Part shown: positions 1 through 64,000 of the stretch, piece by piece
Layout: every line of letters begins with the position of its first letter
Position numbering within the stretch: the first letter of the stretch is position 1
Origin: Pirellulales bacterium
GTDB lineage: Bacteria > Planctomycetota > Planctomycetia > Pirellulales > PALSA-1355
NCBI GenBank assembly: GCA_963733035.1
Contig: CAVTBU010000005.1
Span: 64,001 to 128,000 of the forward strand
Length of the DNA: 64,000 bases
Reading direction: 5' to 3'
Translations under genes and position numbers: made by a program
The notes under the pieces: model-generated
What the model saw: only the letters and a program-made list of their open reading frames with translations
Databases searched by the model: none
What the model was told of the DNA's origin: nothing

Positions 1-209
1 GCATCCTTCTGCTGAAGAACCGTCTTGTTTTGTTCCAACACTTGCTCTCGATTCTGCAGGCGTTCGAGCAGCGTGGCTCGCTCCGCGCCCATTTCAGCAC
101 GAACCTGTTCGACCGCCTGTATAGCCTTTGCTTTGAGGGCGAACCACACACCGGCTCCCCCAATTGCAATTCCGATCAGCAGCATGGCAACGGGCAGGAC
201 GAACTCCAT
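1..209 (-). CDS. Partial CDS running off the window start; N-terminal TM anchor plus coiled coil, RmuC-like
   Basis: Own translation from ATG 209: MEFVLPVAMLLIGIAIGGAGVWFALKAKAIQAVEQVRAEMGAERATLLERLQNREQVLEQ...; GGGAG SD upstream; architecture resembles the RmuC N-terminus. Confidence 0.45.
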   Translation of the reverse strand, partial: MEFVLPVAMLLIGIAIGGAGVWFALKAKAIQAVEQVRAEMGAERATLLERLQNREQVLEQNKTVLQQKD

Positions 210-277
210 GGCAGGCTCCCGAAAACGACGAGCGAAACGGTACGTCGAGTCTAGGCGGGTCGATCCCCCCATGCAAG

Positions 278-742
278 CTAGCGGACGGACGCGAATCGTG
301 GAACCTGCGTGAAGGGCGCAGGTGGCTCGGAATCCTCCTCGCGACTTCGGCTTCTGGCGGCAATGCGCTGTTCAGCCCGAGCTTGCCGTTCCTGATATTT
401 GCGATAGTTGGCTTGGATATGGAAGAGTTTCGCGGCCTCCCTTCTCTCGGCTTTGCTCATCTGGGCTCGAATTGCACGCACCTTCACACGATTCGCTCGC
501 TGTTGAAACGAGTCGTCCGCCGAGGTCTGAACTGTTCTGACGAGCAATGCCGCTCGGCTCGGATGGCAGTTCGCTTCCAGCGCGCGTGTATAGCTGCCGT
601 GCAGGTACACGGGTCTTGGTGCCTCCTCGACGTGCTGGAGCGTTGTGGTGTAGGGCCTGTGACTAGAGACGTTTTGTCCCAGGGCAACAGTTGATAGGGA
701 CGCAGCGATCACCATCGCAGCTGAAACACTGGGCATTTTCAT
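278..742 (-). CDS. Hypothetical secreted protein
   Basis: Signal-peptide-like MKMPSVSAAMVIAASLSTVALGQ; GGAG SD before ATG 742. Confidence 0.6.
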   Translation of the reverse strand: MKMPSVSAAMVIAASLSTVALGQNVSSHRPYTTTLQHVEEAPRPVYLHGSYTRALEANCHPSRAALLVRTVQTSADDSFQQRANRVKVRAIRAQMSKAERREAAKLFHIQANYRKYQERQARAEQRIAARSRSREEDSEPPAPFTQVPRFASVR

Positions 743-874
743 GTTCTTTTCTCCATGGAAAAGCGTGCTGCCGAATCGTAATTCACCCCTTGGACATCTC
801 GGGTCCAACCGTAGGTTGATTTTTAGGGGACTCTCGGTTGGCACATTGCGAATCCGTAAGTTTTCCGCGACAGA

Positions 875-908
875 CTGGACCTCGACAGTCCAGGCACGCG
901 GTTAGAGT
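875..908 (+). promoter_or_regulatory. Inverted repeat CTGGAC-N7-GTCCAG followed 9 bp later by -10-like TAGAGT; candidate operator/promoter of WYL gene 1
   Basis: Perfect 6-bp IR at 875-880/888-893 in the divergent intergenic region upstream of the WYL gene. Confidence 0.35.
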
Positions 909-1056
909 TGGGCTCGGGTCGCTGCTGACCAACCACGTTTGCCGGAACCACGCAATGCCTGAAAGCGACCGTGCCGATCAATTAACTTGTTTTGAGCTGC
1001 GAGCGGCTTATGCTCGACGAATGGTCCTGAATCTGGTCGCGGAGAAGTGCCAAGCG

Positions 1057-2085
1057 ATGAGCAAAGACAAGGCCTTAATTCGGCAGTGGCTAATACTGAA
1101 GATGCTTTCAGCAAGGCGATACGGCGTCACCGTTCAGGAAATGGCGCAGGAATTGGAGGTCAACCAAAAGACGATCCGTCGTGATCTGGATACGTTTAAA
1201 GCCGTAGGCATGCCAATCGAAGAGGTGGTTGGAGACCATGGACAAAAACGGTGGTCCATCAAACACAACAACGGACAAGTTGAATTGAGCTTCTCCATGG
1301 ATGAGGCGTTGGCGTTCTATCTGGGTCGCCGCTATCTCGAACCGATGGCCGGTACTCTTTTCTGGGTTGCTGCGCAAAATGCCTTCAAGAAGATTCGTGC
1401 TTGCCTCGGTAAACCCGCCCTTGACCATCTGGAGAAGATGGCAGGCACGATGCACCACACAGCGGTCGGCACGAGTGACTATTCGCAAAAAGCCGACCTG
1501 ATCGATGAGCTTATGGAGGGGATAGAGAAGCACAGGGTCACCCTGATCAATTATCAGTCGCTGGGTGCTACCGAGCCCGTGGAATATGAAATCCATCCCT
1601 ATGGCATCACCTATCACCGCGGATCGCTCTACCTGGTCGCACGATCCACGGACCACGACAAGTTGCTGCACTTTAAGGTGGATCGCATCGACCAAGCTGA
1701 CGTGCAATCCCTAGTCTTCGAGCCGGTTGATGGTTTCACTCTTGAAGATCATTTCGCCAATTCGTTCGGCGTCTTCCAGGGGGACGGTGATATTGCCGTC
1801 ACGATTCGGTTCCTGCCTCGCGTCGTCCGCTACGTGGAAGAATCAAAGTGGCATGCTAGCCAGAAGTTGTCGCGACAGCGTGACGGCAGCTTGATCGCCG
1901 AGTTTCATTTATCAAGCACGGAAGAAATCATGCGCTGGGTATTGAGTTTCGGTCAGAATGCCATCGTACTGGAGCCCACCGAACTTCGTGACCAGATCGC
2001 CGCAGAGATCGCCGTGATGAACGAGGTTTATGAGCAGCCTGGCGGAGATGGATTCCTGTTTGAAAATCGGCGTCAGATCAAATGA
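1057..2085 (+). CDS. WYL-domain transcriptional regulator (HTH-WYL-WCX, PafB/YafY-like)
   Basis: N-terminal HTH (VQEMAQELEVNQKTIRRDLDTF), WYL core (IHPYGITYHRGSLYLVA...FKVDRI), WCX (RWVLSFGQNAIVLEPTELRDQI); start at MSKDK with GGAG SD. Confidence 0.93.
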   Translation: MSKDKALIRQWLILKMLSARRYGVTVQEMAQELEVNQKTIRRDLDTFKAVGMPIEEVVGDHGQKRWSIKHNNGQVELSFSMDEALAFYLGRRYLEPMAGTLFWVAAQNAFKKIRACLGKPALDHLEKMAGTMHHTAVGTSDYSQKADLIDELMEGIEKHRVTLINYQSLGATEPVEYEIHPYGITYHRGSLYLVARSTDHDKLLHFKVDRIDQADVQSLVFEPVDGFTLEDHFANSFGVFQGDGDIAVTIRFLPRVVRYVEESKWHASQKLSRQRDGSLIAEFHLSSTEEIMRWVLSFGQNAIVLEPTELRDQIAAEIAVMNEVYEQPGGDGFLFENRRQIK

Positions 2086-2115
2086 GTCAGCACATCCCAA
2101 TCTCTAATCGTGCGC

Positions 2116-2805
2116 TCACATCGCTTGCCGCAGTCGGCTTCTCGCTCGATAGCACAGCTTTCTGGCAGCTTCGCTCGAACATCCGAGTCTGCTCCCAATC
2201 TCTCGAAATGTCATGCGATCTTGCTCACGCATGATGAACGCGTCTCGCATTCGCTCCGGCAGAGCCTGAAGAACCGCGTTAAACCGGTGGGACAATTCGT
2301 GATTGAGCAGTACCGCTTCAGGAGTTGCTGGTTCAGTCCGTAAGGCAATCTTCAGTTCAAAGTCAGGCTCTAGGGATTTTTCCCGCGAGATGTCACGCTT
2401 CTTGGCGTGCTGGTAGAATCTGGCGGCATCAGCCGCTTGATTGAGGAGGATTCGTCGCAACCAGCCGAGGAGCTGCCGGCGTGAATCACCGCGGAAATCG
2501 CGGATGTTACGGTGAGCCTCCAACGCGGTTGCTTGCACCAAATCCGCCGGGTCAAATTTTGCCCGAAGCGAAATCGAAACGTTCTGTCTTGCCAGTTTTA
2601 GGAGATACTGATGATTGGCTTGAAGTAGCTTCCCGAGAGACTCCGACGAGCCCTCACGCGCTTCGGAAATCCAGCGATTAATTTGATCTGCACGAGCCTG
2701 CAATGGGGTGTCGTCGCGGCTGGTCAACAATTCGCCTCGCTTCAATCGACAAACTCGCTGCGTTCTCGCGAGTACGCTGGCAGTAGGTGTAACGGGCAAA
2801 TGCAT
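2116..2805 (-). CDS. ECF RNA polymerase sigma-70 factor, planctomycete type (TIGR02984-like); start uncertain
   Basis: Region 2 (YLLKLARQ...DPADLVQATALEAHR...FRG...WLRRIL) and region 4 (ALPERMRDAFIMR...TFREIGSRLGCSSEAARKLCYRARSRL). Confidence 0.88.
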   Translation of the reverse strand: MHLPVTPTASVLARTQRVCRLKRGELLTSRDDTPLQARADQINRWISEAREGSSESLGKLLQANHQYLLKLARQNVSISLRAKFDPADLVQATALEAHRNIRDFRGDSRRQLLGWLRRILLNQAADAARFYQHAKKRDISREKSLEPDFELKIALRTEPATPEAVLLNHELSHRFNAVLQALPERMRDAFIMREQDRMTFREIGSRLGCSSEAARKLCYRARSRLRQAM

Positions 2806-2996
2806 CAGGGTTGACGTTTGGACTATGTCGTTTTGAAACCAACTCGTAAAAGCGTCGTCGATTATGGACAATGAGATGGACAGAGCAGGTCCAACCGGAC
2901 ATCTGTTCACCGAAGGCTGCTCAATCAAATGCGGCTGCCTTAGAAGCGATGCCCACACGCGTCGCCCAGAAAAAATATTCTTTAGGAGTGCCAAGA

Positions 2997-3458
2997 ATGA
3001 CAACTCTGCGCTGGAGTCTTATGTTGAAAGCCCTCGTTGTTGCGATGTCGCTGGTCGCGATGATGGCTCATGCCGATTCGCCAGCGCCGACCAGCCAGCC
3101 ACAGCCGGTAGAGAAAGATATGCACGAGTTCATGGAGTACGTTTTCCAGCCGACTTATAAGCGGTTGAAGGCGTTAATGGCGTCCGAACCCGCTGACAAC
3201 AATGCCTGGAAAGGAATTAGGGCCGACGCCCTAATCCTGGCAGAAGGCGGAAATCTTCTGATTATCCGCAAGTCAAAGGACGATGCGGCAACGTGGGACG
3301 AACTGAGCACCGCCGTGCGGAAAGCTGGAGGGAGCATGTACCAGGCAGCGAAGAAAAAGGACTACAAGTCCGCCCGTCAGCACTATGAAGCGATGCTGAA
3401 GAACTGCAATGCCTGTCACAACAAGTTTGCGGAAGGGGAGCACCAACTGTCGCCGTAG
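2997..3458 (+). CDS. Secreted class II-like (four-helix) cytochrome c
   Basis: Signal peptide, helical body, single C-terminal CxxCH (CNACH); AGGAG SD. Confidence 0.8.
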   Translation: MTTLRWSLMLKALVVAMSLVAMMAHADSPAPTSQPQPVEKDMHEFMEYVFQPTYKRLKALMASEPADNNAWKGIRADALILAEGGNLLIIRKSKDDAATWDELSTAVRKAGGSMYQAAKKKDYKSARQHYEAMLKNCNACHNKFAEGEHQLSP

Positions 3459-3534
3459 AAGCCTTCGTGGACACCAGAGCCGTTCAAAATGACGGCAGCG
3501 ATAAGCAACCAACTAAATCTCAAGGATAACTGTT

Positions 3535-3638
3535 GTGAAACATCTCTACATCCTGATCCCACTGTTCGTGATGGTTGCGTTCGCATCTGCTGATGAGCCA
3601 ATGCGTGAAAGGATTGAATGGAGTGACATTTGGGTCAC
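3535..3638 (+). pseudogene. 5' fragment of a secreted protein (SGNH/GDSL hydrolase-like N-terminus) truncated by IS3
   Basis: Own translation from GTG 3535: MKHLYILIPLFVMVAFASADEPMRERIEWSDIWVT, then the IS begins; AAGGA SD; family assignment from memory of the RERIEWxDIW motif. Confidence 0.5.
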
Positions 3639-3719
3639 TGAGGCGGACCCCAAAAACTGGGCGCGCTGATAAGGTGTGGTTTCCGGGTGCGGAGACGACC
3701 GAATCAGGAGTGTGCCAGC

Positions 3720-4007
3720 ATGACGCGGAAGCGGCGGGTGTTTGGGGCGGCGTTCAAGGCCAAGGTGGCTTTGGCGGCGGTCCGAGGTGACAGGACGACG
3801 GCCCAGTTGGCCAGCGAGTTCGGCGTGCACACCAGCCAGGTCACGGCCTGGAAGAAGCAGCTCTTGGAGCAAGCGGCCGGACTGTTCGAGGACGGCCGCG
3901 CGCGACGCGACGAGCAGTCGGCGGGCGAGCAGGAACTTTACGAGCAGATCGGCCGCTTGAAGATGGAGGTCGAGTGGTTGAAAAAAAAATCTGCCGAGCT
4001 CGCCTGA
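3720..4007 (+). CDS. IS3 transposase OrfA (HTH)
   Basis: FKAKVALAAVRGDRTTAQLASEFGVHTSQVTAWKKQLL...LYEQIGRLKMEVEWLKKK. Confidence 0.92.
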   Translation: MTRKRRVFGAAFKAKVALAAVRGDRTTAQLASEFGVHTSQVTAWKKQLLEQAAGLFEDGRARRDEQSAGEQELYEQIGRLKMEVEWLKKKSAELA

Positions 4008-4845
4008 GGCCAAGCGAAGATGCATCGACACCCATCACGCCCCGTTGAGTATCGCCCGACAGTGCGAGCTGGTCGGCCTGCCGCGCAGCACCCGGTATTA
4101 CGTGCCGAGCGGCGAGACGGCCGAGAACCTGGCGCTGATGAAGCGGATCGACGAGCAGTATTTGCAAACGCCGTTTTACGGCAGCCGCAAGATGGCGATC
4201 GAGCTTGGCATCAATCGCAAGCATGCTCAGCGACTGATGCGGTTGATGGGTTTGGAGGCGGTGGGCGTCAAGCGACGCACCACGCGACCGGCCGCCGGAC
4301 ACAAGATTTACCCGTATTTGCTGCGGAATCTGGAGATTACGCGGCCCGACCAGGTGTGGGCCAGCGACATCACGTACATTCCGTTGCGCCACGGCTTTTT
4401 GTATCTGACGGCGGTGATGGACTGGTTCAGTCGCTACGTGTTGGCCTGGCGGTTGTCGAACACGCTCGAAGGAAGATTTTGCCTAGAAGCACTCGACGAG
4501 GCACTGGCCACCAAGCGCCCGGAGATTTTCAACAGCGATCAAGGAAGCCAGTTCACGGCGGCGGCCTTCACGGGCCGATTGGAGAAGTGTGGCGTGGCGA
4601 TCTCGATGGACGGTCGCGGTCGGGCGCTCGACAACGTGTTCATCGAACGGCTGTGGCGGAGCGTGAAGTACGAGGAGGTGCACCTGCGGGACTACGCCGA
4701 TGGTTGGGAGGCGGAGCAATCGCTGGCCCGCTACTTCGAGTTCTACTGCCAGCGACGAATCCACCAGGCCCTCGGCTACCGCACGCCGGCCGAGTTGTAC
4801 GGGCAGAAAACAGCGCGAAACGTTCGGCGCTCAAATCCCTGTTGA
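3982..4845 (+). CDS. IS3 transposase OrfB (DDE/rve catalytic domain), joined to OrfA at an A9 run
   Basis: WASDITYI...MDWFSRYVLAW...NSDQGSQF...DNVFIERLWRSVKYE; frame open from the A9 run (3981-3989). Confidence 0.92.
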   Translation, partial: KKNLPSSPEAKRRCIDTHHAPLSIARQCELVGLPRSTRYYVPSGETAENLALMKRIDEQYLQTPFYGSRKMAIELGINRKHAQRLMRLMGLEAVGVKRRTTRPAAGHKIYPYLLRNLEITRPDQVWASDITYIPLRHGFLYLTAVMDWFSRYVLAWRLSNTLEGRFCLEALDEALATKRPEIFNSDQGSQFTAAAFTGRLEKCGVAISMDGRGRALDNVFIERLWRSVKYEEVHLRDYADGWEAEQSLARYFEFYCQRRIHQALGYRTPAELYGQKTARNVRRSNPC

Positions 4846-5415
4846 GGCAGGGTTAAAGAGGAGAATCAAACGGAACCCAAACCGTCGTCAGCCGTCGCGG
4901 CCGCGCGAGACCCGTGAGAGGTCTCACGGGCCGCCAGACCCGGCGACCTACATCTTATCCAAGCCCCAAAACTGTCCAACAGTTGGGGTCCACCTCAGGC
5001 ATCTGCCAGCGCATTTGCTGGAAAAGATATCTGAAATCGTTCTTGGCGAACGCATTATCGAGGTCCGCTCGCAATCCACGCCAGCGGGAAGCTTGACCGT
5101 GAACGCCTAAGTGAACTTTGCCGCATTGTTCGAGGCAGCACATTACGTCCGCGCATTGATTGGATCAATAAAAGGCGAAGCGAATACGACCTCACTCCAG
5201 CGGATGAACCGGAATGCAGCCAGTCTGTCGCTGTAGCAAAGCTGGTGGACTACTGGGAGAATTCATAGTCGCATTGGTGGTACGGAGGGCAGAAAGGTTG
5301 GGTAGTCTCGGGCGCTGTTCCAATCGAGCCGATTCCTCAAAAGGGCAGGTTCGACAGCCACCGCCGGTTTGGTTCGATCATTGTTGGAATGCACTACTGC
5401 TAGAGAAAAGTCACA

Positions 5416-6199
5416 ATGGCAAATGCACCAGTCGAAGACCGCTTGTCTCGTGAATGGGAAACCCTGCAAAAGGACTGGTATTCACTGTATCAATGGCAGG
5501 GCACTGCAGCGGTCGGTCACACAGAGCGCATAGCCAAGCTGATTCTTGACGCCTTTGACAAAGTGGGCCTACTGACAGCGGACTTGCGAGAAACCAACTT
5601 CAATGTGAACCATCAAGGACACGCACAACTGAATAATGACGTTGCTCAGTTCACTGAAAAGCGATTCTGCCGGGCGCTTTTCAACGAAGGCAATATCGAC
5701 CCCTTAGGCTGCATTTTGGATTACGAAGTGCCCCTAGGAGAGTTCCAAGCGGCTCGGCACGGTGACATTGATCTTCTGAGCGAAAAAGAAAGGCGCACTG
5801 TTCTTCTTGGAAGCCAAAGGGCCTCACTCGAATGAATCTATCTTGAAAGGCATCCTGCAGGCGTTTGTGTATTCCTCGCTTATCGCGGGTGAGAGAAAAG
5901 GAGTATTTCTCAAGGAGTTTCGTCGGGCATCTGATGTCAAGTTAGTTCCTGCCGTGCTCACCTTTAAATGTGCAGCGTCCGGACAACAATTGAAGAATAT
6001 CGAATGCTACCCCCGTCTGCGGACGTTATTGAAGTCACTCGATGGGTCGCTCGCAAAAAAGGGCCTTTCACCAATGCAGTTTTTTGTTGTCGAGGGCGAT
6101 TCCGCGGATTTTGAAAAATGTTTAGTTCAACCGGAACCAAACGGCAAAATCCTGTTTTGCAAAGGCTTTCTCCCTCAGATTAGCAAAGCCGATGTTTGA
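5416..6199 (+). pseudogene. PD-(D/E)XK-type nuclease-like protein split by one frameshift near 5800
   Basis: ORF 5416-5835 gives DYEVPL...HGDIDLL and ORF 5807-6199 continues EAKG...SILKGILQAFVY; together they form a D...ExK...Q..Y nuclease motif. Confidence 0.55.
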
Positions 6200-6404
6200 C
6201 GAGGTTGATTGCGATTATGGGAATAGCGCACGCTCAGCCTCAGGGCAGCTTTCGTCATATCCGAGATCTCGTTGCTTCACCCCGTTCCTGACACGGGTAG
6301 ATATGATATGTCGGAGCATCGATTTAGCAGCGAATGCGCCGAAGGTGTGAGTACGATGGGGTGGTTCGCTTCCCACATCTCGCATCGTTACGCCGGTCAT
6401 AGCC

Positions 6405-7415
6405 ATGCCTCCCAAGAAGAAACTTCCCAAAGCAACTCGACCCGACGCTGAGCGGCGATTGAGCCAGTCGGATCGGCTCGCGCGGCTTCTGAGAATTCTG
6501 GAACACGTCCAGGGGCGTGGGCGCTGGTCGGCGAAGGAATTGGCTGAGGCGGAGGAATGCACCGAGCGAACCATCTACCGCGCAATGCAATCGCTGGAGT
6601 TGGCGGGCGTTCCTTGGTACTTCGATAAAGCTGAACGTTCATATCGAGTTCGTGCGGATTACAAGTTCCCTGCGCTCAGTATGACAAGTCAGGAACTGAT
6701 CGATCAGGCTGCCGCTTCTGTGGTAGCGGTAGCCGTATCAGGATCAAAGACACCGCTTGCAATAAATAGGAAACTAAAGGCAGCGGCGACCGCCGGTGAA
6801 GTGCTCGATGATGCAGAAAAACTGATTTCCGTGCTTGGGCTGCAAATGGCAGAACACGGAAAGCACCGGGACGTGCTTCGGACGGTACAACGGGCACTTC
6901 TTGATCGCAAGCAACTGGCTGGCAAGTACAAAAGCCCTTACGATGCCAAATCGAAGCAGCTTCTACTGACGCCCTATCGACTGTGCCTCGTCAAGCAGGC
7001 TTGGTATCTGATTGCTACTCCGAAGGACTCGGATGCCCCACGAACTTACAGAGTCGCCCGATTCAACTCTCTGCGTGAAACCGTCACGACAGCAAATGTT
7101 CCACAGGAGTTCGACCTCAAGGAGTACTTTGGGGATGCCTGGGCGGCGTATCGCGGCGACAAGAATTACAAAGTCGAGATCGAGTTTACCAAGGACTCCG
7201 CCGACTTGGTGGTGGAAACCACGTGGCACGCCACGCAGGAAGTGCGGCGGCAAAAGAACGGCACAGTTCGGCTCTCTTTTCGCGTGGATGGGTTGAACGA
7301 GATCGTTCACTGGGTGCTGGGTTGGTCCGGTCGGGCACGGGTAATTCAACCTGTCGAACTACGCGAGCTCCTCGTCAGCCACCTCCAGGCTGCACTTACG
7401 CTAAACCAGGGTTGA
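6405..7415 (+). CDS. WYL-domain transcriptional regulator 2 (HTH-WYL-WCX)
   Basis: HTH (SAKELAEAEECTERTIYRAMQSLE), TPYRLCLVKQAWYLIA, YRVARF, HWVLGWSGRARVIQPVELRE. Confidence 0.93.
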   Translation: MPPKKKLPKATRPDAERRLSQSDRLARLLRILEHVQGRGRWSAKELAEAEECTERTIYRAMQSLELAGVPWYFDKAERSYRVRADYKFPALSMTSQELIDQAAASVVAVAVSGSKTPLAINRKLKAAATAGEVLDDAEKLISVLGLQMAEHGKHRDVLRTVQRALLDRKQLAGKYKSPYDAKSKQLLLTPYRLCLVKQAWYLIATPKDSDAPRTYRVARFNSLRETVTTANVPQEFDLKEYFGDAWAAYRGDKNYKVEIEFTKDSADLVVETTWHATQEVRRQKNGTVRLSFRVDGLNEIVHWVLGWSGRARVIQPVELRELLVSHLQAALTLNQG

Positions 7416-7892
7416 GCCGCCAAACGCTCGCTTTGCGGCACTTCGGCTCGGCTCGGACGGCGACCTGATCGATTTTGACATTTGGTCTCCTCAAACCAAT
7501 CCGCTGCCCATCGTGCTGGCAAAAGACTACGTCCATGTGCTTGTGAACTGTACGGATTGAATGCTCCAGCAATGGATTCCCGTTCACTGACCCACACCTG
7601 TCATTGACATCGGGTATTTATAATACGCGGCGATTTGAGGCTAGATCAGACGATGCAGGCACCGCTCAGGTGCAGCGAGTCATCTCCATCTCACAGTTCG
7701 AGGGTTGTATCCACGGAAAGGCGGGGCTCGGCATAGGTTCGCAGCAGAACCGTCCTCCAACAACCCATCGACTGATCCGATGAGCTACGAGACGACGTTG
7801 AGCAATGGAAAACCCAATGCGTCTGCGTGCCTCAAGTCGCATCTCTTTCAACTAGCGTGGGTAACAGCAAGGTCCGACTGACAGGAGTGTGA

Positions 7893-8447
7893 ATGGAAAA
7901 CGAGGAATGGCTTTCGGAAGCGTGCATTGACCTCGATGAAAACGGCTCGCTTGACGAGTCCTGGACCCTCGACGATTTGATCCGTACCGTCGTCGGCTTC
8001 ACTTTCGTCCTCGGGGTACCAATCTGGCTGCTGTCCATGATTCCCGACTACTTGGAATCCTGGCAAAAGCGTCCCGGACTCACCGGTTGTGCGACGCAAT
8101 GTTTTCTGTTTTGGTTTTCACCAATCTTCCTGGGCATCGCACGAGCTCTCGCGGATTCGAACCGGCGGGTGAATCACCCACGCATCCGGTTTTGGCAGAT
8201 TGTAGTGCTTAGCACCTCCGTGCTTGGATTCCTTGGCAGCTTTGCTCTGCTGGTTTGGGATTTGTACATGCTCGACACATTCCTTGCACTCTACCAACGC
8301 GACCGCGAGGTCGCGATCCAGGTGCCGCTCTATTTCGCCACCAGCATGATCATGGGGGTTGGTTTGGGTTGGCTTATTGGCAAGTGGTGCGACGAGGACC
8401 TGCGAGAGTCTGAACTGGAGCTTGAGGAGATTAATGACCGAGGATGA
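7893..8447 (+). CDS. Hypothetical membrane protein (about 4 TM segments)
   Basis: Four hydrophobic stretches, acidic termini, AGGAG SD; overlaps the next gene. Confidence 0.55.
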   Translation: MENEEWLSEACIDLDENGSLDESWTLDDLIRTVVGFTFVLGVPIWLLSMIPDYLESWQKRPGLTGCATQCFLFWFSPIFLGIARALADSNRRVNHPRIRFWQIVVLSTSVLGFLGSFALLVWDLYMLDTFLALYQRDREVAIQVPLYFATSMIMGVGLGWLIGKWCDEDLRESELELEEINDRG

Positions 8448-9024
8448 CCAACGGCCGCACGTGACGATTGTTCGGCTAGAACGACTGTTTCGTTTGTATC
8501 CAAACCGGCCACTCATGCGGGAGGCTGTGCGGAACTGGCTGCGGGAGCTGGCCCGAACCGAATTCGTGGGAGTTCCCCTCACCGGAGCGTACTACTGGGT
8601 TCCAATGCTCGGGCAAAACGGGCAAGTCACTTGGCAGATCAATGAGTTTTTTGACCATTGGCTGCCAAGTTCCGACCACGTCTATGTCTGGCGGCACGTG
8701 CGCGACTACTTGCAGTCTCACTGGCAAAGTAAATTGAAACGAGTCGGCTGCTGCAGCTTGCCCCGGGGTCGAGTATGCCGTCCTTGCATCACAGGACCGG
8801 ACGGACGAATTTCAACCACGCCCGTGATTTATCACGGCAACGATTGCCCGCTGGGAGCCGCCGGATTCGAGTTCATCCGATCCAAGTTCAATCTCGATCA
8901 ATCGGCTCGGAGTGTTTTTGACGTTCACGAACAGATGCTCACCGAAGACGCCGCGTTCATTTCGCAGATTTTGGGTATCGATCTGGGGGGACCGATTGTC
9001 AAACCAAAGTTCAGAGTCAGCTAG
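8434..9024 (+). CDS. Hypothetical protein
   Basis: ATG 8434 with GAGGAG SD; protein-like composition (LPRGRV, YHGND, FDVHEQM). Confidence 0.6.
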   Translation: MTEDDQRPHVTIVRLERLFRLYPNRPLMREAVRNWLRELARTEFVGVPLTGAYYWVPMLGQNGQVTWQINEFFDHWLPSSDHVYVWRHVRDYLQSHWQSKLKRVGCCSLPRGRVCRPCITGPDGRISTTPVIYHGNDCPLGAAGFEFIRSKFNLDQSARSVFDVHEQMLTEDAAFISQILGIDLGGPIVKPKFRVS

Positions 9025-9047
9025 ACCAGAAACATAGGAGATGCAAT

Positions 9048-9287
9048 TTGGCCAAGTACTACGTCGAGTCTGGAAAAGTCCAGGTGATCGTTCACGCCGA
9101 CGGCGTTCGGGAAGCCGCTGCCAAGATGGCTGCCATGTCGCGACACCGATTCGCCGACACATCCATCATTACGACGATTTCCCAAGCCGGTTTCGAGCTG
9201 TCGGAAGACACCACCGTCATGATCACCACCCAGGCATTCGGGCAGCAGCCACCGCCCAAACCCGATCCGTCCACCGTCGCCGAGTAG
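9048..9287 (+). CDS. Small hypothetical protein
   Basis: TTG start with AGGAG SD; MAKYYVESG...SQAGF. Confidence 0.55.
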   Translation: MAKYYVESGKVQVIVHADGVREAAAKMAAMSRHRFADTSIITTISQAGFELSEDTTVMITTQAFGQQPPPKPDPSTVAE

Positions 9288-9469
9288 ATTCCATTCAGAC
9301 AAGTTCAGGAACGAAACATGAACAGCAGGTTCGCAAGGACTACTCTTTTGGCTGTACGTAGCCTATGTATCGTGCTGGGCTGCCCGCCAGAGAGAGGCCT
9401 ATCAGCGCCAGTTGCGGGCGAAGCTTAATGTCTTGGACGCAGTAGATTTTACAAAGGACCCATCCGACG

Positions 9470-10498
9470 ATGTCGATTTACCACCAACCCTTTGGCTGTG
9501 ATGACCTCTGTCCCGACGTGCAAATCGATGTGGGACCACCAAAACGAATCCGCTGCTTCGTAGGGGGCTGCAAACATATCCTCCGTTGTCCAACTAATAA
9601 AGACGACGGGGAAGCATGTCCTGACCACAAGATTCGCTGCCACTCCTCAGGCACTTATTCCTATGCCGATGTCCGAGGCAACCTAATTGTCGATGCCGAA
9701 CTCTTTGCAACTCGCGTCGTTGGCCATCCCTTCAAATACGAGACGGATCGTATTGGCAACGAGAACTCTGAAGATGCGTTGACTTGGAATGTCTTTCGCT
9801 CGTTTCAGCACGAGAAATGCCTTCATCGAGTCGCTGAGTTAATCATCGGGCAAGCAATCAAGGACGAGCCTCAGCTTTACCTATGGGGTTTGCGGCTGTC
9901 GGATAATAGTTTCGAGCCATGGGACTTGTTGATTGCTGCCCGAACGCGTTTCGAATCCCATCTACCGGTGGAGCGACCTCAGACTGAGCATGATATTGCT
10001 CTTCACTTACCAGGGAAGTATCTGATCTTGATCGAAGCAAAGTTTACCAGCCCGAATACGTTCTATACGGAAGGACCTCGCAGGAACAAATTGTCGCTCA
10101 CCAAAAACGAGCTACTCGATCTGTACTGGGATCACATGACCAAGACCTTAAATCTCGAAAAGGCGCATGCGGTGAACCGTGTCCCTTATCAGCTGTGGCG
10201 CAACCTAATCTTCGCCGAATGGATGGCTAGCAAAGACAGTTCGTCTACCAAGCCATTCCTCGCCAGTCTCACTCGCGAGGACCACGAGGTTGAGAGTTGT
10301 CGTGAATTTCGAAGCCTCCTAAACGACGAAGCGTGCTTCACCCATATTTCCTGGGAAGGTACTACGAAACACGCTGGCGTACAGCCTGCCTCAAGGCTTT
10401 GGTGCTATCTGGCGAACAAGACGGCTAGCCTGCAGCGTGCGTTTAAGATGAATGAGGGACAGGAGTCTCATCGTATCACCTTATGTGGCGGTAGGTGA
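9470..10498 (+). CDS. Putative PD-(D/E)XK restriction-endonuclease-fold protein with Cys-rich N-terminus
   Basis: SEDALTWNVFRSF, TEHDIAL...ILIEAKFTS, YQLWRN; N-terminal Cys/His cluster. Confidence 0.65.
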   Translation: MSIYHQPFGCDDLCPDVQIDVGPPKRIRCFVGGCKHILRCPTNKDDGEACPDHKIRCHSSGTYSYADVRGNLIVDAELFATRVVGHPFKYETDRIGNENSEDALTWNVFRSFQHEKCLHRVAELIIGQAIKDEPQLYLWGLRLSDNSFEPWDLLIAARTRFESHLPVERPQTEHDIALHLPGKYLILIEAKFTSPNTFYTEGPRRNKLSLTKNELLDLYWDHMTKTLNLEKAHAVNRVPYQLWRNLIFAEWMASKDSSSTKPFLASLTREDHEVESCREFRSLLNDEACFTHISWEGTTKHAGVQPASRLWCYLANKTASLQRAFKMNEGQESHRITLCGGR

Positions 10499-10896
10499 AC
10501 GGGTGCGCTTTTCAGCTCAACGGCGATTCTCAATCGATTACAAACTTCCTGGTCATGGATGCCTTGGCACTCAAAGAGATTCCCCAGGTCTTCGAAAATG
10601 TAACCGATTCCGGATTGTTCCACGTTTTCTCTGACGACGACCGCACGACGTATGTCCAGGGGCTAGCCGCAGTCATCAAGCCGGGAGGGCGGTTGTTTGT
10701 GCTTTGCTTCAGCGACGACGAGTCACCAGGCCCAGGACCACGCAGGATTGCTGAATCGGAACTAAGGGCGGCGTTTGACAATGGCTGGGAAATCGAGTCC
10801 ATCACGCCGACTCGATTTGAGGCAAGTCCTGATTTCAAAGAAATATTTTCGGAGGGGGGACCGAAGGCATGGATCGTCGTGGTGCGGCGAACGTAG
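10495..10896 (+). pseudogene. C-terminal half of a class I SAM-dependent methyltransferase
   Basis: DSGLFHVFSDDDRTTYV...IKPGGRLFVLCFSD...GPRRI; the SAM-binding motif I half is missing. Confidence 0.7.
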
Positions 10897-11859
10897 GCGA
10901 TGATCCATTCAGTGCTTCATGTTCCACGCCAGGTTTCAAAATAGATCGCCGGCACCTTGGCTTTGGCAGCGATACTTCTGATCGACTGTGGAACCAAATT
11001 GTACGTCGATTCATCGGCCACGAATCCCATCTTTGCGGTACTCGGAATATCAGCATCAACACAGCGTCTGATCCCCACAAGCGTGTAGCTGCCGAGCCGC
11101 ACATGCAGGCACTTTAATAGCCTTCCTCGCTGAGGCTCATTCAATCCCGTCCACAACACGACCTCTTTAAGTCGTAGATTTGGCAGTTTTCGTCGTGGCC
11201 CAAATGGCATCGCCGTGCCCATTTGCGTCAGCCATGTTCTTATTCAGTCTCTTGCTGGAACTGGTCGATCCATTTGTCGTCGTCCGTTTGGAAGCGAGCG
11301 TCCTTGAGGTGCTGGATTACCGTGCCATTGGTCAGTTCGCCCAACGCCCAAGTTCTGAAGACTACCGAAGGACGAGCCGGCATGTTGCGCAACGAGCGAA
11401 AAGTGTTGCTTCCGACCGAATGAATAACGATCTCTTCAAGCGACTCTTTGCGTTCGGCGAACCATTTCTCGATCAGCGACTTGCTCTTTGAAAGCCATTA
11501 CACAATTCCTTGCGCATTTCGGAAATCGTAGGGACCAGATTTGCTCATTTGCATACCTGATTGATGAATGACGGTGTGCCAATATGATGGCTGACCAACT
11601 GGGCTTCGGTAATCTTCTCAAATTCAACAAAATCTGGGTTTTTGACCGCCACCCCATCCGAAACCCGCTTTCTCGCAGTCCCTGAATTCGGTCGCATTTG
11701 ATGCCAATAGAGGGCGTTTGTCAGAGCCACAAAGAAGAATTTGGGCGTTCACCAACAGGAAGCCACCAGGAGTCCCTTTGCTCGGCAGGTTTTTCAAAAG
11801 AGTTGATCGATTAACAATTCTGCAACACGAGCCCAAGTTTACTTGTACAGCTCACGCCT

Positions 11860-12054
11860 ATGAAATCCTCTGACATAGCCCGTGACCACCAAACCGTCGA
11901 ACAAGATCGCATCCGAGCAGTCGTTCACGAGCACGAAAGCCAGCGAGCCTCTCTCTTCAAGAAAGAAGTGCTGCCCAGATTGGGCATCGTCGGGATGCTT
12001 GCGGGCTGGGCACTGGTGAATTCCCTGAACCGATTGTTCAAGGATCGTCAATGA
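11860..12054 (+). CDS. Small hypothetical protein (one TM segment)
   Basis: ATGA overlap with the next gene; C-terminal hydrophobic segment. Confidence 0.5.
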   Translation: MKSSDIARDHQTVEQDRIRAVVHEHESQRASLFKKEVLPRLGIVGMLAGWALVNSLNRLFKDRQ

Positions 12055-12932
12055 CGAGATACGTCGAAATCTACCAGCCCGAGCTCTGGTTCTTCCCGCC
12101 CGACGATCCGCCGCCAAGTAAAGAACAGCGAGCATGGTGGGTCTCGCTGGAAAACACCGCCAACCCCCTCAGCACGTTCGTTGGGCACGATGCAGCAGTC
12201 CGCCGCCTCGGTCGCATCGCATTCCAGGCATTCGCTCGCCACAACCGTGAATGCCGTGACCATTCTTTTGCCCTGATCGGACCTCAGTCGTGCGGCAAGG
12301 CAACTTTGGCTCGACTTTTCGGCGAACTTGTTGGGCTGCCATTCGTCGAGATCGATTCCAGTATCTGCACCGATCTCAGTGATATCGCCGTTGCCATTGC
12401 CCAAGTTCTCGAAAACATCCCCGTCACGGGCGATGAGAAATACAGCAGCCTGGAACTACAAGACCTCGGCGATGGGAAAATCGTGATCCCGCCATGCATC
12501 GTGTTCATCGACGAGGTCGATCAACTGCCGAAGAAGGTTCAAGTGGAGTTGCGGCGAGCCATCGAAGGTCATTTCGAATCTAATGGATGGAAGTTCGATA
12601 GCAGTGCCGTTTGTTGGATCGTTGCCACGACCGAGTATACCTTGCCCGACGGATTCGACAGGCTGACTAGAATTGTGCTGAAGCCACTCAGCGTTGACGA
12701 AGTAAGTCGGGTTGTCGCGCTTCACAATCCCGATTTCCCGCCCGAGGTCTGCCATTTCATCGCCCAGCATGCAGGCACGCCACGAGATGCTTTAGCATTT
12801 GCCAGTGAGGTTCGAGCTGAGCATGAGATGGGCGCCGATTTGAAGGCTGCTGCATCGACCGTGGCTCGGGACTGGGGCGCCCAGCAGCCAGCGCCATGGG
12901 CAAATCGGCTGAAGCTGAACGGACGGAACTAG
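12051..12932 (+). CDS. AAA+ ATPase, RuvB-like
   Basis: LSTFVGH...LIGPQSCGKATLA (Walker A variant), IVFIDEVD (Walker B), IVATT, GTPRDAL (sensor 2). Confidence 0.8.
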   Translation: MTRYVEIYQPELWFFPPDDPPPSKEQRAWWVSLENTANPLSTFVGHDAAVRRLGRIAFQAFARHNRECRDHSFALIGPQSCGKATLARLFGELVGLPFVEIDSSICTDLSDIAVAIAQVLENIPVTGDEKYSSLELQDLGDGKIVIPPCIVFIDEVDQLPKKVQVELRRAIEGHFESNGWKFDSSAVCWIVATTEYTLPDGFDRLTRIVLKPLSVDEVSRVVALHNPDFPPEVCHFIAQHAGTPRDALAFASEVRAEHEMGADLKAAASTVARDWGAQQPAPWANRLKLNGRN

Positions 12933-13348
12933 CGCCATTACGGAAGCAGCGAACAACTTAGGTCATCTCCGGACCAGCCATTTGAGCGTTTTTGTTAGCT
13001 CACCGAAGCTGTTGCACAATATTCAACAAATCGCCACCTTCTAGGATCATCGTGTCCCCAGAGCGGTCGACTCGTAGACTTGCAAATGCTTCGTCTGGAT
13101 GGGCGAGCAGGACCAAACGTGGTTTGCTCTTTGTGCCCGACTTGTTTAGACGCTGCGTCCATGCCGGGAATTGTCCTGAACCGCTACTTCACACTGTCGC
13201 TTTGCGCCAATTAAGCGACGGACCTCAGCGCGAGTCCAGCTCGTCGATTCGGATGGTTCGCCATCGGTGCGGTACCAGATTCCGTCGCTATCCTCAAGCA
13301 CATCTGGCAATCACCCTACTGCGCCGGCTAGTTTTTATTTTGTCGCCA

Positions 13349-13990
13349 TTATTTGAACTCCTCCAATTCACCGTTGCACTCTTTTCGAACCGCAATTGCC
13401 GCCCCCATGTATGTCCGCGCCTCGGATAATAGAGAGGCAACAACTTCGGCAGGAGCCATTTCGACCTCGGCCTGCTGGTTCCAGTGACGCTGATACATCT
13501 CGATTGCCATGTAGGTCCACGACACATCGTGTTCAGCGCAGTTTCTTACGTTAGCATATTCTGCCAGTTCCGCTGCGACCTCTCGGGTGAAGCCCTGCAG
13601 CCGTATGTTCGGTTCTTCCTGCCAGGGGGTCAGCAAGGGCAACTCAACTGTTCCGTCTGCGTCTACAGGGGCATAGGTGCCAACTACAATCGGTATCACG
13701 ACGTAACCGATAGTGGACTTCGCGGCGAACCACGCTTCCTGGGCGATGCACTCGCGCAAGTTCGACCTGTATTTCTCGTCCATGAAGTTCGGATATTCCG
13801 ATTCCAGTGACTCGATGCTTTCAACCTTCCAACGGCCAACCCGACACTTGTTCAGCAGGTCGGCGATTTCCTGGGCGTGCTCGGCCTTGTCGAAGAAGAA
13901 GGCTTTGCCGCGGCAGCCGGCAGTAACCTCCGGCATCGTGTGCTCAAGGGCTTCGTCAAAATGAGGCGGTCTTACAACTACGTATTTCAT
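13349..13990 (-). CDS. Hypothetical protein
   Basis: ATG 13990 with AAGGA SD; lies downstream of the conserved leader element. Confidence 0.6.
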   Translation of the reverse strand: MKYVVVRPPHFDEALEHTMPEVTAGCRGKAFFFDKAEHAQEIADLLNKCRVGRWKVESIESLESEYPNFMDEKYRSNLRECIAQEAWFAAKSTIGYVVIPIVVGTYAPVDADGTVELPLLTPWQEEPNIRLQGFTREVAAELAEYANVRNCAEHDVSWTYMAIEMYQRHWNQQAEVEMAPAEVVASLLSEARTYMGAAIAVRKECNGELEEFK

Positions 13991-14076
13991 GATTTCTTTC
14001 CTTATTTGGAATTGTGACTCGGCGCCACCGTTCGTCATCTAGCGCAACACAACGACGGATGCGAGAGGCGAAGGAA

Positions 14077-14197
14077 GCATCCCAGGACTCAAGCGAGAGT
14101 GGCTGGGGAGACCGGAGAGAGCCGGATCTCAGTTAAGAAGGTCTTTCAACGTTGCGGTAAATGTATCATGAGCTTAAGTCGGATGCAACACCAACTT
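14077..14197 (-). promoter_or_regulatory. Sigma70-type promoter (TTGCAT-N17-TACATT) plus structured 5' leader, copy 1
   Basis: Homologous to 38648-38769; -35 at 14188-14183, -10 at 14165-14160; two hairpins downstream. Confidence 0.7.
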
Positions 14198-14300
14198 GTC
14201 GTGCGGCCATTGCACATGCAGTAAGCAACTTTGATCAAGACCAAAGTCCGCGACGAGTGCTGATGACGAACTTGAGGAAGGTGAATTGTCTCTTTGCAAA

Positions 14301-14323
14301 AATCAAAAACAGGTTTTTCAAAA
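14301..14323. repeat. AT-rich palindromic box AAAAAC-NN-GTTTTTCAAAA
   Basis: Related copies at 38795-38818 and 39292-39317, half-site at 11789-11799. Confidence 0.5.
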
Positions 14324-14373
14324 CACCGTGACTTGTTCGATGTCTTTCGGCGTGATCTCGGGGGCTTCGGCTT

Positions 14374-14634
14374 TCAAACGTCGAAATGCCGTTCAATGAA
14401 CCTGCCTACTCGTTTACGGCTCCAATGAAATCCGCTGCCCTTGCGACGGATTGCCAGTCCTTCTTCGAGCGCCTTCCGAGTCGGTTCGCCGTAGCTTCGG
14501 TAACCAGCCTGCTCCAACTCACCGATCAGGGTGCGCAACGGAACGCCGAACTCCCAGGCGACATGAGTTAGACATTCATACGTTTCCGATGTATTGTGCT
14601 CAGTCTGCTCCATCCGTCCTCCTTTCTCGCTCAA
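14374..14634 (-). CDS. Small putative DNA-binding protein
   Basis: LTHVAWEFGVPLRTLIGELEQAGYR...PTRKALEEGLA; HTH-like pattern. Confidence 0.55.
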   Translation of the reverse strand: MSEKGGRMEQTEHNTSETYECLTHVAWEFGVPLRTLIGELEQAGYRSYGEPTRKALEEGLAIRRKGSGFHWSRKRVGRFIERHFDV

Positions 14635-14826
14635 GTTCGGTACCGAGTTGGATTTTCAGCTTCTCCGCCACTAGGGCAATTTCGGGTAGCGACCACAGTC
14701 GCCGCCCACCGACACGAAGACTGGGCTCGGGAATCTTTTCCGAAGACGGTGAAAGCCCTCCCAGGCGTCAAAACCAAGAGAGACCTGGACGGCGGCACGA
14801 TTGGTTGCATCACCGATTGATCAAAC

Positions 14827-15009
14827 ATGCCTTTCGACCTTCATATCGGCATCGACTATTCGGGCCGGGAGACACCAACCTCTCGTACGCCTGCATTGCA
14901 CGTCTACGCAGCCTTCGACGACGATTAGTCTCGATCCATTCCAACGCCATCATCGCCAGCGAGGCTGTATAAGAACTGGTGCCGCAAGGACATTGCCGAA
15001 TGGTTGATC
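14827..15009 (+). pseudogene. 5' fragment of a hypothetical protein (IGIDYSG motif, RNase H-fold-like) with internal stop, truncated at the integrase 3' end
   Basis: Own translation MPFDLHIGIDYSGRETPTSRTPALHVYAAFDDD*SRSIPTPSSPARLYKNWCRKDIAEWLI. Confidence 0.45.
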
Positions 15010-15856
15010 ATTCGGGCTCAGGTTCAAATCCTCGCGCCTTCTGCGCCCCCGCACCGCAATACCCCACCCTCTCCACTTCCTCTGCCAACTGGTTCCCACT
15101 CCGTTGCGAATACCTGCTCGTCGTCTGCAAATTCTCGTGCCCGAGCAGCTGAGCAAGCGACACGAGATCGTTCCCAGTGTCTGCCAGGAACTGCTTGGCA
15201 AACGTGTGCCTAAACAAGTGCGGATGCAGCCGAACTCCGACCAATGCCGAATACTTTTGGCACAACGCCCTTACGCCATCGTCAGTGATAGGACCTCGCT
15301 CGCCAATAAAGACTTTGCTAGAAACCGGAGGGCGAGTCTCCAAGTATTCCTGCAGCGCCCGACGAGCCGGCAAGGGTAACGGCACAGTCCGCTGCTTGCC
15401 GCCTTTGCCATGCCGAAACACCACGGAACCAGACCGCTCCCCGATCATGAGATCCGTCAGTTCAAGATTCACAAAGTCAGACACCCGGCATCCCGTAAAG
15501 AGCAACAATCCGAAGATTGCTGCAGCCCGAATGTCCTGCCGCAATTCAATCTCACGCAGTAACCTGCGAACGTCAGCACGTTCAAGTCCCTTGGGGGCAA
15601 GTTGTTGCCGCCGCAGTTCCTTCACGCCCTTGGCTGGGTTTGCCTCCAATCGCCCTTCAACCACCAACCACTCGAGGAACCTGCGGATCATCACCAGTGC
15701 ACGGTTAATGCTGGCGACCGCCTGCCTTCGCTCCCGGTGCAGATGATTTCGAAAATCCACGACGTCCCGCAGCGTCGTTCTTTTCACAGTGAAAGGTTCT
15801 CGATTTGCCTCGTCGAACCAACGCGCGAACTTCCGCAGGTCGTTTCCGGCTGACGC
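15008..15856 (-). pseudogene. Tyrosine recombinase/integrase (XerC/D-like), 5'-truncated
   Basis: Catalytic R (FTGCRVSD), GKGGKQR, HLFRHTFA, LGHENLQTTSRY; frame extends upstream through NDLRKFARWF to a stop at ~15858, with no start codon upstream of that stretch. Confidence 0.85.
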
Positions 15857-15932
15857 TTACTCCGCGTCAGCGTTCGTGACTGGCTTGACTTCGCTATTGA
15901 AGCGAATACTGGCATTCTGTACACTATCGCGC

Positions 15933-16172
15933 ATGAATACTGACGGTGCAACCACCAGCGTGTACGCAGAAAACCTGCGCCGCCTCATGGCGAGATCGGG
16001 GTTTACCCTGGCGCAGACCGTGGAAATCACCGGGGTTTGTGAGCACACAATCAAAACGGTGCTTTGCGGTCGCCGCAAGCCTCATGCTCGCACACTGCAT
16101 CGACTTGCAGCCGGGTTTGGTGTTTCTCCCGATGAGTTTTTTCGCGACATACAAGACGGGGCTGGCGCGTGA
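15933..16172 (+). CDS. XRE-family HTH regulator (C-terminus may continue to 16317 in another frame)
   Basis: YAENLRRLMARSGFTLAQTVEITGVCEHTIK...PHARTLHRLAAGFGVSPDEFF. Confidence 0.85.
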   Translation: MNTDGATTSVYAENLRRLMARSGFTLAQTVEITGVCEHTIKTVLCGRRKPHARTLHRLAAGFGVSPDEFFRDIQDGAGA

Positions 16173-16329
16173 CCCGATCGTTGCCGATCAGGTTGTTCTC
16201 GAAAAAGTGACTCGCTTGCTGAACACAGAACAGCGAGCTCTCCTGGCGAATTTCGTAGACGTGCTGTACGAGCAAGCATGCGACGAAGCCAATGATCACA
16301 CCCATGTGACCGTGTAGTCGCCTGTTCTT

Positions 16330-17997
16330 CTATTTTGTCGGCTTCCAGTTTGCGTTCCTCATACGCGCTGGAATTTTGCTTGCGGCAAGATCGAACTCAG
16401 CCCGATCGAAACAGATTTCGCTGCTCCCTGTGACACAATCGGTGAATGGCGGTCGCAAGTGGACTTTTCCCGTGGAGATTTTTGATGCGCCGGGCATCGT
16501 CGGGTGACGAGCGAACCAGACATCAATGCGCTTGACTAAACCACGGATCGCAATGCAGAGCAAGTCGATATCACCTCCGCACAAGGCGACCCGAAACCGT
16601 GCCGCTTGCCCCATGACCTCGGCCACCAGTTTCTCTGAGGCGCCTTGCTCGGTATTGATCTTTGCTGGCTTTCCAAACGGCAAATCAGTTCCGGCAAATG
16701 CTTGGATTTCCTCCAAGGTATCTATCGGTTGCATCCGCAGGCGAGACTCCAGGTCACGGTCGAGCACGCGTTCCGTCAACAGATCGACAATCAACCGCTG
16801 AAGGATGGGCTGTGAGATCGAGCGTGGGCGACAGACGGTTCGTCCCTTAGTGTGGTACGTCGGACACTCAAGTCGCCGGTAATACACGACTTTGTCTTTG
16901 CGGATATTACGGTGATGATTGACGTTCAACGTCGTGCCACAATGACCACAGACCACCAAGCTCTTCAGGGGATCGATGACAGGTGAAGGCTTCCTGCGGC
17001 GCTGTTGCCGGAGCCTCGCTTGAACGCGGTCAAACTGTGCCCGCTCGACGAGGGCCGGGTGGACATTCTTGACGACAACCCAGTCGGACCGGTCGTTGGC
17101 AATGCGGCCGCGCGTGCGATACCCAAACTTCTTCGTAAACGCAGCCTCTAGCACAATCTCTCCGCCAAGCAGGCCCGCGTATTTTCCAACGTGTCGACGA
17201 TTCCAGACCCGATCGCCTACGTAGACTGGATTGGCCAAAATCTTACGAATCGTATCGGAACTCCAATGGTGGCCCTCCGGCGACGGTACCCGCCGTCGAT
17301 TCAGCGAGACGGCCAATCCCCGGATCGACATCCCTCGATCGTACGACCTAAAGCGCCACCGCACGGTCCGAATAATCGAGGAGTCGAGTGTCGGTACCAG
17401 GCTACCCGTCCACTCTTTGGGTTTTGATAGCTTCTGAAGCGGAGCGAGACGCCGGACTAATTCGCCTCGCTCATCGAAGATCAATTTGTTGTAACCATAC
17501 GGAATCTTCCCGACATGAAGACGACCTTCAAGGGCGCGCTGATGTGCGCCTCGGAGAATGCCACGGGCCAGGTCGACCAGGAACGCGTGTTTCGCCTCTT
17601 GCTGAATCGTATAGATCAGCCGTCCGATGGCATCGTTCCAGGTGATTTCCCCATCCGTCACGGTTACCAGTTCAATCCCGGCGCGGCGAAGGGGACCAAT
17701 CCATTCTCCCGCCTCGATTGAATCGAATCGTCCGAACCTGTCCTGTGACCAGCACAGGATCGTCTCAAACGACTTCCTTTCAGCGTCAGCCACCATGCGT
17801 CGAAACGCCACACGCCGTCTGATGTCATCGCCAGATACGGCCAAGTCTTCGTACCACCGGACGATCTCATAGCCACGACGCTGGGCAAGCTTCTTGATTT
17901 GATCCCGTTGCTGTCTTGGACTCGACTTTTGCATCTCGCTCGACATTCGGACGTAGCCGACGGCGCGCCGCTTCGATTTGGCCCGGTTCGCACGCAT
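16330..17997 (-). CDS. Large serine recombinase 1 (resolvase + recombinase + zinc ribbon); start uncertain
   Basis: YVRMSS catalytic Ser, YEDLAVSG, SQDRFGR, PYGY, ILANPVYVG, HPALV, CGHCG. Confidence 0.93.
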   Translation of the reverse strand: MRANRAKSKRRAVGYVRMSSEMQKSSPRQQRDQIKKLAQRRGYEIVRWYEDLAVSGDDIRRRVAFRRMVADAERKSFETILCWSQDRFGRFDSIEAGEWIGPLRRAGIELVTVTDGEITWNDAIGRLIYTIQQEAKHAFLVDLARGILRGAHQRALEGRLHVGKIPYGYNKLIFDERGELVRRLAPLQKLSKPKEWTGSLVPTLDSSIIRTVRWRFRSYDRGMSIRGLAVSLNRRRVPSPEGHHWSSDTIRKILANPVYVGDRVWNRRHVGKYAGLLGGEIVLEAAFTKKFGYRTRGRIANDRSDWVVVKNVHPALVERAQFDRVQARLRQQRRRKPSPVIDPLKSLVVCGHCGTTLNVNHHRNIRKDKVVYYRRLECPTYHTKGRTVCRPRSISQPILQRLIVDLLTERVLDRDLESRLRMQPIDTLEEIQAFAGTDLPFGKPAKINTEQGASEKLVAEVMGQAARFRVALCGGDIDLLCIAIRGLVKRIDVWFARHPTMPGASKISTGKVHLRPPFTDCVTGSSEICFDRAEFDLAASKIPARMRNANWKPTK

Positions 17998-18402
17998 TGG
18001 AGGAGATCCCATTAAGGGTAGTTGTCGTAGATGGCGATTTATTTCCGCACCCGAAAACGGTACAAACAACCGCGAGCAACGCGAAGTGGAAAGATTCGCG
18101 CTAGTTCAACGTCTCCGTGCCCTCTATTCGGTGCGCTGGAGCGATGAGAGAGCCGCAACGAAGCTAGTGTGTGTGGGATCGGACGAAGACCTCGATCTAG
18201 GTGGTTCGGTGATCTGTCGCTGGGCGTCGTATTTCTCTAACCGCCACTATGAGCCTGCTGCTCGGTCGGGCCTCCATTGTCCAGCGAAGTGATCCGGCCA
18301 TCGGACCAGACGTGCAAGTTCACTCGCATCGCATCGACCATCGACGAAGGTAGAGGGACAAATCGCAGTCCCACTTCTTTGCTGTCCGCCTTTTTGTGGT
18401 CG

Positions 18403-21057
18403 TTAGCGGTCTGTTGGCTTATCTGAACGTGCTTTCTTCGTTGCGAGCTGAAACCGTGGATAAAGCCAAAAGCTCCAGTCACTGCTACCGTTTCCCAACT
18501 CGCTGACGCTGAGCCGCAGTTTCTCGGCACCTCGCGGAATTTCGACTGTGATTGGCACAAGTGCAGTTTTGCCGGTCCTGAAGATTGGATTGGGCAGATT
18601 GTCAACGCGCACCTGGAATTCAACGCTCCCTGATCGCAGGCAATAGCCGATTGCAGAAAATGAGACCGCTCCCGATGGTATCTCGTAGTCGACTTCCGAA
18701 GGGGCATGCGCGAACAAGAACTCGTCGCAATGCTGCTCCTCGTCAACGTCAAGCGGTGGGAGGACCGACTTCGGTACCGCGTTGACGCCAAGCCGGTCGT
18801 TGTTCCTGTTGTTTTTCACTTCCACCCATTCCGGCGTGGCTCGCACGCGACCAGCCAACGGAATTGCTCTTTTCGCGCGAAATATCGTCGGATGCAGCCA
18901 AAACGCGGGCGCCTCTTTGCCCTCGATTTGCATCAAGACATAGCGATCGGCTGGCTCAAACGACGCGTTAATATTGGCAATGCGGCATGGATCACTCTCG
19001 AATACGAGTCGCAAATTCTCCCCTTGTTTGTCCGATGCAAAAATGCGATACCGCTGTTTGTCCATGGAATACCCCACTGCCGTAAATCGACGAGGCACCG
19101 TAGATCCCCCCTTGGGCAGTTCGTAGACCAGTTTTGATGGTGCGTGGGCATAGATGAATTCATTGCATAATTTGGTGTCGGCCGTAATGGCTAACGGCCA
19201 ATCGTCAGGAAAGATCCAGTTAACGCGGAACTTATCCCATCCGACGCTCGGCGTAACCAGCGGCTGCTGGTAGGCAAGCTTGACAATTCCTTCCCTTTCC
19301 AGCGCCGCCTTGACATCTGGTGCTTCGGGCAGTGCTTCTAGGGTGATCTGGCGAATCCGCTGGACTGTGTTGTTCGCACCCAAGAAAAGGTTTTCACCTG
19401 GCGAGATCCGAAAGTACCGGGGCAGCGATAGCTCTTTGCTTTCACCGATCCACTCAACCGCAGGCATCCCGTTCACCATGACGACCACGCTGCCGGGATA
19501 GACCTCGCACATAACCGTATACGTTTGCTTGTCACCCAAAATGTCTTCAAAGTCCCTGCGGGTTGCATTTTCGGCAGCGAGTTTTTCATTGACGCATGAC
19601 AGGCCACAGATCCTTTTGCCCCAAGCATCAATCATTACCACTACTTGTTGGCCATTTACAACCAAGCCGACGAATAGATCGTCGCCTTCGTCGCGCTGGC
19701 CGGCGACCGTTAGGCGGTAGGCCGGTGGAGGGACCACTGGAATCCGCAGCAACGTATCGGGTTCTTTTGGTGACACCAGTTCGTTGTTCTCAAGAGTCCA
19801 CTTGATAACAGTGCTGTCGCGCTTAGGGTCGATCAAACGCAACAAGTCGACCTTCTTCCCGACTGGAAACTTTGGCGGTGCATCGGCGGCCCCCCCAGCC
19901 ACCTGGGCGCTCGTAACGGGTGTGGCCTGGGCAATCTCGAGTTGCGCTGATGCCGCTTTCTTGACCTGGTCCTGCGTTTTGCCGATTTGCTTCTCCTGGT
20001 CGCTCGTCGCACGAACTGGCCGCCGGTCGGCTTCGGCTCGTTCCACGTCATTGTCCTCTGGATGCGACTTCTTAGTGTGCGACGGGCTTTCGGCAGGCGC
20101 TCTTGCAACGTCATCCGTGCGACCGACAGCCGTCGACTTGTCCGAAGTGGAATGCTCCGCAACATGTTGGCTCGTGTCCATGGATTTCGCGGCAGCAAGC
20201 CCCGGCGCCGAAGTTGCAGCGTCGCGCGGCCGATCTCTGTGTGACGGCGATTCTGGCACCTTCTTCTGCTGATGCGGCGGGAGAACCGAATTGACACGGA
20301 CTGTCGAGGCATCGAGCTTCGGACTTATTGCGGACGTCGTTTCGCCGCGGTGCAGCGCCTGAGCGCTGCCGAGAATGATCACCGCAACAACAATGCTGGC
20401 GGCGATGCCGATCAGCCACGATCGCCTCGAGTGCATCGACTTCGCCCAGGAGGGACTCTCCTCGGTCAGTGCCGTTGCCGCGGCCCGATCGTCCGTTGAT
20501 TGCTCCGACGTTGACTCCTGGTGTTGGTCCACTTCCAGTTGTGTTTGCTGTTGTGGCCGCTCCGGTGGCAACGCTGCCAGTAAGTTGACGGCCGCAATCC
20601 GGTGGGTTCCCAAAAAGACGAAATCAGTCGGCGTCAGCGGAGCGCGGGTGATCTTGTTCATGGGGTCATTGAGCGCCGTGCCGTTGGTCGAGTTGAGGTC
20701 GACCAGGAATGTTTGCCCGCCTTCGCGTTCGACCCGGGCGTGATGGCCCGACACCGCATCGTAGGGGATCACGATGTCGTTGTCCGGCGCTCTACCGACC
20801 GTGACGGCGCTCGATGGCGCCGGCCAGGGCAACGGAATGCTCCCGCCGAGAGTCACTCGGTCGCCGCGCCAAATAAGGCACTGCCCGTGAATACGTTCGT
20901 CATCGATAAACGTACCGTTCGTGGAATGCAGATCTTCGAGCAAAAAGCCCTCGCCTCGCGCCGTCAGCCGGCAATGCTTTCCTGAAACGACTGAACTTTC
21001 GACCCGGAGATCGCAGTCGGGCAGGCTGCCAACAAGCCAAGTACGCTCGGTCATCAT
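18403..21057 (-). CDS. Membrane-anchored double-FHA-domain protein with C-terminal carbohydrate-binding-like (NPCBM-like) repeats
   Basis: FHA motifs (VSGKHC...DLHSTNGTF; VGR...VSGHHA...DLNSTNGT), TM segment, two AHAPS repeats; start at MMTER with GAGG SD. Confidence 0.8.
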   Translation of the reverse strand: MMTERTWLVGSLPDCDLRVESSVVSGKHCRLTARGEGFLLEDLHSTNGTFIDDERIHGQCLIWRGDRVTLGGSIPLPWPAPSSAVTVGRAPDNDIVIPYDAVSGHHARVEREGGQTFLVDLNSTNGTALNDPMNKITRAPLTPTDFVFLGTHRIAAVNLLAALPPERPQQQTQLEVDQHQESTSEQSTDDRAAATALTEESPSWAKSMHSRRSWLIGIAASIVVAVIILGSAQALHRGETTSAISPKLDASTVRVNSVLPPHQQKKVPESPSHRDRPRDAATSAPGLAAAKSMDTSQHVAEHSTSDKSTAVGRTDDVARAPAESPSHTKKSHPEDNDVERAEADRRPVRATSDQEKQIGKTQDQVKKAASAQLEIAQATPVTSAQVAGGAADAPPKFPVGKKVDLLRLIDPKRDSTVIKWTLENNELVSPKEPDTLLRIPVVPPPAYRLTVAGQRDEGDDLFVGLVVNGQQVVVMIDAWGKRICGLSCVNEKLAAENATRRDFEDILGDKQTYTVMCEVYPGSVVVMVNGMPAVEWIGESKELSLPRYFRISPGENLFLGANNTVQRIRQITLEALPEAPDVKAALEREGIVKLAYQQPLVTPSVGWDKFRVNWIFPDDWPLAITADTKLCNEFIYAHAPSKLVYELPKGGSTVPRRFTAVGYSMDKQRYRIFASDKQGENLRLVFESDPCRIANINASFEPADRYVLMQIEGKEAPAFWLHPTIFRAKRAIPLAGRVRATPEWVEVKNNRNNDRLGVNAVPKSVLPPLDVDEEQHCDEFLFAHAPSEVDYEIPSGAVSFSAIGYCLRSGSVEFQVRVDNLPNPIFRTGKTALVPITVEIPRGAEKLRLSVSELGNGSSDWSFWLYPRFQLATKKARSDKPTDR

Positions 21058-21071
21058 CACGTATCCTCGGA

Positions 21072-21889
21072 TCAACTTGGAAGTCGGAACAGAAACTGCT
21101 GCTCGCCCAGCAGGAATCGACAAGTGCGGGCCAGCGCCAAGTGCTCGATCCTCAGCCACACGCCGTTGAGTGACTTGTTGTTTTCGAGCTTCCAGCGGCC
21201 TTCCTTGTCTTGCAGAATTCGCGCGTGACGCGCGCTGGCGAATGGATCGTCCGAGAGCACCAACTGGCAATAGCTGCCGTCCTTTCCCAGCCAAAAGTCC
21301 TTGGGACTGATTATCCGCGCTGCCCATTGCCGTTGACGTTGACCACGACGATGGCCGGCGCGAGCTCCTGGCTGGCGCTCTGCCACAGCCGCGTGCCCTG
21401 TGCGGCGGGATTTGATTGGCCGTCGGCGGTGTTTTCGACTCGAGGATGCTCAAACCGCAGTCGCGTGCGGCCCACGATGAACTCCTGTCCGTGTTCCAGC
21501 AGCGCATGGCCAATGCGCACGAAAGTGCCGTTGGTGCTCTTGAGATCGACCAAGTGCCAGCGGTGCTTTTCCTTGGAGAACGTGTGGCGCAGCTCGGCAT
21601 GGCGGCCGGACATTTGCCCATCGTGCGAGATCAACAAGTCACCCTCGGTGCGTCCCATGACGAACCGATCCTTGCGAATACGCACCGTCTCGCCATCGTC
21701 GGCGCCGTCATCCAGCACCAGCAGCGTGGGCGTCGGAGGCCGCTCCGTCGGATGGAACAGCGGCGGAGAGTCGTCGGCCGGCGCCGGCTCGCGCTGCGCG
21801 GCCACCTTCGGGCCCGGCGCCTTGCGATATTTCAACAGCGCCTGCCGCACTTCGTCGTCGCTTTCCAGTCGAGTCGTCGCGATGTCCAT
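21072..21889 (-). pseudogene. Tandem FHA-domain protein with a frameshift near 21315
   Basis: ORF 21311-21889 (MGR...MSGRHA...DLKSTNGTF) plus ORF 21072-21386 C-terminal part (ASARHARI...SLNGVW). Confidence 0.78.
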
Positions 21890-21903
21890 GGAAGGAACCT
21901 CGT

Positions 21904-24900
21904 TTAGCTGGATCGTTTGGGACCGGCATCCTCGTTCGCCTCAAGCGGAGTGAGCGTCACCGAATGAACGACTATCGGCACGTTGGAGCCAAAGCCGAGC
22001 TCTCCTGCTTCGAGTGGCCACTGCTCCGGGTCAGCCAGGCTCATGTCAGAGTAGTCGGAGGGGAAATCGACCGAGGCTTTGCCGGGTTCATAACCGGCGC
22101 AATTCGTGCCGTCGACGGAAAGACCAAAGTGACCCCGCGTTACGCGGACTACGATTTTGTGCGATCGCCCTTCGTCCAGAAGCACGTCCGCTGGGCTGAA
22201 GAAGACCAACGCAGGGCGGCGGGGGCCGGGGAATATTCCAATGTGTGTCTCGAGAGATTCTTTGTCTCCGTGCAAGTTGCAATGAAACGGCTTGTTGTCG
22301 TAACACAGGACGAAGCGAAATACTCCCTTCTTTCCCTTCGGTGTCATGTTCAACTCCAACTCATACTCCCCCTGGGGTTTATACGGGATGCGCAGTCTGG
22401 CCTCGTCGGGCGATTGCTCCAACTCGATGCCCTGCTTGTTGTGCTTCCAGTCTCCTCGAATTGAACTTTGCGGCAGCCGTATACGGTGCAAGAGATCGAT
22501 GCTCTTCACCGCGGGGCTGGCGGCAACGGCCGGCGGAGTTTTCCGCGGCTGTGCGGCAGGCGCTTCACTTGGCTTGTCGCGAGACACTGCCGCGGCAGCC
22601 GGCGTCGCGGGCGTGAGACGCTTGACCTCGATTTTGCGGAATTCGACTTTGGTTTCCGGATCATGTACTTCGAGGGCAATACGCCCCTTCGTGTAGAGGT
22701 TCTCGTTGTCGACGTAGTGCGCAGTCTGGTGACCGTTGACCTTTACGTAAATCTCGTTGCCCAGCACGATTTCTTCGATGGTGAACCATTTACCGTTTGG
22801 CACAAGCGGTTCGTTGACTTGGGCAACAACGCGGTCTGCGTAAATGCCCCCTGTCTGCGTGCCCGCGCCGCGACCCTTGGGAGAACATATCGCCGCTTCA
22901 TATCCGCCGGTGTACTTCGGTCGGCTCGTCGGCCGGGTGGGACCAAAGGGCGTGCGGACGTGAATGCCGCTGATGCCTTGTTCGTTAATACGGGCTTCCG
23001 CCCTGACGTGAACGTCGGTGAAGTCGTCCTGCTCGGTATAAAGGCAGCAAAGTTCACTCCCTTCGGCGATGAGGATGCCGTCTTCGACCTTCCACCTGCC
23101 CGGCTGCGACGGGTGTGTCTTCCAGCCGGTTAGATCCTTGCCGTTAAAGAGCGGAACGAAGCCGGTCTCGACCTCACCGGACAACTTGGGGAGGCCTTCC
23201 CAGAGGATTGTCTTGCCGTCCTCGGCCGTAATCTTGATGTCTTTGACGCGAGGCGCTTCCCCGCGCCGAAACCAACCAAACCGGAGGCAAATTGCGAGTC
23301 GATCTGATCAAACAACTTCACGTCATCGAGCCAGTACTCGCAGTTGGCGCCACGCACTCGGAGTTGAACACGGTACCAAGTGCCGTCTTCAAGTGAAGCC
23401 CACTGCGCATTCGAATTCGTTCTGTCTGGCCGGCCTTGAACCGTTGCGTGCGTGGCATGGAGCGTGTTGTATCGACTACCCAAGAAAAGTGTGCGGCGGT
23501 TTCGGGCGTCCTGCGCGTTAAACACAACCCAAATCGCCTTATCTCCTTTGAGTTTTTGCACCGACGCGCTGAAATCATAGTTTGACCATTTTGGGTCACC
23601 AAACAGGAGAAAAGGATGAGAATCGCCATCTGCAATGCCCATAAGTTCATCACCATCTTTCGTCCATTTTCCGGTCACTTCGACCACCTCAGGGAATCGC
23701 CCTTGAGTCCATTGCCCTGCCGGCTCCCTGCGATGTTGCTCAGCCGATCCAGGCGAATCGGCTTGCCTGCCCACCGGCGCGTTGCCGCGCAGCGGCTGCC
23801 CGGACTGTGGCGGCTCGGAGTGATCCGCAACGGAAGGAGTTTGTGTTTTGGATCCGTCAGCCGCTGGAGGAGCGCCTAGGGGTGGACGCGTAGGAAGTCC
23901 CGACGGAAGGCCGCTCCAAAGTTCTTTGCCGTCTGGGGATTTGACTTCAATTCTGCGGAAGCGAGCTGCGCTACCCCACGTTGCCAGGGCAATGCGGCCT
24001 GGCCCGCAATCATTGTCGGTATCTTCGAACAGCTTTTCGCCGTCAAGTGTACAACGACACCACGTGCCGCGGACTTCGATTACCACCTTGTACCATGTAT
24101 CGCGCTCTAGGAACTTCCCCGGATGCACTTGGGGCTGGTGTCGGCTCGCGCCGTGCTGTATGTGTACTAGCCTATGATCTCCTCGGCTCTGATCTCCAAG
24201 ACTCAGCGCCCGAAAGTCATTTTCATCGACGACGTTGACGCTTACGATTACTTGACCGTCGTCACCTCCACTCAGAGACTTCACTTCCAGGCTAAGGTTA
24301 TAGTCCTTCCAGGTTGTGTCACCGAACGCCATTGCGGCAGGCCAGCCGTCCGCCGATGCGGTCTGCAAAAGCTCGTCTCCATTGATGCTCCACATTCCAC
24401 CTAGGACCTGCGCCTTGCGGACCGGATCGTAACTCACCCGCAGCACTTGCCCGCCGACATCGATCTTCGCGTCGGATGTCCAGATCTCCTTGCCGTTGCG
24501 CCACGAACTTCAGGTGATGCTCGCCCTGGTGGACCGCGGAGATCGTCACTTCCTCGCCGTTGCGCGCCAGCGTGACCGAGGCGCCGTCGACGTGTACATT
24601 GACGTCATCGGGCAGGCCCACGATGACTATCGTGCCCTTGGGCGTTTTAACGGTGAAGACGCCCAGACTCCACGCCGCGAATGCCATCAGGAGCAACGCA
24701 ACGGCCGCGCCGCCCGACCAGAACCAAAGGCCATTCGGACGGGAAGTCGACCGCACTTCTGGCCGCGGTGAACCCGGGGTTGCCACCTTCGGCGACGCGC
24801 CTTCCAGAAATGCGAGTGGGTGATCCGCTACCTGCGGCGATGCGAATTCTCCCTTGGCGAATGGTAAGAGAGCCTCGGCGACTTCCCTGGGTGTTTGAGG

Positions 24901-26049
24901 ACGATGATCAGGATTCTTGGCCAACATCCGGTCCACCAGGTCGGACAACGCGCGCGGCACGTCGGGACATATCTCGCACAACGGCCGAGGCGCCTCGTTC
25001 TGATGCGCCAACAGCACCTTCATTTCCGTGTCGCCCTGAAAGGGCGGCGCTCCGTTTAGCAGGCAATACAAAGTGCAACCGAGGCTATAGATATCTGCCC
25101 GAATATCGGCCTTCGCCGCATCCAGCGCCTGCTCGGGCGCCAGGTAGTGCGGCGTGCCCATCAACGCGTTGTCACGCGTCAGCCCTGCTCCACCATGACG
25201 CTCACTGGCCAGCTTTGCCAGACCGAAGTCGAGAATCTTGACCTTGCCGTTGGGAGTGAGCATCAAGTTCTGCGGCTTGAGATCGCGATGGACCATGCCA
25301 CGTGCGTTGGCGTGATCGAGCCCAATCATGGCCTGCCGAATGAGGCGGCAGGCCTCGACCACGGTGAGCCGCCCGCGGTTGGCCAAAAATTTTTCCAAGC
25401 TTATGCCCGGTACATACTCCATCACGAGAACGCGAAGCGAGTCAAACTCGTCCGCGTCGTATGCGCGAGCGACATTCGGATGATCGAGCTTAGCCGCGGC
25501 TTTGACTTCCTGGTCGAACCGTTGCAACGCCTCGGGGTGGGAGACCAGCGCAGAATTGACGATCTTGATTGCTACCATGCGGTCCATCCGTTCGTGATAG
25601 GCCTGGTAAACCGAGCCCATCCCGCCGCGCCCCAGCAATCGTTCGATACGATATTTCGATTGCGAGCGCAGTGCATCGGGCACCTCGTCGTCGATGTTGT
25701 CTGTAGCCGACGATTGAACTGAGCGGCTCATCGAAGGAGTCTCTTGTCCGGCGTCGTTCGCAGCCGAGTCGGCAGATGTTGCGGCCTGCTGAACCCTGTT
25801 CGGCAAGCCCGAAGACGTCGCTGCATCGCGAACGCTAGGTGTCGATTGGTCGGCGATGTTAGTTGCATTCATGGCATTTCGCAACAAGGCAACAAGGTCG
25901 GCTCGCGGTGTGTCTGCAACAAACCCCGCACACGAATCGCAGTCATTGACGTGCCGTTGCAAGCGGGAATGACTTTCCGGCGCCAGTTTACCCAACGCCA
26001 ATGCCGCCAACTGCAAAGCAGAAGGGTGAGAGTGCTTGCGGGTTTCCAT
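21904..26049 (-). pseudogene. Ser/Thr kinase with N-terminal zf-HC2-like motif, TM segment and DUF1080 (3-keto-disaccharide hydrolase-like) repeats; two frameshifts (~24500, ~23260)
   Basis: [34 protein letters not shown]; downstream ORFs 23130-24446 and 21904-23184 carry DUF1080 motifs (PLFNGKDLTGW, GRIALE...VEFRKIEVK). Confidence 0.85.
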
Positions 26050-26157
26050 AGCCGAGTCCCTTGTGAGATCACATTAAGGGGAGCAGCAACATGCATACGA
26101 GCGCAGTCAATAACGGCAACAAAAATGCGGGACTCAGCACGATCCCAACCAGCAAGT

Positions 26158-27360
26158 CTAGCAGTGAATCAGTTGTCGCCCGAACGTGCGGTTGAAAACG
26201 CGGCCAACGAGGGCTCCACGTCTGTCCGACACTTGCGGATCCGCGCGAATATAGTCCGACAGGTGACAGGCGATCTCTTTCGGCGATTGCGGTCGCTGGT
26301 CTGGATCCTTCGCCAACATTCGCTCCACTAGGTCCGACACTTCGCCTAACACGTCGCGGCGCAGCGTTCGCACGGATCGTGGCGCCTCGGTCTCGTGGCG
26401 CACGAGCACTTCAATCGCGCTAGATCCACCAAACGGCGGTTCACCGGTTAGCAGGAAATAAAAGGTGCAGCCCAGACCGTAGATGTCGGAGCGAATGTCT
26501 GCCGACTTGGCCTCCCTCGCCTGCTCAGGCGACATGTAGTCGGGGGTGCCGAGTACCTGGTCGTCCTTCGTGAGGCGAAACCGAGTCCGCTCTTCGTCGA
26601 TCAACCGCCCGAGACCGAAATCCAAAATTCGCACGACTCCGTCAGGCCGTGAAATGATGACGTTCTGAGGTTTGATGTCGCGATGCACGATCGCCTGGTC
26701 TTTGGCATGCTGCAACCCCAGTGCGATCTGGCGGATATAGTGGCACGCCTCATCGGCGGGGAGCGGGCCCCTTATCGAGACAATTTGAGCCAGTGTTTTG
26801 CCGGGAACGTAATCCATCACCAGGATCGCCGTCTCGCCGAGCGTTTCGGCATCCCAGACCCGAGCAATATTTGGGTGATTCAACTTGCCGGCAATGGCTG
26901 CTTCGCGAAGAAATCGGCCGATTGCCGCGCTGTTAGCGCCAAGCTGTGGCCTGATCGTCTTGATGGCCAGCAAGCTACCGGTTAGGCGATGCCGGGCAAG
27001 GTAAACGGCTCCCATTCCGCCTTCCGCAAGTAGTCGCAGGAACTCATACCGCGAATGTTGCTGCAGTTCGCTGGGCAGCAAACGGAGGCTTGCATCGATT
27101 CGCCCGCCGTTCTTGGAGAATGCCGACGTGTGCCGCCAGTGCGTTTGGGAGTCTGCGGGTTCCCCTCCGTCCGCCTGGCGCAAGCGATCGACGAACTCGT
27201 CGCTGGGTGATCCGGCAACTATCGCCGAGCACCGCTCGCACAGGTTGACGTGCTGCTCGATTAGTGCAACACGCAGGCCGCTCAAGCGACCCACGGCGAA
27301 CGCGGTCAAATCAGCTTCGCACGGATGCAGTCCAACGGCCGGCGTTCTATGACGTGCCAT
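26158..27360 (-). CDS. Ser/Thr protein kinase with N-terminal zf-HC2-like motif
   Basis: [39 protein letters not shown]. Confidence 0.9.
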   Translation of the reverse strand: MARHRTPAVGLHPCEADLTAFAVGRLSGLRVALIEQHVNLCERCSAIVAGSPSDEFVDRLRQADGGEPADSQTHWRHTSAFSKNGGRIDASLRLLPSELQQHSRYEFLRLLAEGGMGAVYLARHRLTGSLLAIKTIRPQLGANSAAIGRFLREAAIAGKLNHPNIARVWDAETLGETAILVMDYVPGKTLAQIVSIRGPLPADEACHYIRQIALGLQHAKDQAIVHRDIKPQNVIISRPDGVVRILDFGLGRLIDEERTRFRLTKDDQVLGTPDYMSPEQAREAKSADIRSDIYGLGCTFYFLLTGEPPFGGSSAIEVLVRHETEAPRSVRTLRRDVLGEVSDLVERMLAKDPDQRPQSPKEIACHLSDYIRADPQVSDRRGALVGRVFNRTFGRQLIHC

Positions 27361-27550
27361 GGTCCACCGAGCGGGTGAAAGCAAAGTAGTCAGATTGGAA
27401 TGCTGTCGGCGAACTGTGAACCTTCCGCCGCTTAGATTGGCTACCATTGTAACGTCCCGCCCGGCTGGGGGGAAAGGCTGTCGCCCGGCTGTGCTCTTCG
27501 AACTAGAATATAGAAATGCGCGCGGACTGGAACCTTTCAGAAACTCGAGA

Positions 27551-28156
27551 TTAATCGCCAATCAGACCTGCAGCTTCGTCACGTAAGCGGGCCAATACGC
27601 GTGACTTAGCGATGTCGACGGCGTTTTTTGAGATGCCCAACGCTTCAGCCACCTCGGCAGTGGATTTTTCCTCGAAGACGCGCATGCGGAAGGCCCGCCA
27701 AGAGTTGAGCGAGAATTCGGGGGCCACGAGTTCCTGCAACCGTTGCAGCACATGGCTCGCATGTTCGCGATCCCACTGTCGGCTCAACTCGCTACGGGGA
27801 TCCTGCAAAGCTTCAGCAAGCGCAGAATGATCACCGAAACCCAGGTCTGCGTCCCGATATCGCCGGCGCCAGTAGTAGTTCACTTCGTTGACCGTTATTG
27901 TCCTGAGCCACGCACGAAACGATCCGTCACGCTCGCGTCGAAAGTCTGGAATGTTCTCGACAAGCTTGCGCAGCACGTTTTGGCAAATATCGGCAGCATC
28001 GTCCGCCATCGTAGCATCCAGGCGGATGAATCGTTCGACGAACGGCTGATAGAGTGCAACCAAGCGAGTCCAATCATCGTGGGTCGGCTGTCGACGCAGG
28101 CGGTCGAGCAGGCTCAGCGACGTAGGTTCCATGGGTGCGATCATAGGTTGCTGCAT
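27551..28156 (-). CDS. ECF sigma-70 factor (STK-associated)
   Basis: TSLSLLDRL...WTRLVALY...GSFRAWLRTI; region 4 TAEVAEALGISKNAVDIAKSRVLARLR. Confidence 0.9.
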   Translation of the reverse strand: MQQPMIAPMEPTSLSLLDRLRRQPTHDDWTRLVALYQPFVERFIRLDATMADDAADICQNVLRKLVENIPDFRRERDGSFRAWLRTITVNEVNYYWRRRYRDADLGFGDHSALAEALQDPRSELSRQWDREHASHVLQRLQELVAPEFSLNSWRAFRMRVFEEKSTAEVAEALGISKNAVDIAKSRVLARLRDEAAGLIGD

Positions 28157-28713
28157 ATGCGGTACTCAAGGGTCTTCGGATATCTGACGGATTGCTGTCG
28201 ACGACCCACTGCGCGAGTAAGGGGGCGACCCGTCAAAGGCTAACGTTTTCTTAAGTTTTCGGCGTGTGATAATCCTCCCTATGCGCCGGACGTTGCCAGA
28301 ACGTCGAATTGCAGTCGCAATTCATGATGTGCGTAAGCGTCGAGGAAGTCGCCGAGGTTGTGGCGCAGCACTATCCCTGACCTGCCAGCAGACATTTGCA
28401 TTTTGGTCGCCCAACATCTTCGGACGCCTCGGGCGGCATCGGATTTTGCCCAGGAAATGAAAATTGAATCTGAGATGCATGGCGGGAAGTCGTCCATGTC
28501 GTGGCGCAGCAGAATCCAGACTTGTCAGATGAGGTTTGCCGCTTGGTCGCCCAACAGGTTCGTACACCTCGGGAAGCGTTGGCGTTCGCCGCTGAGATGC
28601 GGATCGAAGTGCGAAATGGGAGGCGGGGAATGGCAAGTGGCGGCTGCTAGAGTGGCGAGGGATTGGGGAGTTGAGAGATCAACGCCTTGGTCGAACCGGC
28701 TGGGGTTGAAGGG

Positions 28714-28771
28714 GAATGGGCGGCATTGAAGGCTTCTTCTCTATTTTGACTGGATACGACATTGTGTCGGA
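28714..28771. repeat. ~57 bp non-coding repeat, copy A, containing CGACA-N3-TGTCG
   Basis: Near-identical to 35104-35158. Confidence 0.75.
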
Positions 28772-28781
28772 TTTGGTGGGT

Positions 28782-29153
28782 TCAGCCTTCCAAATCTTGG
28801 CTCATCGCCGTTGGCATCGTGGTGGGCTGGCTTGGACTGAATGGACCGCCCAGATTGAACGGGTCGAGACCGGCGAATTTGAAAATCACAAGTGCTAACG
28901 CGAGCGCCGTCAGCGCCGAAGACCCGAAAAATAGCAGGCTGCCGACGAACGTCATTTCCCTCGGGCGGCATTTCGGTCGGCGGCGCGTCGAGGTTGTTGG
29001 TCTTCCGTGAGCGTTCGTCACCCGCGGGAACGGGGAGATGTCCAAATCGGGCGTTTGATTTCCGTCTCGGCAGGCTTGTTCAGCCGAATCACCTGACGGT
29101 TCGTCAACTGCCGCTTCCATCCATTCGAAGTCAAGGTTCGTTGTGGCAGCCAT
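28782..29153 (-). CDS. Hypothetical membrane protein, possibly 3'-truncated
   Basis: ATG 29153 with GGAAGG SD; TM segment; preceded by an ECF-type promoter motif. Confidence 0.55.
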   Translation of the reverse strand: MAATTNLDFEWMEAAVDEPSGDSAEQACRDGNQTPDLDISPFPRVTNAHGRPTTSTRRRPKCRPREMTFVGSLLFFGSSALTALALALVIFKFAGLDPFNLGGPFSPSQPTTMPTAMSQDLEG

Positions 29154-29212
29154 CGTGTGCCTTCCAGGGATTGGGTCTTGGTGGGTTGAAGCTCCGACTC
29201 CTCTGCAACTCA

Positions 29213-29240
29213 ATGCGAGAAAACGAGCCCAACTCCCTCA
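29213..29240 (-). promoter_or_regulatory. ECF-type promoter motif TGAGGGA-N13-TCTCGCAT, copy 1
   Basis: Identical bipartite motif and spacing at 34991-35018; 60 bp upstream of ATG 29153. Confidence 0.65.
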
Positions 29241-29394
29241 CGAGGCTAGAGATTTTTGGAGGAAATGTTTGTTTGGGGTGATTTGATGGGGGCGTAAGTC
29301 TTGGTGGCGTGAAGGATTGACGCCGGTGGTCGGCGGGTGACTGGCCAAAGTGCTCGTCGCGGCAGACCAAGTCTCTAGCTTGTCAGCTGGTCGG

Positions 29395-32300
29395 CTACCT
29401 AACCTCGTCCTGTGGCATGAGGTCATTCACTTGCTTAGCTTTGTCGAGCTGCTCCGTGGCACTGTATATGCGGGAGAGAAGTTCCAACACATTTTTTGTT
29501 CGCGAATGCGTTTTGCCATAGCCGACTACCAGTTTTGGATAGGCCGACGTTAGAAATGCTTCGGCCTCGTCGTAGCGACTCATCTCGACCAGGCATGCCC
29601 CCCAAAGCCGTTCGGCGTTACCAACCTGAACGTGCGAATAGGGCAGTATTTGCTGGCGAGTTTCCAAAGCCTCTTTTAATAGCGGCTCGGCCTGAGGTAG
29701 ATCCCCCGTCCTCAAATAACTCTCGCCCATAACAACCATCAATGTAGTCACAGAGATGTGCTTATCGCCAAGCTGCTGTTTGGCTTCGTCCAACACCAAC
29801 CGGGCGGTCTTGAATAGTGACTTTATGACTGACTTGTTGCCATCCAATTGGATGACCGCATCGGCGAACTCCTTCCATGTTTCCGCCCAATCTGAATATG
29901 TGCGTCCAACTCGCTTCTCTGGAAGTAGCTTCAACACGATGTGAGAAGTCTCATTCAACCTGCCTTGTTTCTGCAGCGATGTCTCTAGCTTGAGAATGAC
30001 ACCATTTGGAAGAGAATAGTAGCGAGGAAGGTCGCGGCGTGCTTCCAGTATTTTCACAAACATCTCTTCGGCTTCGCCATCGCGGCCCATGTCAGCCAGG
30101 CATTTGCCGAGTCCGTAGCGAGCTTGCAACGTTATACTCGTGCCTGCGTAGCGATCGGTTGAGAGGAGGGTATGTGCTGCTTCAACGCACAATCGGTAGA
30201 GCGCCTCCGCTTCATCGTAGACGCCTTGAGCAGCCTTCGTTTCTGCCAAGTTGACTTTGATGCGTAGAAATCCCCCCGGATCAAGCGCGCCCTGATCTAG
30301 TTCTAGACCTTCCCTGTAGCAGACGCCGGCCGCCTCCAATTCTCCATGCCTCTGTAAAATGTCACCGTATGCCAGCACAGTGCGAACATATTGACGAGCA
30401 ACTTCCTTTTCTCTATCAGAGATTTCGGGAAGCTTTTTCTCCTCCGTTGCGATTACCTGTTCCAGAGAGTCACGAGCGTCCTGCAACGCCTGACGAAAGA
30501 CTAGTATCGCCTGGTCATTGTCTGATTCTGCTTCGTAGACGCTTGCAGATGCGTGCAGGAATCGATTCTTAAGTACGCCGCGCTCGCTCGGTTCAATATC
30601 GGCTGCAGCCTCGATCAGTTTGATACCTTCACGATACGCTTGCTGAGCTTCGTCCCAATTCGCTTTGCGCTGCAACAGAGTCCCTAATCGCAGGGCCGCA
30701 TCTGCCGCATCTTGCCAACAGTGATTCGCGCGCGCAGTTACCATGAAGTCGCGATATGCTTTCTCGGCCTCGTCCGATTTATCTCGCTGCAGGAGCACGG
30801 CAGCATATCGATTGACGATCGAGTGTAGGCGCGCAATCAATCTCGAAGACTCGTCGTGGCTGATGGGACTGGCATTCAGAGTGTCCGTGATCAAACCGAC
30901 TGCTTCTTCAAACAGTCGGTCTGATCGCCGCTCGTCGTCAATAGATTCTGCGAGTCCAGACAATTCCAGTGCTGAGCGGTCGAGATCAAGCTTCATTCGT
31001 CGTTCGATTGCGACAACTTCTCGAAGAAGCCGTTCTGCGGTGTCGAACTGCTTATTTGCGGCATACATTTGACCGCTTAACCGCAGAATTGTGATCGTAA
31101 ACGGATGGTCGGTTGGGGCGGCTTCACGTAGCAATTTCACCGCTTCGTCTAACGAGGCGACGGCTGTCTTGCTGTTGCCGAGTCTCGTTGCGATGACAGC
31201 ATTTTGGAATTTAGAAATCGTCAGTCCCATAATCCTGGTGGCAGGATCTTTTAGCAGAATCGGATTTGCCGTGAGGATGAGTTTAGTTGCCTCCTGCTCT
31301 GGCTCCGGGCTGTCCGGGTAGCAATTCAGCAGCGTGCCAGCTAGCCCTAGCATCGCCAACGCCGTTTGCGGATGCTTTGGACCATAATAATTGCGATGCC
31401 AGTCCACGGATTCTCGACAAAGAGCCACTGCTCGGGGAGAATCTTTCAAGGGTCCGTGGGGCGCGCCGATTCCTAGGATCGTGGCCAATGACAACCTTGA
31501 CTCGTCCACCAGTGGATCATCGTCGTCGAGTAGCTTTCGGCGAATTGTCAATGCCTCTTCAGCAAGTTCAGCGGCCTCCGTAAATCTATATTGGCTAAAT
31601 CGAAGCACCGCGAGACTCTGCAAGCTGGTCGCCATATCTAAATGTTCTCGCGGCAATTCCCTTCGGCGCAACTCATACGCTTCTTCCCATAGAGTCGCAG
31701 CTCGATCAAACGCTCCAAGCGCCCAGTAGACATCGCCGATGGTTGTCTTGAGCGAAGCCTGCACAAGGGGTTGATCTCTTAACTCATCAGTTACCCTCTG
31801 CGCTCCACGGTCCAAAATCTGCCGAGCTGCGATAGCTGTGCTGGAGGACGACTGGTCAATGCCAAACCGCGTTCCTGCTATCTTTAAAGGTGCTGACTCC
31901 TCGAACATATGAGCCAGAAATGCCGCCACTTGCCGCGACTTTTCCATTTCCAGTTTTGCGTGCTTGGCCTCCTCTGCCGCGCGGTCGCGTGCCTCAGCTG
32001 TCTGGCGAGCGTTTGCTTCGGCCTCAGCTGCCTTCAAGTCGGCGCGCTCCTTTTCCTTTAGAGCGGCTTCGGCATTTATCTCAGATTCTTTGGCCTTTGT
32101 GTCGGCGCGCTCTTTTTGGGCTAAGGCAGCCCGAGCGTTAGCTTCAGCTATCGCCGCCTGTTCATCCGCTCGCCGTTCTGCCCTCGTGGCCCGAATCGCC
32201 TGCCAACTGCTGACGACCGTACCGAGAACTAGAGCAGCAATGAGCAGCGAAGCAGTCACAAGTGCCCCGCGATTTCGTCGGGCGAACTTACGGAAGCGGT

Positions 32301-33507
32301 AGGCAGCCGATGGCGGACCAGCTTCCACGGGTTGGTCGGTCAGGTAACGGCTGATATCGCTGGCGAGGCTGTTGGCGGTTTCGTAGCGGCGGCTGCGGTC
32401 CTTTTCCAGCGTCTTCATGACGATCCAGTCCAGGTCGCCGCGGATGAACTGGCTCAGGCGATTGGGATCGGCTTGGCGATGCGTTGCTACAGCAGTGCGA
32501 GTTTCCCCCAGCGTGCTTATCATCGTGCTAGGACGAACGGGCTCTTCCTCGCGGATGATTCGTCGAATCTCATCAAACGTGGCTTTTCGAAACCGTTCCC
32601 GGTCGAAAGGCGTTGTGCCAGTCAGCAATTCGTAGAGCAGCACGCCCAGTGAGTAGATGTCGGTTCTTGTATCAACATCCAGGCTGCTCATCTCGGCTTG
32701 TTCGGGACTCATGTACAGCGGGGTCCCAACCATCGCCGCGAAGTTCGTGAAGAGCGTCTTCTCGGTGAGCTGCTGGTTGATTGCCTTGGCGACGCCAAAA
32801 TCGATGACCTTGGGTACTGGCTTGCCATCGTTGAGCGTCACCAGCACATTCGACGGCTTGATGTCGCGATGGATAATGCCCTTTTGATGAGCGTGCTGAA
32901 CGGCATGACAGACCTGGGCGAACAAGTCCAGACGGTCGCGCAGCGAAAGCTGGTTCAAATCACAGTATTCAGTAATAGGCACACCACGGACCAGTTCCAT
33001 CACGAAAAACGGTCGTCCCGAGTCGGTCGTACCAGCGTCGTAGACTCGGGCGATGTTGGGGTGGTCCATCATGGCCAGAGCCTGACGTTCGGCTTCAAAC
33101 CGAGCGACCACCTGCTTGGTATCGAGTCCCGGCTTGATCACCTTGAGCGCGACACGCCTCCGCAATGGCTCCTGCTGCTCGGCCATATAGACGGCGCCCA
33201 TCCCGCCTTCGCCGATGAGTTCCAGCAGCTTGTAGGGTCCGATTGTGGTGCCCGCCAGGTCGGTCGTATCGTCGCTCGCACCCTCGCCGTTCCCAACTGG
33301 CGAAACACCCGCGGTCGGAAGGAGCCCGCTCGGCGGCAGTTCCAAGAAATCACCAGCTTTAGCGTGGGCTGCCAACAGCCTTTCGGCCGCCTGACGCAGT
33401 TCGGGTGAATCGGCGCAAACTTCGTTTAGATAGGCAGTCCGTTCTTCCGCCGTATGCTTCTCGAGCGCGGCACAGAAAACATCTTCAACACGGGAAGGAT
33501 CGGACAT
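29395..33507 (-). CDS. Ser/Thr protein kinase with TM segment and C-terminal TPR repeats
   Basis: [32 protein letters not shown]; many TPR-like helices. Confidence 0.95.
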
Positions 33508-33510
33508 GGG

Positions 33511-34092
33511 TCAGTTCTCTGTGATTACTCCAAGGTCGTCGTTCAATTCGGCATACAGCCAACTGCGGGCATAAGCCCAGTGCCGCTCCGCGGTAGCGAC
33601 CGAGATTCCCAGGGCTTCGGCAGCTTCGCGCGTGGTGAACCCAGCAAAGTAACGCAGCTTGACCAGCTCCGCCTTGGCAGGTGCTCGGGAAGCCAGCCGA
33701 TCCAGTGCTTCGTCGAGGGCGAGCAGGTCCGTGGCGGGAGCATCGTCGGCAAGCGAGCAGGCGGCTTCCAAGTCCACGCGCTTTCGTCCACCGCCATGCT
33801 TGTATGCATTTCGGCGACGGGCTTTATCGACCAAGATGCGCCGCATGGCTTCTGCCGCCGCAGCAAAGAAATGGTTGCGACCTTGCCACGAATGGTGATT
33901 GTCTCCACCAGCCAGCTTCAAATAGGCTTCATGTACCAAGCCGGTCGCATCGAGGGTTTGTCCCGGTCGCTCTTGGGACAGTTTCCGCGCAGCCAGCCGT
34001 CTCAATTCACCGTACACCAGCGGCAACAACTGATCCGCCGCCAAGGCGTTGCCTTGTTCGATCTGAAGCAGTAGTTGCGTTACTTCTGACAT
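33511..34092 (-). CDS. ECF sigma factor, TIGR02999-like
   Basis: MSEVTQLL...LLPLVYGELRRLA...TLDATGLVHEAYLKL...HFFAAAAEAMRRILVD...WAYARSWL. Confidence 0.93.
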   Translation of the reverse strand: MSEVTQLLLQIEQGNALAADQLLPLVYGELRRLAARKLSQERPGQTLDATGLVHEAYLKLAGGDNHHSWQGRNHFFAAAAEAMRRILVDKARRRNAYKHGGGRKRVDLEAACSLADDAPATDLLALDEALDRLASRAPAKAELVKLRYFAGFTTREAAEALGISVATAERHWAYARSWLYAELNDDLGVITEN

Positions 34093-34225
34093 ACGGCAAG
34101 CCGCCTGCGAATCGAGGGGTTCATGACCGCCCATTCTAATGTCAACTCGGCGACCGATTGAAGTTTTCGCGATGGACTGCAGAATGCATTTTGGATGAGC
34201 CAAAAATGCGGAACCCGAAGGATCG

Positions 34226-34945
34226 CTACTTCGAAGTTAGCGATTCAGACATGTTGAGCTCGAGCTTAGCGAAGCCGGGTTTCGGTCCTTTGCTTCCTTG
34301 GTCCATGGTCGCGACCTGGGCGGACAGGCGATCACGGAATACGTATCCGCTGTATTTGCGGCTCCGTGCCTCGCCGATGATCATGTTGCCGGTTTGCATT
34401 TCGATCTGGCAGCCTTGATATTCTCCACTCACCTTGACCCGCGCCGGTCTGCCGAAACGACCGATCTCGATCAGTTCTCCCTCGAAGCCAAGTTTTCGAG
34501 CTTTGGTGATGTGCAACTCGACCTGCACGGCTCCGACCTTGGTGTCCATCGTCCCCGACCACCTGGCTCCAGTAACAAACCGGTTCCGCCCGCCCAACAC
34601 GCGCGTGACCTTACGCTCCACAGTGTTTAGGCGGTGCATCTCGGGATGATCGGCTGACAAACCCTTTCGCTCCAGTACCTGACGGCATTTGTCGATGCCC
34701 GCGAGAATCACCTCGAAGTTCTTAATCGCCGGCTCGATTTTGGCAAGGAACTCGTCCGAGGTGGGCAGCTCGCCCGAATGGTCAAAGGCAGCACGAGTTT
34801 GGAAATCCAGCTGCTTTCGGAGCATGTCGGTCGCCCGCTCGACCCTCTTTTCCAGTGTGGCAATCCGATCCGTCCCAGCGGCAGCCGAACTGGTGCTTAG
34901 TACGACCACCAGTCCCATCGCCAGCGCAATTTGAATCCTTTTCAT
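34226..34945 (-). CDS. Hypothetical secreted protein
   Basis: Signal peptide MKRIQIALAMGLVVVLSTSSAAA; GGGAG SD. Confidence 0.7.
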   Translation of the reverse strand: MKRIQIALAMGLVVVLSTSSAAAGTDRIATLEKRVERATDMLRKQLDFQTRAAFDHSGELPTSDEFLAKIEPAIKNFEVILAGIDKCRQVLERKGLSADHPEMHRLNTVERKVTRVLGGRNRFVTGARWSGTMDTKVGAVQVELHITKARKLGFEGELIEIGRFGRPARVKVSGEYQGCQIEMQTGNMIIGEARSRKYSGYVFRDRLSAQVATMDQGSKGPKPGFAKLELNMSESLTSK

Positions 34946-34990
34946 TGGTTTGCTCCCCAGCGTCCTGTTTTTTTGCGTTCCTACTGCCGT

Positions 34991-35018
34991 ATGCGAGATT
35001 GCTGGGGAGAGTCCCTCA
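34991..35018 (-). promoter_or_regulatory. ECF-type promoter motif TGAGGGA-N13-TCTCGCAT, copy 2
   Basis: Matches 29213-29240; about 46 bp upstream of ATG 34945. Confidence 0.65.
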
Positions 35019-35103
35019 TCGAAGGCGGATCTTTTCTTGGGGAATTGACGGTTGGAGGGGGGCGGGTGTGGGGCGAGTGGCCGTGCCGATGGCGGGAAAT
35101 GTC

Positions 35104-35158
35104 GAATGGACGGCATTGAAGGCTTACCTATTTTGACTCGATTCGACACTGTGTCGGA
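35104..35158. repeat. ~57 bp non-coding repeat, copy B
   Basis: Near-identical to 28714-28771. Confidence 0.75.
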
Positions 35159-35566
35159 AAATTGCCGGTGAACTTGGGCATGCGCAGGCCGGGTCGTTGG
35201 TCATCAGCCGCGAAGTCATTCGGGCAACCGTGTCAACACTTGGTAGTTGGAGGATGTCGTTTCCTGCCTTACAAACCATGCAGGACAAGCCCAGGGCATT
35301 GATATACTCAAGTCGCGCACTGGACGTTTTCGAGTCATCGCTCCGCCTTGTCGCATTCGTTGGGGCGAAGTCCTGCACTCGGCGGATCCAACGCGTACTC
35401 ATGCGTGTGGTATGATGCCCGCGTCTTTTCGGCTGGCGTGAGCTTTTGGATCGTGAACCAGTAGGGACAAGAAGTCGAAACCGTGAATGTGCGCCCTTGC
35501 TTGTCGCCACCGTTGTCGCTTCAGCACCGTGGGCAAATCGGCTGCGATTGAATGGGCGGAACTGAT

Positions 35567-36100
35567 TCACTCGCACGGCCAATCTGTCCCCGCCTCAATC
35601 GTCAGCACGTCCCAATCGGGAACGATTTCATCGTCCTGCCGGCGATAGTGCCAAACGCCATTCGGACTGATGATCCGATAGAACCCGTTGGGCACGCGGT
35701 CGCGCAGATGAGCTACAACCCCTTCTTTAGTCCCAGTGGTGATCACGTGCCCAGATTGGTCTTGGAGCACGTATTGCGATTTTGAATCAACGGCGACCCA
35801 CTCCTGATTCTTCGCGGCATCCAGTCCGTCCGACGTGACCTTCACCAATGGATACACTTTGAACCGTTCAATTTCAGATTCAGGCTCGACCACGTTGCAT
35901 TCGTCGGCGACAACACCATCAGAATAATCGACCTCCCAAGGCACGTTTTCCTCATCGGCAAGTTCTTCAAGATAATTGCACACGCTGTAATTCTCAAGTT
36001 CTTCGACATCCATGTCGTCGGGGATTTCAACATAGAAACGCCGACAGAGGCGTAATCCTTCCTCTCCAAATTGCTCGATCAAAACCCTTTTCATCATCAT
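35567..36100 (-). CDS. Acidic hypothetical protein
   Basis: GAGG SD; N-terminus similar to that of 37066-37590. Confidence 0.65.
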   Translation of the reverse strand: MMMKRVLIEQFGEEGLRLCRRFYVEIPDDMDVEELENYSVCNYLEELADEENVPWEVDYSDGVVADECNVVEPESEIERFKVYPLVKVTSDGLDAAKNQEWVAVDSKSQYVLQDQSGHVITTGTKEGVVAHLRDRVPNGFYRIISPNGVWHYRRQDDEIVPDWDVLTIEAGTDWPCE

Positions 36101-36191
36101 TTCCTCATTTCAATGCTCCAAACATTTAACGGCTCGTTCGGTAGCCCACGACGAGCACACCACCGAAGTCGAGCCATCGTGTCACGATCTG

Positions 36192-37079
36192 TTACATCCC
36201 ATCTGCCGGTTCAAAGTTCATCCAGACCCGCTCAGTCATACGCGGCTTGTCCGCTTTTCCGCTGGCGTGGTTCGGCAGTTCGAAATCCACATGATGCCAG
36301 CCGTGCGTTCTTGCAGCCTGATCGTAGAGATCGGACGGATAGCCCGAGAGTAAGAACTTGCCTTGGCAGCCGGCGAGAGCCTCCAATAACTCTCGGTGTT
36401 GCTCCTCAGACATTTCGTGTTGGTATACACCCGTGCTTGTGCGCGTCTCGAATAGGTATGGCGGATCCAAGTAGAACAACGTCTTGTCGCCATCCTGCTG
36501 CTTGACTACTTCCACTGCATCACGATTGAGAATTACAACCCGTTTCAGGCGTGCGTACACCTCAGACAGACCTTCCACGCACGTCAGCCATGCACTGGCT
36601 TGCTCGTTCATGCCGCGCCGAGTTCGGTTTCGGCTCAGTGGAGCAAAATTCTGGAACGACCCTGCCCGAGATTGACGACAGCGGATGAAGAACCCGACCG
36701 CGCGTAAAACAATGTCGGCGTCACAGCTCAACTTCGCTGCGATGTGCCACATTGCTTTAGAGAATGGCACTGCCTGGATGATCCTTTCGAACCTACGGAA
36801 TGAATGTGGATCCTGAAGCACAGTCCAGGAGTTCATCAACTCGCGATGCAGGTCGTTGACCACCTCGCTGCATCCCTTTTGATACGACGGCAAGGGCTCT
36901 CCATCGTCGAGCCAATCACGATTCGGATCGCGCTCCAGCAGTACGGCAAGACTGCCGGCATAGGGTTCGACGTAGCACAAGTGGGGCGGCATCAGAGCGA
37001 TGATCTTCTTCGCGAGATAGTGCTTGCCTCCATGCCATTTCAGTGGCGATGACGGCGCCTGGTAATCAACCGTTGGCAT
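36192..37079 (-). CDS. DNA adenine methyltransferase, D12/Dam class
   Basis: LKWHGGKHYLA, YVEPYAGSLAV, VVND, LFYLDPPY; AAGGAG SD before ATG 37079. Confidence 0.93.
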   Translation of the reverse strand: MPTVDYQAPSSPLKWHGGKHYLAKKIIALMPPHLCYVEPYAGSLAVLLERDPNRDWLDDGEPLPSYQKGCSEVVNDLHRELMNSWTVLQDPHSFRRFERIIQAVPFSKAMWHIAAKLSCDADIVLRAVGFFIRCRQSRAGSFQNFAPLSRNRTRRGMNEQASAWLTCVEGLSEVYARLKRVVILNRDAVEVVKQQDGDKTLFYLDPPYLFETRTSTGVYQHEMSEEQHRELLEALAGCQGKFLLSGYPSDLYDQAARTHGWHHVDFELPNHASGKADKPRMTERVWMNFEPADGM

Positions 37080-37590
37080 TGGCGGCTCCTTCACTCCTGG
37101 CTTGCTCGTCCGAGTCGCCCACAGTGGAACGAGACTCCGCGTCATGGCTACCGGATAACGTCGTAACGATGGTGACCCGCGACAGATCCTCCCAGACGTA
37201 CGGACCGATAACTGCTTCCCCCAATTCGCTTGCACTTGGATCGTCCACTGCACTTTGCAGACCGCAATGCTCGCACCCGACCATCAACCAGCATCCGTCA
37301 AGGTATGTTTCGAACTCGTGATTGCAGCACCGAACACGCTCCAGTTCCTCCGCCAAATCAACCACTGGCAAGACTGAATTTGGCTCGGCGGCGTGCGACA
37401 CAAAGTGCCGGATCGGCGTGATGTGGAATTCCTCGCGTGTCACCCAATTTGTCTCCCTGTCCAGCTTCAGGTCTTCGAGCCGCACACACTCAATCAATTC
37501 CTCAGGACAGTCATCGGGAACCTCGACGACAAACTCCCTGATGTATTCCACCTCCGATACTCCCACCTGCTTTATTACGACACGTTTCAT
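37066..37590 (-). CDS. Hypothetical protein with C-terminal Cys/His (Zn-binding-like) domain
   Basis: CCNHEF...CEHCG...VDDP...PYVWEDLSRV; overlaps the Dam start. Confidence 0.65.
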   Translation of the reverse strand: MKRVVIKQVGVSEVEYIREFVVEVPDDCPEELIECVRLEDLKLDRETNWVTREEFHITPIRHFVSHAAEPNSVLPVVDLAEELERVRCCNHEFETYLDGCWLMVGCEHCGLQSAVDDPSASELGEAVIGPYVWEDLSRVTIVTTLSGSHDAESRSTVGDSDEQARSEGAANANG

Positions 37591-37713
37591 CTTCCAATCC
37601 CCTTACTTGCGTGTGGCACATCGCCGCACAGCACTTATCTAGTATTCTTTAAACGAGCCGCACCGTGGGACGACCCGCGACGAGCGAGCCTCCCACCAGT
37701 GCAGCCATTGCTG

Positions 37714-38553
37714 TTACGCTTGCTTCGAGACTTCTTTGACTTCCAGGCACAGATCGTCATGCACTCGGAGCTGTTCCACCAAGTCAGGATGAATGACCTC
37801 GTCGTCCGCATTCTCGTACCAGCCGAAACCGTCCCGAAACCAGCCAACCCTTTCACAGACGAACCAGTCGTCGATGGAGTCATATACGGATCGCATCGCA
37901 GGAATTGCGCAAACATCTTCGTCCGTTTTCAGTACTCTGTGGGCTTTCGGTGTCAATCGTGCTCGAAAGTTTCGGTCTCTCTCGCACATGACGGCATAGC
38001 GCGGGTCCGACCACAAGAACCGAAGCAGCGACAGGCTGAGCGTATTGACCTCAATGGGCTTGCTGGTGCAGATGACCCGATAGCCTGCGTACGTCGTGTA
38101 GATACGATAGGATTGCGGTTTGAAATCGCTGCCAGCAAGCTCATCCAAGATCGACAAGCTCTCAAAAATGCACTCTAAAGGACTCATCCACGAGTATTTG
38201 CCCAGCAGCGCCCCGTCGTCCAAATCACCGTCGATGTCTGCGATAAACAGATTCCGGCTGTTCAGACAAACTGCCCCCCGTGAATTGACCGTCAGGCTTG
38301 CACTGCCCAGTTGGTAAGCGCCTGCGGTGTCGAGCACTGGCTCTCCGCCCTCAATTTCGTCGAGCGCAATCTCTTGCTCATTCCACACAAGCGCCCTGGC
38401 TCGTTTGAGCACTTCTAGGCGAGCAGGATTTTCCAGGCGACGCCGTAATTCCGCAGCTCGCATCGCAGCACGCTCCTTTTCTCGCTTTTCCCACACCTCA
38501 AATGAAATGGGAGCTGCCACACTTCGTAACTTTTCCAAAAACGTATCAGTCAT
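37714..38553 (-). CDS. Hypothetical protein with AEP primase-like motifs
   Basis: LFIADIDGD, YRIYTTYAGYRVI, DPRY...FRARLTPK; AAGGA SD. Confidence 0.55.
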   Translation of the reverse strand: MTDTFLEKLRSVAAPISFEVWEKREKERAAMRAAELRRRLENPARLEVLKRARALVWNEQEIALDEIEGGEPVLDTAGAYQLGSASLTVNSRGAVCLNSRNLFIADIDGDLDDGALLGKYSWMSPLECIFESLSILDELAGSDFKPQSYRIYTTYAGYRVICTSKPIEVNTLSLSLLRFLWSDPRYAVMCERDRNFRARLTPKAHRVLKTDEDVCAIPAMRSVYDSIDDWFVCERVGWFRDGFGWYENADDEVIHPDLVEQLRVHDDLCLEVKEVSKQA

Positions 38554-38647
38554 AATTCGTATTCCTTAGACGCCGACGGCGCATCGCCGCGGCGTAGTTG
38601 TTCTGAAAGTTCGCCCACAAAATGCAGTCCAACGAAGACTGCGGTGG

Positions 38648-38769
38648 GCATCCCAGCACTCGAGCGAGAGGATGGGGGCGTCCGAGAGAGCGGACACTCA
38701 GTAGAGAGAAAGTTCTTTCAACGTTGCGGTTACTTTAGCATGAGTCGAAGTCGCATGCAACACCAACTT
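38648..38769 (-). promoter_or_regulatory. Sigma70-type promoter (TTGCAT-N17-TAAAGT) plus structured 5' leader, copy 2
   Basis: Homologous to 14077-14197; -35 at 38760-38755, -10 at 38737-38732. Confidence 0.7.
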
Positions 38770-38844
38770 TTTGCGCGCGACGGTTTGTTTTGCGATTTTC
38801 AAAAACCAGTTTCCAAAACTGCAACACTCCACCGATGCAAATGC

Positions 38845-39060
38845 TCACTGAGGTGTATCGTCATTGTTACTGGCTCTGTCCATCGTGAGCTTGAGCTTCT
38901 CTGAAATCGGCACGATCTCCTCGGCAGTCCAGACTCTACGGCTACCAACTCGCAGCCGAGGCTCCGGAACCTGCCCCGTAGCCAGAAGATAATGGATCTT
39001 GTAGGGCGCAACGCGCAGCAACTCTGCCACGTCGCCGAGCGAATAAAATTGTTTGGTCAT
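38845..39060 (-). CDS. Small MerR/excisionase-type HTH protein
   Basis: YSLGDVAELLRVAPYKIHYLLATGQVPEP...GSRRVWTAEEI; GGAGG SD. Confidence 0.82.
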   Translation of the reverse strand: MTKQFYSLGDVAELLRVAPYKIHYLLATGQVPEPRLRVGSRRVWTAEEIVPISEKLKLTMDRASNNDDTPQ

Positions 39061-39291
39061 TTATCACCTCCACGGTATCTATGCAGAAGAGCATCATATT
39101 TTCATTGTGACGACAGGAAATTCTTTCCCGGCGCGAAGAAATCGTTCCAAGGGCGAGTGAGAAGAAAGAACCTCGACAGTCAAGATCCGAGTTGGTCCGC
39201 GACCGGTTCAAAGCGACGGAATCGCTGAACTGTCCTGGGTTTTGCCCGCGCACTGTTTTCGGCGCCTGCATCTCTGGCGCCCTATCGGATC

Positions 39292-39317
39292 ATTTTGAAA
39301 AACAAGTTTTTCAAAAT
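39292..39317. repeat. Perfect 12-bp inverted repeat ATTTTGAAAAAC-AA-GTTTTTCAAAAT
   Basis: Read directly from the sequence; degenerate copies elsewhere. Confidence 0.7.
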
Positions 39318-39756
39318 CCCAAAGACCACGAAAATAACGGATCGACTTCGTCGCCTGCTTGGTATGCATCAACGTCTTTCCGAGTCGAAGGCGATTCCAT
39401 AGATGCTCGCTCGAAATCGCCTGAATCCTGCCTTTTTTGGCGGGAGCCAAACGCAGCACGCACTGACGGGAAATCGAAGATACGTTGGATTTCGAAGCGA
39501 TTTGTGGGCACTCGTCGCTGGGTCGTTGAATCACAACCCAGATTGAGCTGCCTGTGAGTAGACTCTGAGGCGCCGCGGCGCGAAATGATCGGGACTCAGC
39601 CGACCGGAGATGCCTCGATACCACACAGGTTCTCTGCATCCCGTCGGTCAAAGTGGACCAGTATCCACCGGGCACTTCCTTGCATGACGCCGCAGCCTCG
39701 TGGTATCGTTTCGGCGTCGGCAACCGATGTCGTGTTGACTAACTCGGGAGAAGCTA

Positions 39757-41100
39757 GTGAATCGCATCGACCTTCGTATCAGACCAACATTGCTTATCTT
39801 CGTCATTGGACTGATTCAGTCCTCACGGATCTTGGCGGATCCGGTTTCCTGGAATCAAGAGGCGCAAATCTCGTATGGCACGGACAGTGCGCAGTTCGGG
39901 GCTACGGTGGCGGCGCAAGGAGATCGGATCCTAGTCGGTGCCTTACAGGGTGACGGCGTCGTGGCTGATTCCGGGGCTGCCTATATTTACGAGCGTTCTG
40001 CTGGAAGCTGGAACCGAGTAGCCACTCTCGCAGCCAACGATGGAACCCAATTTGCGAATTTCGGCGGAGCCGTCTCCTTAGACAACAACCGCGCGGTCGT
40101 CGGTGCCCGGGATGCCAGTCGCCCTGGCTTGCAATATGCCGGCTCGGCGTACGTCTATGACGCGGTCGGCAGTTCGTGGACCCAATCGGCACGACTTTCC
40201 GCACAGGACGCCATGGCGTCGGACAGTTTCGGAGCCGCCGTTAGTCTGCTCGGTAATCGGGTCGTTGTCGGTGCAACGAAAGATGACTATTCAACCTTTT
40301 CGGATGCTGGCTCCGCCTACGTCTTCGATCGGGATTCCAACGGAAATTGGCTACAGTCCGCTAAACTGACGCCGTTGGATCCTCAGTCGGATGCGGAGTT
40401 CGGCTTCAGTGCCGCGCAATTGATTGGTGAGGCGGTCATTGGCGCACCGTACCTCAGTCTACCCAACAGCTACCGCAATGGTGCCGTCTACGTTTTTGAC
40501 GAGCACGCCACCTCCTGGGATCAAACTGCCCGTCTTACCGCATCCGATGCCGGCTTCGATGATCGGTTCGGCTATTCCGTGGCGATGTCGGGGGACCGCA
40601 TGATCATCGGTGCCCCTGACGCTTCTCTGCCCGGTGGTCAGCGGGCTGGAGCCGCCTACATTTTTGACAAACTCAACGGCATCTGGACGGAAACCGCCAA
40701 ATTGATCGAACCGATCGTCAATGCAGACGACAATTTTGGGTTTTCGGTCGCACTCGATGGGGACAGGGCGATCATTGGCAGTCCCGTATATACAACTGCC
40801 ACGGGAAGTAAAGGTGCGGCATTTGTTTTCGATCTAGTTGACGGCAGTTGGCAGAATACGGCGATGGTCACGGCAAGTGACGCGACATCGAACGATGCGT
40901 TCGGCGAAGCTGTAGCCGTGACAGGCACTCGCGCAGTCGTTGGTGCAAGGCTTGCCGATACTCTAGCCGGCACGAATGCTGGTGCCGCCTATGTCTATTC
41001 AATTCCCGAGCCGACGGGCGCGGCGCTAGCTACCATCGGGCTGACCCTCTTTGCCGTGTTTGGATCCTGTCGGCGCCTGTCCATTTACGCCGCGAAGTGA
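39757..41100 (+). CDS. FG-GAP repeat beta-propeller protein with PEP-CTERM sorting signal
   Basis: About seven FG-x-V...GA-P/R...G-A-Y repeats; C-terminal IPEP-TM-RR. Confidence 0.9.
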   Translation: MNRIDLRIRPTLLIFVIGLIQSSRILADPVSWNQEAQISYGTDSAQFGATVAAQGDRILVGALQGDGVVADSGAAYIYERSAGSWNRVATLAANDGTQFANFGGAVSLDNNRAVVGARDASRPGLQYAGSAYVYDAVGSSWTQSARLSAQDAMASDSFGAAVSLLGNRVVVGATKDDYSTFSDAGSAYVFDRDSNGNWLQSAKLTPLDPQSDAEFGFSAAQLIGEAVIGAPYLSLPNSYRNGAVYVFDEHATSWDQTARLTASDAGFDDRFGYSVAMSGDRMIIGAPDASLPGGQRAGAAYIFDKLNGIWTETAKLIEPIVNADDNFGFSVALDGDRAIIGSPVYTTATGSKGAAFVFDLVDGSWQNTAMVTASDATSNDAFGEAVAVTGTRAVVGARLADTLAGTNAGAAYVYSIPEPTGAALATIGLTLFAVFGSCRRLSIYAAK

Positions 41101-41328
41101 ACCACGCAGGTGTATACCCGAGCTCACGATACCAGTGCTTTCAATCAACAGCGTTGTCGCCCCTTTCGCGACCGCCGCTGACATTCTCGCAGCACGACCG
41201 TTGCAAGCCACGGCTCGGTAAGGCGTCATTCGAGCCGCCGCGGGCGCGCAGATTGCTTGAACCAACGAATCCGCACCGATAGGTTCAACTTCCAGGGCTC
41301 ACAAACACTCAGTCCTGGAGGTTTGACC

Positions 41329-43185
41329 ATGGCACCGGCACTCAACCATCTCGCCGTCGCTTACATTCGCATGTCGAGCGACGACCAAGACCGAAGTCCA
41401 TCGCAGCAGCGTTCTCAGATCTTGGCTCTAGCGGCGAAGCGAAATCTTACCATCGTGCGATGGTATGAAGACCTTGGCATCTCCGGAGACGACATCAAGC
41501 GCCGCAAGTCTTTCCGTCAAATGGTCGCAGACGCAAGTTCCAAGGGGGACTTCAAGTGGATTCTATGCTGGTCCCAAGACCGCTTCGGGCGATTTGATTC
41601 CCTTGAAGCGGGTGAATGGGTGACGCCCCTGCGTCGAGCCGGAGTTTGCCTGGTTACCGTTGCCGAAGGGGAAATCGATTGGACCGAGGCAGCCGGAAGA
41701 ATCGTTTACACAATACAGCAAGAAGGCAAGAACGCGTTCCTCCTTGATCTGGCGCGCAACACGACACGCGGTCGCCTTGAGGCAGCAAAACGGATTGGAT
41801 TCGTCGGAGGACTACCACCGTATGGCTACGATCGAATAATTGTTGATGATCGAGGTAAATTCCACAGGCGCGTCCTCCGGCATGAGTTCTTCAGAACGCC
41901 GCCGGACTGGACAGCAAAGATTGTACCGAGCAAAACCGAGAGCGTGGTCGTCAAGCGAATCTTCGCCGAGTATGCGCGAGGCAAGTCCGCGCTGTCGATT
42001 GCCAGTGACTTGAACCAGCGTGGTATTCCCTCTCCTGGTCGGAAGGCATGGTACCTCATCACGATTCGGAATATCTTGCGCAACCCGGTGTATGTTGGCG
42101 ATCAGGTGTGGAATCGCAGGCACTCAGGAAAATACTTTTCGATCGTCGGAACTGAAGTCGTCACAGAAAAAATACGATGCAAAAAGCATGGTGAGCGAAC
42201 GACGAATGCCTGTATGAATCCGCCGGAAGAATGGGTTGTCATTCCGAATGCCCACCCCGCGATTGTATCGCGACGAACATTCGTTCAAGCTCAGTCGCGC
42301 ATCAAACAGAGACGTGGTCGCAATTATCAGTGTCCCGGGCTTCCGCTAACCGGACTGCTGCGTTGCGGACACTGCGGCTCGAAAATGACACACCGAGTTC
42401 GGCGATTTCAATACAACGGATCGGAGTATCGGTATTGGATCATTCTCTGTCCGACTCCGATCCGGAACGGCGGACAACTCTGCAAGCATCGAACCGCCAG
42501 TGAGGCACAAATCCGCGAGTTCGTCGTCTCCAGGCTCAACGACCTTATCGGCGATGGCTTTGAACAAACACTTCGGAAGCAGCTCTGCGACGATCTTGGT
42601 GGCAAGTATGCTCCCAAATCGAGAGACAAATTGCAAAGACGTGCGGATCAACTTGCACGAAAGATTGAAAAGGGTGCCGAAAACCTTCTGTTAGCCAAAC
42701 GAACGGATCTGCAAGCGGCGACCGCAAGACTCGACAGTTGGCAGCACGAACTGCTGGAAACGCATTCGCAGATCGCGGCGATTGACCAGGGTTCACCGGC
42801 GAACATCGAGGCAAGCGTAAAGACGATTATGTCGGAGATTCGATGCCTGCGTTTCGGATTGAAGTCGGGGGATCGCGCGCTACTCCATCACACCCTTCAG
42901 CGTTTACTCTCGCAAGTCACGCTGGTTTTTGAGCCAGATCCCAGGAAGCCGGGCTGTGGTCGCCTTAAGGAAGGAATCATCGAGGCGCGCACTCCATATT
43001 TGGGTGAACGCACGACTCCGGTCAAGTTACCGTTCACCCGCGACGAATTGGAGCGGCAAGTTCCTCGATCAAACTTTTGGCGAGTACGCAAGAAAGTCAT
43101 TAAGCGACCTCTACCCGGTCGCTCCAAAGTCCGAACGACATCTCGTTTCTCACAACTCCATTCAGAATTGCCGGCGTTGCGCTGA
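41329..43185 (+). CDS. Large serine recombinase 2
   Basis: YIRMSS, YEDLGISG, SQDRFGR, PPYGY, ILRNPVYVG, HPAIV, CGHCG, coiled coil; GGAGG SD. Confidence 0.94.
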   Translation: MAPALNHLAVAYIRMSSDDQDRSPSQQRSQILALAAKRNLTIVRWYEDLGISGDDIKRRKSFRQMVADASSKGDFKWILCWSQDRFGRFDSLEAGEWVTPLRRAGVCLVTVAEGEIDWTEAAGRIVYTIQQEGKNAFLLDLARNTTRGRLEAAKRIGFVGGLPPYGYDRIIVDDRGKFHRRVLRHEFFRTPPDWTAKIVPSKTESVVVKRIFAEYARGKSALSIASDLNQRGIPSPGRKAWYLITIRNILRNPVYVGDQVWNRRHSGKYFSIVGTEVVTEKIRCKKHGERTTNACMNPPEEWVVIPNAHPAIVSRRTFVQAQSRIKQRRGRNYQCPGLPLTGLLRCGHCGSKMTHRVRRFQYNGSEYRYWIILCPTPIRNGGQLCKHRTASEAQIREFVVSRLNDLIGDGFEQTLRKQLCDDLGGKYAPKSRDKLQRRADQLARKIEKGAENLLLAKRTDLQAATARLDSWQHELLETHSQIAAIDQGSPANIEASVKTIMSEIRCLRFGLKSGDRALLHHTLQRLLSQVTLVFEPDPRKPGCGRLKEGIIEARTPYLGERTTPVKLPFTRDELERQVPRSNFWRVRKKVIKRPLPGRSKVRTTSRFSQLHSELPALR

Positions 43186-43412
43186 GGTGTTGAGGCAGCT
43201 CGATGGTTAGGAGAAGCGATCTGTCGTTGGCTTTGCGACACTTAGATTCTGGCCACGTAGGGCACCCAAAACTGGGAAACCGAACCGCAGGCTCAAGCAA
43301 GACGAAGCCTCACCGCTCATCAAAGCGGCTAGCTTACGGTCGCGCTGCACAGCAATTGCTTCCTTCTCGCCGGCTGATGTGGCATAATCCCCGAGGTTCA
43401 GGAGCAATTCTC

Positions 43413-46103
43413 ATGGTGCCTCACGCTGAGCTATTCATCAGGCTAACCCCCGGTTGGCTACCGCCACGAGTAGGCGAATGTCGACTGAATGCCACTTATG
43501 GCGGTCCAGAAACTCTCCTGAATTGGATCGAGACACAACTTGGTTTGCAGTCCCTCCGGACCGATGCCTCGTCGCGAGCCACGGAATACATAAACGCCCT
43601 CGAACGATGCTCAGACGCGTCGTTTTCACGGAGCCTCGCCTCGGACCGCTGGGCTACTGGGGTCCGCCTACTTGGGCTTCGCGACGAACTCACTCTTGCC
43701 GGATGGAATGAACTGGAGGACCCGTCGTGCCCACCTCTTGTTCGTGATATGGCCCGTGCCGCCGAAGGGCATACGTTTACTCATGCGGGCGAACCGCAGC
43801 GACTCGCCCGTATTCTCGCCGCGCTCTCTGACGGTCAAACATTGCCGCCGCACCGTTGCATCCTGTCGGACCCACTCGATGCTTGGCCTTCACTTTGGCG
43901 ATCTGTACTGGATCGGCTCTCAATAGAGAACGCGGAAGAATACCGGTCCTGCGCATCCGATGGCTCGGCACTAAGGACTGCACAAGATGTTGTCCGCGGC
44001 AGGTCCAACGGTCCAATCGTCCCTGATACGTCATTTCGCTATTTGTCCACCCGGAGCGAGACCACAGCCTGTGAATACATTGCCCACGCGCTCGCCCGAG
44101 ATTGTGAATCACTGCCTCGTACAATTGTCTATTGCGAAGACGACTCACTGGCGATGCGTTTGGATGCCTGCCTCCGTCGACATGGTCTGCCCACGATGGG
44201 CTCATCAAGGCTCTCGCCCGCGCACCCAGTAATGCAGGTGCTGCCGATCCTCCTAAATCTTTTGTGGGAACCCGTTGACCCACAGGTTCTTCTCGACTTT
44301 TTGACACTTCCCGTCTGTCCTATCCCGAAGGGCGCTGCTTATCGATTGGCAGACAGCCTGACGGATCAACCTGGTCTTGGAAGCCAGGCATGGCAGGAAG
44401 CGCTCACTTCCTTGGTGGCTCCGGAAAATGACCCCGAAGGGACGCTCAAACAACGAATCGACGCGTGGCTCTTGAATAGCCGCATCACAAGAGGCAGTCT
44501 CGCTCCTACATCGGATGTGCGCGGACGGTGTAGTTTGGTTGCTCAATGGGCAGCGGGTCGCGTCCAGAAGATGCTCGACGACCCGAGTGAGCGCGAGGAA
44601 CTAATCCTTGCTTTGCAGGCCGCTGCTCACCACGCCTCAGTTCTTGGAGAACTCGTAGAGATTCAAGGCTCAGAAATAAGCGAGCCCCAGTTATCACGGT
44701 TGCTCGAAGAAACACTCGGCGGCGGTGTCGAGGCGACCTCCGCCGCCGAACATGCACTGGGTCCGATGCGTGTCCGGTCACTTGCCGAGATCATTTCGCC
44801 CTGCAAACGACTTGTCTGGCTCGGATTGGGAACTGCCGACGCTACGCTATCTCCCTGGTCGCACTTCGACCGAACTCTTTTGACTGAGGCAGGCATCGAG
44901 CTCGACGACGGCAGTAAGAGTGTCGCCTCCCTCCGCCGTGCCGAAGCCAAAGGCTTGGCGCTTGTCGATGACTCCCTGCTTGCCGTACTTTTGCCTACGG
45001 ACACTACACGCCGCTGGCACCCACTATGGCTCGCCATCCGAAACGCGTTGGGCGATGCAAACGAACCGATTCGGCTTGAAGATGTCGTTGCGGCAGAGAA
45101 CTTTGCAACTGTATTGCCATTCGATGTGCTGCTGTCGTCACACACAATTGAGCCTCCTCCCAAGGAACGATTACTCTGGCATGTCCCCGAGGGCATACTT
45201 CGGGACCGCGCGACGTCGTCCGCGTCAGAACTTCAGACCCGCCTGACCTGCCCTGTCAAATGGACCCTGACATATCAGGCCCGGCTTTACCCCAGCGTCA
45301 TCGCTCAGCTGCCAAACAGTTTCCTTCTCAAAGGTTCCTTTTGTCATAGTATCCTGCAGCGAGTTTTTGGGGATGGGGGCGAATTGCCCACATCGAGCGA
45401 CGCTGTGAAAACTGTCGCCGCTGAGTTCGATGCACGCTTGTCACTCGACGCCGCTCCACTTGCACAGCCAAACATGGCTAGCGAACAACGTCGCTTACGG
45501 CACGAGTTGTGCCGCGCGACGGAGACACTCGTCGACGCTCTATCCGCTGGGGGCTATCGCATCGCTGGCATCGAAACTGAGGTTCGGGCAGAAGCACTTG
45601 GTAAACAATTAACTGGCAGGATCGACTGTCTCGCGGCCCGGCAAGATGGTAAAGAAGCCATCGTCGACTTTAAGTACGCTGGTCACGACAAGTATCGCCG
45701 CTTATTGGTTGACGGGCGTGCGGTGCAGCTTGCGACTTACGCACACGCCCGCGCACAGACTTCAGCAGCCAACGGTTCCTATCCGGCTGTCGCGTATCTG
45801 GTATTGGCTGAAGGACAGTTATTCACGCCGCGCGGTAGTGCTCTGGATGGCGGCACCGCGTGTTCAGTTGTCGATGGGGCGGACATCCAAACCGTGTGGT
45901 CACAATTTGCAGCGGCAATCGAACATGCGAATGACTGGCTCGATGGCGATGCTGATATTCCTGCTCGGCCTCTTCAAACGCCCGATTCCTGGCCGAACGG
46001 TGCTGAAATCACCCTAACTGCCAATCTTGGACAGGATGAACTCCAGGAGGCATGTCGCTACTGCGACTATCCGACCCTTTGCGGACTTCGGAGGCTAACA
46101 TGA
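43413..46103 (+). CDS. AddB-like protein: inactive helicase-like N-terminus plus PD-(D/E)XK nuclease with Fe-S-type cysteines
   Basis: SASEL...CPVKW, GRIDCLA...IVDFKY, QLATY, CRYCDYPTLC; AGGAG SD before ATG 43413. Confidence 0.85.
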   Translation: MVPHAELFIRLTPGWLPPRVGECRLNATYGGPETLLNWIETQLGLQSLRTDASSRATEYINALERCSDASFSRSLASDRWATGVRLLGLRDELTLAGWNELEDPSCPPLVRDMARAAEGHTFTHAGEPQRLARILAALSDGQTLPPHRCILSDPLDAWPSLWRSVLDRLSIENAEEYRSCASDGSALRTAQDVVRGRSNGPIVPDTSFRYLSTRSETTACEYIAHALARDCESLPRTIVYCEDDSLAMRLDACLRRHGLPTMGSSRLSPAHPVMQVLPILLNLLWEPVDPQVLLDFLTLPVCPIPKGAAYRLADSLTDQPGLGSQAWQEALTSLVAPENDPEGTLKQRIDAWLLNSRITRGSLAPTSDVRGRCSLVAQWAAGRVQKMLDDPSEREELILALQAAAHHASVLGELVEIQGSEISEPQLSRLLEETLGGGVEATSAAEHALGPMRVRSLAEIISPCKRLVWLGLGTADATLSPWSHFDRTLLTEAGIELDDGSKSVASLRRAEAKGLALVDDSLLAVLLPTDTTRRWHPLWLAIRNALGDANEPIRLEDVVAAENFATVLPFDVLLSSHTIEPPPKERLLWHVPEGILRDRATSSASELQTRLTCPVKWTLTYQARLYPSVIAQLPNSFLLKGSFCHSILQRVFGDGGELPTSSDAVKTVAAEFDARLSLDAAPLAQPNMASEQRRLRHELCRATETLVDALSAGGYRIAGIETEVRAEALGKQLTGRIDCLAARQDGKEAIVDFKYAGHDKYRRLLVDGRAVQLATYAHARAQTSAANGSYPAVAYLVLAEGQLFTPRGSALDGGTACSVVDGADIQTVWSQFAAAIEHANDWLDGDADIPARPLQTPDSWPNGAEITLTANLGQDELQEACRYCDYPTLCGLRRLT

Positions 46104-49100
46104 GCGGAATCCTGGAGGTCGTCCGAGCTGGTGCAGGCTCCGGAAAGACCACCGACCTCTGCAACATTGTCGCCGCCGCTGTCGAGGAAGGCCTTGACCC
46201 CGCTCGAATCCTGGCGACAACTTTTACTCGAAAAGCCGCTGTCCAACTCAAAGGGCGAGTCCAAGCCCGGCTACTGCGAAGCGATGGCACGGAGCCTGCC
46301 ACTGCCCATTTCAGAGCCGACCGCCTGGAGCTCGCCGCCATCGGTACTGTCCATAGCGTCGCTCACCAACTCATCACCCGTTACGCGATCGCGATGGGGC
46401 TTTCTCCGAGGCTCACCGTTTTGGACGAGTACGGCAGTGACCGGGCACTGAATAACCTGTTGGGCGAAATGGCTGAGCAAGACTGGGAGGATCTATACAG
46501 CCTGGCAGATTCGCTGTCACTCGATGGCGTGACCCGGCTCATTCTAGATCTACTCGCGCTACAGCGCGGCAATCGAATCAGCGACGACGAATTTCGACAA
46601 CACCTCGCATTGAGTGCCGATCGGCTTTGTCAACTGGTGGCTGCTGATGTAGACGATGACGGGGTAACGTTTGACCGACTTTATGAACTGGTTAACGATG
46701 CCCTGCAGCAGATAGAAGCCCTGACCAATGATTCGACGCAAACAACACAAAAAGCAGCACAGCAGCTTCGACGCCTCGCCGCACAGCGTTCTCACACTTG
46801 GAAGTGCCACGTTCTCGCGTTGTCGATCACTGCCGGGAAACGCTCTGGTGCAGATGTTCTGCTAAACCCACTTCGCCAGGAAGCGGCTCGTGTTCGGAGC
46901 CACCCCGAACTTCATGAACATATCCGCGCGTTTTCCAACCAGATTGGACAACGAACCGTTGAACTTGGGCAGCGTTACCTTACCTATAAGCAGGAGCGTG
47001 GGTTGGTTGACTTCACTGACCTCGAAGTTCTGTTGCTGCAGCTCCTAGAGAACGAAGAACTCGCTCCGAGCCTAAAGTCGGAATTTGACCTTGTCCTTGT
47101 CGATGAGTTTCAAGACACCAATCCGCTTCAACTAGCAATTTTTCAACGCTTCAGAGACCTCGCGCCTCGCAATCGTTGGGTCGGGGACCCCAAGCAGGCT
47201 ATTTACGGTTTCCGCGACACCGACCCCGAATTAGTCAATTCTGTCTGGACCAACGCGCCTGAGACACAGAGAACATCACTTCCAAAGAACTACCGTGCTC
47301 AAAAGGGGCTTGTTGACCTCGTTGGTCAGCTATTTTCACCTGTCTTCGGCAAAGAAGCCAAGCAAGAGCATCATCACGATGGTTCCCCCTGCGGAATTGA
47401 GCGGTGGCTGCTTGACGCCAGAAACCAATTCGATGAGACCACGTCTACCTGCTGCGGTATCGCGAAGCTAAAAGCAGAGGGCTGGCAATATCGAGACATC
47501 GCCATACTCGCTCGAACCAATCATCAACTCGTTCAAATCGCCGCCGCGATGGACGACCTCGGCATTCCATACTTACTGCAGAGTCCTGGCTTACTAGCAA
47601 CCCGTGAAGGGACCATCGTTCTTGCCGGACTTCGCCTCGTTGCCGACCGCGGTGACTCGCTCGCGGCAGCAACCATCTTGCACCTCCTGGAAGACCCGAA
47701 CGCCGACACACCCAATTGGTTTGCCGAACGACTAACCGCGCTTCGGACGCAGCTGGACTCCGAAGACGGCAATTCAACTTACACAAATCCATGGCAGGAC
47801 AATTCGAAACTTGCCCCACTTGAAACCATCGATTCCCAAACCCTTCCGCCCGCGGCAGTCATGCAGCAAGTAATTGAAGCGCTGAGAGTGCCGGAGCTCG
47901 TCGCCAACTGGGGAGATCCTTCGCGAAGAAGTGCACACCTCGACTCACTTCTACAGCATGCCTCCGAATACGAGCAGACCGCTCTCGATGAAGGCCGCGC
48001 CGCAACACTGACTGGACTCATCATCCACCTGGAGAACCTTGAAGGAGACAAGAAGGATTTCCGCCATGCACCTCTCGGGCACAACGCGGTGGCGCTCTTA
48101 CCTACCACACGTCGAAGGGACTTGAGTGGCCCGTTGTTGTGCTCACGGGCTTAGATTATGGTCGCAGCTCGGATGTCTGGTCGCCCGTTGTCGTTGCTGG
48201 CGAGAACAATAACAACGATCCGCTTCTTGGCCGATCGGTCCGCCACTGGTGCTGGCCCTTTGGATTAACTGACGGCGAGTATGCGCGTCTCGTTAAGGGA
48301 AGCGGGCTGGAGGATGATGCCATCAACTCACCCGAAGGTCAGACCAAACTGCAAAGCGAACTTGATGAGGGACTACGTCTTCTCTATGTTGGCTTCACCC
48401 GGGCACAAACCAAAATAGTCTTAGCACATCGCGCCAACAAATATTCATGGCTAGCTCAGCTAACGAACATTGACACTCTGCTTCCGCCTGCTCTTCAGGA
48501 AGGCGAGCACGCGGTTGACGGAATCGATACGACCCTCGTAGTCCGAGAGTTAAACCCGCAGGAGGCTGATGCTTGTAGATGTCCCCGTTCCGCCAATGAG
48601 ACATGGTTTGCTCCAGCAATGTCTCAACCCACTGCCGATATTGTCGAGCGATACCATCGTCCAAGTGCCGTGATCGCACCCACAAATGATGCGACATTCG
48701 AAATAGTCGATATCTCCGAGACGCCCTACTTTCCATCAGGTGCGGACGAATCCAACTATGCAGCAATTGGCGACGCCGTCCATGCCTACTTCGCCGGACT
48801 TCCGTCTCTACCATCTGCAACCCAGGACCTCAAGTTGAGCGTCGCGAGACGATGCATCGAAGGGTACGGCGCGTCAGCCTATCTCACTCCCGATGTTCTC
48901 GTCGCCAAGGGAGAGAGCTTTCGCTCCTGGATAAACTTGCACTACCCTGGAGCAACGTGGCACACAGAAGTGCCCGTATCTGCGCCGCGGCTCGCCGGCG
49001 GTCAATGGGTGGGGACGATCGATCTCATCATTGAAACGCCAGATGGCAAAATTGCCATCATCGACCACAAGAGCGCACCGCTTCGACGAGAACACTGCCA

Positions 49101-49239
49101 GCAGAAGGCAGCAACCTTTAACGGTCAATTGTTGGCATATCGCGAAATACTTTCCACGAGCGGAATCACCGTCAGTTCGCTCTATATACATTTTCCACTT
49201 GCGGGCGTCGCGTGTCGTCTGCAGCTTCGGGATTCATGA
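46100..49239 (+). CDS. AddA-like UvrD/SF1 helicase-nuclease; single-base frameshift at ~48100
   Basis: AGAGSGKT, TFTRKAA, VDEFQDT, VGDPKQAIYGFR, NYRA; restoring one base gives TYHTSKGLEWPVV; LLYVGFTRA; C-terminal GTIDLI...IIDHKS...QLLAY; ATGA overlap with the upstream gene. Confidence 0.9.
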
Positions 49240-49519
49240 TCGGGAAGGGCTTTTCCCCTGCAAATCAGTTTTTCTCGTCTTCCGGCTACTCTCAGCATCT
49301 TAATTGCCTCGACATGCTGTAGTTTAGATTTCCGCCGTTTTCGATCATGTAGAGTGTGACGTGTTGGAAATCCGCATCGGCCCCCAACGTTTGCCACCTA
49401 CCCTGAAAAAATTTCTTCACCATCACTATATTATTCTGCGGAATCATGGCGGCTCGGCACGGCGCTGGGCTGTTTACCGCACCAACCCTCAAGGAGACAT
49501 ATATCGAAAGACTTGCAAG

Positions 49520-50356
49520 ATGATCGCAACCAACAAGAAGAATTTCATCCTATGGCTCTGTTCCCACCAGGAATCACCCCTCACTTTTTCCGACAACCTG
49601 CTCTATTCGTATTTGGCATGGCGTCCTGGAGGTAGCCTGCGTCAAATCGCTCAAGCAACTGGGCTAGATCGCAGCAAGTCAGTCGCTCCCGCCGTTAATC
49701 GGCTGCAGGATTTTGGACTTGTATCGGAAAACGACTATGAAGCGCTGCCGCCTCCAGCGGGCTGGTTTATCCCCAGACGATACACGGATGCCGACTGGCG
49801 AAAACAGTTTCGCTATTTTCCAATCGCCATCCGTCAAACTGAACTCACCGCGCGGCAGAACGCCCTCTATGCTGCCATCAAATGGAAACCGGCAAAGAAA
49901 CTGTCGTGGTATGCTGCGTGCTTGAAACTCAATCGCTCGGGCGCGTACAAGACCGCTGGAGAACTGCGACGGAAACAGTTCGTCGCCGCCGACAGTCTGA
50001 CCGTGCAGCCGACTGCCAAGGATATCTGGCAAGACAGAGAAGACGCCACGTTCGTGACCGACGCGCTCAAGGCGAAGTTCCCTCCTGGCTATGAACCACT
50101 CATCGCCTGGGAAGTGTCTGATCTATGGCGGAAGGTGGAGGAAGGCTCTGAGAAGTTGCTCGAACGCACGAACTGGTATAACCGCAAATACGTCCAGGGT
50201 TATTGGGAACGGGTGACAAAGATGCTGCTTACCCCTGAGCAAATTGAAGCGTTCATCTGGGAGTTTGGCAAACTATTGGACTACGTATTGGTTCGCGGCA
50301 AAGACTGGTGGGTTTCTCACCTCAACCACGAGCATCGTCTGCGCACAGATCAATAG
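49520..50356 (+). CDS. Putative replication initiator with two HTH-like segments (true end may be 50429 after a frameshift)
   Basis: LLYSYLA...SLRQIAQATGLDRSKSVAPAVNRLQDFGLV; second HTH-like YAACLKLNRSGAYKTAGELRRK; followed by iteron-like repeats. Confidence 0.55.
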   Translation: MIATNKKNFILWLCSHQESPLTFSDNLLYSYLAWRPGGSLRQIAQATGLDRSKSVAPAVNRLQDFGLVSENDYEALPPPAGWFIPRRYTDADWRKQFRYFPIAIRQTELTARQNALYAAIKWKPAKKLSWYAACLKLNRSGAYKTAGELRRKQFVAADSLTVQPTAKDIWQDREDATFVTDALKAKFPPGYEPLIAWEVSDLWRKVEEGSEKLLERTNWYNRKYVQGYWERVTKMLLTPEQIEAFIWEFGKLLDYVLVRGKDWWVSHLNHEHRLRTDQ

Positions 50357-50430
50357 AATGTGGCACCAGAAACTTCCTGGCAGTCACTTCTATTGGAGTT
50401 TCGAACCGACGACTTTGGGGAAGTTTTAGG

Positions 50431-50572
50431 TGGTCGCTTTGGCGACAGTCGCTGGCTGCTTTTGCAACAGGCGAATGAAAATGTGGTTGCTTTTGCAACA
50501 GCACGGTGACCGAATGGTTGCTTTTGCGTGACAAAGATTAAAAGAGATACAAATAAGAAGAGAATGAATAAT
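50431..50572. repeat. Four 18-bp iteron-like direct repeats (TGGTTGCTTTTGCAACAG consensus) plus A-rich tract; candidate origin
   Basis: Copies start at 50431, 50453, 50484, 50515; A-rich 50532-50572. Confidence 0.65.
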
Positions 50573-50927
50573 CTCAAGCCCTGCGGGCTGAGGTCACTGA
50601 AAAGCCGCCTTCGGCGGGTCGAAGTTGCCGTTGTCTCGCCAAAGCATGGCGCAGGTCCAACCTGGAACGTGCGTCAGGATAGTTGGAAGCACTCCAGAGT
50701 CAAAATTTGGGGCACTTTGTCCCGTGCAGAGCAACGACGCTACCAGACTGCCCGTTCTTGGTATCAAATCCGCCAAAATCTTGGCGATTGAGACCACACG
50801 AGGGTGATTTGAGGTCGAGAGTTGATTTCGGCGATTTTGAAACGTTCTTGCAGTGGTCGTTGTGACTTCCAAAGTCCCCTGCCAGTGAAGGGCAACATCG
50901 CCAGCCATCTGGCTTCCTCTGGTGGAG

Positions 50928-51191
50928 TCATTCGCCCAGGTCTTGCAGCAGACTCAAGAAGTCATCGTCGTCCTCGTCACGGGAAACATCTTCCGGGGTC
51001 AGTGCCTCAAGTTCACGAAGTGCTGATTGGAATTCTTCGTCCAGACTATGTTGGCGATCTGCATACCATTGACGCAGATTGGCAATGGCAATCTGCTTCG
51101 CAGACTCAAAGTTGTAACTCGGGCGAGCCACCGCGATATGGCGACCCTCAACCGAATAGTGCACCTGATTCGTTGGTTGGTAGTATCGCAT
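50928..51191 (-). CDS. Small hypothetical protein
   Basis: GAGGAG SD; acidic C-terminus. Confidence 0.55.
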   Translation of the reverse strand: MRYYQPTNQVHYSVEGRHIAVARPSYNFESAKQIAIANLRQWYADRQHSLDEEFQSALRELEALTPEDVSRDEDDDDFLSLLQDLGE

Positions 51192-51442
51192 TCGTTCTCC
51201 TCGATGGATTGGTTATGGGGGTTGATAGACTTCGCTGGACTTCGTAATTGTCTAGGGGCAATCTTCGTCCAGCCTGACACGCTCTTTTGCTGCCGCAGAT
51301 TGCTGCTCCAGCGCCGCGAGAATCCGCCACGCTTAATTCTCGTCGAGCACCCAGGCAATTACCTCACCGTTTGAGTCGAGCACCTCGTAGCCGTCGCCAG
51401 TGCTACGCGCGGCGACCTGTAAGAGGTGCGGTAGAATCGAAA

Positions 51443-51733
51443 CTACTCATCACCTTCAAGCAGATTCAACGATTCACGAATCTCTTGCATTTGCAGCGCC
51501 AAGAAGACGGCACACGCCAATACCTGTTCGGTTTCGCTCGCGAAATGGGTATTGTCCCAAACCGTTTTCCCCGTCGCGGTCCAGCGAGGTTTGCCATCCG
51601 GCCCGATCTTGACCTTGCCGTGTCTTACTAGGTCACTAAGGATCTTGTCGATCGCCGCGGCGTCGAGCGAACGATCATGGCAAAAACGCACCGTCGAACT
51701 CAATTCGTAAGAACCTTTCTCGCTCTCAACCAT
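51443..51733 (-). CDS. Small hypothetical protein (winged-helix-like)
   Basis: AAGGA SD; IDKILSDLVRHGKVKIGPDGKPRWTATG. Confidence 0.55.
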   Translation of the reverse strand: MVESEKGSYELSSTVRFCHDRSLDAAAIDKILSDLVRHGKVKIGPDGKPRWTATGKTVWDNTHFASETEQVLACAVFLALQMQEIRESLNLLEGDE

Positions 51734-51824
51734 TTTGTGCTTCCTTTAGATGTGCATGTTTCTGGAGGCATGGTTCCGTGATGGGTGGTGACAAGGCGAA
51801 CGCTCTTGAACTTATTGCTCACCG

Positions 51825-52422
51825 TCAGGCTTCGTCGTCGTGTCCGAAGAACGGAAGAATATGGCTTTCGGCGTCACCTAAACATCCCCGGACAGTGACC
51901 CTCGACTTGTCGGACCACGTGTAGGGATCAGAGGGCGCGTAGAACGCTTGGTTCCACTCGTCCGCGTCCGGATCATCAACGCTGCCGTGCGCACCGCAGC
52001 AGATGCACCTCAGAATCAACCACACTTCTGCCACGCGCTGTCGAGCAGACGACCCATTTGTGGTCGCACTGGCGGATTCGATTCAGATCAGCCGGAGCAA
52101 GGGGTTGGGCAACACAGAGATTTTCACCACCCGGCAAGACTCCGCGGTCTTCATCCGCCTCCGCCTTGAGAACATCGCTTACGGCGACTCTAAGGACTCG
52201 CCCGCCATGCTCAACGACCACTGGAAGACTGTCGCTTGGCTTGAGTCCCAAGTACGACGAGTTGTCGTGGTCGTCGTCATTCAGGTCCAATACGCGGAGC
52301 GGAGAACCTAATTTTAAACGGGACAGATACTGCAGCCGCGGATCGTCTTGGTTTGCTGCCCAGTCTTGACCCTGCGCGAACTGTTTCTTGCTGGGTTCTT
52401 TTTTCTTCGATTTCTTAGCCAT
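51825..52422 (-). pseudogene. Hypothetical protein with C-terminal Cys/His domain; frameshift near 52035
   Basis: ORF 51976-52422 (...QCDHKWVV) joins ORF 51825-52034 (VWLILRCICCG...VDDP...PYTWSDKSRV); AAGGAG SD. Confidence 0.55.
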
Positions 52423-52467
52423 TTGGATCTCCTTAGGTACCTCGTACTTCCGACGTAATGGCGATTG

Positions 52468-52962
52468 CTAGGCACTGGCTCTGAGCCGCAGTCCCGGCAA
52501 GCGGCTCAAGCGTTTCAACTGAATCGGAGTGACTTCCCCGTAAATCAGAAAACACACACCTTTCGTATTTCCAGGCGATCGCAGTTCGCACGGCGGTTCG
52601 AAATTAATACGCCGGTCCGGAACAAAGATCATCTGCGGTGGATCGTCGTGAACGGCGCGGGCCGTCAACGCGTTCATAGGCCAGACGACCACTGCAAGTT
52701 CTGCGTTCGAAGCCGCGGGCAAGAACCTTCCCGCGCCCGAGAACGGTGGGTTGCAGTAGACCCGCTCGCCTTCCCATGACTGCAGGGCCGCATCCTCTTC
52801 CACAGTCCAGTAGCGTTCGAGCAACGCATCCGCTTCGCTCGCGCACGCATCGATCGTAAACAGAAAGATATTGTCGAGAACCTCGAACACTGCTCGGGGT
52901 GTTCTCCAGCATTGACGAGCATCGCTTGGCTGGGTTTCAACAAACATTGAATTCCTTCTCAC
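52468..52962 (-). CDS. Phage-type DNA N6-adenine methyltransferase
   Basis: WRTP..VF..L...F.IDACAS, WEGERVYCNPPFS, RINF. Confidence 0.88.
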   Translation of the reverse strand: MRRNSMFVETQPSDARQCWRTPRAVFEVLDNIFLFTIDACASEADALLERYWTVEEDAALQSWEGERVYCNPPFSGAGRFLPAASNAELAVVVWPMNALTARAVHDDPPQMIFVPDRRINFEPPCELRSPGNTKGVCFLIYGEVTPIQLKRLSRLPGLRLRASA

Positions 52963-53819
52963 TACTGAATGTCAGGTTTCTGGTTCGGTGGTTCCGACTG
53001 CCCGTCTAGCCGTTGTTGTCGCTCCCATTTAGCCCACTCGACGCGCGCTTGCGCGAGTTCGACGTACGGCTTATGGATCTCGAAGCCGAGAAACCGGCGA
53101 TAGTTGAGCAGTGCCATGACCGCCGTTGTGCCCGAGCCCGCCAGCGGGTCGAGCACCAAATCACCTGGGCGGCTGAACGTAATGATCAAATCCTCTGCCA
53201 TTGCCTCGGGCATGACGGCTGGATGGCGATCAAATACGTACTTCGACTTACTCGAATTGTTGAAACCTGCGTTGTAGCGCCAGACGCAGCTCCGACGCCC
53301 GAAGGGCGGCACGACCTTGCCGGTTCTTTTTTGATAGGTCAGGTGCCCTGCCCGATTGCGGACGCTGTGTTGGATACGATCGCCAGCGGTAATGTTTGGT
53401 TTGTCTCGGATGATGTGGACCGTTTTCGGGGTACCCTTGGAGTAGACCATCGCAAATTCGGGCGTCCCTGGATGCCGTTGCGGCGGGCAGCGATGTCCCG
53501 CTCTTTCCATCACGAGCGGCACCACCAAGTCGAAGCCGCTATCTCGCGCCATTTCAAAATGCGTGAATACGCTTTGGGAGCAACGTCCCTGTTGGACTTG
53601 GTCTTGTTCCACCCACACGACGACGCCACCGGGTTCGACAATTCGCTCGAGCTCGTCGAAGACGAGTTCCGAATCGAAACTGTGCCCCCCATAGTTGCGC
53701 ATCTTGCCGTATGCCGGCGACGTCACCACGAGCGAAATGCACTCGTCCGGGAGCCGACGCATCAAGTCAACGCAGTCGCCATGGATAATCTCATCGATCC
53801 AAGGAATCTCACTCGACAT
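52962..53819 (-). CDS. Site-specific DNA methyltransferase, N4/N6 beta class
   Basis: IIHGDC, LVVTSPAY (SPPY variant), HPAVMP, VLDPLAGSGTT, FLGFEI; own GAGGGA SD before ATG 53819. Confidence 0.9.
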   Translation of the reverse strand: MSSEIPWIDEIIHGDCVDLMRRLPDECISLVVTSPAYGKMRNYGGHSFDSELVFDELERIVEPGGVVVWVEQDQVQQGRCSQSVFTHFEMARDSGFDLVVPLVMERAGHRCPPQRHPGTPEFAMVYSKGTPKTVHIIRDKPNITAGDRIQHSVRNRAGHLTYQKRTGKVVPPFGRRSCVWRYNAGFNNSSKSKYVFDRHPAVMPEAMAEDLIITFSRPGDLVLDPLAGSGTTAVMALLNYRRFLGFEIHKPYVELAQARVEWAKWERQQRLDGQSEPPNQKPDIQ

Positions 53820-54497
53820 CAAGTCCCTCGATAACGTTTGCAATTTGCTTTGCAGCCTGCCTTGCCATTTCCAACCAATGCTTCCGCTCCTCGTCGTCTG
53901 GCTCGTTGTCTTGGAGGTTTTCGGCGAGCCATTCCCGCGGCTAACCATCTGCGCAAGACGCATCCCGAAGCTATCTGGATCCTCTTTGGGAGGGGCGGGT
54001 AATGTGGCTTTGGTTTCACCGTTTTTGCTGTTGCGGTCGCGGTTCGCGCTCGTGTCACTTGAGCGATCGGGCTTCTCCGGCTTCTCTTTGCCGGTTGGAA
54101 TGTCAAATCGCTCGTACGCCTGCTGGATCGTCAGTCCCTCGATTTCCGATTCCGACGAAGCGCGTTCGAACAACTGGCGCGCACGACAATCTGTAGCCGC
54201 GCTGACATTCAGCCTTTTTAGAAAAGATGCCCACTCGCCGTGTTTGACTTTCTTCCGCGCGAAGGCGAGTGCTCGCCCAAGGCGGTAGGTATGAACCGCC
54301 AACCGTTTTTCGTAGCTGAACACGGCTTGGTGCTCGTGTGTGATCTCGGTTTCCAGGTCTTCGAGCGACCATGTGTCGTCGGGGACAAATCTTTCAGCGT
54401 GAAACGTTTTCGGTTTCGTCCTTTTTGTTTTCGCAATCATTCCATTTCCGTTTCGAGAAGTGGCATTTGCTAACGGTGCGGGTTTCGCCATGCTCAA
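53809..54497 (-). CDS. DUF3102-like protein; frameshift near 53935 makes it read into the methyltransferase
   Basis: LGRALAFARKKVKHGEWASFLKRLNVSAATDCRARQLF; alternative frame EWLAENLQDNEPDDEERKHWLEMARQ...DVE* ends at 53809. Confidence 0.7.
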
Positions 54498-54586
54498 TTT
54501 CCGTTCACCGAGAGGGGCTCTCCCTGTCAGGGAACGGTTGATCCAATCCTTTTCGGCTAGATCGCTGAGATTGGTTCCGACGGTTG

Positions 54587-55117
54587 CTAACCATCGATTG
54601 CTACCGCCTGACTGACCTTTTGCTCTGCATCGAGTGCCGCGGATTCCTTGATTCGCTCCACGCGGTCTTCGGTCTGCTCAAGCAAGCGATACCGGAAGCC
54701 ACCAAATTCACCGCCAACGTGCCGCTCTCGGCTTTTAGAAATCCATCCAAGGACCACTAGTTCTTGTAGAGCGGCTCCAGCAGTGTTGCGATTGCAGCCA
54801 CACGCACGAGCGAGCGCGCCTACGGTCCAAACTGCCTGCAGCGCAGTTACGCGATCGCCGTGGATTTCCTCGCGTTTCGTCGCCCTTGGCTCTATGGAAG
54901 AGTGCGGTTCGCTCTCCTCGCATTCCGCAGGGCCAGCGACGGCGTGGACTGTCTCGGACCCGCAGGAGTCAACCGTCAAAGAGGCGCGTGGAACGCCGAA
55001 TCTGATGGCGTGCTGGAGCAGAGCGATCAGCACTTGAAAGATTCGAGGCGACGCTAAGTTGAAGCCGGGCGTGCCCGGCTTCGGCAAGTAGCATAGAACA
55101 TTCGACGGCGAGCGCAT
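54587..55117 (-). CDS. Winged-HTH DNA-binding protein (phage/replicon type)
   Basis: TVGALARACGCNRNTAGAALQELVVLGWISKSRERHVGGEFGGFRYRL. Confidence 0.7.
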   Translation of the reverse strand: MRSPSNVLCYLPKPGTPGFNLASPRIFQVLIALLQHAIRFGVPRASLTVDSCGSETVHAVAGPAECEESEPHSSIEPRATKREEIHGDRVTALQAVWTVGALARACGCNRNTAGAALQELVVLGWISKSRERHVGGEFGGFRYRLLEQTEDRVERIKESAALDAEQKVSQAVAIDG

Positions 55118-55118
55118 G

Positions 55119-55156
55119 AAAAAAGACCTCCCATTGCAGTGGTGGGGGAGGTCTTT
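55119..55156 (-). terminator. 11-bp stem-loop plus T tract directly upstream of ATG 55117, containing its SD
   Basis: Minus strand AAAGACCTCCC-N13-GGGAGGTCTTT-TTT-C-ATG. Confidence 0.6.
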
Positions 55157-55910
55157 GTTAGGTCGATATTCAGATATTTAGTCGATATTACGCTTATTGG
55201 CAGTCACGGTCCGAACAAGAAATCAGGACACCGGAGGGCAGGAAAATAATATCGACCTCGCCCGTATCAGATTGTGGTGCCGATGACGTTCGGCGACGTT
55301 GTTGTACCTCAGCGGTTGACCATCGATTCGTTCACTTCGATAGCAATTATATGCCAATTTTTTCGATTGTAAAGTGAACCAAGCGTTTTTCCATCTACCA
55401 TGCACAATTGGCTGTGCACCGCCAACGACAAAACAGTGAGGAGGCATCCTCGCTGCGACTGGCTATGATACGTGAACCAAGCATTGCATCCGACGCGTAG
55501 TGGTGCGCCAATCAAGGCATCTCCATGCGCATGATAGCGTGCGTGGTGATCTGGCGAACCTAACGTCGAGATGTTTAGCGAGCGCCACCACAATTGGAGA
55601 CACTGGCATCCAATCGCGGTCGCGGCGCCTCACGATGAAACGGTCGTGGTCGTCGGATGACGCGACTCCAGTTGTGATCTGTTCCGCCGACCTCGGTGTC
55701 CATTGTGTTACAACGGCAGGACTGGTCACGGCAATCGCCGCGATCTGAAAACAACTTTTCGGAATGTCATCTTTAGCGCGGTAATATTTCTGGCCAGCCA
55801 ATCGACATGCTCATCCGACGTAGCGAGCCCCAACCGACGATGGGCCGCTGAGGAATCAAGTTGTCGTTGGTCGGCGAAGCTCGGGATCCCTATCGGAGAT
55901 AAGTCGACCT

Positions 55911-55976
55911 TGTCAGGTCTTTCTCACGCCAGTGTCAGGTACGGTGTCAGGTATTCGGTGACCGCAGATCCTGACA
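55911..55976. repeat. Clustered TGTCAGG repeats (three direct, one inverted)
   Basis: 55911, 55933, 55945; CCTGACA at 55970. Confidence 0.5.
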
Positions 55977-56401
55977 CGTTCTGTAAGTGACTGAAGCGAC
56001 ACATGTTAAGGAGTCAACGGAAGCGACCTCTCGGAGACCCGCCGCCTCCACTTTTTGGCAGTTTTTCCGCCAGATGACACCGAGTGCTCCTCGGTGTCGT
56101 AACCCCTGTCAGAGCAGGGGTTTTTCGTTCACGCAGTCGCGTGCGATTGCTGCGCGGCCTCTCGGGTCGCTTGTGACGACCACATCCTCGCCCACCTGCG
56201 CTTGCCAAGTATCCCGTTTCGTACGCAGCCCGGCCCAAACTAACTGCAACAACAAAGCGTCGTTTAGACCCCACAGCGCGAGCGAGAGTCGCGCCGTTTT
56301 TCCACCGCAAGTTACTTCGACGCAGTTATCGGCTTTCCAGAACAGCCACTCCTGGACGACGCCGTTTCTGTTGCAAGAGAATCGCAGCCAGGGCTGAGGA
56401 C

Positions 56402-57403
56402 CTACGCCGTCACCCTTTCAGCCTCTTGCCAGCGAACGGCGAGCGTTGCCCACAAGCGCCACACGCTTGGGTCGCGGCGAATCATGCACTCGATCGCGAT
56501 ACCGATCATTAACGCCGCAAGCGAACGTGCCGCGTCGCTTTTCGAATCCATGTCATCGAAGGGCAGCGGGCGTCCAAACTGAACCCGAACTTCGCCGTCG
56601 TCTAGCGGCCATTTCCGGGCGACGGTGACAGGAACCACTGCGGCCCCCGTCCGCAAGGCGAGCGAGACGGCGGCGCTGGCGATCAGGATCGGACCTCCGA
56701 GCAACGTCGACAAGATGCCGGGTGTGCCGGGATAGAGAAAGTCCGCATAGATTGCCACGCACCCACCCGAACTCAATCGCGTCAACATCGGTCGTAAGGC
56801 GGCGGCAGTCGTTGGCAGCAGTTCCACGCGATCTCGCAATCCGTCCAACAACAGTGAGCTGTGTGGTGCGCTGCGATCGCCCAGATTGGCCACGGCACTT
56901 AGCCCTAGCCGTTTCCACGCGCCGTGCATAAAGCCGAACCCGGGGTGACTTTGATGCACCGACAGGGCAATAACGCCGCGCCCGCGGTCGAGCGCCTTGC
57001 GCAAATGCGTTTCGCCAGCAACCGTCACGTTGTCCCACGGATGGCCGTCCCTGGCGTATCGAAAATCCACGACATCCGACAAGTTTACAAACAGCGATTG
57101 CGTATGACGTCGCAGTATCTCGGCCAATTCGGCATCCGACCAGACGTGGTCCAGGCCTTGCGTGTTCGCGCGTAAGAACGACGCATATCCTCCGCAATCG
57201 CTATCGAAAGCGGCGGCTCCCAACTCGGCCAGCCAGGCGCGACGCTCCACGGCCGGCATCGCGCGACTCGCCGCGAGCCAATCCTCGTCGACGAGCCAAT
57301 TCCACAACAGCCGAGGCAGCGCATTCATGGCGTCCGCCGAACTGAGATTGGCAAGATCGCACCGCACGCGCCGGTCGACCCGCTCACTCGTGCCGTTCTG
57401 CAT
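56402..57403 (-). CDS. Lysophospholipid/lipid A acyltransferase (LpxL/HtrB) family protein
   Basis: VAGETHLRKALDRGRGVIALSVH, RPMLTRLSSGGCVAIYAD, LALRTGAAVVPV, IRRDPSVWRLW; overlaps the rSAM stop by 20 bp. Confidence 0.8.
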   Translation of the reverse strand: MQNGTSERVDRRVRCDLANLSSADAMNALPRLLWNWLVDEDWLAASRAMPAVERRAWLAELGAAAFDSDCGGYASFLRANTQGLDHVWSDAELAEILRRHTQSLFVNLSDVVDFRYARDGHPWDNVTVAGETHLRKALDRGRGVIALSVHQSHPGFGFMHGAWKRLGLSAVANLGDRSAPHSSLLLDGLRDRVELLPTTAAALRPMLTRLSSGGCVAIYADFLYPGTPGILSTLLGGPILIASAAVSLALRTGAAVVPVTVARKWPLDDGEVRVQFGRPLPFDDMDSKSDAARSLAALMIGIAIECMIRRDPSVWRLWATLAVRWQEAERVTA

Positions 57404-58796
57404 ATCGTATTAGCCGATCTGACGCCGCGAGGCGGCGGAAAATTTCCGGAAATAACGCCAGCGAAAGCGAGCATGTCACCGGGTCAACACTATCCAGGCT
57501 CGCGCGTGCCAGGCATGTTCCACCGCAGAAGACACGCCAATCGCAATCGCGACATTGTGTCAGCGAGTCCGCGCTACGAGCCCGGATGGAGGCCGCCCGG
57601 TCCGACGAAAGGCTCGCCGCCAAACCACCGGCGCGGATGTGTCCCAGATCCAACGTGCGATCCTTGATGCAATCGCACGACCTCACTGTCCCGTCGGCGG
57701 CCACCGAAACCAGATCGGCGGCGGCTCCACAGCCGTTGCGCAAACAAAAGCTTTCGCGCCGGTACGACAATACGTTGCGCAAATAGCGTAGCACCGGGCG
57801 AACGGCCAAGTCGTCGAACTCGCCCTGTTCCACGGCATCCAGTAACTTCAGATGCGCGGCGATCAACTCGTTGTCGTCCGGTGCGTAATCTTCGGGCCCT
57901 GTGGCCCCTCGCCCGCCCGCGTCAAACATCGTGGCGTCCCATTGGCGCACACCAAGGTCGCGCACATAGTGGGCAACGTCGATCAGGTGCTCGACATTTG
58001 CTCGCGTGATGGTCGTCAGAACGCCGATTTTCGGAACCAGCTCCGGAAAATCACGTAGGGCCTGTTCGATTGACTCGTGACTTCCTTGGCCGGCGTGATC
58101 GACCCGCCATCGATCATTCAACTCGGCCGGTCCGTCGAGCGATATCCCAACGCCAATCTTCTCCCGGAGAAGGAAGTCGACCGTCTCGCGCGTAAATCGC
58201 GTACCGTTTGTTTGCAAGCTGAAACCAACGGTCTTGCCGCGCTGGGCCGCGGCACGGCGTGCGTATTCCGTCAGATGCACCAGTTCCGGGAACGCTAGCA
58301 GAGGTTCGCCGCCGTGGTACAAGAGCGTCAATTGCTCGCCGGCCAAATCAAGCGCCTCATCGATCGCCCGCTCGGCGACCTCAATGGGAAGCTTGTGGTG
58401 ATACGTGTCTGGGTCGAAGTCATAACAATAGGCGCAAGCCAGATTGCAGTACCCAACCAGTTTCAACAACAGCGTCTGGAGCGGGCCGCCCGTATGCACG
58501 AAGCGCGCTTCGGTAAACGCCGTGCGTCCGTCGCGCTCCAGCAACCCACTTTCGAACAGTCTGCCCAGCAAAGGTTCGTGGGCGGGCTGGCGGTCGTCCA
58601 TCAGCCCAAGTTCAACCGCCTGCACCAATCCGATAAACTCCGGCATTTTCTCCTGCGGAAGAATTGCCCACGACCCACTGGGAGGGTGTAGCAACAAAAC
58701 CTGGCCGCCGGGAATCGCGCGACGACGTATCGGGCGAACAAATCGCCAGCGCGCCTTCCGCGCCAAGGACTCCCACGGTACAAACGCGACAGCCAT
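57384..58796 (-). CDS. Radical SAM/SPASM-domain protein (anSME/peptide-maturase clade) with RRE-like N-terminal extension
   Basis: CNLACAYC, YHGGEPLL, LQTNGT, GISLDGP..LND.WR; SPASM CLRNGCGA...GTVRSCDC...CRDCDWRVFCGGTC...C; ~100 aa N-terminal domain. Confidence 0.92.
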   Translation of the reverse strand: MAVAFVPWESLARKARWRFVRPIRRRAIPGGQVLLLHPPSGSWAILPQEKMPEFIGLVQAVELGLMDDRQPAHEPLLGRLFESGLLERDGRTAFTEARFVHTGGPLQTLLLKLVGYCNLACAYCYDFDPDTYHHKLPIEVAERAIDEALDLAGEQLTLLYHGGEPLLAFPELVHLTEYARRAAAQRGKTVGFSLQTNGTRFTRETVDFLLREKIGVGISLDGPAELNDRWRVDHAGQGSHESIEQALRDFPELVPKIGVLTTITRANVEHLIDVAHYVRDLGVRQWDATMFDAGGRGATGPEDYAPDDNELIAAHLKLLDAVEQGEFDDLAVRPVLRYLRNVLSYRRESFCLRNGCGAAADLVSVAADGTVRSCDCIKDRTLDLGHIRAGGLAASLSSDRAASIRARSADSLTQCRDCDWRVFCGGTCLARASLDSVDPVTCSLSLALFPEIFRRLAASDRLIRYAERHE

Positions 58797-58798
58797 GG

Positions 58799-59089
58799 TC
58801 AGCCCTCGCACAGCTTCCAATAGCCCGCCTTGCGGGACAGATCGCTGTCTTTCTTCTTCAGCTTATTGATGTCCGCTGCTTTCAGCGTGCCCTGCGTGAA
58901 CACCACATGGGTCATGTCGTACTCACCGTCGTGTCCAAACACAGCGCGCACCGTGTCGTCGAGGAACTTCTGGTCGGTTGCCTTGACCGCCATCACCCGG
59001 TTGTAGAGGTCACTGGGCAATTTAATCTCGATCGTGGATTCAACCTTCGGTTGGGAGGATCGTTTTGGCGATTTCTTCTTTTTCCCCAT
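58799..59089 (-). CDS. Putative RiPP precursor peptide (96 aa; C-terminus RKAGYWKLCEG)
   Basis: Short ORF whose stop is 2 bp before the rSAM ATG; AAGGGA SD; its only Trp and Cys lie in the last 6 residues. Confidence 0.6.
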   Translation of the reverse strand: MGKKKKSPKRSSQPKVESTIEIKLPSDLYNRVMAVKATDQKFLDDTVRAVFGHDGEYDMTHVVFTQGTLKAADINKLKKKDSDLSRKAGYWKLCEG

Positions 59090-59135
59090 TGCGGGCATCC
59101 CTTTCATAGACAAAACCATCGGGAGTGGTAGGACA

Positions 59136-59191
59136 ACGGGCCCCTCTGCAAGGGCCCGCTAAGTGTGGGGTAGCAACCAGCCCGATGTCAA
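59136..59191 (-). promoter_or_regulatory. Sigma70-like promoter TTGACA-N18-CACACT followed by GC hairpin CGGGCCC-N8-GGGCCCG
   Basis: -35 at 59191-59186, -10 at 59167-59162; hairpin at ~59137-59158. Confidence 0.5.
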
Positions 59192-59240
59192 GCAATTTCT
59201 TTTGAGGCCGCTGCTCGCGGGAAGCAACTCGGCTGCGTGC

Positions 59241-61793
59241 CTACCGCCCGGGCGGCGGCGATTGCCCCAACACCTCGGCCGCTTCGCCGTACAGGCGGCG
59301 GATCTGCCGCAAATGACGCGGCGCTTGAGCCCATTGGCTGCCCCGTGAATACCAGTCGAGGGCCTCGTCGCGACTGCCCAGCTGCCAGAGCGACATTGCC
59401 AGGTAGAACCAGTCCCAAGCATCGCCACCTTCCCGCAAGTCGATGCTTTTCCGAATTGCATCGACGGCGTCTTGCCACTGCCCCGACCGGTAATACGCCA
59501 CAGCCAGTGTGTTCCACGCTTCGGCGTCCCTGGGAGCCAGCTCGGTGGCCTGCCGGGCGAGTCGGCGTGCATCGTCCAGCCGGCGGACTTCGGGGTCCGC
59601 ATAGTTTGCCCAAAACCTCGCCGCGCGGTTGCATAGCTCGACGCTTTCGGGATATTCGGCCAGCGCGGCCGCGTAGATCGCCGCGGCCTCCTGGGGCTTG
59701 CTCGACTCCTCGTACATCTCGCCAACCGTACCAACGGCGATGGCCCACTCGTCGCGGTAAGTGGACGAGTCCGGGTGCGCGTCCATCAGGTCGTGCAACA
59801 GTTTCTCCGACTCTCGAACCTTTTCGATCGCTCGTTGACGGTCGCGCATCACCCACGTCGCCATGCCGAGGTAGTAGTCGAAACCGGCGAGGTCCTGGCG
59901 GAGCCCAGGAACTTCCGGCGCCCTTGAAACGAGCTGTTCCCAGATTTCGGCACCCCTGCGAATCGCCCTGAAGGATGCCAACGGATTGGACGGTGGCGCG
60001 GCACTTCGGCGGTTATACCGCGGTCCTCGAAATACACCACCAACCCAACTCGAGATTTGAGCGGCATCCACGCCGGATTCAAGTGATTGTTCCACCAGGT
60101 CCAAGCCCTGATTCAGCGATGCCAAGGAATCATCGCTGCGACCCAGCGTCATTTGTACTTGCGACAGCCGCAAATAAGCCGAGGCCACCTCGGCCTTGAC
60201 CACCGGATCATCCCCCTGCGTTTCGAGGAATTCCCTGTAATACCGCAAGGCTTGTTCCAATAGTTCATTGCGCAGCGGTTGTAGTTCTGGTTCGCCGAGC
60301 AACCGACTCTCACTGACGGTCGTCATATAGTCGTCCACGGCTCGGCGTGCGCGTTCGAAGTGCGCCTTGGCCCGAGTTCGTTCCTGCGAGGCGACTTCTC
60401 GTTGGCGAGCCTCGCGCGACAAGGCAAGTTGAGCCTCATTGCGTCGCTCGTCCGCTTCCTTCCTCGCCGCCGTTTCACGAACCAAGGCGGCCTGTGCTCG
60501 TTGATAGGCCAGCGACGACACGATGGTGCCGGAAACGAGCGCGGTGACCGTCAAACCGATCAGCAAGGCGAGGACGGGGTTGCGCCGCACCCAGCGCCAT
60601 GCGCGGCCCACGGAACCGACGGGCCGAGCCGCGATGGCGCGTCCTGCGAGAAACCGGCGCAAATCATCAGCCAGCTCTTGCGCCGTCTGGTAGCGCCGTG
60701 CGGCGTCCTTCTCCAGGCACTTCAGCACAATCGTTTCCAGATCGCGGGGGATCGTTCGATTGATGTTGCGCGGCGACGGCGCCTCGTCGTGGATAATCTG
60801 GTAGCTAACCGTTGCGGCGTCGCCGTGGAAAGGGCACTCGCCGGTCAGCATCTCGTACAGCGTGACTCCCAACGAGTAAACATCGGTGCGTCGGTCGGCC
60901 GACGCCGCTTGCCCTTTTGCCTGTTCGGGAGACATGTAGGAGGGCGTCCCGAGCAGTTCGCCATCGAGGGTCATCGTGCGACTGTCGTCCGCCCATTTGG
61001 CCAAGCCAAAGTCGGTGATATGCGGTTGATTGGCTTCATCCATGATGATGTTGCGCGGCTTTAGGTCGCGATGGACGACCCCACGTTGGTGCGCATGATC
61101 GAGCGCAACGGCGAGCTGCCGGCAGAGTTCAGCCGCGTCGCGCGGAGTCAACGGCGTCTTTGCCAGCCAGTCGCGCAAATTCTCACCGGCGATGTAAGCA
61201 GAGACGATGTAGGCCATCGCCCCGTCTCGCCCCACCTCATAGACCGGTACGATTCTTGGATGAGAAAGTTGCGCCGCGGCTCGACCTTCGCGCAGGAAAC
61301 GGTTTAGCTCATCGTCAGACAGGTAATGGGCTCGGGGAATCTTGATTGCAACGGTCCGCTGCAGTCGAGGGTCATTAGCCCGCCACACTTCGCCCGCCGC
61401 GCCGGCCCCAAGCAGCTCGAGCAGCTCGAAATGAGCGACCCTACGACGAACCGCTGGCGGCTCGGCGGCATCCGTGTTTTGGGACTCTGAAGCTACGGCG
61501 CGCTGCATGAACCTGGCTTGTTCGAGCTGCTCGGCAAACTCCGGAAACCGCGTCGAGTAGGCTTGCCATGCCCCTTCGTTGGTGCCGTTTTCACGCAACT
61601 CCATGTCGACTAGGACCAGCTCGACAAATAGGCGGCGGCGGTCGCCAGGATCGGATGCCGCGAGATACGCCGCCAGATCTGGCGCATCACCGGCCCGAAT
61701 CTGCCGTTCAAATCGGTCGCATAGGAGGTCAATGCGATCGTCGACCGTCAGCACGGACTGTTGCTCATTTCGTATCGAGGTCTCGTTCTGCAC
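59241..61793 (-). CDS. Ser/Thr protein kinase with TM segment and TPR repeats
   Basis: GAGAAGEVW, HRDLKPRN, DFGLAK, GTPSYMSPE; planctomycete-type N-terminus (LCDRFE...PDLAAYL). Confidence 0.94.
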   Translation of the reverse strand: MQNETSIRNEQQSVLTVDDRIDLLCDRFERQIRAGDAPDLAAYLAASDPGDRRRLFVELVLVDMELRENGTNEGAWQAYSTRFPEFAEQLEQARFMQRAVASESQNTDAAEPPAVRRRVAHFELLELLGAGAAGEVWRANDPRLQRTVAIKIPRAHYLSDDELNRFLREGRAAAQLSHPRIVPVYEVGRDGAMAYIVSAYIAGENLRDWLAKTPLTPRDAAELCRQLAVALDHAHQRGVVHRDLKPRNIIMDEANQPHITDFGLAKWADDSRTMTLDGELLGTPSYMSPEQAKGQAASADRRTDVYSLGVTLYEMLTGECPFHGDAATVSYQIIHDEAPSPRNINRTIPRDLETIVLKCLEKDAARRYQTAQELADDLRRFLAGRAIAARPVGSVGRAWRWVRRNPVLALLIGLTVTALVSGTIVSSLAYQRAQAALVRETAARKEADERRNEAQLALSREARQREVASQERTRAKAHFERARRAVDDYMTTVSESRLLGEPELQPLRNELLEQALRYYREFLETQGDDPVVKAEVASAYLRLSQVQMTLGRSDDSLASLNQGLDLVEQSLESGVDAAQISSWVGGVFRGPRYNRRSAAPPSNPLASFRAIRRGAEIWEQLVSRAPEVPGLRQDLAGFDYYLGMATWVMRDRQRAIEKVRESEKLLHDLMDAHPDSSTYRDEWAIAVGTVGEMYEESSKPQEAAAIYAAALAEYPESVELCNRAARFWANYADPEVRRLDDARRLARQATELAPRDAEAWNTLAVAYYRSGQWQDAVDAIRKSIDLREGGDAWDWFYLAMSLWQLGSRDEALDWYSRGSQWAQAPRHLRQIRRLYGEAAEVLGQSPPPGR

Positions 61794-62399
61794 GGATAAG
61801 TTCCCTGGTCCATGCGTCGCGAATTAATTGCAACTTGCGCTGGATCGACCGTGTGCTCAGCGCCAAACCCGCGGCAATCTCAGACACGGTGTATCCCTCG
61901 ATCCGGGACACCGCGATTTTCCGCAATTCGTCGTCGCGTAGCAAACCCATCAGGCGGCGGCTCTCTTCCGCAAACGCAACCAAATACTCCGGTGTTAGAG
62001 AATCCCCAATTAGTTGATCGAGACGTTGGCCATTCCCCGTGTGACTACCATCGACGAGTGCGGACTCAGAATGCACTTTACCGCCGCCGCGTTTCTTCGC
62101 CTTCTCTCGCCGAATAAGGTCGATGCTCTTTTGCCGTGTCATCGCCAACATTAGCCACCACAATTCATCGCGGTTTCTCACATCCTCAAAGCGGCCTGCC
62201 GCGGCGCCGCGACAAAGGCTGAAAAAGACGTTTTGGGCCACGTCCTCCTCATCGGCGACACTTTTTCGCGCGCGAGCCAACTCCGACATTGCGCCTCGAT
62301 CAACGGTGCGCGATACCTATCCCAGATTTTCTGAACTGCGTCCAACTCGCCTGCTTTGAGCGAGGCGATCCATTGACTGACCGAGTGCTGCGTTGGCAT
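61765..62399 (-). pseudogene. ECF sigma factor (STK-associated); frameshift near 62290
   Basis: MPTQHSVSQWIASLKAGELDAVQKIWDRY in one frame; DEEDVAQNVFFSL...GYTVSEIAAGLALSTRSIQRKL in another. Confidence 0.85.
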
Positions 62400-62619
62400 C
62401 GATAACCGAATTGTACCGGGGGTTGGAACTTGGTGCTGGAAACGCGATCGCACCTAGTTTATAGAGCCGAACAACAATCGTCCAATTTCGGCCGAAACGT
62501 GGCGTCGGGCGTCTTTTCGAACACAATCATGCGAACGCTCCGGGGGCCGTTTTCAGGACCGGATCGCCTCCACCGGTCATCTTCTTGCCATTCACAGTTG
62601 TTGGAGAAAGCTCCCCCCG

Positions 62620-62925
62620 CTAAGGCTTCCCTCCCACGGACTGGACCGAGGCGAGCGAAAAACGCAATAGGACGACGCGAATGATAAAGAAACCCACAAG
62701 AGACGCGGCCAACGACAGCCAATCGAAGAAGAGATGCACCAGATAGAAGCCAAGTAACACGATCAACGCTCGAAGTACCATGCTACCGGTATAAATGGCG
62801 ATCGGATGGCTTGCCTGGGATATTCGACGCACGGTCCACCAAAGGCCGCCGAAGAATAATCCCCCCAAGAACAGCCCAAAGAGCAGACCCACGCCCAGCC
62901 TTATCGCTCCGACCGCGTCAAGCAT
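62620..62925 (-). CDS. atpR: N-ATPase-associated subunit AtpR-like protein
   Basis: GLFLGGLFFGGLWWTVRR...SMVLR...LVGFFIIR; three TM segments. Confidence 0.7.
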   Translation of the reverse strand: MLDAVGAIRLGVGLLFGLFLGGLFFGGLWWTVRRISQASHPIAIYTGSMVLRALIVLLGFYLVHLFFDWLSLAASLVGFFIIRVVLLRFSLASVQSVGGKP

Positions 62926-63097
62926 GAAAACTCTTCTCAATTAGCGGATAAATTCTCATCATGCTCCTGGGTCTCGCGCTGTACTCACCACCGGGCGTTC
63001 AAGCCGCGAGCTCGGCGTCCGGGCCGCGCGTCGAACCTAGGGCAATGCAACGAACCGCCTGAGGGCCCGATCGAGCAGGCAACATCGACAACAAGTG

Positions 63098-63664
63098 TCA
63101 CTTCGGCCAGTTGGCCAGGGGATCAAAATTAATCGTTGGCTCTGCGGGACGGTTGGGCACTTGCGGCCGTAGAAACGGCTTGTCGGCCGCCTTGTGGCAA
63201 GCATAACACGTTTCGATCGAGAACTTGTAGGCCGCGACGAATTCGTCGTGGTTCTGGCGGGTAATGGAATCGTGCAGTTGCTTGAAAGGCGTGCTCTCCA
63301 TCGCGTCAAGAATCTCCACGAGCTTGATTTCGCGGCCAGCATCATCTTTGCGTATCGGAATGATCCGAACCGCCCACCGGAGGTGCGATCGTGTTTCGTT
63401 CCAGTAGAACTGCGCCAACGACCAATTCCTTGCCTCGGCGGCAAACCACATGTTATTGAAGTGATAGGCGACGCTGACCATGGCGTGCGCCTGGTCGGCC
63501 GCCTTGTCATTCAGCCGCTGCACGTCCGCGTGGCTTGGCGGTGCCTCGTCCACCAGTTGATCCGCACGAGTCGATCGTATTGGATCACTTCTCACACCCC
63601 ACAGAGTCGCAATCACCGCGGCGATCGTAAACGCTAATGCCAAGGCTCTCGACCGGTTCATCAT
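63098..63664 (-). CDS. Membrane-anchored/secreted monoheme cytochrome c-like protein
   Basis: N-terminal hydrophobic segment; C-terminal CYACH; GGAGG SD. Confidence 0.75.
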   Translation of the reverse strand: MMNRSRALALAFTIAAVIATLWGVRSDPIRSTRADQLVDEAPPSHADVQRLNDKAADQAHAMVSVAYHFNNMWFAAEARNWSLAQFYWNETRSHLRWAVRIIPIRKDDAGREIKLVEILDAMESTPFKQLHDSITRQNHDEFVAAYKFSIETCYACHKAADKPFLRPQVPNRPAEPTINFDPLANWPK

Positions 63665-63937
63665 CTGTGCCTCCGTTTTGGGGTACCACAATTCTCTGGT
63701 CACTGCTGCAAACCGCGCAGCCTGGACGTCTGCAAGCTACTGCAACGCTGCAACACCGTGGTCGACCAATGCTGGGCCGTACGACCGCCGGCTGCTTTGT
63801 GGTCGCACCCGGATGACAACACTTCGCGATGACGACGCCGACAAACGGCTTGTCCACTTCGTTTGTGCTGTAGGGGGGACACGAAGGCCACGACGTCGTA
63901 ATTGCGGGGGACTTCACCAAGTCTCGAACCGAGGTGA

Positions 63938-64000
63938 CTATTCGCCCTCCGTCGCGACGCAGAACAGCTTGTCACGAGTTCGAATGAATAGGGCACCGTC
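63938..64000 (-). CDS. C-terminal end of a PQQ-like beta-propeller protein (partial, enters from the window end)
   Basis: Own translation DGALFIRTRDKLFCVATEGE*. Confidence 0.5.
   Translation of the reverse strand, partial: DGALFIRTRDKLFCVATEGE

What the first reader, a model, noticed from the sequence alone, without database searches (positions are those of the whole stretch)
14077..14197. Duplicated promoter plus covarying structured leader RNA (second copy 38648-38769)
Seen: two ~120-bp non-coding homologues 24.6 kb apart in front of unrelated genes. Both have TTGCAT-N17-(TG)nTAnAnT and then an invariant ACCGCAACGTTGAAAGA. Hairpin 1 has different stems (GAGAtCCGG/CCGGTCTC vs GTGTCCG/CGGACGC) but the same CTCTCT loop. 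Hairpin 2 has a TCGCTY loop and ends in CTGGGATGC. Conserved loops on changed but still paired stems are the signature of a functional RNA. Inference: an undescribed cis-regulatory leader or small RNA of a planctomycete mobile-element family, for example antitermination or antisense immunity as in the P4 CI and P1 C4 systems.
Basis: partly seen in the sequence, partly recalled or inferred. Interest (0 to 1): 0.72.

Follow-up and report, generated by a model that had tools for sequence, protein, structure and literature searches.

The report
Duplicated promoter with structured leader RNA
Two copies of a likely promoter followed by a twin-hairpin RNA leader sit in front of unrelated genes in two related mobile elements, a real but rare and so far function-less candidate regulatory cassette.

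Summary
Two non-coding stretches on the minus strand, 14077-14205 and 38648-38777, are 76.5% identical over 132 bp. They are the only copies in the 6.6-Mb genome.

Each has TTGCAT-N17-TGnTAnAnT, an invariant 17-mer at the predicted start site, and two adjacent hairpins. No Rfam family matches.

A versus B gives only 2 of 11 aligned pairs with compensatory changes, all in hairpin 1. A Monte Carlo test of stem retention gives p of about 0.03-0.06.

I found one distant third member in another genome of the same order (G172). It keeps the promoter core, AACUG and two adjacent hairpins with entirely different stems, but not the loop sequences.

All three lie downstream of an Xis/MerR-like small gene and upstream of unrelated ORFan genes. 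The best reading is a regulated promoter plus cis-acting structured 5' leader, at the junction between the regulatory module and a variable cargo slot of an integrative-element family.

The mechanism is inferred. Control of read-through is my leading guess. P4 CI / P1 C4-style antisense pairing found no support. No expression data were available. Interest is moderate.

The parts
14183..14197 (-). Copy A: invariant 15-mer AAGTTGGTGTTGCAT containing the -35-like TTGCAT (14188-14183)
   Evidence: Identical in copy B. G172 has GGCGTTGCTT at the same place.
14160..14168 (-). Copy A: extended -10-like TGATACATT, 17 nt after TTGCAT
   Evidence: Read. B has TGCTAAAGT and G172 has TGATACATT at the same spacing. 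The consensus scan does not flag it.
14142..14158 (-). Copy A: invariant 17-mer ACCGCAACGTTGAAAGA with the palindrome CAACGTTG. It spans the predicted start site (about 14153, inferred from the -10 position).
   Evidence: only 2 sites in the window with up to 3 mismatches. CGCAAC is also kept in G172.
14108..14130 (-). Copy A hairpin 1: GAGAuCCGG / loop CUCUCU / CCGGUCUC
   Evidence: RNAfold (-10.2 kcal/mol locally). 2 of its 4 aligned pairs show compensatory change against B.
14081..14107 (-). Copy A hairpin 2: CCCAG-cc-ACUC / UCGCUU / GAGU-c-CUGGG
   Evidence: RNAfold. All 7 aligned pairs are invariant against B. The outer CCAG/CUGG is kept and the inner stem replaced in G172.
14057..14082 (-). 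Copy A hairpin 3 (not shared): GGAUGC / 14-nt CU-rich loop / GCAUCC, followed by GUCGUUGUGUUG. It overlaps the 3' arm of hairpin 2 by 2 nt.
   Evidence: RNAfold of 14030-14165.
13349..13990 (-). Copy A downstream gene, 213 aa ORFan. The predicted 5' UTR is about 163 nt.
   Evidence: no family; 2 unnamed homologues besides the window's own protein.
14303..14323 (.). AT-rich palindrome TTTTGAAAAACCTGTTTTTGA upstream of promoter A, a candidate operator
   Evidence: at up to 3 mismatches the motif occurs at 14303-14323, at 39293-39316 (read on both strands) and at one 3-mismatch site elsewhere on contig C5. The reversed control gave 1 match.
14374..14634 (-). Locus A second small gene (86 aa, HTH-like by eye), a weak homologue of the gene in the same position in G172
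   Evidence: (24% identity over 63 aa, pairwise E 5e-4). No Pfam hit.
14642..14740 (-). Locus A remnant of the Xis/MerR-like gene (C-terminal half only, preceded by a stop)
   Evidence: 52% identity over 31 aa to the B protein.
38755..38769 (-). Copy B: invariant 15-mer with -35-like TTGCAT (38760-38755)
38732..38740 (-). Copy B: extended -10-like TGCTAAAGT
   Evidence: Not flagged by the consensus scan.
38714..38730 (-). Copy B: invariant 17-mer ACCGCAACGTTGAAAGA. The predicted start site is about 38725.
38678..38697 (-). Copy B hairpin 1: GUGUCCG / CUCUCU / CGGACGC, with one G-U pair that would be a C-A mismatch on the other strand
   Evidence: (-10.3 kcal/mol).
38652..38676 (-). Copy B hairpin 2: CCCA...CUC / UCGCUC / GAG...UGGG
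38614..38642 (-). Copy B only: terminator-like hairpin GCAGUCUUCGUUGGACUGC plus AUUUUGUGGG, directly after the conserved block
   Evidence: The number of such sites in the region equals the shuffle expectation.
37714..38553 (-). Copy B downstream gene, 279 aa with no family. The predicted 5' UTR is about 172 nt.
   Evidence: One search found unnamed homologues of 61-79% identity. One search gave a weak AEP-like lead only.
38845..39060 (-). Locus B Xis/MerR-like small DNA-binding gene (71 aa)
   Evidence: Pfam MerR_1 3.9e-5 and HTH_17; PADLOC mad1 1.3e-7; PHROG excisionase/DNA-binding.
38795..38820 (.). Degenerate copy of the AT-rich palindrome between the xis-like stop codon and promoter B
   Evidence: Read by eye. 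It falls below the 3-mismatch search.
39293..39316 (.). Near-perfect AT-rich palindrome upstream of the xis-like gene of locus B
12889..12930 (+). 3' end of the AAA-ATPase gene of locus A. The same 42 bp recur at 35522-35563 (81% identity). This is the second conserved flank of the variable cargo slot.
   Evidence: and (repeat family D3).
35522..35563 (+). Locus B copy of the 42-bp flank, a remnant of the ATPase gene end

Best explanation
The two copies are paralogous regulatory cassettes of two related integrative elements. Each cassette has four parts:
1. An AT-rich palindromic candidate operator.
2. A sigma-70-type promoter (TTGCAT-N17-TGnTAnAnT) whose -35 and start-site regions are embedded in invariant blocks. 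GTTGC and GCAAC form an inverted repeat around the core promoter.
3. A 145-172-nt structured 5' leader whose first ~90 nt fold into two directly adjacent hairpins.
4. A variable cargo gene or operon.

The cassette sits at the boundary between the element's small DNA-binding genes (Xis/MerR-like, plus a second HTH-like gene) and a cargo slot. The other flank of that slot is a conserved 42-bp remnant.

Shown: the homology, the copy number, the non-coding nature, the conserved promoter geometry, the predicted hairpins and the context.

Inferred: that the promoter fires and that the twin hairpins act as RNA in cis. My leading mechanism, at about 1 in 4, is that the nascent twin hairpin controls transcription read-through into the cargo. 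That could be put-like antitermination or antipausing, or modulation of Rho or intrinsic termination in the C-rich leader. The element's HTH proteins would set promoter activity through the palindromes.
For: Homology and uniqueness:
- 76.5% identity over 132 bp.
- The covariance model finds only these 2 sites in the genome.
- The 21-position promoter core scores 21/21 at these two sites, and nothing else in 13.3 million positions of the genome scores 17 or more.

Third member (G172):
- Found with the A/B-only model inside 17 Xis-adjacent loci (11 bits, E 0.05 for 51.7 kb).
- It lies about 500 nt downstream of the best Xis homologue (59% identity), on the same strand.
- It scores 18/21 on the A/B-derived core.
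- It is the only other genome of 400 in the order sample with the generalised core at up to 1 mismatch.

Structure:
- Hairpin 1 has 2 of 4 aligned pairs with compensatory change, and all 9 A/B differences in columns 81-103 fall in the stem, none in the 6-nt loop.
- G172 folds into two adjacent hairpins of 7 and 9 bp with unrelated stem sequences. Its z-score is -3.6, and 0 of 200 shuffles fold as well.
- One G-U pair in B favours the minus-strand RNA.

Context:
- An Xis-like gene lies upstream in all three, and the downstream genes are unrelated.
- Related elements without the leader (G239, G187) carry strong GC-rich hairpins between the second small gene and the next gene (sequence printed). 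This suggests termination is a theme at this junction.
- The first 100 nt of the leaders are C-rich: C/G is 1.85, 1.48 and 1.30.

Coding is excluded.
Against: - No transcript evidence of any kind.
- The promoter is weak by consensus (7 of 12 hexamer positions) and is not flagged by the scan.
- With two sequences the covariation is not significant by the shuffle control (128 of 500 shuffles reach it). The Monte Carlo p is only 0.03-0.06.
- Hairpin 2 does not covary between A and B.
- RNAfold z-scores of the 91-nt cores of A and B are modest: -1.9 and -1.4.
- The loop sequences that look functional in A and B are absent from G172.
- The G172 match is not significant genome-wide: no hit at E <= 10 in the whole-genome model search.
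- Copy A drives apparently only one gene, so processive antitermination is not obviously needed.
- A terminator-like hairpin follows the block only in B.
- Only 3 members were found, so conservation could largely reflect recent common ancestry.
Confidence: 0.5

Rival explanations
1. A mobile regulatory cassette that serves as a recombination anchor. The block is conserved because it is a promoter/operator unit at which related elements exchange cargo by homologous recombination, like the promoter-stem-loop cassettes (PeSLs) of T4-type phages. The hairpins would be incidental, or generic mRNA stabilisers or terminators, with no specific RNA function.
For: - Homology ends abruptly right after hairpin 2.
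- The genes behind it are unrelated in A, B and G172.
- A second conserved 42-bp flank (12889-12930 and 35522-35563) brackets cargo of different size and content: 1.1 kb against 3.1 kb.
- The strongest conservation lies in the promoter, the -35 block and the +1 block, not in the stems.
- PeSLs are sigma-70-like promoters plus stem-loops that flank variable genes and mediate shuffling (abstract of PMC2839356).
Against: - Only 2 copies per genome, against many for PeSLs.
- The stems changed while pairing was kept, and G172 keeps two hairpins at the same place with new sequences. A pure recombination anchor does not require that.
- Hairpins 1 and 2 are not followed by U tracts, so they are not terminators.
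Confidence: 0.25
2. A DNA-level site rather than an RNA. The invariant blocks and inverted repeats would be binding sites for element proteins: an operator array, a recombinase attachment site, or an origin of transfer or replication that is read as a DNA hairpin.
For: - The 17-mer contains the perfect palindrome CAACGTTG at the predicted start site.
- GTTGC...GCAAC flank the core promoter in all three members.
- AT-rich palindromes specific to these loci lie nearby.
- Integrase, recombinase and Xis-like genes are adjacent.
Against: - Sequence-specific protein sites should conserve sequence, whereas the stems of hairpins 1 and 2 change while staying paired.
- The block is internal to the element, not at an end.
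- No relaxase or replication initiator was identified next to A.
- The G-U pair in B would be a mismatch in the complementary strand.
Confidence: 0.1
3. A trans-acting small RNA, or an antisense immunity RNA as in P4 CI or P1 C4. In this reading a transcript of about 100-115 nt is released or processed from the leader. Its CU-rich loops (CUCUCU, CUCUCGCU) pair with target sites or Shine-Dalgarno regions, and related elements share immunity.
For: - Copy B has a terminator-like hairpin directly after the conserved block, which would give an RNA of about 110 nt.
- The loop sequences are identical in A and B while the stems differ.
- CU-rich loops resemble anti-Shine-Dalgarno seeds (general knowledge).
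Against: - No complementary target was found. The longest perfect complement in about 6 kb around each copy on the same strand is 9 nt, which is the modal longest complement of 200 shuffles.
- The reverse complement of the 17-mer occurs nowhere else.
- A and G172 lack a convincing terminator.
- The loops are not conserved in G172.
- No Rfam family was hit.
Confidence: 0.07
4. A small protein gene on the plus strand, antisense to the proposed leader.
For: The stop-to-stop frames 14018-14221 and 38530-38901 share 16 of 24 residues (blastp E 2e-6).
Against: - A 2-nt indel shifts the frame within the conserved DNA.
- The 24 shared codons have 3 synonymous against 8 non-synonymous codon differences by my count.
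- G172 has stops in all six frames across the block.
Confidence: 0.02

Closest known systems
HK022 put RNAs (putL, putR), cis-acting processive antitermination RNAs
   Same: - Two paralogous copies in one genome, each downstream of a promoter.
- About 70 nt made of two stem-loops that share sequence similarity.
- They act on the polymerase that makes them.
These features come from passages of PMC9378689. Here there are two copies, two directly adjacent hairpins (0-3 nt apart) spanning about 50-60 nt, starting about 23-30 nt after the predicted start site.
   Different: - No sequence or model similarity was shown.
- The host is not an enterobacterium and the element is not a lambdoid phage.
- Copy A precedes a single gene.
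- Activity on RNA polymerase is untested.
- The loop and junction nucleotides are not conserved in the third member.
PeSL promoter-stem-loop cassettes of T4-type phages
   Same: A sigma-70-like promoter joined to a stem-loop, repeated in front of unrelated, variable ORFan genes, with homology ending at the cassette (abstract of PMC2839356).
   Different: - PeSL stem-loops are effective terminators and occur in many copies in hyperplastic regions.
- Here there are only 2 copies, two hairpins without U tracts, and the hairpins lie downstream of the promoter inside the 5' UTR.
P4 CI and P1 C4 antisense immunity RNAs
   Different: The defining complementary target sites were looked for and not found, and no Rfam match was obtained.
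Controller-type small HTH regulators with palindromic operators (C proteins of restriction-modification systems; mad1 of MADS)
   Same: A small HTH gene is followed by palindromes and a promoter for defence or cargo genes. The B protein hits the PADLOC mad1 model at 1.3e-7.
   Different: No complete MADS or restriction-modification operon is arranged as in those systems. A structured leader is not part of those systems as far as I recall.

Membership tests
Any Rfam 15 family | Covariance-model match at or near the gathering score | tested here: not met
   There were 0 matches at gathering score over the 64-kb window. At E <= 10 only snoRNA/lncRNA noise appeared around A and B. There were 0 matches at E <= 1 in the G172 locus.
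HK022 put RNA | Lies in the transcribed region downstream of a promoter, in two paralogous copies | tested here: inconclusive
   There are two copies, each behind a conserved promoter-like core, but transcription is only predicted.
HK022 put RNA | Two adjacent stem-loops of about 70 nt in total, supported by compensatory changes | tested here: met
   All three members give predicted adjacent hairpins. A versus B has 2 compensatory pairs, and G172 has new stems. The support is modest.
HK022 put RNA | Sequence or structure homology to put | tested here: inconclusive
   No Rfam hit was found, but I do not know whether Rfam 15 holds a put model. No put sequence was compared directly.
HK022 put RNA | Suppresses pausing and termination by binding the beta-prime zinc-binding domain | not testable with these tools
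   This needs in vitro transcription or reporter assays.
P4 CI / P1 C4 antisense immunity RNA | Complementary target sites in the same transcript or element | tested here: not met
   The longest perfect complement is 9 nt in about 6 kb around each copy. The longest complement was exactly 9 nt in 103 of 200 (A) and 91 of 200 (B) shuffles and longer in about 40%. G-U pairs and gapped duplexes were not scored.
P4 CI / P1 C4 antisense immunity RNA | Processed, discrete small RNA | not testable with these tools
   No sequencing run was listed for this DNA.
PeSL cassette | Sigma-70-like promoter plus a stem-loop that terminates transcription | tested here: not met
   Hairpins 1 and 2 lack U tracts. 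The terminator scan finds a site only after copy B.
PeSL cassette | Many copies flanking variable genes | tested here: not met
   The genome holds 2 copies. They do precede unrelated genes.
Intrinsic-terminator attenuator or riboswitch-type leader | Conserved terminator and alternative antiterminator pairing | tested here: inconclusive
   In A, hairpin 3 (GGAUGC/GCAUCC) overlaps hairpin 2 by 2 nt and is followed by a G/U tract. In B a terminator-like hairpin follows. G172 has neither a U tract nor the same overlap.

The most novel reading that the evidence does not exclude
The twin hairpin is a factor-independent, put-like RNA that modifies the transcribing RNA polymerase of a planctomycete-type host. 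Cargo operons of integrative elements would then be read through terminators and Rho. This class of RNA is so far known essentially from lambdoid phage HK022 and its relatives. Here it would be coupled to a swappable cargo slot.
Probability: 0.12. Interest if true: 0.75.

Novelty: new member of a known kind. Interest (0 to 1): 0.38.

Why it matters
If the leader is functional, it would be a new cis-regulatory RNA motif tied to the cargo-expression switch of a poorly known family of integrative elements, in a phylum where almost no regulatory RNAs have been characterised.

The cassette is a promoter, an operator and a twin hairpin in front of interchangeable ORFan or defence-type genes. It could explain how such elements express newly acquired cargo, and it could be a portable expression part.

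If it is only a promoter plus a recombination anchor, it is an ordinary piece of mobile-element mosaicism.

Tried and rejected
Searches for more members with copy A or copy B as query:
- Family: 0 of 32 other genomes.
- Order sample: 2 of 400 other genomes at E <= 0.01. Both were rejected on alignment.
- Phylum sample: 12 of 400 other genomes with 22-37-nt matches. Eleven look like coding sequence in GC-rich DNA (for example AILSPEG-type), L091 looks intergenic, and none has flanking similarity. All were rejected.

Pattern and model scans:
- The exact 17-mer in genome contigs gave 69 loci, about the number I compute for chance. None scores 17 or more of 21 on the promoter core. The best model score was 14.4 bits (L070), inside a methyltransferase-like coding region.
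- The metagenome pattern scan gave 4 loci, none matching the model at the pattern site.
- Viral contig patterns gave 1 locus and then 4 identical loci. They show promoter-like similarity only.
- Plasmid and phage collections gave no match by DNA, by the 279-aa protein or by the Xis-like protein.
- Viral contigs searched with the Xis-like and 279-aa proteins gave none.

Xis-anchored search:
- 17 loci from the order sample gave only G172.
- 20 loci from the class sample gave none. The best hit was E 0.63, and L144 lies inside a coding region.
- Whole-genome model search of 5 genomes with Xis homologues found nothing convincing, and the G172 site itself was not recovered at E <= 10.
- G172's family had no further copy in 10 other genomes.

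Other checks:
- Sequencing runs: none was listed and no RNA holder was listed, so there are no expression data.
- The consensus promoter scan does not flag the promoter.
- Terminator-like sites in the B operon occur at the shuffle expectation.
- Antisense targets: none.
- Plus-strand small protein: rejected.
- A upstream ORF from the conserved AUG has 33 codons in B (ending in ATGA at the gene start) and 13 in A. It is absent in G172 and has no Shine-Dalgarno sequence by eye, so I did not adopt it.
- The 279-aa protein has no tblastn similarity to the large ORFs behind Xis homologues. The AEP-like hint from the Atlas is a lead only.
- Earlier scan notes held nothing relevant.
- A three-sequence alignment with the hairpins in register could not be made with MAFFT or the two-sequence model, because the G172 stem is offset by one column. 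The G172 pairing is therefore described from its own fold, not from a pair count.

Full report
**Observation**

Read on the minus strand, 14077-14205 and 38648-38777 align at 76.5% identity over 132 bp (blastn E 7e-22; alignments). Identity falls to background on both sides.

The pair is unique in the 6.6-Mb genome:
- BLAST finds only these two places, plus five noise hits at E 0.8-2.8.
- A covariance model built from the pair finds only them.
- A 21-position promoter core scores 21/21 at the two sites. No other of 13.3 million positions scores 17 or more.

The downstream proteins (213 and 279 aa) are unrelated.

**Not coding, not a known RNA**

A plus-strand frame shares 16 of 24 residues between the copies. 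I reject it as a gene for three reasons:
- The conserved DNA contains a 2-nt indel that shifts that frame.
- By my count the 24 shared codons differ by 3 synonymous and 8 non-synonymous codon changes.
- The third homologue has stops in all six frames.

Rfam 15 gives nothing at gathering score over the window. It gives only snoRNA/lncRNA noise at E <= 10 around either copy, and nothing in the G172 locus.

**How strong is the structure evidence?**

On the A/B alignment, 11 pairs can be placed in common columns and all 22 cells pair. Only 2 pairs, both in hairpin 1, change on both sides (C-G to U-A and G-C to C-G). Hairpin 2 is invariant.

With two sequences the shuffle control is uninformative: 128 of 500 shuffles reach the observed value. 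Sliding the partners by one to three columns drops pairing to 23-55%.

All 9 A/B differences in columns 81-103 lie in the stem and none in the 6-nt loop. I tested this in two ways:
- Replacing those 9 positions by every alternative gives a hairpin as stable as B's in 5.7% of 19,683 variants.
- Placing 9 random changes anywhere in columns 81-103 does so in 2.8% of 20,000 trials.

MFE z-scores of the 91-nt cores are -1.9 and -1.4. The A/B pair alone is therefore suggestive, not decisive.

**A third member**

Nucleotide searches found no relative (details under Tried and rejected).

I then anchored on the neighbouring gene. Upstream of copy B lies a 71-aa Xis/MerR-like protein (Pfam MerR_1 and HTH_17; PADLOC mad1 1.3e-7; PHROG excisionase/DNA-binding). 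Upstream of copy A lies a remnant of the same gene, C-terminal half only (52% identity over 31 aa).

Searching this protein in 400 genomes of the order gave matches in 15 other genomes. Running the A/B-only model without filters over the 17 resulting loci (51.7 kb) gave one full-length hit, at L105:873-1005 in genome G172 (11 bits, E 0.05). It lies about 500 nt downstream of the best Xis homologue (59% identity), on the same strand.

The G172 hit keeps these features:
- GTTGCtT-N14-TGATACATT-N3-CGCAAC, which is 18 of the 21 positions fixed in A and B. Nothing in the 13.3 million positions of my own genome reaches even 17.
- AACUG just before hairpin 1.
- Two adjacent hairpins, GUUCCAA/AUC/UUGGAAC and CCAGCGAAU/UCA/AUUCGCUGG (z -3.6, 0 of 200 shuffles as stable).
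- The outer CCAG/CUGG of hairpin 2. Every other stem position is new.

The CUCUCU and UCGCUY loops are not kept.

A generalised core pattern with up to 1 mismatch occurs in 1 of 400 other genomes of the order sample, and that genome is G172. The reversed-pattern control gave 2 hits. This pattern was written after seeing G172, so it measures rarity, not discovery.

A whole-genome model search of G172 did not recover the site at E <= 10. The call therefore rests on the restricted search space plus position and anatomy.

Twenty further Xis loci from a class-level sample gave nothing.

**Context**

The window is an accessory, defence-island-like region:
- It holds WYL regulators, REase-ARP, several DNA methyltransferases, and UvrD plus PD-(D/E)XK proteins.
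- It has almost no DNA synteny to three same-genus genomes.
- The two loci carry large serine recombinases that are 40% identical.
- Locus A also has a tyrosine integrase.

In locus A and in G172 a second small gene sits between the Xis-like gene and the cassette (24% identity over 63 aa, pairwise E 5e-4). Locus B lacks it.

An AT-rich palindrome, TTTTGAAAAACnTGTTTTTSA, occurs at 14303-14323 and 39293-39316, with one further 3-mismatch match elsewhere on the contig against 1 match of the reversed control. A degenerate copy sits at 38795-38820. G172 has its own repeated palindrome (AAATTATCGATATTT) at the equivalent places. These look like operators for the small DNA-binding proteins.

Homology between A and B stops directly after hairpin 2. 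It resumes at a 42-bp remnant of an ATPase gene end (12889-12930 and 35522-35563, 81% identity). This brackets 1.1 kb of cargo in A and 3.1 kb in B.

The cargo proteins have no family. They have only unnamed homologues. The Atlas gives a weak AEP-like lead for the 279-aa protein.

Related elements without the leader (G239, G187) carry strong GC-rich hairpins between the second small gene and a large downstream ORF (sequences printed).

**Mechanism**

Shown: a unique, non-coding, paralogous block; promoter geometry conserved in three members; predicted adjacent hairpins with changed stems; a fixed position between regulatory genes and variable cargo.

Inferred: the block is a regulated promoter, and its transcript's twin hairpin acts in cis.

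I favour control of read-through into the cargo, at about 1 in 4, for these reasons:
- The hairpins lie 23-30 nt after the predicted start site and are directly adjacent (0-3 nt apart).
- A and B conserve unpaired nucleotides.
- The first 100 nt of the leaders are C-rich (C/G 1.85, 1.48, 1.30).
- B is followed by a terminator-like hairpin.
- Sister elements have terminator-like hairpins at this junction.

This is the anatomy of the HK022 put RNAs: two copies, each downstream of an early promoter, about 70 nt, two stem-loops, acting on the polymerase without protein factors (passages of PMC9378689). Membership cannot be claimed, because no homology was shown and activity is untestable here.

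The main rival is that the block is simply a promoter/operator cassette and recombination anchor for cargo exchange, as with T4-type PeSLs (abstract of PMC2839356). Copy number and the lack of terminator character differ from PeSLs.

The P4 CI / P1 C4 idea fails its one testable defining feature: the longest perfect complement near either copy is 9 nt, which is the modal longest complement of shuffled leaders.

**Limits**

- Only three members were found.
- There are no expression data; no sequencing run was listed.
- The contigs of the cargo homologues, which may hold more copies, could not be fetched.
- The genome samples searched are samples, so 'not found in those searched' is all that can be said.
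- Literature searches turned up nothing on such a motif in Planctomycetes, but they were few and keyword-based.

**Verdict**

The feature is real and correctly described, and it is a plausible new structured leader or regulatory cassette of a rare integrative-element family. The covariation support is thin and the function is unknown. Interest is moderate.

Noticed in passing
window 16330-18069 (-) and 41257-43185 (+): Two large serine recombinase genes, 40% identical, lie in inverted orientation. They bracket about 23 kb of FHA, Ser/Thr-kinase, ECF-sigma and 3-keto-disaccharide-hydrolase genes. Whether they belong to two elements or to one invertible or excisable segment is open.
   Followed up: partly
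window 14303-14323, 39293-39316, 38795-38820, 6106-6130: The AT-rich palindrome family TTTTGAAAAACnTGTTTTTSA clusters at these loci, with one further 3-mismatch match elsewhere on contig C5. A P-like half-site pair lies upstream of a WYL regulator gene (inverted repeat I3). It is a candidate operator of the small HTH proteins.
   Followed up: partly
window 12889-12930 and 35522-35563: A 42-bp stretch, 81% identical, is the 3' end of an AAA-ATPase gene in locus A and an orphan remnant in locus B. Together with the promoter-leader it brackets a variable cargo slot.
   Followed up: partly
window 38550-38651 (-) and 14039-14080 (-): The AUG inside the conserved CUGGGAUGC opens a 33-codon frame in B whose stop overlaps the start of the 279-aa gene (ATGA). 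In A the frame has 13 codons. It is absent in G172 and has no obvious Shine-Dalgarno sequence.
   Followed up: partly
window 37714-38553 (-): The 279-aa cargo protein has a DxD-type motif (FIADIDGD) and a weak Atlas lead to AEP-like primase clusters (score 0.93; the family is on 43% of members). Related elements carry large ORFs with similar motifs behind their Xis genes, but tblastn shows no similarity.
   Followed up: partly
window 1-9500 and 43000-55000: The gene content is that of a defence island: two WYL/WCX regulators, REase-ARP, a truncated TPMT-like methyltransferase, D12, N6_N4 and Dam methyltransferases, and a UvrD helicase flanked by PD-(D/E)XK nucleases.
   Followed up: no
L106 (G239) and L107 (G187), downstream of the Xis homologues: Sister elements have an Xis-like gene, a second small gene, a strong GC-rich hairpin, then a large ORF. 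G239 also has AT-rich repeats resembling the window's palindrome (GAAATCGCAAAATCGGTTTTTCGATTTC).
   Followed up: no

Follow-up and report, generated by a model that had tools for sequence, protein, structure and literature searches.

What is made by an operon that places a radical SAM/SPASM enzyme between a small protein and an acyltransferase-like protein of the lipid A kind? The question is raised by the window we analysed, a stretch of 64,000 nucleotides from a Pirellulales bacterium, in which a sequence-only reading had seen a candidate new class of RiPP. We believe that its product is probably a small protein, cross-linked and possibly lipidated, of an undescribed kind. The features on which the argument turns are these.

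58799..59089, minus strand: small-protein ORF, 96 aa, ATG at 59089
58802..58822, minus strand: tail codons Y90-W91-K92-L93-C94-E95-G96, the proposed modification site, from conservation among orthologues and across the family
57384..58796, minus strand: radical SAM/SPASM enzyme, 470 aa (PF04055 and PF13186)
56402..57403, minus strand: LPLAT-fold (PatA/LpxM-like) acyltransferase-like protein, 333 aa (PF03279 and fold match)
59241..61793, minus strand: Ser/Thr protein kinase with TPR repeats (Pfam Pkinase, 4e-50)
59162..59192, minus strand: conserved upstream element, likely a promoter or regulator site of the small-ORF operon (six-region alignment)

The operon and its surroundings

ORF calling confirms three minus-strand genes at the positions described: the small ORF, the radical SAM/SPASM gene and the PF03279 acyltransferase-fold gene. 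Only two bases separate the TGA stop of the small ORF from the start codon (ATG) of the radical SAM gene, whose end overlaps the start of the acyltransferase-like gene by 20 bp, so the operon claimed earlier is verified in its coordinates, its 2-bp gap and its overlap. An alternative ATG upstream, at 59119, would make the small protein 106 aa, but the 96-aa start is favoured because its homologues all start M-[A/G/S]-K-K. The GC3 of the radical SAM gene is 0.68 against 0.70-0.75 for its neighbours, and since it is so like them composition cannot distinguish a gain of this gene from a loss. A mobile element adjoins the operon.

The surroundings are as bare as they had been said to be. There is no sulfatase within the window, and the nearest of the genome's 43 sulfatase matches lies about 85 kb from the operon. 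Protease and transporter families are absent from the ORFs scanned between 39757 and 62289, in keeping with the earlier claim that neither is near. A family search found no GNAT among the operon's proteins or their neighbours, and the statement that no GNAT-, FabH- or LuxE-type enzyme is involved holds. No lipid A genes lie around the acyltransferase-like gene, and Rfam gives no match in 54500-62500.

The operon was also said to have its own promoter-like site, and this survives in part. The sequence CTTGACA stands at 59192-59186, with CACACT about 18 nt further on at 59167-59162. In an alignment of the six orthologous intervals that separate the kinase gene from the small ORF, the block C-T-x-G-A-C-A is invariant throughout, which makes the upstream element a real conserved element, and a second, GACAC-like box is found in five of the six. 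The TTGACA at 59191-59186 thus falls inside an invariant block, but a sigma-70 consensus scan of 55500-62600 calls no promoter at all. Judged by its conservation, the element is likely to be a promoter or regulator site of the small-ORF operon. The kinase is itself a conserved neighbour: of the seven related genomes, six have an orthologue of it (52-58% identity) immediately upstream of the small ORF and acyltransferase-like gene. Its PADLOC PD-T4-6 matches reflect generic kinase-domain similarity, and we do not take them as a sign of a defence system.

Three proteins and a predicted complex

The radical SAM enzyme carries the motif C-N-L-A-C-A-Y-C and passes the Pfam cut-offs for both Radical_SAM (3.8e-14) and SPASM (6.6e-06). 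In all 32 family members C117, C121 and C124 (CX3CX2C) are invariant, as are eight cysteines of the SPASM region: C351, C356, C374, C415, C418, C424, C428 and C442. The radical-SAM domain begins near residue 114, and the roughly 105 aa of N-terminal extension before it include the conserved G41 and W43. The motif, the complete SPASM cysteines and the extension of roughly 100 aa that had been claimed are therefore all present. For the RRE that had been looked to in this extension a PqqD search gives no sign: 0 of the 32 family members match at E <= 1.

It is important to realize how far this enzyme stands from the maturases that have names. The best NCBIfam model is PapB (2.3e-47, 161.9 against a cut-off of 340), QhpD is second, and SCIFF gives 113.9 against 425. 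The triceptide models score 113 against 445 (YhhB), 99 against 370 (FxsB), 72 against 450 (XyeB), 82 against 310 (GrrM) and 83 against 425 (AmcB), and the anSME model gives 3.9e-37, or 128 against 349. Because every named NCBIfam maturase model falls far under its cut-off, we treat the enzyme as belonging to a separate family; it has no name and comprises about 80 cluster representatives. Among solved structures it comes closest to CteB (5WGG), ChlB (9GM3) and anSME (4K37). A tblastn search of a plasmid collection with the enzyme gave no match.

The small protein begins with a Lys-rich stretch, continues in a predicted beta-alpha-alpha-beta-alpha domain at residues ~19-79 (model pLDDT 61) and closes with the C-terminal tail G-Y-W-K-L-C-E-G. 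It matches no Pfam or NCBIfam family, and the model, with a pLDDT of only 61, has no PDB fold match at E <= 0.001. A word-based search for homologues of the small ORF matched the query alone; a profile search yielded a family of 43 representatives. In 43 of 43 representatives the last Cys is preceded by a Lys or Arg at -2 or -1, giving a K/R-x-C or K-C tail, and that Cys lies 0-9 residues before the C-terminus. Cys94 is invariant in all seven aligned orthologues, and the tail K-A-G-Y-W-K-L-C-E-G is identical in the homologue P0150 despite an overall identity of 58%. The C-terminus of the putative precursor, whose conservation had been proposed as a check, is thus conserved. It had also been suggested that the small ORF might fold as a stand-alone RHH protein. 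No RHH family is found for it at E <= 0.01, RHH_5 comes up in just two of the 24 proteins of the family or precursor set, at E 0.18-0.3, and neither family nor fold searches recognise an RHH match.

The third protein scores 43.1 bits against PF03279 Lip_A_acyltrans (cut-off 22.3). Its model (pLDDT 88) matches PatA (5F2Z, Foldseek E 2.1e-11) and LpxM (5KNK, E 4.2e-11) with a target-normalised TM of 0.75-0.80. The equivalog models fit it poorly: a PIM acyltransferase is the best in NCBIfam at 37.7 against 209, and the LpxL models give 16-25 against cut-offs of 248-540. A second PF03279 gene in this genome, on contig 8, is canonical and scores 150 bits; the protein of the operon is a divergent paralogue, distinct from it.

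Is this protein an enzyme? H150 and H153 are present, the first of them at the position that the catalytic His occupies in canonical members. The H-x4-D/E dyad is incomplete, its +5 acid being replaced by Gly155, where the three canonical sequences aligned with it read H-x4-E. D221 and W315 are shared by all 19 sequences. PatA uses Glu200 as its catalytic acid, and by analogy the invariant D221 could be a replacement acid here. The catalytic His is missing from the proteins linked to the radical SAM enzyme in four relatives (L014, L016, L093 and L195). The incomplete dyad and this loss mean that the acyltransferase-like protein may bind rather than acylate; acylation by it is something we infer.

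Binding is what the complex prediction speaks to. The small protein and the acyltransferase-like protein together score 0.77, against 0.00 for the best control. Among solved complexes 116 of 157 come up to that mark, and among mismatched pairs 2 of 215; these counts hold only roughly here, since the alignments used were our own. The runs have at least 68% of contacts in common, with a partner pLDDT of at least 64. The predicted interface takes in small-protein residues 20-69 as well as Y90 and W91, and in the model the small protein docks on its partner by its folded domain. The acyltransferase-like protein is thus predicted to bind the small protein, and the modelled complex fits a stable subunit or a regulator equally well as a substrate.

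Recurrence in other genomes

Seven loci with DNA carry an in-family radical SAM gene among the matches listed (L013, L014, L015, L016, L093, L095 and L195); the genome and metagenome scan matches listed are mostly distant radical SAM enzymes. In six of these seven an acyltransferase-like gene comes directly after the radical SAM gene: L014 and L195 from Actinomycetota, L015 from Thiodiazotropha, L016 from Bacteroidota, and the metagenome contigs L093 and L095. L013 is without it. An HMM of the acyltransferase-like protein matched 6 of the 161 loci scanned, all six being sequences from which the model was built, and none of the remaining 155 (153 with distant radical SAM relatives, the borderline L094 and the in-family L013). 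The three-gene arrangement therefore does recur in other phyla, as had been asked of it. The radical SAM clade of the window has 60 members, and all of the loci with DNA fall in its sister clades; no locus of the window's clade came from Sphingomonadaceae (0/401, query P0027) or Micromonosporaceae (2/201 matched). Linking radical SAM to acyltransferase genes by matching the sizes of their source DNA was tried and set aside as weak: 5803 bp (P0005 with P0141) is plausible and 1961 bp cannot hold both genes.

The ORFs just upstream of these radical SAM genes are informative as well. By an automated rule, W-[S/T/Q]-[K/R] is present in this ORF at 6 of 6 in-family against 8 of 137 out-of-family loci, for a motif chosen post hoc from the same data. 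So the possibility raised earlier, that homologues of the enzyme usually lack a small upstream ORF, is contradicted at all six in-family loci. A Cys is usually found near the motif. The precursor of L015 has the motif twice in a C-terminal tandem repeat, that of L013 has W-x-R three times, and in L195 a gene for an HFCD (cysteine decarboxylase family) flavoprotein is followed by a precursor ending W-S-K-T-T-C-C. Taken together, all seven precursors linked to the radical SAM enzyme have an aromatic-x-K/R, and two of them (L013 and L093) have no Cys. The tail in the window reads Y-W-K-L-C, against W-x-K/R in the others, and its Tyr may be the equivalent of their Trp. Genes downstream at L015 and at L093 that had been suspected of being GNAT-like have no Pfam or NCBIfam match and no mutual similarity.

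Nearer relatives show a different arrangement. Seven related genomes within the order have the small ORF next to the acyltransferase-like gene and lack the radical SAM gene; at two of the four loci examined the two genes overlap by 4 bp. We take this to mean that the radical SAM enzyme is optional in this lineage and does not define the system, and it could even have a different substrate. The sequence-only reading had counted this enzyme among the parts of its proposed class. That part has to be given up for these seven genomes, which keep the pair without it, while the triad itself stands in other phyla.

What the operon may make

We believe the operon is a RiPP-like system for modifying the tail of a small protein, with the small protein and the acyltransferase-like protein as its core and the radical SAM enzyme as an optional cross-linker, and we give this an even chance of being right. 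The 96-aa protein would consist of a folded, leader-like domain and the short flexible tail. The acyltransferase-fold protein is predicted to dock on the folded domain and would then act on the Lys-x-Cys of the tail, an acyl group being most likely transferred to Cys94 or Lys92. In this genome the radical SAM/SPASM enzyme would put a second modification on the same tail. Its product would most likely be a C-C cross-link from Tyr90 or Trp91 to Lys92, a cyclophane of the W-x-K/R kind; a thioether at Cys94 seems less likely. Since there is no protease or exporter gene nearby, the product probably remains a modified small protein, in the cell or at the membrane. We are more tentative about the fuller proposal that the LPLAT-fold enzyme lipidates the Lys-x-Cys by way of the docked domain while the optional radical SAM enzyme adds an aromatic-to-Lys/Arg cyclophane, and would sooner expect some part of it to fail. 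It would make the system mix-and-match, with the pair alone in this Planctomycetota order and the triad in this genome, Actinomycetota, Bacteroidota and Gammaproteobacteria.

The best of the other explanations is that the small protein is a partner and never a substrate. It would be a regulatory subunit or a Cys-based carrier of an acyl thioester, the acceptor would be a membrane lipid, and the radical SAM enzyme would tune the carrier or act elsewhere. ACP presents an acyl thioester to LpxL, and the fold here resembles PatA and LpxM, lipid acyltransferases that use acyl-ACP or acyl-CoA. A predicted interface that is large and made chiefly by the folded domain would suit such a partner, as would the translational coupling of the pair in relatives and the lack of a protease or exporter nearby. 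However, no gene for an acyl-loading enzyme adjoins the pair at any of seven loci, and the genome already has its canonical PF03279 gene. In other phyla the ORFs linked to the radical SAM enzyme have repeated core-like motifs and lie beside cysteine decarboxylase-family or peptidase genes, an arrangement typical for peptide products. We consider this explanation unlikely, though it deserves to be kept in mind.

It is quite improbable that the locus is a toxin-antitoxin-like or regulator-enzyme pair, in which the small protein, as a DNA-binding protein of the RHH type, would regulate its acyltransferase-like partner and neutralise it, with the radical SAM gene as a passenger. The small protein is predicted to begin strand-helix-helix, its gene is tightly coupled to the next, the predicted complex is strong, a mobile element lies beside the operon, and a conserved site resembling a direct repeat lies upstream. 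Against this stand the RHH and fold searches described above, and the strand needed for an RHH ribbon is instead predicted to pair with the enzyme. Such a pair would also leave the invariant K-x-C tail without a role, and in six of the seven relatives the two genes are found at a single chromosomal position, next to the kinase described above.

Very improbable is an anaerobic sulfatase-maturing or other trans-acting maturase caught between two genes by accident, for although the genome has its many sulfatases and no radical SAM protein over the anSME cut-off, that model is among the better NCBIfam matches and the enzyme is missing from all seven relatives with the pair, its anSME score is far too low, 17 FGE-domain matches in the genome are available for sulfatase maturation, its family is tied across phyla to an acyltransferase-like gene and W-x-K/R small ORFs, and its gene, with a GC3 like that of its neighbours, is fitted exactly between its partners.

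Comparison with known systems

A search of the literature found no description of this operon or of an LpxL-fold partner for a radical SAM peptide maturase, which agrees with the earlier impression that the pairing was undescribed. If our preferred reading of a tail-modification system is true, the LPLAT fold would join the small set of folds known to tailor ribosomal peptides, a new radical SAM maturase family with a W-x-K/R-type substrate motif would be added, and a small-protein family with an invariant Lys-x-Cys tail would be revealed. Peptide lipidation would gain a new biocatalyst in a leader-guided LPLAT. The fuller, more tentative proposal would also mean a new bacterial route for lipidating proteins or peptides, independent of Lgt/Lnt and of the GNATs. 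Peptides that are both lipidated and cross-linked attract interest as antibiotics and for use in engineering. The natural contrast between genomes that have the radical SAM enzyme and genomes that lack it offers experiments a clean way to tell the two modifications apart.

The acyltransferase-like protein resembles PatA, LpxL and LpxM in passing the PF03279 cut-off, in its fold, in its conserved His and in the invariant D221. It differs from them in having Gly for the acid of H-x4-D/E, in equivalog scores far below cut-off, and in its coupling to a small protein, its predicted binding partner. The concept, a ribosomal peptide acylated on a Lys or at its N-terminus by a leader-guided enzyme, is common to the fatty-acylated RiPPs (selidamides, lipolanthines, goadvionins and lipoavitides). 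They use GNAT enzymes, and LpxL and lipid A have no mention in the available portion of the source (PMC13647313). Unlike them, the operon has no GNAT.

The radical SAM enzyme is like the ranthipeptide or SCIFF maturases (PapB, CteB) and QhpD, with PapB its best NCBIfam model and CteB 5WGG its closest structure. It shares with CteB an N-terminal extension of about 100 aa (the CteB alignment starts at residue 97), and the window's tail, as in ranthipeptides, has Cys94 next to Glu95. Unlike the ranthipeptide maturases, it reaches only 161.9 of the 340 needed for PapB, and 2 of the 7 precursors linked to it are without Cys.

Similar in arrangement are the W-x-K/R or three-residue cyclophane RiPPs (triceptides, WgkB tryglysin, WprB, darobactin DarE and dynobactin DynA), in which a radical SAM/SPASM gene comes just after a small precursor. 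In darobactin the radical SAM cross-link is formed within W-S-K. WgkB and WprB cross-link Trp to Lys or Arg within W-x-K/R, according to the part of PMC11851443 available. The NCBIfam matches of our enzyme include the cyclophane enzymes DynA, YhhB, FxsB, XyeB, GrrM and AmcB, all below cut-off. The operon differs from the cyclophane RiPPs in having no separate RRE, protease or exporter gene here, and in its 96-aa precursor with a folded domain, its Y-W-K-L-C tail and its LPLAT-fold partner. Like the cyclophane substrates, the relatives' precursors carry W-[S/T/Q]-[K/R], sometimes repeated; possible counterparts of the triceptide motif Aromatic-X-X3 are Y90-W91-K92 in the window and W-x-K/R in its relatives.

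The operon and its surroundings

The locus consists of four collinear genes in the window:

59241-61793, minus strand, Ser/Thr kinase with TPR repeats
58799-59089, minus strand, small ORF of 96 aa
57384-58796, minus strand, rSAM/SPASM gene
56402-57403, minus strand, PF03279 acyltransferase-fold gene

The small ORF stops 2 bp before the rSAM gene starts, and the end of the rSAM gene overlaps the start of the acyltransferase-like gene by 20 bp. The sequence-only reading described this three-gene operon accurately, including its coordinates, gap and overlap and the C-N-L-A-C-A-Y-C motif of the rSAM. A sigma-70 scan of 55500-62600 called 0 promoters. Its promoter-like TTGACA (59191-59186) nevertheless belongs to a conserved block, C-T-x-G-A-C-A, which all six orthologous upstream regions in our alignment share without change and which a second GACAC-like box follows. 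The window kinase is unlike the kinases of its relatives (L183-L186 and L196) over its first 120 residues, with similarity from residue 121 on; those orthologues start with a zinc-ribbon-like C-P-H-C...C-P-S-C segment.

The 3' end of the operon adjoins what appears to be an integrated mobile element, 41257-55117:

41257-43185, large serine recombinase
43203-49239, PD-(D/E)XK nuclease and UvrD-type helicase genes
52468-52962, Dam-type methylase
52962-54497, N6/N4 DNA methylase
54587-55117, HTH protein

The element has a lower GC content (0.52-0.57) than the operon (about 0.61), and the GC3 of the rSAM gene, 0.68, is like that of its neighbour genes. Between the HTH gene and the operon's last gene, roughly 1.3 kb (55118-56401) contain a terminator-like hairpin (56101-56122), with neither a convincing ORF nor an Rfam match.

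The small protein and its acyltransferase-like partner

Among 201 genomes sampled from the window's order, 8 encode the acyltransferase-like protein: the window's own and 7 with orthologues at 45-67% identity. Of 401 sampled from the phylum, 1 does, the window's genome itself, with none found outside the order. The seven relatives carry a homologue of the small ORF directly 5' of the gene, with a 4-bp overlap in two of four loci examined, G469 and G023. An orthologous kinase is directly upstream of the pair in six of the seven, the seventh being a 2.1-kb contig. Since the relatives keep the kinase, the small ORF and the acyltransferase-like gene, we take that trio to be the conserved unit in this lineage. 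A family-level rSAM is present in none of the seven: the search gave no match in G009, G449, G469, G564 or G579, 32 bits in G023, and 90 and 69 bits in G512. Within this lineage the rSAM is fitted between the pair in the window's genome alone, through either gain here or loss elsewhere.

A profile built from 7 small-protein orthologues had 47 matches among 1.84 billion database representatives. Four were left out: three that were long and matched in part or through repeats (P0159, P0186, P0188) and one Cys-less protein of 110 aa (P0192). This leaves 43 proteins of 75-223 aa that share a strand-helix segment T-[I/V]-E-[I/L]-x-[L/V]-P, mostly start M-A-K-K and match no family model in Pfam or NCBIfam. 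The last Cys lies 0-9 residues from the C-terminus in all 43 and always follows a K/R, at -2 in 41 and at -1 in 2, and an aromatic residue lies within the five positions before in 31. One member, P0150, is 58% identical to the window protein overall but shares its last ten residues, K-A-G-Y-W-K-L-C-E-G, exactly. The structural model has modest confidence (pLDDT 61) and a beta-alpha-alpha-beta-alpha order, and no PDB entry matched its fold at E <= 0.001. The sequence-only reading had named a stand-alone RHH fold with a variable C-terminus as what would tell against its proposal; the family shows no such match, and the tail is kept in 43 of 43.

Co-folding the small protein with the acyltransferase-like protein, with a separate alignment for each, gave a complex score of 0.77 (runs 0.80, 0.77, 0.77), with 0.00 as the highest score among 3 controls. 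Of 157 solved complexes 116 attain that mark, as do 2 of 215 mismatched pairs, a benchmark that is rough here since our own alignments were used. At least 68% of contacts are common to the runs, and partner pLDDT is at least 64. The predicted interface involves residues 20-25 (a strand), 28-35, 42-54, 57-69, 74, 77, Y90 and W91 of the small protein and 231-238, 257-258, 275-281, 294-310 and 322-329 of the enzyme. As a prediction the model supports binding of the two proteins, and it suits a substrate as well as a subunit.

The acyltransferase-like model (pLDDT 88) resembles the PatA and LpxM folds. In a 19-sequence alignment H150 lines up with the His that is catalytic in canonical members, the acid five residues past it is replaced by Gly, and D221 and W315 do not vary. 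Tyr replaces the first His in P0141, which keeps the second (H153), and the His is absent from the rSAM-linked proteins of L014, L016, L093 and L195. Because H150 is kept, the acid is Gly and some relatives are His-less, catalysis by the window protein is plausible but not assured, and a purely binding role is possible for some relatives. Elsewhere in the genome a canonical PF03279 gene scores 150 bits, against 42.6 for the operon copy.

The rSAM family and the recurring cassette

The radical-SAM domain starts near residue 114, and all 32 family members compared keep the cluster and SPASM cysteines. Every named NCBIfam maturase model is far under its cut-off for the window enzyme, the top one being PapB (161.9 against 340), then QhpD, DynA and anSME; the nearest solved structures are CteB, ChlB and anSME. 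The family is distinct in the protein database: about 80 cluster representatives score at least 180 bits, and the next scores are at 117. It is also rare and patchy. Among 41 genomes (the window's and 40 relatives) it occurs in the window's only, with a best non-self score of 77 bits; this genome is also the 1 of 401 sampled from the phylum, and the counts are 2 of 201 in Micromonosporaceae and 0 of 401 in Sphingomonadaceae. At least seven other in-family loci have DNA.

In-family rSAM loci and their upstream ORFs
L013, Bryobacteraceae: W-x-R three times, Cys absent
L014, Micromonospora: W-S/T-R-A-C-C, internal, protein of about 130 aa
L015, Thiodiazotropha: C-terminal tandem E-W-S-K-A-T-C repeat
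L016, Ascidiimonas: W-S/T-R-A-C-C, internal, protein of about 130 aa
L093, metagenome contig: S-W-S-R-G-F, Cys absent
L095, metagenome contig
L195, second Micromonosporaceae genome (G704): 246 aa, C-terminus W-S-K-T-T-C-C

A quick tree puts the window's rSAM in a clade of 60 members and all seven loci in sister clades of it, so the comparison covers sister clades, with the window as the sole locus from its own. The same tree placed L094 outside the family.

The sequence-only reading took the triad for a candidate new RiPP class, and the triad does recur. The acyltransferase-like gene directly follows the rSAM in six of the seven loci, L013 being without it. An HMM for the protein matched the same six of 161 loci scanned and 0 of the other 155 (the borderline L094, the in-family L013 and 153 loci whose rSAMs are more distant relatives); all six positives went into building the model, so the negatives are the informative part. 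W-[S/T/Q]-[K/R], a motif defined post hoc after the sequences were seen, is in the upstream ORF of 6 of 6 in-family loci with upstream sequence and 8 of 137 out-of-family loci by an automated rule; the looser W-x-[K/R] is in 43 of those 137.

Neighbouring genes in L195 and L015 are typical of peptide-product clusters. L195 (5093-8813) has the order HFCD (cysteine decarboxylase family) flavoprotein, precursor, rSAM, His-less acyltransferase-like protein, the HFCD gene lying just 5' of the precursor and scoring under named cut-offs. This variant suggests that the C-terminal Cys is also processed there. L015 (5472-10647) has, 3' of the cassette, a 198-aa protein without known family, an S49 peptidase and an S9-like alpha/beta hydrolase; the latter two are possible processing enzymes, with no counterpart in the window. 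A TraN-like gene (F-type conjugation) lies just 5' of the cassette in L093 (2997-4376), which hints that it can travel on conjugative elements.

A proposed division of the tail

Starting from the observed gene order, the families of both enzyme folds, the three-gene recurrence and the conserved tail, we propose that the tail motif splits into an aromatic-x-K/R part for the rSAM and a K-x-C part (Lys92-x-Cys94 in the window) for the acyltransferase-like protein. The folded domain of the small protein would dock on the acyltransferase-like protein, as the co-folding predicts, and the latter would act on the tail's K-x-C, with S- or N-acylation as the simplest possibility. In keeping with a role of the Cys in this step, the precursor is Cys-less in L013 (5596-7380), the only in-family locus that lacks the acyltransferase-like gene. 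The rSAM may cross-link the aromatic residue to Lys. We propose this because W-x-K/R is common to the other family precursors and because rSAM enzymes making Trp-Lys or Trp-Arg links offer analogues, darobactin among them. WgkB and WprB are known Trp-Lys and Trp-Arg cross-linking rSAMs (PMC11851443).

The main alternative for the rSAM step is a thioether at Cys94; the best-scoring named rSAM relatives form thioethers, but the Cys is absent from 2 of 7 family precursors. It is unlikely, though worth weighing, that the small protein is a carrier or subunit and a lipid the true acceptor, a reading that the predicted complex fits as well as it fits a substrate. We consider it improbable that the two proteins form a regulator/antitoxin-like pair. 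Slightly less probable again is that the rSAM is a sulfatase maturase or another maturase acting in trans, placed here by accident: the genome has no rSAM above the anSME cut-off, which would suit this, but it has 17 FGE-domain matches. As the sequence-only reading had noted, no sulfatase is nearby; the window has none, and the nearest of 43 matches in the genome is about 85 kb off.

A literature search, with thin coverage of subscription journals, found no RiPP/rSAM precursor system with an LpxL, lauroyl or lipid A acyltransferase (PF03279), and joining RiPP with LPLAT/PlsC terms gave none among the matches listed. In its accessible text a 2026 study of RiPP N-acyltransferases names GNAT enzymes only, and neither LpxL nor lipid A comes up (PMC13647313). 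What this analysis adds is the rSAM-less pair, the 43-member K-x-C family, the predicted docking and the proposed split of the tail motif.
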